A stretch of DNA of 63,220 nt, the filler included, from Reclinomonas americana ATCC 50394 (Eukaryota), in the NCBI GenBank assembly GCA_048213135.1. It is 6 parts of 5 records of this genome, joined end to end, with 100 filler letters (N's around TTAATTAATTAA, not from the genome) between each part and the next. Parts side by side here need not be neighbours in the genome. Positions count along the whole stretch, not along the records: positions 26,831 to 38,868 come from PS015193.1; 5 more parts are not named here. The stretch is one strand, 5' to 3'. Shown in pieces: positions 1-63,220 of the stretch. Position numbers and translations under genes: made by a program. Numbering within the stretch: the first letter of the stretch is position 1; the number at the start of each line of letters is the position of its first letter. The notes below the pieces were generated by a model. The model saw only the letters and a list, made by a program, of their open reading frames with translations, was not told where the DNA came from and searched no databases.

Positions 1-135
1 TGCCCCTCTCGCTCTCTTCTGCAGCGATTCCCTTTGAAACTTCCGTCTCTAGTATTCGCTCCTTTTGTTTTCACGTGTCCGGTCTCCGACGACGCACAGC
101 CGTTTCTTTTCTGACTGACTTGGCTCGCGACACAG

Positions 136-451
136 GTTGGCCGAGAACCCGTGTGCTGAGGACCCACACTATCGGTACCGCGTGCTGCACAAGCTGCCGA
201 ATCTGGAGAAACTCGACGATCTCGGTCGGTCATTTCGCGATTGTTCCGATGAATTATGCAAGGCACTCACTCTCGCTCACTCACTCACTCTCCGCCGTCG
301 TCATGCAGAGGTGACGGAGGATGAACATGCGCAAGCCACGGCGCTCTTTGGTTCCGTGGCCAATCGCTACCCGTCGACCCCGACTCATCACAGTGCGAGT
401 AACAAGGACGAGTACTCGGCGAATTATCCGCACCATCGGGTCCTGCAGCGG
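136..451 (+). CDS. CFAP410: CFAP410/C21orf2-like LRR-cap protein, C-terminal exons (partial)
   Basis: cag|G TTG GCC GAG AAC CCG gives (W)LAENPCAEDPHYRYRVLHKLPNLEKLDDLE|VTEDE, matching the CFAP410 WLAENPC..YR..VL..LP.L.KLD motif. One GT-AG intron; runs into the N gap. Confidence 0.85.
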
Positions 452-1393
452 GTGTGTGTGTGTGTGTGCACAAGCGATAGCTTTCCGGGATCGTCCGCAT
501 CCTCTCACTGCTNNNNNNNNNNNNNNNNNNNNNNNNNNNNNNNNNNNNNNNNNNNNNNNNNNNNNNNNNNNNNNNNNNNNNNNNNNNNNNNNNNNNNNNN
601 NNNNNNNNNNNNNNNNNNNNNNNNNNNNNNNNNNNNNNNNNNNNNNNNNNNNNNNNNNNNNNNNNNNNNNNNNNNNNNNNNNNNNNNNNNNNNNNNNNNN
701 NNNNNNNNNNNNNNNNNNNNNNNNNNNNNNNNNNNNNNNNNNNNNNNNNNNNNNNNNNNNNNNNNNNNNNNNNNNNNNNNNNNNNNNNNNNNNNNNNNNN
801 NNNNNNNNNNNNNNNNNNNNNNNNNNNNNNNNNNNNNNNNNNNNNNNNNNNNNNNNNNNNNNNNNNNNNNNNNNNNNNNNNNNNNNNNNNNNNNNNNNNN
901 NNNNNNNNNNNNNNNNNNNNNNNNNNNNNNNNNNNNNNNNNNNNNNNNNNNNNNNNNNNNNNNNNNNNNNNNNNNNNNNNNNNNNNNNNNNNNNNNNNNN
1001 NNNNNNNNNNNNNNNNNNNNNNNNNNNNNNNNNNNNNNNNNNNNNNNNNNNNNNNNNNNNNNNNNNNNNNNNNNNNNNNNNNNNNNNNNNNNNNNNNNNN
1101 NNNNNNNNNNNNNNNNNNNNNNNNNNNNNNNNNNNNNNNNNNNNNNNNNNNNNNNNNNNNNNNNNNNNNNNNNNNNNNNNNNNNNNNNNNNNNNNNNNNN
1201 NNNNNNNNNNNNNNNNNNNNNNNNNNNNNNNNNNNNNNNNNNNNNNNNNNNNNNNNNNNNNNNNNNNNNNNNNNNNNNNNNNNNNNNNNNNNNNNNNNNN
1301 NNNNNNNNNNNNNNNNNNNNNNNNNNNNNNNNNNNNNNNNNNNNNNNNNNNNNNNNNNNNNNNNNNCAGGGCACACACACGAGAGATACGCAC

Positions 1394-1930
1394 CACAAGA
1401 CGCGCAGTCGCGGCAAGCTGACCAAGTGCTGCAGTTCATCCAAATCACTGATATTGTTCCTACGGGAGGTGAAGATGTCAGATGATGATGATCATCACCA
1501 CAAGCAGCAATCTACTCTCTCTCTCTCACTCACCGACGCAAGTAGAGCTCACACAAGTTGGTGCAGGCGGCAAGCGCATGCAACGAGTGAATATTGTTGA
1601 CACTGAGACTGAGAATCTCAATGTTGCTGCACTCCTGCAGCACATCCATCTGTGGACAAAGAAAGAGAGAGAGAGAGAGAGAAGGGGCAAAGAGAGACAG
1701 AGAGAACAGAGCACATCACATCACGTCGCATGGTAAGTGTTCGATTCACACAGTCTGTCACGAGAAGAGAGCAGTTTGCGGGATTCACTTCTCACCTCAG
1801 AGATGCCAACTCCCCACGCGTTGAGGCGCTTCACCTCGCGCAGCGTGGACGACTTGGTGCGGTCAAGCACCAGCTCACGCGACAGCTGCAGCCCACCACC
1901 AGCGGGCATCGGACTTGCGAGAGTCGCCAT
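1394..1930 (-). CDS. CFAP410: CFAP410/C21orf2-like LRR protein, N-terminal exons
   Basis: Spliced: MATLASPMPAGGGLQLSRELVLDRTKSSTLREVKRLNAWGVGISE|MDVLQECSNIEILSLSVNNIHSLHALAACTNLCELYLRRNNISDLDELQHLVSLPRLRVL(W), which follows the CFAP410 N-terminus closely. Confidence 0.88.
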
Positions 1931-2171
1931 GAGAGAGACAAGCCACACAAGAGAGAGAGAGAGCAAGTAAAAAAAGGAGTGAATCACTCGAAAGGCAAGA
2001 CAGACTGTGTGTAGAGCGCGAGTGTGTGGAACGTGCAAAAGGGAGACAGTGAGTCAAGCACGAGTGGTCTAAGAAGGTGTCGCGTTTCTCTCTCCACTCT
2101 CTATGACGGAAGATCTAAGTATGTGACAATGAGAGAGATGACGTCATGATCTGTCCTCTGCTTGCATCGCG

Positions 2172-4691
2172 ATGATTGAGAGACTGCGCAGTCGACCATT
2201 GCTGCTCGTTCTATGCACGGGCGTGGTGCTTGTGATGGTGCTGTTCATGGCCAGCTCATCANNNNNNNNNNNNNNNNNNNNNNNNNNNNNNNNNNNNNNN
2301 NNNNNNNNNNNNNNNNNNNNNNNNNNNNNNNNNNNNNNNNNNNNNNNNNNNNNNNNNNNNNNNNNNNNNNNNNNNNNNNNNNNNNNNNNNNNNNNNNNNN
2401 NNNNNNNNNNNNNNNNNNNNNNNNNNNNNNNNNNNNNNNNNNNNNNNNNNNNNNNNNNNNNNNNNNNNNNNNNNNNNNNNNNNNNNNNNNNNNNNNNNNN
2501 NNNNNNNNNNNNNNNNNNNNNNNNNNNNNNNNNNNNNNNNNNNNNNNNNNNNNNNNNNNNNNNNNNNNNNNNNNNNNNNNNNNNNNNNNNNNNNNNNNNN
2601 NNNNNNNNNNNNNNNNNNNNNNNNNNNNNNNNNNNNNNNNNNNNNNNNNNNTGGCGGCGATCGAGCAGGCAGTGGCGCCTGGAGCAGCAGAATCGTGAGG
2701 GATCGCCGGCGTTTGCGCGCGCAGTGCAGCAGGTCGTGGACAAGGTGACCGCGAGAAAGTCGGAGGAGGCGGTGGTGGTGATGGTGATGGTGGTGACGTG
2801 GGGCTTTCGGGATATGGCGTGGAACTTGCTGCTGAGCATTCGCGCTCTCCATCTCGACGATCACGTGCTGGTGGTGGCAGTCGACGATCGCTCGGCTGAG
2901 TTCTTCCAGTTGCACGGCTTTGTCACGTACAGGCGGGAGCTGTCGCAGTTGGGCGCTGGCACCGACTTTGATATCAACTCGGCCGGCTTCAATGTGGTCA
3001 CGGTGGAGAAGGTGGCGTCGGCGTACCGAGTGGCGCGACTCGGGCACGGTGTGCTTGTTGCCGATGCCGACATGCTGTGGCAGAGCTCGCCGCTGCCNNN
3101 NNNNNNNNNNNNNNNNNNNNNNNNNNNNNNNNNNNNNNNNNNNNNNNNNNNNNNNNNNNNNNNNNNNNNNNNNNNNNNNNNNNNNNNNNNNNNNNNNNNN
3201 NNNNNNNNNNNNNNNNNNNNNNNNNNNNNNNNNNNNNNNNNNNNNNNNNNNNNNNNNNNNNNNNNNNNNNNNNNNNNNNNNNNNNNNNNNNNNNNNNNNN
3301 NNNNNNNNNNNNNNNNNNNNNNNNNNNNNNNNNNNNNNNNNNNNNNNNNNNNNNNNNNNNNNNNNNNNNNNNNNNNNNNNNNNNAATGTTGTGCACAGAC
3401 TGCGATGTGCACATTAGCTCGGAGAACACCGATGTGGTGGGCGGTGACTCCTCCATCGAGTACATCAACTCGGGCTTCTACTATGTGCGACCGACAGCGC
3501 GCGGCGTAAAGTTGCTGGAGGAGGTGCTCGACGAGGCGCTGCTGCAGGTCGACTTCAACGATCAGGCGTCGTTCCAGAACGTGCTGCACGGCAATGTGGT
3601 GCCCGGACTGCAGGCCGTCGGCATGGACGTGGTGCGTGTGTGTACAGCGCTATGCCATCCTTCTTGTGTTGTGCTGATCTAACATCTCTGAAACCGGCAG
3701 CTTAAAGTGCCGAACGGCATGGTGTACTTCCTCAAACGACTGCCGCAGCGCGAGCGGGTGACTCCCATGGTCATCCACAACAACTGGATCACCGGCAGTG
3801 CGGCCAAGGTGTACCGATTCAAGGAGAACCTCATGTGGCATTTGGGTTGCGGAGAGCGCTTGCACATACACACACACGCACGCATATGCTCGCTGCCTTT
3901 TCTCACCTTCTTTCCCCTTCACAACGCAGATGTGCCCGAGTACCACGAGACGAAAAAGTATGTGACCTACACACACAATCTGCGCGAGCTGTTCTCGTCG
4001 TGGAGTCGCGGCCGACGCACGGTCGATCGCTACTTTGACGAGTTCACCTATTTCAAGTTGTGTATGGCATCCACCACGACGGCCGATTGTGTCGTGTTGT
4101 CACTCAGCGCGCCCCGCCGACAGAGAATCGCTGCGATCGGCGTTTGCCGTGGCCCGCGTGCTGGATCGCACACTCATTTTGCCGCGGTTCGAATGCTCGC
4201 GAATCTACGGACACGACTCGTGCGACTTGGATGCCTTCTTCGCCGCCAATGTGCTGCTGAAGCACGCCGACGTGCGGGAGCACTCGTTTCTGGTGAACCC
4301 GCGTGTAGACAGTCAGGTGCGAGCCAGTGCGGCGCCCAATGTGTGCATCGCGCGTCGGGACGAGCGAGGAGGCGAGTGGTGCGACGTGGTACACAGTGCC
4401 GAGGTCACATTTCGACCGGTCGACTCCTCGGCTGGTGCGTGCATTTGTGTTTCATCTCTCCACTTCCACCACTCCCTCACAATCACGTGCGTGTGCTTGA
4501 CAGGTGCCACGGATGCAGAGGTGCGACAGTGGTTCGGGCAGTCGACGCTGCGCGTGTTGCACTTTGACAGCATGTTTCGGCGATTTCACAAGTTTGAGAA
4601 GGCCAGTGAGCAGGCCGACTTTGACGCGTGGTTCGAGACGGCCGTGCGGGAGATGAGATTACCGCACCTGAGTGACGACTCGTGGTCATGA
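2172..4691 (+). CDS. Type II membrane nucleotide-diphospho-sugar transferase (GT77-like), two internal gaps
   Basis: N-terminal TM (LLLVLCTGVVLVMVLFM), DxD motif (VADADMLW), INSGFYYVRPT, NDQASF, IHNNWITG..KVYRFKE, and a C-terminal ARVLDRTLILPRF segment like XEG113-type GT77s. Four GT-AG introns visible. Confidence 0.8.
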
Positions 4692-4754
4692 AGAAAGAGT
4701 AATGTGTGACGACGACATGCATGTGCAAACACAACTGCTTCAAAAATCACTGCA

Positions 4755-7700
4755 TTATCTCTCATCACCGGTGCGCGCTCCCTTGCTGAAGTTTTGTACA
4801 ACGTCACGCAACCGCACGTCGCCGGTGCGTTGCTTGCGTAGATTCGACGACACGTCGGCCAGTCTCTTGGCCAGCTCCTCGTCGGTGAGACCGTCGCGTT
4901 GTGCGAGCAGCAGCTGGTTCTCACGCTCGCTGCGCACCAGCCGGTCACGCAGGTCGCCAAGCTCCTGTTCCCGCTCACCAAGCGCCTCATCCAATTTGCG
5001 CCTCTCGCCCTCGCTGTCCGCCAGCTGTGCACGAGGTTGAGGGAGGGATGAAAGCAGTCGGGAGGTCGTCAACACACGGCTCACCTTGCGATTCAGCTCT
5101 CGAATGTCATTCTCCAACTTGGTAACCTTGGTGTTCGTCGCTCGGATAAAGTCCTCCGTGGATCTCTGCTCATGCATGATGTACACCACGAGATCAGCAA
5201 CTCCGTGGGTGTGCACTACTGGACGCAAAAAGACACTGACCCTCGATGTCTCCAGCGCCTTCAGATCGTCGGCAAGTCTCTTCTCCATCTCCGCCAACAG
5301 TGTGTCCTTCTTGGCCAGCGTGTCCTTGGCCGAGCGAATGTCACGCGCCAGATCCAGCACTTGGCCCACCAGCAAGTCGCGCTCCGCGACCAAGTCGTTG
5401 TACATGGTATCCACCCTGTGACATGCACATACATATGAGTCTTCTGCTGTCAACGCACAGCTGTCAACTGCACGCAACTTCTTATTTACAGCCTCCTGTA
5501 CAACAGCCGTCTGCCGTTCGGCGGCCTCGCGGTCTCGAATAGCCGACGCCAGTTTCTCTTCTGCGGTCGCCAGTGCGTCACGCAGCCTTCCAATCTCCAG
5601 TCGCGCCTCACGCTCCTGCACGTGTGGCATGAGTGACACATCTCAGCAGGCGCACACCCATCACACCAACGAAGACACCAACCTCATTCCGCACAGCCTC
5701 CAGATCAGCCTTGCGGTCAGCGAGCTCCGCCTGCAGCGCCGACACACGATCGGTGAGCCGCCGTTGCTCCAACTCATGCTGCGCCTTCATGTTGTCCAAC
5801 TCGTGCTCCAGCGTGGTCACCGCGTGCCGCTCCTCTTCCACCTGCCGCGACACCTTGTCAATCTCCTTGCGCAGCTCGCGGCCCTCGCTCAGCGACGCGT
5901 CCAACTCGTGCGACATGCGCTCATTGTCCGCACGGTTGGCCTTGAGCTCGGCTGCAACACACATTCAGTCAGTGGCCAGCCAACGCAAACAAGCGCACGG
6001 CGCGATTCACGCAACTGGTGACCGAATCCAATTGCCGGCGCAGATCGTGGAGCGCACGGTCGGCCGATTCCAACTGCTGCTGTCGCTCACGCAGCTGCTG
6101 CTTCAACGCATGCACCTCGTCGTTGGTCTCATCGAGTTCGGCGCGAATCGCTTCGTACTGCGACTCGGAGCGCTCCTTCTCGTGGCGCAGTGCGTCAATC
6201 TCCCGCGAGTACTCCTTCGCCTTCTTGTCCATCATCAGCATCTGCTGCTGCAGCGACGTGAGCGTCGACTCCATCCAGTCGCGCTGCGTTCGCGACTCGC
6301 TGTCCAAGTGACTCAGTGCCTCGCGCGACTTGGCCAGCGCCTCGGTGGTCGTCTGTGACACCTTGCCTGAGTGCACTCGCGACACATACTCACACCATCG
6401 CCAACACTGACCTTGTGCGCCAGTCGTACGTCCTCCAGTTCTCCACGCCAGGTGGCGGCCGACTGTTCAAGAAGTGCCAACACTCGATCGTACTGGCGAC
6501 GCACGGCCTCCTGCTTCTCCTGCGACTCCGACAATGTGTGTTGCATCTCACGGGTCGTGGCGTCCGTGTGCTGTGTGCGCAATGTCAGTACGAACAAGAT
6601 GACATGATCACCACAGACGCCAAGCCATTCGACGCAACATCGCGCATTTGACGAATCTGCTCGTGTGCAGCGCGCAGCTGTTCCGCCAGTGCGTCGCATC
6701 GCATCTCCGCATCGGTGTGCTGCCTCTGCTCGCGCTCAAGCTCCTCCTTTGCGCGATGACATGCGCTCTCCTGCAGACACACATGAGCACATCGAGATAG
6801 CGATGCACAAAAAAGCACAGAGCAAAGGACGAACCCACTGAGAGGCGGCACGGGTGAGTTCCGCGTTGCGTTCGCGCAGTTCCGTCGATTGCTGCTCCAC
6901 ACGCTGCACGTGCCTCTCTCCATCCTTTCGCTGCATCTCCAGCTCGCGCTCGTTTGTCTGCAACAACGCAAGATCAGCAAACGCTGCCCTGCACCCCTCC
7001 TAACAACCAAGACGTCTCACCTCCAACTGCATGTGCATGCGATCCAGCTCGGCTCGTTGCAACTGATTCGAACCCTGCAGTTCCATGAGTTGCGAGTGGA
7101 CCTCGCTCAATCGTCGCGCGAGATCCTCCTCGGCTCGCGACCTTGCGTTGACAGTCTGCCACCCGCCGTAAGCAAGCAAGCAGGAAATAGAAAGTCGTGG
7201 CAAACAAAAAAGCGACGGCATACACACCAAGTTCAGCGTCTGAGAATGAGCGCGATGTTCGGCCTCGAGACGATCCAAATCGCCCGACAAATCGACCAAG
7301 CGCTGCGACGATCTCCGCTGCAACTCGGCGAGATGGTCGGGCAGGCGACTTTGTTCGTGCTGCAGACACACACACACAACAACACGTGAGTCACATACAC
7401 ACACCACGCCTTCCAGCTCCTCTTCTCCCACTCAGCGCACCTGCATGCGTGCCAGCATCTCCGACGTCTTGGCACTCTCATCGCGCAGTGCACTCGTCTC
7501 CAACAGCAGCGTGTCGAAAAAGTGCAGCTGCGTGCGTGCAATGCGCACAAACTCGGCGCGCTCGCGCTCTCCAGCCGCATTCTCCTCGTTCAGCGCCTCC
7601 AAATGCTCGACACGCGCTTGCCTACGCGAACACACACCACGATGAGCACACACATACACACACACACAACGACATAAAAGTCGCAACTTTTGCTGCAGGT

Positions 7701-10700
7701 GCATGGTGGCCGACTCGTGCGCCTCGTGCAAGCGCGACAGCTGAACAGTGGCCTCTTGCAGTCTGTGGCGCAAGTTGTGGTTCGAACGCAAGACCTGCCG
7801 CAGTGGCAGCATCAGGTCGCTCTCCACAAAGTCCTCCAGCCCAGTGGCCAGTCGACCCTCCTGTCCGGCAAACGCATTAATGTCGACACTGCGCGCGCAC
7901 ACACCGTCAGCAGAACAATCCAGAAAAAATCGAAGAGAGCAGGGAGAACGCACGCCGAGTCGGGCAAGTCGGCCGAAGTGGCCTCGTCCAGCGCCGAATT
8001 CTCCATCATGTGCGCCAGACAGAGGAGCGCACGACATGCCACCGCATGCTTCTTTTGCAGCGACGACAACCGCGAACCGTGATCGTCGTTGGACGCCAGA
8101 GCCTCCTCGTGAGCGCGCTCCAACGCCCGGTGCTGCACCACGAGATTGCGGTAGTCCTCGGCGAGTCGCTCACGGTGTCCATCGAGCTTGCTCTCCAAGT
8201 ACTCCTGGCTCTGCAACTGACTCTGCGCCGTGTCCAGCATGCGCTTCAGCGCGGCGATCTCTCTGCACACGACATTTGCGCGGTGAGTATCCGTGGAAAG
8301 AAAGGAGGCAGGCAACAAACGATTATAAAGGTACGCAACTGTGCGTGCTTGGTGTTCTCGTCGTGCAACAACTCGGTGAGGGCGTCGTTGTCGGCGCGCA
8401 CACGCTTGAGGTCTGAGCATACGCGCAGATGGTCCGCCTGCACCGAGGTCAGCTGCTGCTGCATCTCCGAGAGCATCAACGCCTGCTTCTGGCGATTCTC
8501 AAAGAACGACTTTTGACCCGAGAGCAAACGCTGCAACGGAAGAATGAAGCACTCTGTGAGTTGGTGCACCGCATACTACTCACGGGCTGGTGAAGTGACG
8601 AAACCTCGTGCTCAATCTGCAGTTGCTCCAAGAAACGCACAGCATGCGCCTTCTCCTCTGTCGTCTGCGACACGGCAGCGTCCAGCTCACTCACGCGATG
8701 CTGGCTTCGACCGAGCTCATTCTCCAATGATGACAACACTTCTGCAAGCCATCGCCAGACACATATTAGCCACACACGCACGCAGTAACAGCAGAAGAAA
8801 CACACATCGCCCAACGGCCTGACCTTGATCGCGCTTCTGCAGCGTGGTGAGCGCGTCCCACAGCATCTTGACTTGGCGCGCCAACGACTCGGTGCGATCA
8901 CCCAACGATGAGTGCTCGCCCAGCAGACGACTTTGTGTGCGCGTAAGGTTGCCGATACGGTCACCGGCCGACTCGGCCTTGAGATCAAGCTCCTTGTCGA
9001 AACCTGATGCAGGCGTGTTGGCACAAGAGACACTGCCGATGCGCCAATCATGCGACGAAACTCTCTTGCAGCTCCATCAGTCGCTCTTCGTGCACCTGCG
9101 CCTGCATTTGCAACTCGCGCTCCAACGAATCAATGCGGTGCTCCAGCTCCACACGCAAGTGCTGGCAGGGAATGAATGAAAGGGGAAAGCACCGTGAGGA
9201 CGACAAACGCGACGATGGTAACCAAACAGCAAGTCGGCAACGCACCTCCAGATCCGCCACACGAGCCTCCGACTCACGAAGTGATGCCTGGCAGTGAATC
9301 AAATCAGACTCCAGAGCACCGGTGCTTGCGCGCGCTTTGCGGTGGTCTCGTTGCACGCCTGGTTTCAGGCCAACACAGTGAACATCTCAGTTAGTGGAAC
9401 GCACACACGGGCGGCAACACGTCGACCGCACCTTCCACCTGACCCAGCAACTCCTCGTTCTCTGCCTCGAGCGCACTGAGCTCTCTCCGCAGCTTCTCCG
9501 ACCGCTCCTTCAGCATCTCGTTCTCACGCGCCGCTCGTTCCATCGCCTCCTCCGACTGCACGAGCACGAATGGGAGAAATCAGACGACTGCCTGTCGCCC
9601 GCGATTCTGTTGCGTACGTGCGGATACTCGCTGCGTCTGCTCAAACAACTGTCGACTTCTATCGCTAACTCTCTGTCTGTCTCTCTGACGCACTCTGTAT
9701 CATCACAGCAACAACGGGAGGGAGGCAAAGAAAGAGACCAAGACAGAAGAAAGAGAAGAGAGAGCAACGAAGAAGGGCACAAAACCCGCAAGTCACGGAC
9801 GTTTGCCAGCATCAGCTTGGTGTCGTGAGCAAAGTGCCGCGCCGCGCGCAGCTCCTCTCGTGTCTGCTCCAATTCTTGCACGGCCTATAACCGATGATTA
9901 GTTTACGAAAAACTGACAGGATGATCAACGAGCTGCGCGCGACTCACCTCTTCGAGCTGTGTCGTATGCGCACGGAGTTGCTTGCTGTGATTCAAGGCCA
10001 ACTCGGACATTTGCACGACCAAATGATTCTTCTGCTTTCACCAAGAAATCAGCAATGGTGGGGGAAGAAGGTGGATACTCATGGCACTCACTTCGACCTC
10101 GCCGCCCGTCATGTGGATCGGAGAGCGCGACGACACGGGTGACATTGGCTCGCGGACACCGAGGTAAGTGAGTATCTGCACATTCGAAAGAAGGCACCAG
10201 ACATTAGCTCCTTTCAAAAACAGCAGCATGCATCTGGTCAGGCATACCTCGGCGAGCTGAGCCTGTGCTGTCGCAAGAGCAGCGTCACGCAGTGCCAACT
10301 TGTGCTGCAGCGTGCGATTATCTTCCGCCAACGCCCGCCGCTCGTTCTCCGCCGCCGTCAGCTGCGTCACCTGGGAACGCGCATCGGCAAGCGCCGAGTC
10401 GCGCAGCGCCAGTTGTGTCGTGAGCGTCTGATGCGCGTCGGACAGCTTCATCGTCTCCACTTCCAGCGACGTCAGCTCTGTTACACGCGCCTTATGGCTC
10501 GTGAGCTGGCTCTCCAGCAGTGCACGCGCTTGCTTCATGTGTGTCAGTTCGTCTGCCAGCGTCTCCTTCTCCAGACGCAAGGCCGTCATCTGCAAGGGCA
10601 ATTGAACAAATCAGTACACAACGAGAAAGAGAGATAGGCGACAAAACAGCACTCCCGCATACCGCTGACAGCTGGCTGCGACACTCTTCGACATTCTTGC

Positions 10701-13700
10701 GCAGTGACACACCGCGCTCCTCGGCCGCATTACGACGCTCCTCTGACACGCTCAAGTCGTCGGCCAGTCGAGCGTTCTGTTCGCCCAGTCGCTGCACTTG
10801 CAACGAGGCGTCCTCCAGCGAGTTGGTCAACGTCACACACCGATGATCGAGCGACTCGAGCCGCTCCTCGGCAGCACGCAGCTCGCTCCGGAGACGAGTG
10901 ATCTGCAGGCATTCGCCAACATGCGTCAGCTATCAAGCAGGTAGGGCGCGAGAGAGAGCACGGACAATGCAAACCTCATGGTCGGCCTCACGAACATCGC
11001 CGCTGCTCTTGCGCACATCGCTCTCGGCGGCTTCCGCACGCCGGCGCGTCGACGTGAGTTCACTCATGAGCTCATCGACGCGCAGATCCGTCTGCACAAT
11101 CGGTCGGGCGCAGAGTGAGCCACACACACACACACACTACGCTAACAAAAAAAAAGCGACACATTACGGACCTGGTGCGATCGCTCACGCCACTTGTCGA
11201 GCTCGATATCGCGCGCCTTGACAGCCGCGTCCAGCTCCGCGGCACGTCGATGCAAATCCTCGCAGCGAGCTTGCAACTGTGGAAGCGAGGCACATTGTGC
11301 GTCAGACATTGTTGCGAGAATAGTGTCAGTGCGAACATGCACCAAAAACCACTGACCTTGCCGTTGCTGTCAAACACTTCGGTCACTGCGTGCTGAATGC
11401 TCTCGGCGTTCTACAAGAGAGAGCGAGCAAGCAACATCAGCAGCGGTCAATACAGCAGGTGGGGTGACGGCACGCAACTCGCTTGATGGAAGCACCGGCC
11501 GGCATGTACTGGTCGATAGCAGAGGCGATTTGTGCCAGGTCGGCCTCTAACGCCGCATTGGCCTCCTCCAGCGACTGAATGGCTTCGCCGTTCACGGAGG
11601 TCTCCTCGTTAAGCCGATCGGTGAGAATCTGATTCTTGGTTTGTGCCTCGCGCAGGGCATTGTCGAGCTGCAGCAAGGGGAGATGAGCGAGTGGCCCCTT
11701 AATGTCGTGACGAGGCAGTCGATTCTCCCACACACCCTTTCGATTGACAAGCTGAATTCGCGATTGGTGGTTCGCACTTCCCTCAGTGAGCCGTCCAACT
11801 GCAGATATGTTGACGGTGAGGGATGAATGAAATGTCTACTCGTGCACCGAGGGGACACACACATACACACCTCTAGACAGCGCGCTTCGGCATCTAATCT
11901 CGCTTGCTCAGTCGACCGCCACTTGGATTCCGTCTGTGTGCTTTCGCTGGTGAGCCACCAATACGCCAGTCGCCACAGCCAGAGAGACGAAACCAACGCA
12001 CCCTTTCTAGCCTGTCCATAATATCCTCCCGCTCCCGCGAAATCTCGCGAACGCGCGATTCGACCTGCTCAATGTGCGACTCGGCCTGCGACAGCGCCGA
12101 CTCCAAATCCGCCAGCTCACCCTCCAGCTGAATGATGCGTGAGTTATGAAGGCGACACACTGCGCACTCATGGCAGAGACATGAACGGTACCTCACGGCA
12201 ATGATCCACCGTCCTTCGCAGTTCTGACTCGAGCCGATTGCGATCGGTGAGCACACGATCGAGCTCCTCCGAGGCCTGCACACACACACATCCACCCCGG
12301 TTCAGTTTCACCGCACTTCTCCTGCTCCTCCCCGCACGACTCACAAACCTCACGTGAACGACCGACAGCATTTGTGCGCGCGCTTTCCAGCTGCTGCAAG
12401 GCCTCTCGTGAATGGTGCAGCTCCTGCTCGATTTGCTTGTTGATGCGCGCCTGTTCAAATAGCCTCTCCTCACACTGCGCGCATACGGTGAGTGGCCGGA
12501 GGTAGAGGCAACAAACGCACAACCAACTTGCCTTTTCGAGCTTCGCAGCCAGGGTGCTGCGCGCCTCCTCGGCCTCGGCAAAGTCGCGCTCCAACTGCGA
12601 CTTGGACTCGACCACTCGGGCAAACTCGTTCTGCAGCTGCGTCAGGCCCATCGACTTGGCTTGCACCAACTGCCGCAGTTCGTCGCGCGCCTGTTGCATC
12701 TCAGCATCGACCTGTGTCGCATTCTGGTGAGCACAACAGCAGCAGCAGCACACGTGCTTGACGGAGAAATGAAAACACACACCTGCTTTTGCTGCGAGGC
12801 CAACTGTGCATTGTCTTGCTCCGCTTGCAAAAGGCGATCCTCCGTCTGTGCGCACACGCAGAGCAGTGATCGCCACGCAAAGAAGAGAACCAAAGCCGCC
12901 ACCATCATCATCGTTCGCGGGAGAGGAGCAGCAAGAAGGAGCAAGAGGGAAAGGCGAGGAACACGAATCTGTCTCTCTCTTTCTCGTCAGTCTCTCGCTC
13001 TCTCTCTCACTCATTGTCTGCCTGCGCTGAATTCTCTGCTCCTACTACTGCGCGGGGCGGAACGCATGCGCTGCGATGCAGTTTTGCATCGTAGCATGGA
13101 TTCACACCAACCTGACGCATTTTCTTCTCCATGCGTTCAATCTCGTCCTGCTTGGCGTCTGTGATTCCACCCACGAGTGAGCAGCGCGCAGAATAATAAG
13201 AGTGAAGCAAAATGCCACATCAAAAAACGCACCGCGCAGCTGGTTCATGGCATTGGTCAGCGACGAGTTCTCGTTTTGCACCGTCAGCAGCTCCGACGTC
13301 AGCTCATTCTGCACACCACGCAATTCCTCATTGTCGTTCTCCAGACTCTCAATCCGCCGACGCAGCTCCAGCACCTAACAGTAGACGCAGTGAGTGCCAA
13401 GCGGCCACACCAAGGCGCGAAACACCAACGCAACAGCCTCTTGGTGTCCAGGCGGAGGCTGTGGTCCACCGACGCCCGCCGCCGACGACGCAAACAGATG
13501 CTGCGGGAAGCCAAAGTCTCCGCCATTGGCCAGCGGCAGCGGTGTCAACTCGGGCACTTGGATCGACAGCTGCGGCCGCTTCATCTCGCCCTGCTGCTGC
13601 TGCTGCTGATGCGTCGACGACAGCCGATCCAACCGCTCAATCACCGTGCCCAGCATCGCCGACTCCACCGGCGACGCCGACAGCGACGTCTTGAAGACGG

Positions 13701-13995
13701 CATTGAGCGAGGTGGCCTCGGAGCGCAGACGCGCCAGCAGTGCGCCCAGCGCCGGCGATCCAAGCAAGCGACCACCCGACGGAACTCCCAACGAGCGCAG
13801 CAACTCCTCCTGCTCGTCGGCCGCCAACTCTGGCACCGTGGGCGCCGCCGAGGGCAACACAGAGCCCGGCACGCATGTGCGCAGCAGCGCAGTCACCACA
13901 AAGTTGAGCTCGGAGAGGCGTGCGCCGAGTGACGACGACGGTGATCCAGCTGCGGATCGTGGCGACACTCCCGCTGATGATGACGAGGAGGTCAT
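4755..13995 (-). CDS. Giant multi-exon coiled-coil protein (centrosomal/rootlet-like; orthology unknown)
   Basis: Dozens of E/Q/R/L/A-rich heptad exons (e.g. LRRRIESLENDNEELRGVQNELTSELLTVQNEN) separated by short GT-AG introns. Putative start MTSSSSS at 13995; stop at 4755. Confidence 0.7.
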
Positions 13996-14325
13996 TAGAA
14001 CGCCATTGCCACCGCCGCCACCTGTGTGAGAGAGAGATGTGTGAGTGGGCCCGCGGTCCGAATTGTGAAACCACTCTCTCTCCAGCACACTTTTTGTCTC
14101 ACAAACACGAAAAGTGCGCTCACACATGCGCGCACGCACACAGTGAACATGCATATTCACGCGCGTACATGCATGTGTGTGAGAGAGAGAGTGGAGACTC
14201 ACCGTCGAAATACATCGCGCACGGCCCGCTTTTTGTTTGATTTGGTGGACAGACGCTCGCTCTGTCCCATTCACCAAACTGTCCCAGCGGTCGGTCACTC
14301 GCGCACACAGACAGAGAGTGCGAGG

Positions 14326-17300
14326 ATGCTCTCGCTGTCTGTGGGCTTTCTGGAGACACTGGCCACTGGCCGCAGCATTGAGCGATTCCCTCCCAATGTC
14401 TATGCAGAGGTCTCTTGTCTCACGCACAGAGTGAATATGCAACTCGTGTTTGCTCACACACACACTCACAGGTTCGCAAGATCATTCCACTGCGTGCGCT
14501 GCTCGCTGGTCAAGGCGACTTGCTGTTGCGTGTTGCGTTTTGCTTGCACTTTCCCCTTACTCTCGACTCTCACTTTCATGTGATTGATTGACAAGTCGCG
14601 GCTATCGGTATGCACTGGAGTTGACTGACCAGGCGCACTCGGTGCGAGTGCTGTTGCATCCGTCGCTGTCGGGTGTGGTTGAAGAGGGGCGACTCAGTGC
14701 CGGTGGATCTGTGCGACTGGAGGGCATCAATCGCACATATGAGCTCAGTGGGCGACCGGTGACCGTGGTCACGCGCATGCATGTGGAACGCAGTGCGGCC
14801 GAGGCGACACCGTCGACAGAGATCTCACGACCACGTGGTGGAGGGCGCGGTGCAGCATCGCAGCCGGTGTATGTGCCAAACAAGGCACTGGATGAGTTCC
14901 TCGACGGGCGCAGCGTCGCTGCCGAGAAGGCCGAGTTGTCGGATATTTTGTTTCCGTTTTCGTCCTCGTCGATGGCATTGTCGTCCAAGGCCTCTGCAGC
15001 GGCACTATCGCAAGCGCGGTGGGTGTCTTTGTTCTCGCTGTCCGCAGCGAGTGATGCTGAGCAGGGTTTGTTGCACAGGCCGGCAACGGCGGCGCATTTT
15101 GAATTGGTTCGTGCTCCTGCGGGCGAGCCAGCGCGACTGTTGCACGAGGAGGCACAGGCAGCGCGTCCTGCATCTGTTGCCGCGGCCATGACCACCGGGG
15201 GTGGCTCTTCGCCTCGGCGTTGGGCCGAGCCGGGACCGATGAAGTTGCCGCTGGCAGTCGCCAGCTCCATGGGTGCGTTCCTCATTACTTGGTCTTCCCC
15301 GTCTTGAGAAGCTCATGTGGTGGCGCAATCAGATACTGCGGTACCACCATGGCGAGGTGGCGCACCGAGCGGCGTGACTGCTGCCGATCCGAGTTTGCGG
15401 CGTGTGCAGTCGGATCGCGTGCGGAGCGAGTCGGTGCCGCCACCGCAGTCGCGCGAAGACAGCGACGACGGTGGCGCGGCGATGAATCGACTCCTCGCCA
15501 ATGCCACGCCGCGGACTCGCAAGCGGTGGGATCAGCGAGCGACTGTGCGCGAGTTCCCAGTGCTGCAGCCTGTGGACATGAGCGAGCCAGCGGGCGGCAG
15601 CCTTGCTGTTCCCGACGAGAAACGAGCACCCAGTCCGGGATTGCAGGCCGACAGCGTGGCATTCCTGTTTGCACAAGGTCCGTTGGGGGATGCTTGCTGT
15701 GCTCCCTTTTCCTCATCACTGATGCCGCGCATGCAGCCCCTCCATCGCCGCGAGATCCCACTGCCAGCGTGATTGTGGCGGCTGGCGAGAGCGATGCCGA
15801 CGACGATGGTGAGTGGAGCATTGCGAGTGACCAGGAATCGGCGGCGACTCCGGCGGGGGGCGCCAGTGTCGGTGGGTGAAGTGATTGCTTGTGCTCGTCC
15901 TGATGCTCGTCTATTCATTTTTCGTTGAGGAACAGCGAGCTCAGCCACCACCACGGCCACCACGACAGCCACCACCATCACCTCTTCTGCTGCTGCTGGT
16001 GCGCCATCACTCGCACCACAATCCATTGCTGTGTCGACTCCACCGCCATTCTTGCCGCCTTTTGCACTGCCTGTGTCGGAATACGTGTCCTCACCATCGA
16101 ACGCTTCGGGTGCGTCTTTTTTTCCAACGCCAGCAGTCCGTGTGTGTTCCCTCTGCTGACAGCACCACAGGCGACGCATTCCCTGTCGTCTATGCCAGTG
16201 CGAACGGATCCAAGAGACCTCACAGTGCCGGCACCAACGCCGCTCAGCACGCCAGGATGACGACCAACACCGTCAACGCCGCGCGCAAGAGTGTCCGCGA
16301 CGAACAGGAGGCTGCCGGCCAACCGCTGTCGGCCAGATCGCGGCGACTCGTTGCAGAGTCGAGCGACAGCGAATCGGGCAAGTCGGGGAGTGCGAGCGCT
16401 CGCGGGCGCTTCACCCGCACACCGCGTGGATGGAGTGCCGAGCCGGAAGCCGGTGGCGCAGTCTTGCCACCGAAGAAACAAGTGCAGCAGTGGGAGAACA
16501 CGCTGCGTGACAAGCGCACTGATTTGCGCGGCACACCGCTGCACATCAAGGAGGATCCGTTGCGTGTGGGCAAGCAGGATGAGGGGAGCCCTCCGTGGGA
16601 CAAGTCGCAGGCAGAGCCGCCGGCACGCGTGCCCGGCTCGCCCACACCGTCGAGCCCGCTCAGTGCGCGCAAGAGACCAGGAAGCGGTCGCACACCGGAA
16701 AAACAACAACAACGACAAGAACAACGACAGGAGCAGCAGCGAGGACCTAGTGCTCACCCAGATCAACAGCAGGGGCCGACAGCACCGACTGCAGCGCGGT
16801 CGTTGATGTACCAGGAGAACTCGGAGCCGCTGTTTACCGCTCACGAGGCTTTCAGCGTGCCTCTCAGCATGCGCACGCAAATGTGGACTACGTCGCTGCG
16901 TGATCAGGATCTGCCGTCGTCGGCGTCGGCGAGTGCCACCGGCAGCTCCATGTCGCCGCGCATGAAGGGCACGTCACCGCCCCAGGCTGCAGCAGCTCCA
17001 GGCGCAGCACGTCCTGCTGTGCGTGCAGCCGGTGTCACAAAGGGCTCACCGCCACCGCCCCCCACTGTCACCTCGCCGTCGTCGGCGACAAGTCCACCAC
17101 CACCAGACGACGGAGCGCCCAGGTCGTCCAACCGCACGCGTGCGCAATGGGATCGACCGGTGACGCCAGCCGTGCTGGAGCCGACGGAGAGCGTCAATAG
17201 CATGCGTGTGCCGCGACTCATGGAGGCGCCGACGGCAACTCTGTCGGCCATGGCTGCTGCACCGGCGCCCACGTCGGCCACCACCACGCTCACTGCTGCG

Positions 17301-19178
17301 TCGGCGGCGACTCGACGCGGCAAGGTGCGGAGTGCGAGTGCGCATCGTCGATCCTTCTCCGAGGCGCCAGCTCGCCGCACCGAGCCCGTCAGCTCCGTTC
17401 CCATGCCTGCGAATCCGCAACTGGTGCCCAACAGTGGCCGCAAGACCGCCCTGCACGTCACCGTCACCCGTCACTCCGCCGACCGGGAGGCACCGACGGA
17501 GAGCGTCCCGCGAAAGGCGGCCACTGTGCGCGCCAACCCTCCAGCCAGTGCGCCTCCACCACCGCCGCCGCCACCACCAGCCCCGCTGCCGCCACTTGCC
17601 GACTTGAAGAAGACTGGCGTGTCGGCAACCGCAGGTGACGACGGAGACGATGAGCGTGGCAGTGATTCGGGTGTGGACCCCACCGAGGAGCAGGACCGTG
17701 AACTGGCGGTGGCGTGGGATCGAGCACGACAGCTGCGTCAGGTGCTGGAGGTGACGTTGCCCAAGTCGCAGGCGGCAGCTCCGCCCGTGGTCGTCATGCC
17801 CACCAGCGTCTCGCTGCCGTCGTCGCCACCGCGTGCTGATCCGTGAGTCACTCGCCCTTCTTGCGGTGGACCGTGTCGCAATTCGTCTCATCATATGTGT
17901 TGCAACGCGCAGGGGAGCCGAAGCCGTGGGTTCGGTGGCTCGCATCGCACGGCAAGTGCGTACTCTGAAGGAGGAAAAGGCACGCGTGATCCAGCAGCTC
18001 ATGGACGAGAGCACCGAGTGCGAGGCGCTGGAAATGTGCAGTCGGTGCGTCTGTTTTCACAGGCATGCCTGCGCTTCTCGCTTGACACAGTGTTCTGCTT
18101 GTGCTCGACAGTGAATTTGCGGAGTTGGCCAGCAGTGTCTCGCGGCGCATCGACCCGGCGCGGTTGGTGTACGACTGCCTGACGTTCCACGACACAATTT
18201 TGAGGAGGTTTGTTTGCGATGCGTGGGGGAGTCTCTCTCTCTCTCTGTATTCACCAAGTCACGGTGCCGCAGAATACGCGCCTACGAGAGGCTGCTGGAC
18301 CCGCAAAAACCGCCGTCGTCCAGTGACGAGGGCGCGTCGGATACCGCAAGTGCAGCGTCCAGCGAACCAGAGCGACCGGCTGTTGGGCCGGGCACTGCCG
18401 CTCTGTTGGCTGTCACACAACAACAGCAGCAGCAGCAGCTGTTGCCGAAACGCCGACCTGCTGCCGGGTTGAGCAGCACACCAACCGTGCGCTCAACACT
18501 GCCGGTGGCGGCGACGACGACGGCGGCACAGCCGAGTGGCAAGTCCTCCAGCGGCGCATCGCGCAACCGCATGAGTCTCGGCTCTACGGCTCCGGCCGAC
18601 ATGCGCAAGCTCCTCCAGGCCGCAGCGGTGCAAGCACCAGTGCCAGCTTCCTCTGCTGCCTCCGCCTCCGCTCCTGCCCCCGCCACACCGCGAAGTGGGT
18701 GGCGAGCGCCGCCGGTGGTGGCCACCGACGAGCTGCTGGTGCAGTGGCGTGAGCTGGCTTGTGAGGTGGAGAAGTGGTTTGCCGTGTTTGTTTTGCAAGG
18801 GTGCTTGGGCACGGCGGCATCGCCCACCGGCAGTCCCGCTCCAGTGGTGCGTGTGCTTCTGCTGCCCTCCGTCGTTGCTGCTGCTGCTGTTGTGATAACC
18901 CTATCTACTCGCGGCAGGACACACAACGCTCGATGCTCTTTGCGCCGGGTGGGCGGCGACGCGCGCACACCGATATTGCGTCCATGCTGCAAGATTTGTC
19001 GCGCTGGGTCGACACTGTGTTCGCCCTGAGCATGCACGAGGGCGAAAGCAAACTCTCCGGCCGCTCCCAGTCCGAGTCGCATTTCGAGCTGATGGTCAAC
19101 CTGCGCGAAGCACTCTCCACCTGCTCCTCCTCCTCCTCCGCCACTGCCGCAGCTTCCCTCCACGCCGCGCCATCATGA
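14326..19178 (+). CDS. Protein with N-terminal RPA70N/RADX-like OB fold, long disordered S/P/A-rich region and helical C-terminus
   Basis: Spliced N-terminus MLSLSVGFLETLATG..VYAE|VRKIIPL..GDLL|RGYRYALELTDQAHSVRVLLHPSLSGVVEEGRLSAGGSVRL..GRPVTVVTRMHVE resembles the Rep-A_N pattern (RYRLLMSDG..L...L..LVEE..L). Internal exon structure approximate. Confidence 0.6.
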
Positions 19179-19248
19179 CAATGTAACACCGAAGCGATTC
19201 CTTCACTCTTCCTCAGAGTGCAGTTCGTGGATTTCTGCGTCTTCATGC

Positions 19249-20146
19249 TCAGCACTTGTCGTCTGCGCACCCGGGGGGGCGGGATGAGTGAGTTACCAGC
19301 TGCGCAAACAGTGAACAGCGTGCAGCACGCACCATGGAAGTCCCAGCGAGTCAGCTTGGGCGACCGATCGTAGCCGACCATGCTGACATATCTCGCGTCA
19401 TCGGCCGGCCCCACCTTGCATCGCACGTGAGCAGAAGAGAAAAAAGAGACAAGGAGGAGGAGGATGAGGAAGACCTTCTCTGTGGCCGACGAGAGCATGC
19501 TCTGCAGCGAGATGCACACCGAGGCCACTGTCAACACCGGACTCCACTCGTCGTACAGCGTCGACAGGCAAATGTGTCCATTCGAGTACACATGTGGCTG
19601 CGCAACACAATAAAAGAAGAGTAAGGTTCTCTGGGTGGGAAGAGAGAGCACATATGTGAGCGTGTGTGCGCAACGTGTCGCGGTGGACTGCCCACAAACA
19701 CCACCTCCGGACTGTCGACTGCACAAAAAGAGGGTGTGAGAGTCTCTTCCTCTTGTCTCTCTTTCTCTCACCACACACTCACCCGGGTATTGATCACTGA
19801 AGCGGAAACGAACTCTGTGCGTGTAAGAAGAGTGTGAGTTGACAGAGGAAGAGGAGGGAGTTGAGGAGAGAGAGAGAGAGAGAGAGAATGAGTGCACAAG
19901 CGAACCTGAATGTTTCGTCCTCATACAGACTACCTGGTGCGCCGTGGATCCACACGTAGGCCTCGTCGGAGCGACCAGCAGGCACTGCCGACTGTGTGTG
20001 CATGTGAGTGAGTGACTGTGTGTGTGAGAGAGAGTGACACAAAGAGGCACACACACACACACCTCGTCAATCTCAATGCCCTCTGGTGGCGACGAGCGCA
20101 GCTTGCCCAGCTCCTTCTCCAGTCTTCGATGCTTGAGGCCGCTCAT
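19249..20146 (-). CDS. UBE2W: Ubiquitin-conjugating enzyme E2 W-like
   Basis: 7 exons: RLEKEL..GAPGSLYEDETFRVRFRFSDQYPVDSPEVVF..PPRHPHVYSNGHICLSTLYDEWSPVLTV..SLQSMLSS..WDFHDDKC*. HPHVYSNGHICL and the C-terminal W.FHDD.C are typical of UBE2W. Confidence 0.93.
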
Positions 20147-20248
20147 TCGCTCTCTCGTTCCTCTTTATTAAAGAGTGAGTTGTGGACGCACGCAGGACGA
20201 AACTAGATTTTGGTTTATTAAGAGAGTTCTTCTTCCTCGCTGCGCTGC

Positions 20249-22021
20249 TCATCGCCGAGGACCGCCGACTGCTCGTGGCGGTGCCTTCGCTAATGGTGCC
20301 ACAGTGGAGGAGAGTGGCACAAGGAGATCGGGATCGGCGACGCCACCGCCGGCGGTGACGCCGAGAGACGCGTGACTGCCGACCATGCCGGTCACTGTCG
20401 GCACTGTGAATCCGCTGGTGGCGGTGGTGGTGGTGCGAGGCGTGCGCGGGAAGATGTTGTCGTAGTCGTCGTCGTCGCCGTTGTCGGTGTCGAGGTCCGA
20501 GTCCTCGTGCATGAGCCGTTGCTTTAGTGCCGTCGGCTGCGATTGCGGGAGCATGCCGAGGTGTGGCGTAGGGGCCACTGTCGAGTCCAGCGACACAATC
20601 GTCGACGACGAGGAGCGCTTCTCGCGCGACATGGCCGGCGGGTGCGAGATGCGCATGGTTGTGGGGTAGTCGTCGAGCTCGGCGGCCACCGACGCGTCTT
20701 GGCGGAAAAAGTCTGCGGCATTGCCGATCGCGAACGCGTGGTACGTGCCGCTGTCTGGTCGCAGCATGCGGCGGCGGTGCAGCAGCATCACCACAAACAC
20801 CGTGAGATTGGTCAGCCCCAGTGTCTGCAAAAAAACGGGAGTGAGTGACAACACAATGGAGAGAGCGAACGCGACTTGCACACCTCCATCATGAGATACG
20901 TGGGATCGTGAGGCCAGGCAGCACCAAACAGCTCCGCCATGAACGCCACGCTAAACACGGAGCAGCACACGCATCCCGCAACGGAGATCACCAGCGCCTG
21001 TCATCACCACCGCCACCATCAGCAACAAATGATTGGATAGCGGACATGGAAGAGGGAGTACCTTGCGAATGGCCGTACGCAGATGCGCGCTGGCATTGGA
21101 GTAGGCATTGGCGCGTTGCACGAGATGCAACAACAGCGGCGTCAACACCAACAGCAGGAAGAACATCAAGTTCGACACAAAGAAGCAGCCGGCGACGGCT
21201 TGCGAGAGCGTCGGGCACACGGGATTGTTGGCAATGGCATCGATTGTGTTGCAAGTGGTTCCGTGCACGGCAATGATCACGACCAGCGCCACAAACAACA
21301 ACACCTGAATGCACATCATCACGCCCACCGAGGCCGCCAGGAAGCTGCGCAGATTGCACGGACGCCATCGATTCGAGATCACCGACGTCAACACAAGGTA
21401 CCAGTACACCGACACTGATGTCACAATGACACTGTAACACATACACGCATGCATGAGTGAACGAGTGAGTGAGTGAGACGCTTCTCTGCAGGCAGACGAA
21501 ACGCGAGACAGGCATTGGCTAAGGCGACCACGGCCACATCGGCGGCAAGTGGTGCGTCAATCGGCAACCACAGGTACACAAAGATGACCACAGACTCCAC
21601 ACAGCAGCCAAAACGCAGTACTTGAATGAGCCAGAAGATGAGCTTTTGCCGCACACTTGCACTGTGTGTGTGTGTGCAAATGATGAGTGAATCTCTCACT
21701 CTTTCTCTCTCTGTGTGTGATGATGCACTCACCGGCGCCCGGGCACGTAAAACAAATGAAAAGCTAATGAGGCGGCAGCTAATATCATGGCCGCTAGTGT
21801 GGAGATGCTAATGACCACACATTGTGCTTGCTGTGAACAGTGTGTGTGTGCGCGTGAGAGAGTGCACACACACACACATGCGTGTTCTCTTCACTGGGAT
21901 ACGCAACTGGGAAGCCGACACACATGCTGGCTGCAGCGCCCCACCGGCCTCCACTCACACTCACACTTATGTATCGATATGTGTGTGACTCACTTGTAAA
22001 AACTTCACTCATTTGGCTCAT
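20249..22021 (-). CDS. Seven-transmembrane (GPCR-like) orphan protein with disordered C-terminal tail
   Basis: The spliced product has seven hydrophobic segments (VVISISTLAAMILAAASLAF; LIFWLIQ..VVIFVYLWL; VAVVALANACLAVIVTSVSVYW; FLAASVGVMMCIQVLLFVALVVII; AVAGCFFVSNLMFFLLLVL; ALVISVAGCVCCSVFSVAF; TLGLTNLTVFVVMLL), then an S/T/D-rich tail. Confidence 0.6.
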
Positions 22022-22103
22022 TGTTGCAACGGGGGATAACGAAAGAAAGGAGAGAGGGGGGTTGGAGGGGGGATAGCGTTGGGGATCGCTTGCGCGATCG
22101 TGC

Positions 22104-25100
22104 TTACTTGCCGACACCGGCGGCGGAGGCAGCAGCGCCGGCCACTGTGCTGGGTTCGATCTGTGGGAAGGAGGGTGGGTGTGAGGTGTTGCCATGATCG
22201 GGTGGTGAATGCACAAATAAGGAGAGTAACCTCGGCGTACACCGAGGCGATCTCGTCGGCGTAGCGGCGGGCGAGCACTGGGCGCTTGATCTTCATCCTG
22301 TATATGCGGTGGTATTGGCGTGTCATGAATCACATTGACATAGAAAAAGAGCGGCGGGGGAACGAAACGTGGGTGTGCAGGCGTCATTGTCCACTGCGAA
22401 ACGACACGGGCGAGGCAAGTCAGTGCGGTGCACGAAACAGCACCGGGAGGGGAGGAGAGACAAAGAGTACAAACCAGTCCACGGCTCCTGCTCGACGATA
22501 ATGGCCGCCGGAATCTCAAAGCTGGTGAACTGTGCGGCGAGCACGGGTGTTACAAGAGGTGCCACACACACACACACACACAGCAAGAGATGCGTGCACT
22601 TCATTCGACGTGCCTTCTCCGCCTTCGCAATGGTCCTGATCTGCTCGTGGATCTCAGCCGACAGCTGGTCACGCTTGTCCGACGCCACCACCGCTTGCAA
22701 AATGGTCTGCCACGGATCGACAGTGAGCATGCAGCGGGAAAGCGGCACGAAGAAGGGAGACGTGGCTCACCTCGGTGCCGCGCTTCTCAATGCCGTGATG
22801 GGCAGCCCAGGCCGTCACCGCGACTGCAGGAAAGAGGGGATGAGACGACGCCATCGGAACGTAAAACACAGTGGATCACTCACTCTCGTCGGGCACGACA
22901 ACGGCGATTAGCTGTGAAACGCAGCGGAAAACTGTTAGCGGCACAGAGGGAAATAAAAGGCAAGGCAAGCTAGGCGACGAAACCTTGGTGCGCAGGCCGT
23001 CACCTGCAACAAAGAAGCCAAGACAACAAGAGTCAGTCTCCAGCACCACCCTCTCAGCACACGAGAAAGAAAGCGCACCGTACACAAAGATCTGGCCGAC
23101 CAGAGTGGCCGCGGAGAACGCGCCCTCCAGCTTCTCGGGACTGTGTCAACACATAACGCGTGAGGGACTCCAGAAACCACCACCAGGCAGCTCGATACGG
23201 AGGGAGACGCAACGCAATGTACTCGCCGAGTGCCGTCTTGAACAGAGCTGCACCGCGAGTACAGAGTGTGAGAGAAACACATGAACGACAATCAATTCTG
23301 CACAGAAAACGCAACACTTGGCACGGTCGACAATCGAGAAAGTGCCGTTCGGGTTGCGGCGACCAATGTCACCGGTGCGGAACCACCTGCAACAACACGT
23401 CAGCGACACTCGCCAGCAAGAGGGCGGGAGGGCAGATGGGACATACCCGTCGCGGAGGAACACCTCGGCGGTCTTCTCCGGCTCCTTAAAGTAGCCGGCC
23501 GTCACCGTCGGGCCGCGGATGCACAGCTCACCAGACTCTGGCAGGCGGTACGGGCCAAACTCCGACGCATCGGCAAACTTGATCTCCACGGAGATCGTGG
23601 GAGCGCCAATGACGCCGACATCGCCGTCGTTGACGAGCTGGATGGTGGAGGCGGCGCACGTCTCCGTCAGACCGTAGCCCTGCACCACGTTGCACATGAA
23701 GCACCTGTGTGTTTGCGCGCGCGAGTGTGTCAGCAAGAAACGNNNNNNNNNNNNNNNNNNNNNNNNNNNNNNNNNNNNNNNNNNNNNNNNNNNNNNNNNN
23801 NNNNNNNNNNNNNNNNNNNNNNNNNNNNNNNNNNNNNNNNNNNNNNNNNNNNNNNNNNNNNNNNNNNNNNNNNNNNNNNNNNNNNNNNNNNNNNNNNNNN
23901 NNNNNNNNNNNNNNNNNNNNNNNNNNNNNNNNNNNNNNNNNNNNNNNNNNNNNNNNNNNNNNNNNNNNNNNNNNNNNNNNNNNNNNNNNNNNNNNNNNNN
24001 NNNNNNNNNNNNNNNNNNNNNNNNNNNNNNNNNNNNNNNAACATCAGCATGAATATCACGGATGGAAAACGCACGCGCGGAGGAATTGCTGGATCTCCGG
24101 GCGCAGAGGGCCACCACCAGAGATCATGGTGTGCAGGCGACCGCCGAGGGTGTTCTTCGTCTTGCGGAAAATCTGTGGTACAGAGAGGATGAGCCAGCGA
24201 CACAAGATCAAGTGCGCCGACAAAAGCACGAAACCAGGCAGTCCATGCAGCACGTGTTGCGGCCCGACATCTTCTTGGCGAGGGCGTTCTGGAAAAGGCG
24301 CTGCTTGCGGGCCGGGAGCTACACACGAGGGGTGAGAACGCGGAAGAGCGCTGTGCCGATCGTACAGAAGCGTACCTTGGCCACATTCTGTAGCAGCACA
24401 AACGGGAGAGAGATGAGCATGGCAATTAAAGAATGGGAGATGATCACTGCACGGAACGCACCGCCATGACACCGTCGTGGAGACGCTCGTAGATGCGCGG
24501 CACACCGGCGAGGATCGTCGGGCGGAGGGCACCTGCACGATGACGCGACGAGTGAGCAAAGGCACACGGGTGAGTGACATATTGAACAGCACGCACCCAA
24601 GTCGTCCTTGATCTTGCGCGGGTCCTGCGGGGAATACAACAAGACAGGTTAGCATCGCCGAGGTTCAAGCCGGCCACTGCTGCAGCTGTTCTACACACCC
24701 CACTGTAGTAGCCAATGGAGCTGCCGCACATGAGGAAGAAGTTCTCAATCACACGCTGTGTGCAAAATGAGGCGAGATTATAAGAGTCGGTGACAATGGA
24801 AGCCAGTGAATTCGGGGGAGCGCAGACGCACCTCGAAGATCTGGTTCGCAAGAATGCACACAGATGATACAAATGTGAGCACAGATAATACAAGGAGAGC
24901 ACGAGGTTGATTGGTTACGCACGTGAGCAAGCGGGAGGAACGCCAGGATGCAGTCACACGTCTTCAGGCGACGCATGTTGCTGGCAGCACCTGCACACAG
25001 CATCAGCGTCAGCAGCCCGACACGAATCCTGGTCTTTTCACACACACGCAGCACCAACCAGCAATCGCGGCCACCATGTGGTTGTGGTGAATCATGACAC

Positions 25101-26650
25101 CCTGCGTCGATCAGTGAGCACGATACCACACAAATGAACGCACCCTTGCAATGCTCACCTTCGGCACGCCAGTGGTGCCGCTGGTGTACATGAGAATGGC
25201 CAGCTCCTGCGGCGACGGGAGCACATCCTCCGACGGATGCTCCGCACCCTGTCGCAACAATGAGATCAGAAACTTATCAGCCCCCTCGCATGCGCGTGGT
25301 GAGCACCACACACCAGTCGGCCGAGCTCCTCCAGCGTGAGGATGTTGCGACCGGCGGCGGCGACAGCGGCCTTGTCATTCTCCGTCACCTGATTGTCGAT
25401 GACGATGATGTGGCGCACGAGGGGCACTTGGTGCAGGGTGGACAGGAGCTGTGTGTCACCGGAGGGTGAGCATGCGCCACGATTGAGAGACGCTCGAGAA
25501 CGGATGGAAAACCTTGGCGAGGCATTCGGGAGCGCACAGCACAGCCTGGCACTCACTGTCGTGCACGCACAGGAGGTGTGTGAGAAAAGAAGAACGTCAA
25601 GACAAGAACACGAGCGATAAGCCGACGAAACGAGTGCTCGAGAATGTACCTGCATGGGGCGAAAGACGTCGTCGTCAGTTCACAGACAAAAGGGAAAACA
25701 GATGATTCGCAAACACGACGCAACTCCACGGCATTCGGGCCGAGCGTGTCATACAGCGACACGGTGACCATGTTGCGACGGTAGCACGCTGTGAAACGAG
25801 TGAGAAACCTACCCTTGACTCCCTCTCCTTTCCTCCCGTTTGCTCACCATGCTCCACCAACTGCCACTCGAAGCGAGTCTGCACACGACGAAAGACCATG
25901 AGTCGCACGACACCGCACACTCATTCACCTGGTCGATGACTTGCCTTGGCGTAGAAGCCGATCGGAGCACGCGGCTGCAGTCCCAGGTGGGTCAGACCTG
26001 CACGCACACAATGAGGTTCTCTCCATCGACCATTCTCGCATGGGAGCGCACAAACCAGCAGCGTACTGCGCAATGTGGCGATCGGCCTCCTCGTACGTCA
26101 TCCACTGGTACGGACCCTCCTGGCGATGACTGCACAGAGTGTGTGAGCGCCCTCAACCTCACACACGCACACACACTGCGTCACATCGCGGAAACACACC
26201 CGAGAGCCTTGCCAGTACGGTTGAGTCCCAGGCCGCAGCGGAAGCACTGCGTGCATTCCCTCTTTCAGATCTCTCTCTCACACACACACTCAAACCTGCT
26301 CATGAGGAGCGAGACGCAACGTCGGCCAGCGTGAGCACATCGATCGGGAGATCGGCGTACACATCCTTCGGCTTGGTCACCAACTCAGCACCGGCCTTGG
26401 CATTGCTACAGCGAACAATCAACATGACGAATGTACACACACACACAGCACACAGCGCACAGAGTCGCTCACCGGAACACGCCTGCGCATGTGTGAGAAG
26501 AGAGCGAGAGTGTGAGCACACATCGGTTGCAGAGGAGAGGAGTTGGGAGGAGCAACACACCATCGCCGATATCCACACTCTGTGCGTCCACAGCAGGGAA
26601 GTGCGCAATCTGCGACGCGCTATAGCCAGCGTTTGATGAACAGCAGCCCA
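22104..26650 (-). CDS. Long-chain fatty acyl-CoA synthetase (ACSL/LACS family), about 32 introns, 5' end at contig edge
   Basis: Motifs YTSGTTGVPKGVM, FLPLAHIFER, QGYGLTET, GELCIRGP, WFRTGDIG, IVDRAKSLFKTALGEYIAPEKLE and TPTMKIKR all restored by manual splicing. Confidence 0.95.
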
Positions 26651-26774
26651 CTGCATCACACACGCAAAGAGAACGATGAGTGACGTATGCATGACACGCA
26701 TGCACACGCAAGCGATAATAACATCGTGACNNNNNNNNNNNNNNNNNNNNNNNNNNNNNNNNNNNNNNNNNNNN

Positions 26775-26786
26775 TTAATTAATTAA
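26775..26786. other. Artificial scaffold linker TTAATTAATTAA
   Basis: Six-frame stop palindrome flanked by equal N runs; identical copies at five positions. Confidence 0.97.
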
Positions 26787-26866
26787 NNNNNNNNNNNNNN
26801 NNNNNNNNNNNNNNNNNNNNNNNNNNNNNNTGTGGAACGTCGCTGCGCTCACACTCTCGCCCGCAG

Positions 26867-27836
26867 TTACGAGGCCGCCAAGGCCGCACTGGAGCTCACA
26901 CTGCGCAACCTGGAGATGGACTACGTGGATCTGTACCTTGTCCACTGGTGCGCCGCGCTGCGTGTCGCTCATCATGTCTCTCGTCTGACAACTCATTTCT
27001 GTGGGTGACTGCGCAGGCCTGGCGCTGCCGACTCGTCGCTGTTGCGTGCACGATTCTCCTGCTCGCGCACCACCTGCTGTTGCCGACGGAGCTCACCACG
27101 TGCATGCAGGTCACCCGCGGAGGTCGTGGCGCTTCGTGCCGGCACGTGGCGTGCACTGGAGGAGGCATTCGAGGCCGGCAAGGCGCGCTTCATTGGTGTC
27201 TCGAACTACACCGAGAGGCATCTGGAGGAGTTGCTGAAGGCGCCGGCGACCAAGGTGCGCCCGGTGGTCAACCAGATCGAGGTGCACCCGAAGTGCTCGT
27301 GCAGGTGTGTGCTTCTCTGCTTTCATTGCGCACTCCACACCAGAGCAGCACTCAGCGTGTGTCGATCGCATATACACATACGTAGTGCTCTGCGCGAGTA
27401 CTGCCGCGACCACGGGATCACGGTGCAGGCGTACTCGCCACTCGGCGTCGGACAGTTGCTGATGTTTGGTCTCACCGAGATCGATGACATTGCGACCCGG
27501 CACAGCAAGTCGGTGAGTAACGCAGCAGCATGTCTCTCTCTCTCTTCTTCCTCCTGCATCTCTTACAGTACAATGCACTGCAGCCGGCGCAAGTTCTCAT
27601 TCGGTGGAGCGTCCAACACGGCAATGTGGTGCTGCCGCGCTCGTCGGATGCCGGTCGAGTTGCGTACACTGCGGCCATGACTCAGAAGAACCAGCCACGG
27701 TGGCGCCTAACCCGCTTTGCAGATCGCCTCCAACCTTGACGTTTTCGATTTCGAGTTGTCGGCCGAGGAAATGGCCTCGCTCGACGCCCTCAACGACGAC
27801 ATGCACCTGGTCGCCGACCCCGACGCCGAGCCATAA
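26867..27836 (+). CDS. Aldo-keto reductase (AKR5/prostaglandin F synthase-like), 5' truncated
   Basis: LEMDYVDLYLVHWP, GKARFIGVSNY, PVVNQIEVHP, VQAYSPLG, PAQVLIRWSVQHG.VVLPRS, RIASNLDVFDFELS; five GT-AG introns. Confidence 0.93.
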
Positions 27837-27845
27837 TAAGAGGAT

Positions 27846-28543
27846 TCACTGATCGTCGACACTGCCACTGCCACCACCAACGCCAGTGCCTGCGTCGCCA
27901 CCCACATCCCAAGTGCCAATAAAGTGCGGTCGATGTACCCGATTCGCCTGCGCATCGTACGCCGCTCGCACATGCAGACCCACCTGCTCCCCCTCCGCCG
28001 TCACTTGCACCTGCGCAGTCGTGAGCGACTCACACAGACACACTGACTGCAGGCCGAGTACAACACACCGTGATCCACAGAAACAATCCAGCCGCACTCG
28101 GCGCCGACTCGACCACCGTCTTCCGCTCGACAAACACGGAGAATCTGCGTCCAAGCGAGCTTTCCACACGCTCACGAACCTCATCACACACACTCTGTCG
28201 CTCCGACGCACTCAACAGCGGCACCACAGCTGCACACAAGCAATGAGGACAGAGAGAGAGACACACAGAGAATGGAGACAACAGACGCGCCTGATGCTTG
28301 CGGGCTCGCCTGCACAGCTGCGGGCGAGGTTGGCGGGTGTGTCTTGCGCGAGCCCACACGCCGGCCGCCTCTCTTGTTTACGGAGGGCGTGACCACCCAT
28401 CGTCGCCACATGTAACGCGCCGAGGCAAAGAGGACGGGCACCAGCGCAGCGGCCACTCCCAGTGCCATGCGCACGCCGTCGGTTGGTGCGGAACTTGGTC
28501 GAGGTGGCGCAGGTGGAGCGATGCGCGGGAGACGAAGCTGCAT
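27846..28543 (-). CDS. Small N-terminally membrane-anchored protein with stefin/cystatin-like C-terminal domain
   Basis: Hydrophobic MALGVAAALVPVLFASA, then QSVCDEVRERVESSLGRRFSVFVERKTVVESAPSAAGLFLWIT|VQVTAEGEQVGLHVRA, which follows the type-1 cystatin pattern but lacks QxVxG. The first intron is probably GC-AG. Confidence 0.5.
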
Positions 28544-28608
28544 CGGAGGGAAGAGAAGATAGAGTGGTGAAGAAGCAGAGGAATTTTCAGCAGTTGCATC
28601 GATTAACA
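28544..28608. promoter_or_regulatory. Very short (65 bp) divergent intergenic region, putative bidirectional promoter
   Basis: Lies between predicted ATGs at 28543 (-) and 28609 (+). Both starts are inferred. Confidence 0.4.
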
Positions 28609-29989
28609 ATGAGCGAGGAGGGAGAGAAGGCCACAGGTGTGTGTATATGCGCTGTGTGGCGTGTGTAACCTGTTGCTCACTGTGTGTGTCTGTGTGCAGT
28701 GCACGCGGGCGCCGCTCAGGTTCTCTCTCTCTCTCGTCTGCACACCGGAGTCATGATCACGATTTACTCACTCTCTCTCTGTTTCTCAGCTGGACGCGCT
28801 TGTGCGCACCGCCATGCAGGCACAGCAAGTGTATGCGCCGAATCTGGCGGATGGCTCGGGGAATGCGCTTCCGTCGGATCGGTTCCGTCGCACAGTGCAT
28901 CTGCTGCAGACGGTGACGCGTGGTTCTGCAGAGGAGCACTCGCGTATTCTCGCCGATGGGCAGTGGTGCGCACTCTCTCTGTCTATGCTTGTGGAGTCCT
29001 GCTTTTTTCTATTTACATTTGCATGCATTTTGTAAGGTTGGAGGCCGTCGACATTTATCACCGATATAGCGCCGTTCTGGTGCACTACTTCAAGGTTAGG
29101 GGTGACGATGTGCAGGCGCGCAAGTCTCCAGTGTTGCTGTGCCGACACTATTCTCTCTGTGTCTGTGTAGGTGTGGCAGCAGAGCGACACGCGCGAGGAC
29201 TTCTTCTATTGGTTGGACAAGGGCGAGGGCGCCGAGTTCACCATTGATGGCTCGAACGGCAAGCTGCCGCTGAATCGGGAGATTGCCTTTGAGAAGTTGA
29301 GTTGTGTGAGCGTAGTGTGGATGACTTTTGTAGCTGACGGGAGGGGAGGGCGCGCAGGTATCGTGTCAAGTACTGCAACGAGCACGAGCGACTGCAGTAC
29401 GTGGTGTCGGTGCGCGACGGGTTGCTGGTGTTTGAGCAGTCGGGGGAGCCAGTGGACACGGCTCAGGTCTCTCACGCACGCTGCTTGTCTGCATGTACGC
29501 ATAACTGCTGAACCACCCACCACAGGGCAAGTGGATCTTTGTGTTGGACAGCTCGTGCGTCATGTACGTGGGCCAGAAGAAGAAGGGTCGCTTTCACCAC
29601 AGCTCCTTCACGGCCGGCTCGCCGCTGTGGAGCGCGGGTCAGATTATGGCCGAGCAGGGTATGTTGAAGGCCCTGGAGCCGCACTCGGGTCACTACAAAC
29701 CGACACGTGCGACCTTTGAGTTCATGGTTTGCCACCCTCTCTTTTCCCTCTGCTCTTCTCCCAGCTTGCTCACGCATTCACCCGCGGTAAAACAAACTAG
29801 GTCCAGAAGCTGGCGGAGCGCGGGCTGGATCTGTCGCCGGAGCGCGTCCACATCGACTGGAGTGTGCTCGACCAGTCGTCCGGAGCGGGCACTTGCGCGT
29901 TGGAACACGACACGCACGGTAACGCTGGTGAAGTCGCCGGCATTGTCGCCGCTGCCGACGCGCCCGCCACACCCGCCGTCGCCGAGTAG
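28609..29989 (+). CDS. IQM-like (IQ calmodulin-binding motif family) conserved-domain protein
   Basis: QWLEAVDIYHRY, WQQSDTREDFFYWLDKGEG, VKYC..ER..Y.V.VRDGLL, KWIFVLD..YVGQKKKGRFHHSSFTAG, HSGHYKP. These are the conserved blocks of plant/fungal IQM proteins; seven introns. Confidence 0.88.
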
Positions 29990-30086
29990 AGGAAGCAGTT
30001 GTTATGATGATGAACTTCACACAAGTCGGTCGTCCCATTGTGTCGTTGAATCCTCCGTCCTTCCTGTCGTCAAGAAGAGAAGATCA

Positions 30087-32588
30087 ATGGCGAGCAGTAG
30101 CACAGACACAACAGACAAGTGTGGTCCGGGCCCAGGCGACGGCGATGAGGTGATGATTGTCAGTGGAGGCGAGGCCTCAGGATCTGGATCACAGGCGCCT
30201 GTGCGACCCATGATCAGCGTGGAAGTGCGCTACCGCAAGGATGTTACGTCTCTCCTCCCCTCTCTTCCTCTCCTCATGTTCTCTTTCTGTGGGGGCGAGT
30301 GTGCGATCTTTTTGGTGTTGTGAACAAGTGCGCGCGCGGGAAGAGAGTGATCATCATCATTGCCGACAACTGCTTCTGTAGGTGTTCACACTCCACTGCC
30401 CCGCGGACTCGGATGTGTCCTTCCTCAAGAATCTGATCGAGGAGGTGTGTGTGCTGTGGTTGCTTGCTGATGCCAGACAGAGTGATGTTGACGACCAGTT
30501 GTTTGTACACAGCTCACTGATGTGCCGCCTGAAGGGTTTGAGCTGCCTCTCTTCCTCTGCTGTGCGCTTTACATGTTACCCCACAAGTGCGTGTGTGCGT
30601 GTGGCACAGTCAAAAGCTCATTGGCCTCACCAAGGGCGCGCCACCAGCGGATTCGGTGCAAATTTTTACTTGTTTTTGGTCGCTTCTAGATCTCACCGCC
30701 ACTGACGGGAATCGCTCTGTCTGTGCAGGTGGCACTCACCGATCTGTATGCTCCGCCGCGTCTGCGAGTGATGCTCGTTGCGTTGCGCTCTTTCCCCCCC
30801 TCTTCTCCTCCTGCCCCTTTGTATTCATTCGGATATCATCGTTTTTTTTGCAGATTGGTGATCCCGTCAAGAGGGTGATTTTGGCGCCCGACGAGGTGGA
30901 GGGTGTGCCGATCTTGCTGGATGACTTTGACATGGATCAAGTGATGTCGGGTTTGTGATGTTTGTGCCTGTGGTGGCGAGCATCGTTGCACCTGCTAACT
31001 GCAAGCGTAGAGGAGGAGATCCGATCTAGAGGCGAGATCGAGCGCAGCCTGCAGGAGCGTGTGCGCAAGGTACGCTCAGAGAGAGGCAAAGAGAAGGAGT
31101 TTATTGTCACGGTGTGGTGACATTGCAAGCAGCTCGAGATCCACTTCATCACGCCACCGCGACCCGGACGAAAACTCCTGGTCCTCGACATTGGTTTGTT
31201 GTGTGACCGGTTTTACATCCCTCCCGTCGATATTGCATTCACTCCGTGTCTTCCACTCCCGCAGACTACACCATCTTTGACTGCAAGAGCACCGTGGAGA
31301 TTGCATGTTGCGTTCGCCACGAGCACTGTCTTGTGATTAGCTGTGGTATTGACGCGTGGGTCGATGCAGTGTGCAAGCGACCAGGCACCGATGAGCTCCT
31401 GTCGGCCGTGTACCCGTACTTTGATATTTGCTTCTGTTACGTGAATGCACGGCAGCCCGGGAAGGGTGTGGCGTGGCATTCACCGTGCATATATGCACAG
31501 GGAGTCAAACCAAGTGGACGTGGATCGAGGCCAAGCTCACGGAAATGGGACTGCTGACACCGGGCATGCCGTTCCGCGTTGGCTGGAGTTGCGTGCTGCG
31601 CCGCTGTCGCTGACATTATCATCTCTGACGCACCGTTGTGTCCCCAGTTCTGGACCGCACCATGATGTTCCCGGTGACATGGGTCGACAAGCACGGCGAG
31701 GAGAAGCGACATGAGGTGTGCTTGCTCACTCGCCTCTTTCGCGTGCTCCTTCACAGTCTCAATAATGCCTGTTGCTCTCGTGCGCACAGGTCAAGCCACT
31801 GGAGGTATGCTCGTCAAAGATTGATGACTTTGTGCTCTGACGCACACTGACATGCATCGTGCAGCTCATTTGGCGCAAACTCGGTCACTTGTACAGCAAG
31901 TTGCGGCAAGCGCAGCACGACATGCAGCACAGGGGGAGATTTGAGGGGCAGCGATGCATTTGAGGCCTATCCTTCGCTCTTTCCCACTTTGCATCGCCCC
32001 TCAACTTCTACCTCTCTGCTTCATGCCACTTGTTGCTCCTGCATCGCCCTCAGCGTCACTCCCGTTGCACTCTTATCACTGTTTCTCACTCCTCGTACAT
32101 CGCCCCCAACTTCCTCCAGTTTGTTTCCTGTTGCTCTTGCATCACTGCTTCTCTGCATCGCGCTTCGACTTCCACCTTACAGGTTCACATCGCATTCCTT
32201 TCCTCTCCTCTCTGGCATGTTCTTCGTTCCCTCAGCACTTCCCTCACCCTTCCTGCACTTTAGTTTGATTCGCACTCCCGCCACGACCCTTTCTCACACA
32301 CACTGCAACAGAGAGAACACCGTGCACGTCGACGATCTGGCACGCAACTTTGTGCTCAACCCTGCCAACGGAGTTGCGTATTCTCCCTCTGCCACATCGT
32401 CACCCCTTCCCCCGCTCACTCCCCGGACACAGATCCGAGTCCAGTCGTACAAGGAGGCAGAGACACGCTACGCAGACGACCGCGAGCTCGTGCTGCTGAC
32501 CAAGTACCTCGTGCAACGCGTGGCCCCACTGGCCGACGTCACCAGCGTCAGCCACAAGAACTGGCGCTCTGTAGCCGAGGAACTGTGA
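30087..32588 (+). CDS. UBLCP1: Ubiquitin-like domain-containing CTD phosphatase 1
   Basis: UBL domain (FLKNLIEELTDVPPEGQKLIGL), PPRPGRKLLVLDIDYTIFD (DxDxT), KRPG, FWSQTKWTWIEAKL, VKPLELIW, NTVHVDDLARNFVLNP, DDRELVLLTKYL; 15 introns. Confidence 0.95.
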
Positions 32589-32729
32589 TGACACCGCGGA
32601 CGACTTGCAGAGAGACAGCGCTCGTGTACACAAAATATATCGAGATTTGAACAGACACAGACAGAATTGAGAGGAGAACGGAAGGGATTGAGAGACAGGC
32701 AAGAGGATTAGGGAAGGCAGAGACGCAGA

Positions 32730-33581
<852 letters not shown>

Positions 33582-33849
33582 GATGACTTCGATCCACTCA
33601 CTCTCTCACACGATCGATGACAAAGGCAAACGCGAGCCGCTCGGAAGTGTGCAAAAGTGCGGGAAATCACTGTGAGTAACAATAACGGGGTCGGTGTGAG
33701 CGAGGTGTGTGCTCTCTTCACCTCTTGCTCTCTCTCTCCCTGTGCGGGATGTGCGCATGCTCGCACCCGTGTGTGTGTTTGTGCACAATGCGAGTTGAGA
33801 AGCACCATCAGGGCTCACACACACACTCTCTCTCTCTCTGTGTTGCAGC

Positions 33850-36800
33850 ATGGCTCTCCCGCGAGGACGATTCGTGTCTGTGCTGTGCGCAGTGGCATGC
33901 GCTGCGCTGTTGATGATCGGTTCGTGTTTTCCGCGTGTGTGAGAAGTGAGACAGAGAGTGCGAAAAAAAGTGTGTGTGTGACATGTGCGGAATACAGTGG
34001 TTTCGTCGCCGGCGCCGGCGTACTCGATTCAGCTGATCAACACGAGTACCATGGGTGTGGCGTTTTACCAGGCCGGATCCAAGAATCCGACACCGCCACT
34101 GCTGGCATCGTCGGCCAAGGCGCTGCTCATGCTGGCGCCCTACAATGCCGCCTACCTGCTGGAGTCCTGTTGCGTAGTGTGTGTGTGCGCGACTCACGGG
34201 AGAGGGAGCGTGCATCTCATGCGCATGTTCGTGTGTGTGTGCAGTGAACATCACGTCGCAGGCGCAAAAGATTTCGTCGACGAACCTCCCGGATCTCATC
34301 AATCTCGACACGGGCAAGTGGCCGGCGCTGTTTGATCTGTGCGCACCTGACGAGTCGCTGGTGTGCGTCACGTCGTCGAATGCGACGGGCATCTACTTGC
34401 GCCAGTTCTCTGTGGCCACACTGCACGACGTTCGCAGGCCACTGTTTCTCGACGGACAGCCCATCACTGGCGGTACGCCAAACCGCTGTCTCTCTCTCTC
34501 TCTCGCTCCGCCTCGCCCCCTCTTCTCATTCTCCTCGCAGTGCTAAACACCGTCAATCAGCATCTGCTGATCGTGGCCTCCAAGGGACCGACTGACCTGG
34601 TGCTGTACGATGTGGACCCGGCAACGTGGACGCTGGTGAAGACCTCGCCACTCGAGGCCAACGATGACCCACAGGTGGCTGGTTTCAATCCACACACGTC
34701 TGACCTGCTGCTCGGCTCCTCCAAGGCCTCTGTCGGCATTGTGCGATACGCCACCGCCGGCGCCGCCGTCAAGCGTCTCGGCAATCTGGCGCTGCCGTCG
34801 GCGTTGGTGTCGCCAATCATTGTCGACAGTGAGCATGACATGGGATACGCCGGCACCGGCGTCGGCACTCTGCTAAAGGTGAATCTCACGGCTGTGCCGC
34901 CGCCCCCGCCACCCAACAACACCTTGTCGGAGATGCTTCTCCTGGGCGACGACTACGCGGACTGGTATTCTGCGCCGGCCCCTCACTACTGGCAGTTGGA
35001 TCTGCCGGGATACATTAGCGTCGGCGGCATCGACTTTACCAACGCACAGGGCTACTTCTCCGAGGCCGCCAAGTCGCCGATGTACATTGTCGACATGGTG
35101 ACGTTCCAGAAGGTGAAAAACATTGACACGGAAAGTTGCGTCCATCCACCCTCTCTCCCCTCTCTCCCCGTCCCTCCCTTCATCACACTCACTCTCTCGT
35201 GTCGCCGACAGTCACTGGCATTGTTGTTGGCCCCGCCGCCACGGCGATCACCGCACTGCACCAACCACGCTTTATCGACACGTGGGAATTGTCGGCGGCT
35301 GATGTTGCGTGTGTCCCCCCCATCTGTTTCTTGTTGTGAGGGATTGAGACTGAGTTTGATTCCGACTGCACCCAGCCGGTGTCGAGCGTGACCTTTACAT
35401 CGACCACCAGCACCACTGCCGTGCTGTCGTGGACTGACCCCATTTACAACGGCGGACTGGCCATTACCGAATATCAAGTGGAGGTGTGTGTGTGTGAGCG
35501 TGCGTGTGCAGAGTGATGGGATCCCATACGGTACTGATCGCGAATGCGTGCAGGTTTCGACCAAGAACACATTCCCGGTGAACACGACGCACGTTCCCGG
35601 CTCCGCTGCCAACCAGCTGTCGCTCACCAATTTGTTGGCGGGCACCAAGTACTACGCCCGTGTGGCTCCAGTCAATGCAATGGGTCGTTCCGACTGGCTC
35701 ACCCAGACGGGCGCCACCATTCGTGAGTCACTCATTTACTGTCATTCCTTCTTTATTTCCGCTTGCGCGCTCACATCGAGGTCGATACGTAGCGAGCACA
35801 CCAAAGACGCTCACAACGCCGACGATTGCCGACATTTCGGTGTCACTGTCATGGACGCTGCCGGTCGACGGCAATGCGTTCCTCACGAATCACCTCGTGC
35901 AGTACTCTACGTCGGCGACATTCACGAGCCCAGTGTCGATCCTCACCAACTCCACTCTGCCGTCGTTCACCGTCACCAAGCTCACACTGGGAGTCAAGGT
36001 GCGTGTGACCACAGCGTCTGATTGTGTATCTCTCTTTGTCTCACACTCTGTTGTGCAGTATTACTTCCAAGTGGCATCGATGAATGCCGGTGGTCGTAGT
36101 GCTTACTCCGGCAGCGTCAGTGCCACGACCAAGAGTGCGTACTCGACCGTCATCACTGTCGCCCACTCCTTTATTCGTTTCCCACTCATTCACACTGCTG
36201 TTTCGATTCGCAGCCGTCGTGCCGGATCCACCGAAAAAGCCTGGTGCCACCAAGGTTCAGGGACACGCTCTGACGCTGACCTGGGATCCAGCACACGATG
36301 GTGGCACGTCCATCACACAGTACGCCGTGCAAGTATCGCAGTCGTTTGGTTTCTCCGACAACCTGCAGTTTGAGTCGACCATGTTTCGTGCCTCGTGCCG
36401 ACTGTTTTTTTTTATTTCCTCGTGTAATATGTCATTTTGATCTCACCACGCAATGCGCAGTCCGATGCTGAACGTGACTGGTCTGTACGGCGGTACGCAG
36501 TACTATTTCCGAGTTGCCGCACGCAATGCTGTCGGACTGGGTCCGTACAGCTCGGCCTTGGGACCCGTGACGACACTTCGTTGCGTGTGGAGGGGTCGTT
36601 CGTGAACCTGCCGCCGCCGTGTATTGACAGTCTGCTGTGCAGCCACTGAGCCGTCGGCGCCGTACAAGCCCTCGGTGTCACAGATCACGAGCATGGTCGA
36701 CAGCCAAGTGCAATTTGTGTGGAACAAGGGCAACTCGACGGGCGGCTCGCCAATCTCGCAGTTGCGTCGTCGTTCACCTCGGGCTTCACTTTGCATCGTG

Positions 36801-37698
36801 TTTCGCTGACAGAAACACTTGCGTGCAGCTATCGCATCTCCTACCGCCGGAGGCCAGTGGTGGGCCAGGACGGGCAGGAGACCACGGGTTACGTGGACTC
36901 GACGACTCCCGACACTCAGCTGCTGGTGAGCGTGGAGGATCTCGGTGGTGGAGCGTCGTTCTGGATCTCCTCTGCCGTGTCGGCCGTCAACACACTCGGA
37001 TCGAGCCCGCTGAGCCCCTACAGTGGCGAGGTCGAAGTCTTCACGGACGTGTCGCCGCCTGGCTCGCTCAACATTGGCCTCATCATTGGAGGTGTGGCGC
37101 GCTCTCTGGATCTGCGCAGATACAGTACCCCTGCTCATCCGTATGTCGTGTGTGTACGCGCAGTGGTGGTTGGCGGTGTCGCATTTGCGGCCATTGTGAC
37201 AATTGTGATTGTGTATGTGGTTCGGCGCCGTCGCCGTGCATTGGGCACCGAGCCCGACGAGCCGCAGCCGAAGCGCCAGCGCCGCGGACGAGTTGCGTCG
37301 AGTCGTCCGCCTCACTGCTCACACTCACAAAATACACATCGGTGGCTAACATTGTGGCCCCTTTCCCCTGCAGGTCCGCCTCCTCGACGACACCGACGAC
37401 GGAGTTGGCGACGGCTACGGCACCGCTGCGCCCTCCGCTCCTGACCCACTGCCACCTGCGCCCGCCGTCACAGCAGCTTCTGCACGCCCCGCTCCCGCCC
37501 CACGTGCGNNNNNNNNNNNNNNNNNNNNNNNNNNNNNNNNNNNNNNNNNNNNNNNNNNNNNNNNNNNNNNNNNNNNNNNNNNNNNNNNNNNNNNCAGCCG
37601 TCGTCGGCAGCTCCGGCAGCGCGATCACCACCGGCACCTGCGTCAAGGCCGGCGCGCCAGACAGTGGACACGGTGGACATTTGAGCGTCCGTCGTTAG
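33850..37698 (+). CDS. Type I membrane protein: signal peptide, beta-rich ectodomain, four FN3 domains, TM helix, short cytoplasmic tail
   Basis: Signal peptide MALPRGRFVSVLCAVACAALLMI; FN3 motifs (LSWTDPIYNGGLAITEY..L..GTKYYARV..VN..G.S) four times; TM IGLIIGVVVGGVAFAAIVTIVIVYVV followed by RRRRR. 3' end uncertain because of the gap. Confidence 0.8.
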
Positions 37699-37745
37699 TA
37701 TTTAGAAGATCAAAGGAACAGAATGGGGGGGTTGTGTTGTGTCGT

Positions 37746-38833
37746 TTATCTTGTTGGCTTCTGCTTTCTCGGAATCTTGGTTGGTGCTGGCTTGCGACTG
37801 CGAGGGAGGCACACGGCGGAGGGAGTGAGAATAGCGGAGAGAAATATTGAAAATTTTGTTGTTGAGTTCACGCACCTCTTGCCTTCCTTGTACCATTGCG
37901 GCCTAAAGTGCCGCTTAAACGAGGTGAACGACTGCCAGTCGGGAGCGCCGACGCGATCCAGAAGCGACGGACACAGGTCGACGGGAACCGTGAAATCCCA
38001 ACACGAGTCCTCATCCCAGCGACAATTGTAGTTGCCGAGGAAGGCCACATGCGATGCCGTGCCAGCCTGCTGACCGAGATACGCGGCCTGGTGTGCGTGC
38101 AGGGTGACATGAGCAAACGGAGACGTGAGTGCGATGGGATCACAGCTGGCTTCGCCGCGTCGTCGCGCACCTGCGTTCCAAACGACGAGCCGTCGGTAAT
38201 CAGGGCCACATCTGACACGGACAAGAGGAAAAAGTCGGCCAGCGTGCGATCAATGGCCTCCAGTTCCGCACGACTGCCACCAGCCTCGTCGGTGTGCACC
38301 ACCACTTTTTTCGAGATAGAGGAGGCGATCGCCGAGGAGGCGGCGGAAGTTGGTCGCCACCTCCTCCCCATCCGTGGTGAGAAACAGCTTGACCGGACGA
38401 CCGCCAGTGAGCGCAGTGTTCTCCGCAATCTCCTCAAAGCACCGAAAGAAGAGCTCGTCTTGCCCAAAGTGCAGATACTCGATGCGCAGCTGTGCGCCCA
38501 CCACAAACGACCCGGCGAACTCCTCACGCAACGGTGCCATCACCGACGACAAGTGCTCCGACGGCTTTAGCAGGTGATACAATCTGTTCGGCGTGCACTC
38601 GCGTGGTGAGCAGCAGGTGGTGAGGGAGAGTATGTCAGCAGCACGCAACAGCGGCGCGTGATTCATCTCGCGGCCCGAGTGCGGCGCATGCTGCAGCTGT
38701 GCCTTGATGAGTGACAGAAACGACTTGTGCGTCAGCGATCGCAGCATCGGCTGAAACACGACTGCATCGCCGCTGAGCTGCAGCATGTGCATCAGGTGTG
38801 GATAATAGTCCGCCAGCTCCTCCTCCACCGTTC
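37746..38833 (-). CDS. GT-B fucosyltransferase-like (GT37/GT74-type) gene, 5' truncated, one apparent +1 frameshift
   Basis: LYHLLKPS, VVGAQLR, KLFLTTD, VVHTD and TLADFFLLSVSDVALITDGSSFG are fucosyltransferase motifs. The frame breaks at an A6 run (38306-38311). Confidence 0.7.
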
Positions 38834-38912
38834 CTGACACGCACATGACACAAAAAATCAGCCACCTCNNNNNNNNNNNNNNNNNNNNNNNNNNNNNNNN
38901 NNNNNNNNNNNN

Positions 38913-38924
38913 TTAATTAATTAA
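38913..38924. other. Artificial scaffold linker
   Basis: TTAATTAATTAA within Ns. Confidence 0.97.
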
Positions 38925-39573
38925 NNNNNNNNNNNNNNNNNNNNNNNNNNNNNNNNNNNNNNNNNNNNCTCGGATGAGGTTCGCTCGCGGCGTTGATACA
39001 AGGGACGTGTTGTCTGGAGTGCGGAAGGGTCGGAAGAATGCGTGCGCGCGGTCGGGACGATCGGAATAACATGGCGAGCTGCTACTGCTGGGCCGGCACA
39101 CCTTGCAGAGTCTCGAGAGGCCGTATGCGGTGTAAGCGTGACCCTCTTGTGGCTCGTCATCCCACATGGTGTTGCCAGTAAGCCTGCCAAAGTGCAGCTG
39201 GTTTTGATAACAAAAATATTACTGTTTTGTTCTCCTCTCTCCTGTCTGCTCGCAGTTGGAGTGCCGACAAGCTCATTCGTGCGCGATTAGGCGCAGTGCA
39301 CGTTCTCGCTGTTTCTTCTCTCGCATGGCAATGGACAACGAGTTTCTAGTCGTTTTTCTAAGTGTTTTACATTCTACCATACACCACCAGCAACAAGAAG
39401 CAAACAAAATTGGTGCCAACAAGCCATGCAGGCACGCAGGCACACAGACACCGAATCGCATAACATCGTGATCGCGGTGCTGCTCCGTGCGCGCCATTCA
39501 TGCTGGCACTCGAAAAGGAACCAAAAACGTTCTTGTTGCGGCCCAAGGGGCACGCGTGCGCAGCGCCTGTTGT

Positions 39574-39833
39574 CTACTCCGAGCGCGCCACGCTTTCCAG
39601 CGTCTGCTCGAACTCGCGCACGAGGGTGTTGAACTCGCGGACATCGCGAGCGTTGGTGGAGCTGTGTGTGCGGAACGCGGCCTCCACAGTGCCAAACAGC
39701 TGCACGCACAACAAAAACTCACGAGTAAGCCACCATTTCTACTTCAGGAGCCACCTCCGCCACACCACCACCACCACCACCGCGCTGGCCAAGTTTCCCT
39801 GCAAATTCGTTAACCACACACCCCGTCCTTCTC

Positions 39834-39893
<60 letters not shown>

Positions 39894-40351
39894 CGCTCTC
39901 TCTCGTTTGTCAAACAACGCACCAGTGACAACTGGGAGACCGCACGATCCAGCACCGTACGACTGCGTGGGTTGTCCATGCGCCGTCCACCACGAGTCTG
40001 GTGCATGCGCATCGAGGTCAGGGCGGCCTCCAGCACACCCGCGTCCATCGTGCTCTCGCGTGCCTGTGCGCTTCTGTGTGAGCTCAAGCACAATATAGAG
40101 AGAGATGGATAGGGAGAAGGGTCACGCACCTTGATCACGTGGCGCAGCAGCTGCTTCCAGCTGCGAAAGTTCTTGCGCGCACTCTCGTACTCGTCCATCA
40201 TGGCCTGCGTCGGGGTGCTCGGCATCGACAGTGACTGGCGAGCCTCCAGCTCCTCTTCAGCGTCCCAAGCAGACACCGAACACACCAGCAGCACCACCAT
40301 AAACGCGCACAGCGCCAGCACCAGCAGCAGTGGTCTCGTCATCTTGGTCAT
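39574..40351 (-). CDS. Hypothetical secreted helical protein (exon structure uncertain)
   Basis: MTKMTRPLLLVLALCAFMVVLLVCSVSA signal peptide, helical exons, and a last exon LFGTVEAAF..FEQTLESVARSE*. Middle exon phases do not resolve cleanly. Confidence 0.4.
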
Positions 40352-40809
40352 TGCGTTGGGCGCTGCGCTGCGTGCTGTCCGCGAAATAATCTGGCGACGC
40401 ATGCACGTGTCAGTCTCATACGCACTCAACCACACACACACTGCCACTGCTCACCAACACACTGAAAACGAGTTTAACACACGACACAACGAAGATTGGC
40501 GATTGGGTGAATAGGAGGTCCGATATTGAATTCAACCAGTCGCAGTTCTCTCCGACGTCACACATATGCGAATGCGCGAACATCCACTGGCGCCAATGTC
40601 GCGAGGAGAATCCGTGCAACGATGAACGATCGAGAAAAGGATCGAGAAAGATATTGTGTCCTGTCGTCCGGTGATCCGACCCGGCATGACCCGGCAAATC
40701 CTGTCATCGGCTTCACACGACTGACATCAAGTCGCTTTCTCACCGCGAGAGAGCACCTGCCTATCCCACTCGTAGAGTCCTTGTGGGGGGCTGATCGTGC
40801 ACACATCCA

Positions 40810-43800
40810 ATGTCTGACAAAAACAAAGGTGTGTGACATGCCCCGACTCACGCCTGTCTCACGCTCACCGACTTGTGTGTTTGTGTTTGTGTGTGTGCAG
40901 GTGGCGCATCAGGGTCGGCAGGTGGCCGAGTGTGGGGTGAGTTGCTTTGTGTCACGCCTCGTATCCATTCTGCATCGAGTTTACGATTCTCCGCACAGTC
41001 CCGACGCACAACACACGCAGTCAAGCTGCTGGTGCGTTTGTATGAGTGTTGTGGTGCACAGTGTAAGGTGGCTACATTTGTGGAGTGTGAATGAAACAAA
41101 CATGCAAAACGCAGCCGCAGCCGCCGCCGCCGCCGCCGCCGCCACAGCGCCACCCGCCAAACAGGGATGGAATTCCTCCACCAACACTGCTCGTCCTTCG
41201 TCAGCAGCAAAGCCACCACAGCAGTGGCTTGGTGCAGGTGAGCTGTTGCGCGCTGACCATGCACATTGCTCTGAGCTCACCACTCTTGTCCCTTCCACTG
41301 CAGGATCGACGACGCGATGTGCATAAAATTGTCTCCTGTGTGTGCTTTCTTTTCTGCTGCGTCTGACAAACTTGATGCACAGCTCCCACAGGCACTGGTG
41401 CAGCAACAGGAGCGGGAGCAGCTGGTCCATCCGGTGTGTGTCCCGTTGGTCTTGTCAGCTCGTATCGGTGCGCTGCTGTTGTCTGGCTCATCGTCAACTC
41501 GACACAGGTGCTGCTGCCGGCGGAAGTCGATCCGCAGCGCAGCCACCAGAAGCACGTGAGCTCGAATCATTGCGTACAGGTGGTGCAGGTTCGTCGGTGG
41601 AACCCGGCGCCGGCGTCGGATCACCACCTCGTGCAGCCCCGTTGTTCAAGGGTGGCGCAGCTGCCGCACGTGATGCCGCCGAGCACAATGGTAAGCCCTG
41701 TGGTGCCGCCTTTCTTTGCCTCGCTCGCTTGACAGCAGTAACTCACTCCTAATCCCACGTGTCAGCGCGCGAGGCTGAGAAGCAAGCTCGACGCACCGAC
41801 GCCGCACTCCGAGGTTTGGCTGCTCTCTCATCTTCTCTCCTTCTTCTCCCATCGACAAGTGTTGTTGAAAATGGCGTGCTTGGTACATGTGCAGCCAGTG
41901 ACGTCGCACCCCGGTGGCCTGCAACCAACAAAGGTACGCGTGCCAGTGTGGACGGTCGCGTGGGCGGCGACCTAGGGCGAGGTTTGTTTTCTACCGATAG
42001 CTGCACCCCTCTCCATCTTGCTGAATGTTTTGACCATCGCAGAGGCTGCAAACGACCGTGACAATCGGTCGAAGCGGGCAACTCTGCCACCACAAACTGG
42101 GTCGCTGGAAGAATTCCCTGCACTGGGCGCGCCTGCGGGCTCGGGAGCACGCGCTGCGCACTCGTTGTCCTCGTCGGCTACTGGCGGCTCAGCATCTATC
42201 GCTGGCGGAGCCGTGGATGGCATGCGCAGCATGCCAAGTGCACGACTGCGTGGTCCTGTAGACGTTGTCGACTTGCCCCAGCCCCCATCGCCGGGTCGCG
42301 GACAACCTCGCCCAGATCAACAATCGTCGCCATCCTCGGCCGCATCTGGTTCCTCGTCTGTGATAGCGGGTTCGGCGGCTGCCTTTGCGGCTGCCGCTGC
42401 AGGAGCAGGCGCAAGCGCTACCGCTGCAGACGCCGCACCACCAGTGAGCTTCCGAGCCAACACGAAGAAAACTGGTGGTGTATTCTACCGATGGCTCGGT
42501 ATCGGTCAAGGCTATGAATCGAAATGGGCCGGGGAGGTGGCGGACGTTCTCGCTCAACCACCGAGCTTTGATCCATCGGCTCGTCTCAGTGGCGTGACGC
42601 GTGTGTTCAACGGCTTCGATCGCAACAATCAGCTCAGAGATAACTCGGTACGTTTATCCCCGCGGTCGGCTGGTGAGGAAGAACACAGGTGACTCAAGTT
42701 GACGTGTGTGCAGAACTTCAAGGCCGATGTGCAGCAAATGATTGATGTTTTCAAGCAATGGTTGGCCTGGGAGGGCTTGGACTTTGGCGCAGAGTTTGTG
42801 ACCATTATCGTCGCGGAGGAGAAGTTGGCATCGTGCGTACTGTGAACAGCATAGATGCCTTGCTGTTGTGCATAGTGTGCTCATCGTTGGTGTCAGGTAT
42901 GCTGTGCTGGGTGGCGTCGAGAGTGACATGCGCTCACAAACGGAGCGTGTCGTGGAGCAGCTGTCGAGACTTCTGAACGGCGACATTACTGTCATCAAGC
43001 AGTGCGTTGACGTCATGAAGGCCTTGCAAGCAGCGTCTCCGGGTGCCGTGCGCCATTTTGACCATGTTCTTCACGACCTGGTTGAACGGCACCAGCCGCG
43101 CACTGAACAAAACTTCCTGTGCCTTCTCATGCGTCTGCTGTTGACAGTATCCCTCTCACAAGGTTCACTCCATCGATCGTGAGGCCATGTGTGTGTGTCT
43201 GTGTGACTGATGGTGTAATATGATGTTGGTGCAGTCGTGCTGGAGGAGGACTGGATGCTGTTTTGGGAAGGTTGCACTGATGGTATGATGTGATGAGCGG
43301 CGTCACCCGTTGTTGCATTTGCTGCTGTGACTCACGGTGCTGCTCTGGCACAGTCGACTACTTCACAAGGCCAAGAACTGAAGAGCACGTTGCTCGCAAC
43401 TTTCGCGAGTTCTACCTGCTGCTCCCACTCTCTGTTCGAATGGCAATCAGCTTTTCGCGTTACGTCTGCCTCCCGTCATCTTGCCAAGCCGATATCTGTC
43501 TTACACATGAGCTCTTGAACATTTTTCTTGTCACGAAACAGTGTGGGCCACGGTATGTGTGTTTGCCTGTGTGCTGCTAGATGTATGTGCACATGCTGAC
43601 CGTCGCTGTGACACGACAGCGACGGGATTTGATGACCATCACAGGCGCACGCCGCTTCAAGGAGCTTTTGGCGCTGTTTCCGAGACCACTCGTGGATGCG
43701 GGCTCTGTGGAGAATGCGCAATACATGGCATCACTCGTCTCCACCCGACTAGAATTGCAAAACCGCCCATCTCCCGTCGTGCGCGAGTGGATGAGCACAT

Positions 43801-46800
43801 TGCTGGAGTGCAGCACGTTGGTTGTCACTCACGAGAGTGCTGCGGCGCGTGTGAGTGGAGCTCTGATCGACTTGCTTCTCGCTGACACCAGAAGTAGACC
43901 GGTTTGTGTTGTGCCTTCGGCGACTCTATCGTTCCGCTCGCTCACGTTGTCGCTGCACAGGACCACATTGTGGAGCGTCTGGAGGCTGTGGTTGATGCAG
44001 CAAGCGAAAGTGTATGCCGTGACCAGGTCATGCAGGCCTTTTGGCATCATTGGGCGGCGCGAGTCCACGAACTGCGTCCCAGTGTGCTGCGGGGGTGAGG
44101 CGTTCTACCTTCCACATTTCGGTCTGTTCACCCAGGCGACTCACATTGCTGCGGCTACAGTGTGCTTTCGTCGAGAAAGCTGAAGACTCTGCAGTTGGCG
44201 TCGCACTTTGTGTCGGAGGAGGGCCGTGTGCACATTCAGATATGGGCACGCACGTGGGATCCCGACACGCTATTCCTGACCGTGAATGCCATCAGCGACG
44301 CTATTGACACCAGCCGGGTTAATACCTTGCACCCCTTGCTCGTCAACGTGATTGAGGGACTGGCCTCGGTTCCTGGTGCTACTCGTCCAGTTGACTCGTC
44401 GCTCGCTGCTATACTGCGCATCCCCGAAAGTCTCATCTCAGTGCGTGTCTATACCAAAGGTCTGTTTTGCGTCATGTAGTAGCGCTCATCTCGTGTTGTT
44501 ATGTTTTCTTGTTGCCTGCAGCTGTGTCGCCGCATCCAAATGGCCGAACACAGACCAGTCGTTCAGGCTGCCTTTGAGAAGGTGACACACAGAGACCGCC
44601 GCCGCCTATTACTGTGTCTCTGACCGCGCTTCTCCGTGTGAGTACAGCTGCTTCGTGAGTTCCGACCGCGTCAAGTCACCGCTGTCCTCCAACGCGTGTC
44701 ATTGCAAGTGGGTCTATGGAGAGACATGTCGGATGCCGCGCAGCGCATCGCCTCGGCCAGTATGATGGTGACACTGTTGCATCAGACTGTACTCCACCTG
44801 TGCCAGCGGAATGGGTTGGTTCGTGAGATGATGATCACGCAGACAGGTTTGATGTACCGTCACATGCTGACTTTTCCTCCGGCAGACGCCAACTCAACAA
44901 CACGAAATCATGATCGATTGCTGCAACGAAATGGCCCTCAACCCAGAGTTGTCTCTGCTGGAGGTCATCTTCACCCTCATCGCATTCGGCGACGCCGTTG
45001 GAGACTCGGCCGCTATTCTCCCACTGGCCACGCAGCTCAATCACGTGGCGCGCTGGGGTCGTACTCGACTCAGTCGCCTGCCTCCTGGCTACAGGGAACT
45101 GCGATACCCCACCCACTTTGAGGCACAGCTGGCCCGGGTTCGCTGTCTCTGTTTTTCGTTGCTTCGTTTGCATCTGCTCATCATCTCGGTTTTGTCGCAC
45201 AGTTGCAAGATGGCGTCGTTAGCTGGGGAGATCGCATCCTCCGTCGCTTGCTATCCGAAGATGATGTGCTTGCCATCTGCGCCGGTGTCGATGGCTTCAA
45301 CCAGCTGTGTGAGTGCTTCACTGTGCTTCTGATATCTTGGGTTTCTGACGCGCGGGCGCTCATTGCTACTCTGCCTATGTCTCATCACCCAGGCACTACA
45401 TGCGGGGTGCGGCTGGTCGTCAATCCCGCTGAGCTGCAGCAGGCGGTGGAGCGTGCAAAGGTTGCACACGAGCGACTCGAGCTGGCCTGGGAGTGGCTGC
45501 GTGGTCATCAGATTGCCGGCGCAGAGGGTCCTATTGAACCGGTGAGTTGGATTTTTGCCATGCATGTGTATTGTGTTGCTTTCATACTCAATCTGTCACG
45601 CGGTGGTCCTTTCGCAGTGGAATCGGACCACCATGATATCAGACGCCGACTTTGCGGCGCAGCGATGTGCCAACGATCTCCGCCTCGATGAGAGACAATT
45701 TCGCGCGCTGCATTACTTCCTCGGCCACAAGGTCTGTGCGAAGCTGAAGTGCTGCATTCTACTCTCCCCGTCTGTGCGCTCATCCGTACGTTGTAGAGCA
45801 TTCTCTTCCGCAGTTTTTTGGAAGACGAACTTGCGGGTGTTCGCGGCCAGGCCATTGGTTCCACTCAATTCGGGCAGATGGTGGCGCGCACTGAACATCG
45901 CCTGCATGCTCTCATCGAAGACAGCCGTGTGCGACTGGCCGATCTTCAAGGCCTGCAACAAGTGACGCGTATTGCTGGTGCCGGCCGTGCTTTCCAAGCC
46001 GAGCTGACTCTAATGTTGCGCGCGCCCGCATGTGTTGTTGTGTTACTTTGCCAGTCCTTGTGCCTCACTTGCTCTTTACAGCTCCTCGTACTTCAACGGC
46101 AACATGGACGATGTGCGCCGTGTGACAGACGCGGAGATTCAACAGCGCATTGAGCGCCTTCAGTGCGCCACCAATGTTCTCGCTGCACGCTCACAGCTCC
46201 CAGCCCTTCTCCAGTGCTTGCGCTCGATGAACTTGATGGGAGCGCCGGAAGTTGGCGTCCTTGTTGCGCGTGCGCACGACCTACTGGACGGTGACTCGGA
46301 CCAATGGACGTTGGCTCACGTGCAGCAGTTCCACGAGTCGCTGGTGCAGGCCCTGAATCCTCTCAGCATTGCGCATCTCGACTTCTTTGGTTTGTTCCTC
46401 CGATGCAGCAGTGTGCAGTTGTGTTGCTTTCTGATTCCTGCACAATCCATTGCAGTGGTGGTTGAGCAGGCGCACCCTCTCATCGAGTTCTTGCGTGGCG
46501 AGAACGAGTCCATCCATGCCATCTTCGACAAGCTCAACACCAATGTCGGACATGCAGGCATTCAGCGTGAGCTGCTAAACGAAGTGCAGGCAGCGTATCC
46601 ACTGCTGGCGCCGCTTTTGCGCCCGAACTGCACTTTCCAAGAATTGGCGCGCCACATTCGCGGTCGTCTACAAGATGGCCGTGACGGAGCGATGCAGTTG
46701 CAGGTGTGGCGTCTGCGTGCGTGTGTGTGCGCACTCGTGTCGTTTGTGCTGACGCTTCGGCGAATGTAGTGTGTTGTGCGCAGTGCGCAGAATCTGACGC

Positions 46801-49457
46801 AGATCCAGCTGCTGTTCCGGGAACGCGATGACGTGAAAATGGAGGACTTGTTGCCGCAAGTTGCTCACCGTTGCTGGTGACTACGAGTTGGGAAGGTTTG
46901 CTTGCTCACGCCAGCGTGCTTTTTTGTGTCGTGCAGGTCGTGTTGCTGGTCGAACGAGGCGTGTTTGTGTCGACGCTGCGCGGCAGTCAGATGAAACGCG
47001 ACACCCTTTCCATCTACTATGACTCGGAGCGCGCAGAAGGCGTTCCTGAGCGCGTACATCTCTCCACTGAACAGTTTGAGGATCTGGTTCGTTGCTGCTG
47101 CGATCACTTATTGTTTCCTTTTGCTTCCCTTCCATTCACTCACGATCCGACGGCAGTTGCGTGGGGCTGTCATGTGCGAGAGTGAGGCACGGGACGAGCG
47201 CGATCGCGAACATTTGCAGCAGTTTACGGAGGCCATTGGAATCGCTCGTGCCTGCCATCACCTCCGCCTGGCATTGGAGACGGCCGGTCACCCCAACTTC
47301 CAGGGCCTGTCGACCCCCCTCATTGCAGCGCGCGGTCTCTCGCTGCCACAATTGCGCCGTGCGCAGGAAGAGCTCCAGGCCGATCTCGGCGCCTGGAATG
47401 GTCGCTTGTCCGCCAGTCGCCAGCAGTGCAAACCGCTGTACTTGCTGGACACCAGGCAGTTGCTGGTGAGTGTTGTGGTCGATCTGGCGCCACGGTCCGA
47501 CTGTTGCGTGCCTTGACTAAACAACCAAATGACACAGGCCCTCGTGCGCCACTTGAACGAGTTTTCGCGCGCGGCTGCAGCCCCGGGTGCAGCTGGCGGA
47601 TCGACCGATCTGCGGGTGGTGGTACTCAAGGCGTACCTCATCGCATGCTATCCGGAGGTGGCACCCGATCGCTTCGATTCAGATTCGGTGCTCGGGGCTT
47701 TGCAGTCTGTCATTGATGGCAGACTGCAAGATTTGGATGCGGCCGTTGCTTTTGTGCAGGCTGGTGGTCAGGCGGCTGGCGTGGTGGAGGATCCGTTTGC
47801 CGAAGGTTTGTTGTCTGCGTGTGTTTGTGCGTGCGACTTGTCGTGCACGGTTGACGTTCCTCAACCCTCGGCGCTTCTCAAACGTAGGTGACTTTGTGGC
47901 ACCAACTGTGTACTCGGTCTTGCAAGCTGGTCGTGCCGAGGTCTCGCGACTGCTGTTTGAGCTGTTCGGAAAACCGCCGCATCCATCGTGCGTGCTTCCA
48001 TGCTCCAGCTCGACCACGTTTGAAGATGTTGCGTGGCGTCGCGTCCCCGAGGATGCGTGTTGATTGGACAAAAATTATTGCTCACGTGTGTGAGGCTGTA
48101 GCTCGAGGCATTCTTGCAACGAGCACAGCAATTCTCTGCACTGATCTTTGCCGTGGTTGGCGTCAATCGACTTTCATTTGCCGTGCGAGAGCATCTGCTG
48201 ACCAAGCTCACCGAGATTGTGGAGGCCAAGCCGCGCGCACCACTGGCGCAGTTGTACCTTGTTTTCACCGAAAAGCAGGGTATGTGTATGCATGTTCACA
48301 GGTCTTGTCATTTTGCTGCGCATGTTGCTCACTGCACATGCTCTGCTTTCCGATTGGCCAGGGCTGGACGTGTTCAGTTTCCTGGATCGCGAGGAGCGCA
48401 CGTCTCAGCAGCTGATGTCGACAAATCAGTTCCGCGACATTTGTGTCCAGCGCTTCCAGGCCAACCGCATCGGCGAGTTCGAGCTGGTGACTGGTGCAGT
48501 GGGTGACGGCAAGTCGCACTCTATCCGAAAGCGGCTGACGAAGGTGCCTGCGGATGATCCTGCTGCTGCCGATCAGCTGCTCACCTTCACGGTGCCCGTG
48601 AACGAGGACTTTAGTCCGTCGCTGTTCATTCGACACCTGCGCAAGCGAACTGATGCGGCCCAGGTGCGCGTGCACGTCAACGTGTCCCCGTTTGCACCCT
48701 GGGACGAATTCGACAGTGCCTTGGCGCAACTGCTGCTCCACGGCGTCGTCCATGACCCCAACACTGGTGAGATGGTGTGCACGACGGGAGCTGCGGGGCT
48801 CTCGGTGTGGCGTCTGTATGTAGAGATTCCAGTTGGGCCGAACCCGGAGGATCCACTGGCCGTGCAAGACATTCCAGAAACAGAGGCCATTGTACAACGT
48901 CTGGCGCCGATGCTGGCCTTTGGCACGCAGCGCCATGTGACTCCGGATGAGGCCTTTGACATAGATGCCAATGCACGACTCGTGGCCTCGTACGCACGGC
49001 TGTACTACAACAACGCGTGGGCACAGTGGGCGCAGGCCGACGACTTGCAGGCTGCACTGCCGGCTGTCGACGACGCAGAGTGCCTGCAGTTGCTGACGCG
49101 AGTGTGGACAGAAGGGTGTCGAAATGTTGCGTAAAGTTGCAGACGGCGCACGTTCAAGTCTGCCCTTCCTCACATTACTGTTTTGCAGGTGCCGCCCGTG
49201 AAGATCTCGCGCCACAATCTTGTGTTGCTGCTGGCGGAGCGTGTGCCTTTCATTGTACGCTTGGTTCGCTACCATCGCGCGATGATGTCGTGGGACCCGC
49301 CGGGCCTTGTGGCGCTGCCGCTGAACGACTACGCATCCATCTTTGAGTGCTTCCTCGACGAGTGCAACGCCTTCTGCAATCCCGATTTGCGCTCAGACTG
49401 GTCATCGTTCAGCCACGGGTACACGTGTCGGGACTTTGACGAGGCGGCGCCAGATGC
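40810..49457 (+). CDS. RNF213/mysterin-like giant AAA+ protein, N-terminal part (3' truncated at scaffold end)
   Basis: Blocks collinear with RNF213: LETAGHPNF; W.GRLSASRQQCKPLYLLDTRQLL; VLPCSSSTTFEDLEAFLQRA..FAVVGVNRLSF; P-loop TGAVGDGKS; HVNVS..FDSALAQLLLHGVVHD..G..W.LYVEIP. The start codon is tentative. Confidence 0.75.
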
Positions 49458-49501
49458 NNNNNNNNNNNNNNNNNNNNNNNNNNNNNNNNNNNNNNNNNNN
49501 N

Positions 49502-49513
49502 TTAATTAATTAA
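49502..49513. other. Artificial scaffold linker
   Basis: TTAATTAATTAA within Ns. Confidence 0.97.
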
Positions 49514-49557
49514 NNNNNNNNNNNNNNNNNNNNNNNNNNNNNNNNNNNNNNNNNNNN

Positions 49558-52500
49558 GGGTAGATGAGCGTGGTGCATCGACGGTGGCAAGCGAAACAAG
49601 AACTCACTCGCGATCGGCGATCAACACACTGCCAGTGGTCTCCACGGCAACACTCTGTTAGAGCGCCGATTAGTTGTGCCCCCCACACTTGCACTCGTAC
49701 TGACAAGCAACACCGCAACAAATGGAGAGGAAAACTTGGCCCCGGCGCCACTGGCGTCCTGGTAACCGCTAGCGTACCCAGTACCAGCCAGGGTCGTCGA
49801 AGTCACCTGCGCTCCAAACGCTGAAGCAGACAACGCAATCTCGAAGGCGTTGTCGGCAGTCACGCTGGTGGAGTTGGGGTTGACAGAGCCCGACAGCACG
49901 GCTCGCACTGGAGAGGTGACCGATGCCGTCAACGTTGTCACCGACGGAACTGCTCGCCACATGCATGCAGTCAGTGATNNNNNNNNNNNNNNNNNNNNNN
50001 NNNNNNNNNNNNNNNNNNNNNNNNNNNNNNNNNNNNCAACAGTGCCACTTGAAGGAGCAGGAACCTATTCTCTTTGCTTCTCTCTCTCTCTTCACTCCCT
50101 CCCTTTCTCTCTCTTCTCACCTGGTAGCGTGCTGTAACTGACCACGACGCCGTGCTCATTGGAAACAGCATCAATGGCGCGCACGCTGTATGCGGTGTTG
50201 GGGACAAGCGCTTGCACCGAGCTCGACACCACTGAAAAAGAGTTGCCGGCAACCGACGTGGGCGACGTGGTGAGCGATGGTGGTGTGATCACGAGGCGGC
50301 GAATGACATGAGACTGATACTCTGTTAAAAGGAAATGACAATGAGTGTAGGCCGGCAGAGAATGTGACTTTACGCGCTCGAATCCTTACCCGAAAGCACC
50401 AAGTAGCCGTTTGTCGCATCAATAGCAATTCCTTGCTGTGCGTGCATACGCATTGCAAAAGTGAGTGGTGGCACACACACAATACACCACATAGGCCCAA
50501 TCTACAAACCGGCTGCGACAGGAGAGCCACCGAACGCAGTCCATCAGTGGTGCCCGAGGCACCACTCGATCCGAAGATCGAGGTCACCGTGCCCGTGCTC
50601 GACACAGATCGCACAATGAAATGGCCACTCTGTTGATGTGCACACAGTGCGAGTCAGTAACACTCTTCCAAAATGAGCGTCTAACACACCTCGGCATGCG
50701 CGACGCAACATCGACAACGTAAAGAATATTTGCCACAGGATCCACAGCAATGCTGTATGGCGCGGACAGAGAGCCCCAAGCACCCGACGACGGCAACACG
50801 GTGGCGACGGCCAATGATGGCAAGCTGATGGAGCGGACAGCATTGTTGTCGCGTTCCAGCACATACAGAATCGAACGCGAGACATCGATAGCCACGTCAA
50901 TCGGATACGAGAAGCGGGCGGCGGAACCAGTGCCATTGGCGGAGCCACTGGAGCCAGGCGATCCAGCCAGCGTCGTAACCGATCCCACAAACGACACCAT
51001 GCGTACAGTGTGGTTCTGCGAGTCAGCCACAAAAATGGATTCGCGCTGCAGAGTGCTGTCGATGGCTGCGCCGTGTGGACGGTTGAACCGGGCAGTGGTG
51101 CCGACGCCATCCGCACTGCCCGAGGAACCGTTTCCGGCCACCGTGGACACGTTGCCGCCAGACAGGACGCGGACTGCATGATTCAGCTCCTGCGCAAGCA
51201 AACAATGAGCACTGAGCGACCAGCAACTCCTTCTCATTCACCTACCTCGGTGATGAACAAATCTCCCGTCGCATTGTCGATACCGACGCCGACAGGCCTG
51301 TTAACATGTCAAGCCAACGTCAGAACACGCTTGAATAAAGAGAGAGGAGTGTGGAGTGACTTATTTCCGCCGCAACTGGAACAAGCGGGCCACAGTCAAT
51401 GCGCTTCCGTTAACAAGGCCGCTCATGCCAGCGGTGCCAGCCACAGTGGTGACAGTGCCACCAGTTGTCACCCGACGCACGAGGTGGTTTCTGCAGGGGC
51501 GAGTGAGAACGGCATGACGGGCAGACGCGGATGCGATCATGGCACGGCGCACCCCGAATCAGCAACGAAAATATTGCCAGTCGAATCGACACACATGCCC
51601 TGCACAGTCACGTGAATACCTTCGACAGCAACTGCACGTCATGGACAATCACCACGCAACAAATGGCTGGTTGAATTTGGTGGAGGTAGAGCCGGCTGAG
51701 TTGAGGGTACCGGCAAGCGTGCTGACGGCTGCCAAATTGCCGTACGGGCTCAGCCGCTGGAAGGTTGGCGACGACGCTACACTCGAGCCATTTGCGTCAA
51801 TTGTGCCCTCGAGGTAAGCGGTGGTCGACGATTGTGCAGTGGCAACTCCCGTAGTCACCACGGGCACTGCGTCACGTGTTCAGTGCGTGAATGGGAAACC
51901 CCACGAATAACATGCTTCTCGCAGCCACAGCGCACCAGAATCAGTCACGAACGACGAGACATCGCCAAGCTGTTGCGTGACCGTCTCCAGCACTCGGAAG
52001 TAGTACGACGTGTGCGGACGCAAGTATGACAGCGCGAGCGTCAGCGGCGTATCACTGCTGCCTGTAACACTGCTCGGCGACGGCGTCAACGAGCAGGGAG
52101 CAAGCGCGACCAGGCGCACAAGACTATTGCTCGCGTCTGGCGAACCACGGCGACCATATAAGCATTGCAGTCAGATAAAGGACGGAGTTTGTGCAACGAC
52201 AACGCACCGGCAACGAAGAGATTCCCAGTTAGTGGCAAGAATGCGGCGGCATTCTACGAACGCAAGGCGCGAAATATGAGGTCGCGACATCTCTTCTCAC
52301 GCTCACTCACTCACTCACTCACCGGGAATGAGAAGCGAGCCACAGCGATGGGACCAGTTTGGTCACCCCCGCTGACGTTACCAGCCGCCGTGATGGTGTA
52401 CCCGTCACTAACCCGCACAGCACGGATGGTATGGTTGGATTTCTGCATACACCATAGTAAGATTAATGCACCCACATCAGGAACGGCACAATCAGCGAAT

Positions 52501-55500
52501 GGCACGCAACATCGGTCACATAAAGCACGTTACACACGGGATCCAACGACAGGCCGTATGCCGAACCCAGCAGTGCACTTGCACCGTCTGTCGTGCCGCA
52601 ATTGCCCGCTGTACCGACCAGCGTCGACACGGTCATGGTGGTCAGGTCGATCTTGCGCACCGTGCAATTATTGTTGTCGGCTGCAAACAACAGCGCACGG
52701 CCTTCATCGATGGCGAGTCCGCGACATCCGCTAAACTGCGCCGTCGTGCATCCGCCATTTACACTGCCGGTGGCACCGAGTACACCACACACGGTGGTTG
52801 TGTAGCCGAGGAGAGAGACTCGTCTGCGTGCACGACCATCAGCACACACACGTGCTCTCTCTCACACACATGCCCACACAAACCGAATGACACGATTATC
52901 GTAGTCCGCCACATACAGTGCCTCACGGCCGGCAGTGCGATCCAATGCAACGCCGAGCGGTTGTGAGAATTGAGCAACGGCAGAAACTCCATCGGTGGAG
53001 CCGGTGCTACCGGTGCCAGCCAGCAATGACACTGTACCGCCGGACACCTTGCGAATGGCATTGTTGCCTCTCTGTGTGACAAGTACTTACATGTTCAGTG
53101 GAAAGCACACACGCATATTAGAAGTTGCATGCAGCCTCTATGCGCACGCAACATCGGAAAAGTACACGTCGCCCGTACTTTGGTCGACGGTGGCATGTCG
53201 CGGACTGCAAAACGGCGGCATTTCTGTAAGCACCCACACAAGTACCAACTGCCGCGCATGACGTAGCACCTGTTGAGCAGTGCCGTAGTCGTGGCCGGGC
53301 CTTGCACGAATCCCGACTGACCGAGTTGACCGGCAAAGGTGACTACATTGCCGGCGGCTGTCATGTGCCGGATGACATGCGACCTGCAGACAAGAGCGCA
53401 AAAAAACACATGAGGCGCGTCTGACCGTGAGAAGAATGCGTCATCAACGGCGGGATACTCACGTTCCGTCCACAATGTAACATCCGTCGCTGGTATCCAC
53501 AACAATATCCTATTTTTGTGCGTGATGAGAATCTGACAGAAAGACAGACACAACTGCATACACGACAAGAATACACACCCACATGCTCCCCGCAAAGAAC
53601 GAGGCAGCAGTACCGAGACCGTTAGTGGCCGATGATACTGCCACTGAGCCAGCAACCGTGGTGACGAACGGCGACACACCAAACGCTGTGCTCGAGCGGG
53701 CCAGTTCGAAAACCAACGAGTTGGTGGCGGTCGATCCATTGGCGTTTGCAGTGCCGCGCAGTGTGCCAGCAGTCGTCGATGTGGAGGTCGCAGACTGCGT
53801 GGCCACCGTCGGTGCTGCATTCCATTGTTATAGTCGAGCTTGCATTGAAGAGGAACAAGGAAAAGATGGAGAGAGAGGCATGCAAACCTGTTTGCGTGAC
53901 AAAAGAAGTCACAGAGCCGTGCAGCGTGCCACCGTTTACGCGGAAGTAGTACGTGATCGCCGGCAGCAGCTGTGTCACTGCGGATGTGACCGATGTGTTA
54001 CTACTGCCACTCACTGTCGATGGCGAGGAGCTGAATGTAGTCGGCGGCAGAGTGATACGTCGGATGTTGTTGAGACTGGCATCTAATTTCATGAAGCAGT
54101 ACGAGCATGAAGAGGGTGAGAAGGAACAACGGACCGACAACAAACGGGACATTGCAAACACACCGGTCACCACCAGGCCGCCGAGAACAAAGTTCACAGC
54201 AATGCCATACTGCACAACAGCAGCCACCATGTTGGATGCTAAACACGCACAGACACACACGACGACGAGCGATCGACTCAACTGGCGCAGCAAACGTCGC
54301 CACTACCGCGGTGCCGTCCGTGCCGGAAGCAGCGTTGCCCGCGCCAGCTACAGTTGTCACCACTCCACCCAGCGAGATGGATCGGACGGACATGAGAATG
54401 TACTGCAAGGGATCGATAAAGCGTGAGCGGGCGGATTCGCGGTGAGAAATGAGAATGGCGAAACGCAACGTCGGTCACATACAGCAGGCCAGACACGGCA
54501 TTCATCGTGATGCCGACAGGCGACCACAAGNNNNNNNNNNNNNNNNNNNNNNNNNNNNNNNNNNNNNNNNNNNNNNNNNNNNNNNNNNNNNNNNNNNNNN
54601 NNNNNNNNNNNNNNNNNNNNNNNNNNNNNNNNNNNNNNNNNNNNNNNNNNNNNNNNNNNNNNNNNNNNNNNNNNNNNNNNNNNNNNNNNNNNNNNNNNNN
54701 NNNNNNNNNNNNNNNNNNNNNNNNNNNNNNNNNNNNNNNNNNNNNNNNNNNNNNNNNNNNNNNNNNNNNNNNNNNNNNNNNNNNNNNNNNNNNNNNNNNN
54801 NNNNNNNNNNNNNNNNNNNNNNNNNNNNNNNNNNNNNNNNNNNNNNNNNNNNNNNNNNNNNNNNNNNNNNNNNNNNNNNNNNNNNNNNNNNNNNNNNNNN
54901 NNNNNNNNNNNNNNNNNNNNNNNNNNNNNNNNNNNNNNNNNNNNNNNNNNNNNNNNNNNNNNNNNNNNNNNNNNNNNNNNNNNNNNNNNNNNNNNNNNNN
55001 NNNNNNNNNNNNNNNNNNNNNNNNNNNNNNNNNNNNNNNNNNNNNNNNNNNNNNNNNNNNNNNNNNNNNNNNNNNNNNNNNNNNNNNNNNNNNNNNNNNN
55101 NNNNNNNNNNNNNNNNNNNNNNNNNNNNNNNNNNNNNNNNNNNNNNNNNNNNNNNNNNNNNNNNNNNNNNNNNNNNNNNNNNNNNNNNNNNNNNNNNNNN
55201 NNNNNNNNNNNNNNNNNNNNNNNNNNNNNNNNNNNNNNNNNNNNNNNNNNNNNNNNNNNNNNNNNNNNNNNNNNNNNNNNNNNNNNNNNNNNNNNNNNNN
55301 NNNNNNNNNNNNNNNNNNNNNNNNNNNNNNNNNNNNNNNNNNNNNNNNNNNNNNNNNNNNNNNNNNNNNNNNNNNNNNNNNNNNNNNNNNNNNNNNNNNN
55401 NNNNNNNNNNNNNNNNNNNNNNNNNNNNNNNNNNNNNNNNNNNNNNNNNNNNNNNNNNNNNNNNNNNNNNNNNCGCGCCGAGGTACCCGTTGCATCCACA

Positions 55501-63220: not shown

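Follow-up and report, generated by a model that had tools for sequence, protein, structure and literature searches.

Two discrete kinds of GT-AG donor exist in the genome of Reclinomonas americana ATCC 50394, and introns carrying either kind stand side by side within the same genes. The ordinary donor has the consensus (A)G|GU(G>U>A>C)(A/C/U)GU, in which both +5 and -1 are G. The second kind, here called class B, follows N|GUU(G>U>A)CGU, whereby an extra U is placed after GU, C-G-U at +5 to +7 is obligatory and the exon-side signal is absent. Class B makes up roughly 20-35% of the introns, with 34% (13/38) in a set placed by homology and 19% (40/211) in a gene parse blind to the donor sequence. 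This agrees with an earlier note on this DNA, which had described an abundant, discrete class with G at +6 replacing the one at +5.

Intron Samples and Gene Models

The window, i.e., the whole stretch of 63,220 nucleotides analysed here, consists of six pieces with linkers (N44-TTAATTAATTAA-N44) between them, and class B was found on four of these pieces, as had been claimed before. The introns of a long-chain acyl-CoA synthetase gene (ACSL) and a UBLCP1-family gene (n = 38) were placed by homology-guided spliced alignments in which only GT..AG borders were allowed. In addition, the window was parsed into genes without regard to the bases at donor positions +3 to +8, which gave 211 introns within 36.8 kb of predicted exon, a very high intron density. 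This blind parse recovered 30-33 of 40 curated introns exactly (~75-80%), and its 60 donors grouped as "other" are probably mostly wrong calls. Control parses were carried out on the reversed sequence and on the antisense of genes. For exon identities, single-exon ORFs were compared with Pfam and NCBIfam, with Pfam being mostly too insensitive for the short exon ORFs. The genes and class B donors are listed in Table 1.

The exon model of the UBLCP1 gene is a clean 360-codon ORF. Its exon ORFs match TIGR02245, and 123 homologues were found, with the closest named proteins being those of Allomyces and Catenaria. As previously noted, seven of the 15 donors in this gene are shifted, all reading GTT(G/A)CG. 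A profile of 29 homologues aligned to the DNA, again with GT..AG only, reproduced six of them exactly (30777, 31307, 31436, 31588, 31900 and 32373), while the donor at 30243 is placed by the ORF model and the blind parse. At the 32373 intron, 98 of the 123 homologue matches (by our count) are split into two stretches that omit the intron-encoded residues. The last exon had no match in a word-indexed protein search, and an exact 40-mer of exon 11 was absent from metagenome contigs.

The ACSL gene is incomplete, being interrupted by the end of its scaffold and by a gap of 297 N. Spliced alignment with 11 homologues gave 25 aligned introns, seven of which open with GTT(G/T)CGT. The closest proteins are at most 55% identical, and those with a name belong to Bodo, Acrasis, Achlya and Saprolegnia. 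Eight shifted sites had been proposed for this gene; homology returned seven at exactly these coordinates, and the eighth, at 26320, is found in the blind parse.

The junction at 32893 in the H3-like gene, which had been placed by a conserved motif, is upheld by Pfam Histone positions that run continuously across it (positions 22-98 fall in the exon ORF upstream of it and 99-122 in that downstream). In the E2 gene, the UQ_con match begins at the exon downstream of the 19674 donor, and the exon downstream of the 27659 donor matches Aldo_ket_red 266-290. A word-indexed protein search with a 254-aa exon from the large gene (40.6-49.4 kb) gave no match. Together, ORF continuity and homology indirectly suggest that class B introns are removed at the predicted borders.

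All 27 positions listed in the earlier note carry GTT on the strand given for them, comprising 18 GTTGCG, 5 GTTTCG, 2 GTTACG, 1 GTTGAG (29296) and 1 GTTGTG (4057). The blind parse contains 21 of them. Four of those absent from it (31307, 31436, 31588 and 25631) are confirmed by homology, while 4057 and 14525 were recovered by neither approach.

Table 1. Genes and predicted class B donors in the window, with the evidence for each (G+1, first intron base).
Feature	Positions	Strand	Gene	Evidence and remarks
UBLCP1-family gene	30087..32588	+	UBLCP1	ubiquitin-like domain + HAD-IIID phosphatase; 16 exons, 15 introns
GTTACGT	30243..30249	+	UBLCP1	ORF model, blind parse; beyond homology-aligned range
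GTTGCGT	30777..30783	+	UBLCP1	homology alignment, blind parse
GTTGCGT	31307..31313	+	UBLCP1	profile homology, 9/12 single homologues; absent from blind parse
GTTACGT	31436..31442	+	UBLCP1	profile homology, 12/12 single homologues; absent from blind parse
GTTGCGT	31588..31594	+	UBLCP1	profile homology, 10/12 single homologues; absent from blind parse
GTTGCGG	31900..31906	+	UBLCP1	homology, blind parse; opens 412-nt intron
GTTGCGT	32373..32379	+	UBLCP1	homology, blind parse; 60-nt intron, in frame, stop-free
Long-chain acyl-CoA synthetase gene	22225..26730	-	ACSL	Pfam AMP-binding, homologues, spliced alignment
GTTGCGT	26314..26320	-	ACSL	blind parse only; outside alignment
GTTGCGT	25718..25724	-	ACSL	homology, blind parse
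GTTTCGT	25625..25631	-	ACSL	homology; absent from blind parse
GTTTCGT	24228..24234	-	ACSL	homology, blind parse
GTTGCGT	23309..23315	-	ACSL	homology, blind parse
GTTGCGT	23207..23213	-	ACSL	homology, blind parse
GTTTCGT	22977..22983	-	ACSL	homology, blind parse
GTTTCGT	22362..22368	-	ACSL	homology, blind parse
GTTGCGT	32887..32893	-	H3-like	Histone HMM continuity, blind parse
GTTGCGC	19668..19674	-	E2 (UQ_con)	blind parse; within H|PH motif
GTTGCGT	27041..27047	+	aldo-keto reductase	blind parse
GTTGCGT	27659..27665	+	aldo-keto reductase	blind parse
GTTGCGG	3846..3852	+		blind parse
GTTTCGT	21496..21502	-		blind parse
Five donors	34169..36586; G+1 34169, 35135, 35304, 36383, 36580	+	fn3-domain gene	blind parse, fn3 Pfam matches
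Three donors	46015..49132; G+1 46015, 48028, 49126	+	large gene (40.6-49.4 kb)	blind parse
Seven donors	50703..57286; G+1 57286, 56408, 54469, 53152, 52510, 51376, 50709	-	NHL-repeat gene(s)	blind parse, NHL Pfam matches
Eight donors	5472..11993; G+1 11993, 11478, 9061, 8604, 8339, 7687, 6015, 5478	-	coiled-coil gene	blind parse

Donor Motifs and Exon Ends

The earlier note had suggested comparing the frequency of GTT(R/T)CG with that predicted from independent positions, and an excess was observed in both samples. In the homology set, GTT(G/T/A)CG opens 13 of the 38 introns, against 2.2 expected, and the association of +3T with +5C+6G (13/6/0/19) gave a Fisher p of 1.0e-5. In the blind parse, 40 of 211 introns are class B against 6.2 expected (Fisher 4.9e-15). 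The class B motif occurs at 109 of the 7956 GT sites of the window (1.4%), and the control parses contained none (0/37 and 0/34). All 40 class B donors have G at +6 and the extra U after GU by definition, and the class is discrete.

GTTGCG is the top-ranking donor hexamer in the blind parse. Following GTT, C at +5 is near-obligatory, being present in 40 donors compared with a single GTTNAGT and no GTTNTGT. Because of this requirement, GTTGAG, previously counted as a member, falls outside class B. Likewise, the description of these donors as the ordinary motif plus one T holds for the extra T and the displaced G, but not in its general form, since C is required where ordinary donors take A, C or T about equally (27, 28 and 26, respectively, of 83 at +4). 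The +4 base of class B is G in 30, T in 9 and A in 1 (n = 40), a ranking that resembles the one of ordinary donors at +3 (G 61, T 28, A 14, C 8), and the motif therefore fits a register shifted by +1. A T follows the G in 34/40 class B donors, where it stands at +7, and in 49/83 ordinary (class A) donors. GTTTG and GTTCG donors, with T at +3, retain G at both +5 and -1 and behave as ordinary donors.

The two classes also differ on the exon side. G at -1 precedes 6/40 class B donors compared with 93/111 ordinary donors in the blind parse (p 8e-15), and 2/13 compared with 19/25 in the homology set. The class B frequency of 15% equals the background of 16% measured for G before GTT in exons, which indicates that the preference is absent and rules out a depletion of G at this position. 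The exons preceding class B end in GAT in 7/40 cases and in xAT in 10/40. The loss of the exon-end G had been missed in the earlier note.

No other donor motif in the window is as specific as that of class B. Of the 45 copies of GTTGCGT on the two strands, 24 are predicted donors, compared with 14/98 for GTGCGT and 12/82 for GTGAGT, and only 5 of the 45 lie antisense to genes.

Intron Body and 3' End

A CT(C/G/A)A(C/T) motif was found 8-50 nt from the 3' end in 30/40 class B and 60/83 class A introns, at a median distance of 21 and 19.5 nt, respectively. C at acceptor position -3 is present in 36/40 class B and 72/83 class A introns, and the pyrimidine content of class B (60%) matches that of class A. 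Phase and intron length are similar between the classes, and k-mer scans of the intron body and 3' region revealed no difference between class B and ordinary introns once the 60-289 tests of each scan were taken into account. The likeness in branch motif, tract, acceptor, length and phase suggests that both classes probably share their 3' machinery. Thus, class B shows the branch motif, pyrimidine tract and YAG of U2-type (major) introns, with GT..AG given by construction. In a search of the window for snRNA genes, no Rfam match reached the gathering score; four chance-level matches at E up to 1 were to non-snRNA families.

Proposed Recognition of Class B in a Displaced U1 Register

The reading that we prefer, with a probability of about 0.45, is that one major-type spliceosome handles both classes and that class B is read by intron-side pairing with U1, and later U6, displaced by one nucleotide. 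Both classes would then differ only in the initial recognition of the 5' end. In class B, one of the two U's would be bulged or mismatched while the intron side pairs to the 5' end of U1 and later to U6, whereby CGU at +5 to +7 would occupy the role of the +4 to +6 triplet in an ordinary GUGCGU. Given the cost of the bulge to the displaced duplex, only sites that pair at all remaining positions, above all at C, would be viable, and such fully paired sites may no longer need the exon G.

The strict C at +5 points to a pairing partner with a G, which is absent from the canonical U1 box ACUUAC. By hand pairing, canonical ACUUAC in the displaced register would gain pairs at +6 and +7 and leave C+5 unpaired. 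The strict C thus speaks for the variant snRNA suggested in the earlier note more than for mere slippage with a standard U1. The predicted U1 box would carry a G opposite the class B C (ACG.AC type, as reported for Mastigamoeba) instead of the canonical ACUUAC.

Several observations count against the displaced register. A single U1 with G at position 5 that read both classes should give ordinary donors a preference for C at +4, and none was seen. Where ordinary donors lack G at -1 (n = 16), the top +4 base is A (7/16; not significant), which is the preference of canonical U1; tests for compensation within class A were not significant. Furthermore, the bulged register keeps -1 opposite C9 of U1, so that some preference for G would be expected, in contrast to the complete absence observed. 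Finally, of the three bases seen at +4 in class B, A (GTTACGT) should form the best pair with a U or pseudouridine at position 6 of U1, and yet it is the rarest.

In human U1, shifted and bulged registers have been proven with suppressor U1s, cleavage still occurring at GU (Tan et al. 2016, PMC4856993), with human sites of both types described by Roca & Krainer 2009 and Roca et al. 2012, as cited in PMC4856993. Such sites belong to GT-AG introns, have an extra U after GU and pair the G from +6, in place of +5, with C4 of U1, which is formally the register that class B would use. However, the curated human sites reported there amount to 54 (+2/+3) and 36 (+3) among 201,541, i.e., ~0.04%, and all non-canonical registers to 2.1% (PMC4856993), whereas class B represents 19-34% of introns. 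Class B also differs from them in its obligatory C at +5, unpairable by canonical U1, and in having wholly lost the preference for G at -1. The literature found on bulged and shifted registers concerns human or model systems only. The strings GTTGCG, GTTGCGT, GUUGCGU, GUUGCG and GTTTCGT had no splice-site context in literature text, in which donor logos, being figures, are unsearchable.

Re-coding of the U1 box itself has been described in Archamoebae. In Entamoeba, a U1 with ACAAAC accompanies GUUUGU donors, in which +3 and +4 are T and a U at +7 extends the motif (Roy & Bowser, 10.1101/2022.06.08.495308), and in Mastigamoeba, a U1 with ACGUAC accompanies GUGCGC donors, whose +4C is paired to the new G (10.1101/2022.06.08.495308). 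Mastigamoeba thereby supplies exactly the kind of G that class B needs. In contrast to the single consensus in the normal register described for these organisms, two discrete classes, one of them displaced, occur here in every multi-intron gene, and the intron density far exceeds that of Mastigamoeba, for which 2.5 introns per gene are quoted (10.1101/2022.06.08.495308).

Alternative Explanations

Two U1 snRNAs could instead divide the work, with a canonical or near-canonical U1 serving the ordinary donors and a dedicated variant serving class B in an unbulged register. The 5' box of this variant would be one nucleotide longer, complementary to GUUGCGU (ACGCAAC-like), with a base other than C opposite -1. 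The specificity of GTTGCGT (24/45) is more readily explained by a 7-mer paired at every position than by a duplex weakened by a bulge. Different partners are also suggested by a C that is obligatory in class B and not preferred at +4 of ordinary donors, and the complete absence of a -1 preference in class B is in line with this arrangement. On the other hand, a strict 7-bp helix disfavours the variability at +4 (G, U, A), and we know of no eukaryote in which two U1 species split the introns between them. Variant U1 genes are reported in human, and Physarum is said to possess a standard U1 together with modified variants (10.1101/2022.06.08.495308). Overall, we consider a division between two U1s rather unlikely.

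Class B might also represent transformed and expanded minor (U12-like) introns that depend on U11 and U6atac of diverged sequence. A comparable expansion is known from Physarum polycephalum, where a U12-type class of thousands of copies, indeed tens of thousands, with a co-evolved snRNA provides a precedent (10.1101/2020.10.12.336362). Both are abundant second classes with a rigid extended donor and no exon consensus, and class B shares with (G/A)UAUCCUU the rigid consensus up to +7, the C at +5 and the U at +7 (10.1101/2020.10.12.336362). Nevertheless, class B agrees with the U12-type donor at only 4/7 positions, and [AG]TATCCTT is absent from both strands of the window. While the Physarum introns keep GTATCYTT and even the transformed class still has its own branch motif near the 3' end (TTTGA at 9-12 nt; 10.1101/2020.10.12.336362), class B has neither a U12-type donor nor a branch motif of its own. 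Its branch motif, branch distance, pyrimidine tract and acceptor are indistinguishable from those of ordinary introns, on which ground a U12-like origin was rejected as improbable.

The motif could further be a birthmark, i.e., the end of an introner or transposon with a GTTGCGT terminus that created the class B introns and was merely kept. The uniform 7-mer, the very high intron density and the GAT/xAT exon ends, which could suggest a target-site preference, are compatible with one intron-creating process. However, similarity does not extend past +7 (+8 to +12 vary) and no k-mers are common to the body or 3' end, so introner copies were rejected for having no sequence in common beyond the splice signals. 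Pairing between the 5' and 3' ends of class B introns was likewise rejected, the terminal complementarity being no higher than in class A. Moreover, a birthmark would still have to be spliced efficiently, and a reader would be needed anyway. We regard this origin as quite improbable.

An artefact of misplaced junctions, chance or an assembly error adding T to GTGCGT is very improbable and already largely refuted, since, despite the limited exactness of the blind parse, 13 junctions are fixed by homology, the H3 junction to the residue, and the control parses are empty of class B, while a homopolymer error turning GTGCGT into GTTGCGT was rejected because an error inside the intron cannot be the cause of the difference between the classes at -1.

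Implications

It is an open problem by what means a single U1 snRNA accommodates donor sequences that differ from each other and number in the thousands. It is possible, though rather doubtful, that R. americana uses two co-equal donor codes in the same genes, AG|GURNGU and an exon-independent 7-base GUUGCGU, by means of a U1 that is either a second, re-coded one or re-coded in a displaced register. If true, R. americana would provide the first case of a natural genome that relies on a non-canonical register, or on a second U1 specificity, for a major share of its introns, compared with ~0.04%. The displaced-register donor would here be the commonest and most specific donor word and do without the exon G, whereas its human counterpart is a rare and weak fringe. 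Gene finders trained on a single donor matrix will put between a fifth and a third of this lineage's introns in the wrong place. The organism would also serve as a natural system in which to study the possible rise of register shifts to a primary code, a possible diversification of U1 5' ends inside one cell, and the way in which U6 and U5 then define where cleavage occurs.

Window and gene content

The window is eukaryotic DNA with a G+C content of ~57%. Besides ordinary N gaps, it contains five identical linkers, which show that it is a chain of six separate pieces with genes cut at the joins. Pfam searches on long ORFs confirmed several of the gene names proposed in the earlier note, namely the E2, ACSL, aldo-keto reductase, H3-like, fn3 and NHL genes. 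Three exon ORFs of the UBLCP1 gene match NCBIfam TIGR02245, the HAD-IIID family that includes UBLCP1. The closest ACSL relatives show an identity of at most 55%, and the closest named UBLCP1 relatives, from Allomyces and Catenaria, ~50%. No snRNA genes were found in the window by Rfam. Intron density is extreme throughout, with 211 predicted introns per 36.8 kb of predicted exon and a median intron of ~70 nt, and micro-exons exist, including ACSL exons of 18-28 nt.

Features of the window and donors of the shifted class placed by profile alignment
Feature	Position	Strand	Remark
653-codon open frame	15885-17843	+	66% G+C; no Pfam match; coding status uncertain; mostly parsed as one 559-codon low-complexity exon, Ala/Pro/Ser-rich
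UQ_con E2	18.9-20.2 kb	-	Pfam on long ORFs
AMP-binding ACSL	22-26.7 kb	-	Pfam on long ORFs; 5′ end lost at 26730 (piece boundary)
ACSL shifted donors	25724, 25631, 24234, 23315, 23213, 22983, 22368	-	GTT(G/T)CGT
Aldo-keto reductase	26.9-27.8 kb	+	Pfam on long ORFs
UBLCP1 shifted donors	30777, 31307, 31436, 31588, 31900, 32373		
Tandem-duplicated donor word	30777-30788		GTTGCGTTGCGC; second GTTGCG 5 nt downstream; first copy favoured by homology
UBLCP1 micro-exon	31790-31804		15 nt
Sole long UBLCP1 intron	31900-32311		412 nt, C/T-rich; apparently with repeated GCATCGCC-like units
60-nt UBLCP1 intron	32373-32432		in frame, stop-free; retention would add 20 residues
H3-like histone	32.7-33.3 kb	-	Pfam on long ORFs
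fn3	35-36.5 kb	+	Pfam on long ORFs
NHL repeats	50-58 kb	-	Pfam on long ORFs
100-base linkers, N44-TTAATTAATTAA-N44	26731-26830, 38869-38968, 49458-49557, 58013-58112, 61273-61372		stop codons in all six frames

Junctions placed by homology

The window has two discrete donor words whose introns share the same 3′ half: an ordinary one with G at +5, and a shifted one, N|GUU(G>U>A)CGU, with G at +6. This confirms the second donor class that the earlier note had described. To place junctions, protein profiles were aligned to the genome with any GT..AG intron of at least 30 nt allowed at a flat cost and no donor matrix. The profile of 11 eukaryotic ACSLs gave 25 introns on both sides of an N gap, of which three have doubtful junctions (a 4-nt exon, GTTTTCC and GTCTCC). 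Seven ACSL donors that had been read as shifted were placed exactly, as were six of those in UBLCP1, where a profile of 29 full-length homologues gave 13 introns. The hand-read UBLCP1 model is a clean 360-codon ORF, and 10 of its 16 exons are identical in the alignment; the mismatches concern the two N-terminal exons outside the local alignment, the ambiguous pair 30951/30955, and exon 3 and the last exon, where the alignment starts and stops.

The in-frame 60-nt intron of this gene was further examined with 123 homologues, retrieved with the stop-free stretch 32313-32585 as query; by manual count, 98 of them align as two stretches that omit its 20 residues. In the H3-like gene, the upstream exon ORF matches Histone HMM positions 22-98 and the downstream exon ORF positions 99-122, and this continuity fixes the junction at 32893 to the residue, as had been proposed. 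Combined, 13 of the 38 ACSL and UBLCP1 introns begin with the shifted word, compared with 2.2 predicted from independent positions. T at +3 occurs with +5C+6G in 13 introns and without it in 6, while donors lacking this T number 0 and 19, respectively (Fisher, 1.0e-5).

Donor-blind tally across the window

A gene parser that sees of the donor only GT and the three preceding exon bases was then built. Its other terms are codon log-odds, an acceptor matrix, intron composition from +9 only, a length prior and strand competition; it was seeded with 40 curated introns, retrained on its own non-conflicting genes, and recovers 30-33 of the 40 exactly. It called 211 introns in genes scoring at least 20. 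GTTGCG is the commonest hexamer (30 donors), followed by GTGCGT (14), GTGTGT (13), GTGAGT (12), GTTTGT (11) and GTTTCG (9). GTT(G/A/T)CG was observed 40 times against 6.2 expected, so that the excess over independent position frequencies, on which the earlier claim depended, appears in both sets. The corresponding counts for +3T and +5C+6G are 40/39/6/126 (p 4.9e-15). Sixty donors fall outside every class and are probably mostly errors, which makes the 19% share of the shifted class a floor. A second parse with a learned donor model gave 46/196, a circular figure that serves as an estimate only.

The shifted class was absent from a control parse of the reversed sequence (0/37) and from predictions antisense to accepted genes (0/34), while the background of its motif is 109 in 7956 GT sites. 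The 45 copies of GTTGCGT over both strands include 24 predicted donors, 15 more in gene sense, some of them true donors missed by the parse, and 5 antisense. All 27 donors located in the earlier note carry the motif, and 21 were also called blind; the class is spread over four pieces and both strands.

Anatomy of the two donor classes

Ordinary donors (n = 111; 83 with non-T at +3 and 28 GTT(T/C)G) have G at −1 in 93/111, A at −2 in about half, a +3 preference of G>T>A>C, G at +5 and T at +6 in ~60%. At +4, G is nearly absent (window-wide, 2/83 and 3/28 in the two subsets) and the other three bases are similarly frequent, in contrast to the A-rich +4 of most eukaryotes. Shifted donors (n = 40) have T at +3, then G (30), T (9) or A (1), C at +5, G at +6 and T at +7 in 34. 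Their −1 G frequency, 6/40, matches the background rate at which G precedes exonic GTT, 16%. Since the exon-side term of the parser prefers −1 G, this contrast is conservative; in the homology set it is 2/13 versus 19/25 (p 5e-4).

The description of the shifted word as the ordinary motif with one extra T holds for the displaced G but does not generalize. At ordinary +4, A and T equal C in frequency, yet GTTNAGT serves as a donor once and GTTNTGT never. Six more GTNNCG donors have non-T at +3, so T is preferred there, not absolute.

Introns of the two classes adjoin within the same genes and have the median length of ~70 nt and phases in common. Roughly three quarters of introns (30/40 shifted; 60/83 ordinary with non-T at +3) carry a branch-like CTCAC/CTSAY ~20 nt before the 3′ end, and pyrimidine content and the CAG acceptor are alike. 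This motif ranks CTCAC > CTCAT > CTGAC/CTGAT upstream of a nearly invariant CAG, e.g. 32405-32432. No discriminating k-mers were found in the intron body or 3′ region, nor any pairing between intron ends. A transformed U12-like class is unlikely, because the shifted introns lack a separate branch signal (cf. Physarum). It is likewise unlikely that the motif is the birthmark of one intron-creating element, as its copies have nothing in common beyond +7.

Proposed reading of the shifted donors

The +4 spectrum of the shifted class mirrors ordinary +3, with a stricter T after the G, which suggests a displaced register, in which an extra U would lie between GU and the paired CGU. Plain slippage on canonical U1 accounts neither for the strict need for C nor for the lack of any −1 preference. 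The obligatory +5 C calls for a G partner in the pairing RNA, and this favours the variant snRNA suggested in the earlier note, whose interpretation is partly supported overall. One possibility is a single U1 with G at position 5, whose bulged duplex would be viable only if all other positions pair; this would explain why the displaced register is restricted to CGU and why the exon G is dispensable. The main rival is a second and dedicated U1 variant. Two points speak against a single G5 U1, namely that C is not preferred at +4 of ordinary donors and that ordinary donors lacking −1 G tend to +4 A (7/16, not significant); together with the very high specificity of the shifted 7-mer, they favour this rival.

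Searches of full texts returned no paper with the shifted words as donor motifs, nor any species reported to use such a register as one of its main donor classes. These searches covered running text rather than figure logos or supplements, and an earlier description in a genome paper is possible. According to 10.1101/2022.06.08.495308, the canonical U1 box is ACUUAC, Entamoeba has ACAAAC for GUUUGU(U), and Mastigamoeba has ACGUAC with GUGCGC donors, exactly the G-bearing kind that the C of the shifted class calls for. Shifted and bulged registers are proven for human U1, and PMC4856993 counts 54 +2/+3 and 36 +3 bulge sites among 201,541. Judged by donor sequence, the shifted class may work like these registers, a likeness rather than an established membership. 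However, all human non-canonical registers together form a fringe of 2.1% in that account, whereas the shifted class accounts for between a fifth and a third of introns. It is set apart from all cases found by being bimodal, this abundant and independent of the exon, and may reflect one spliceosome with two modes of docking the 5′ end.
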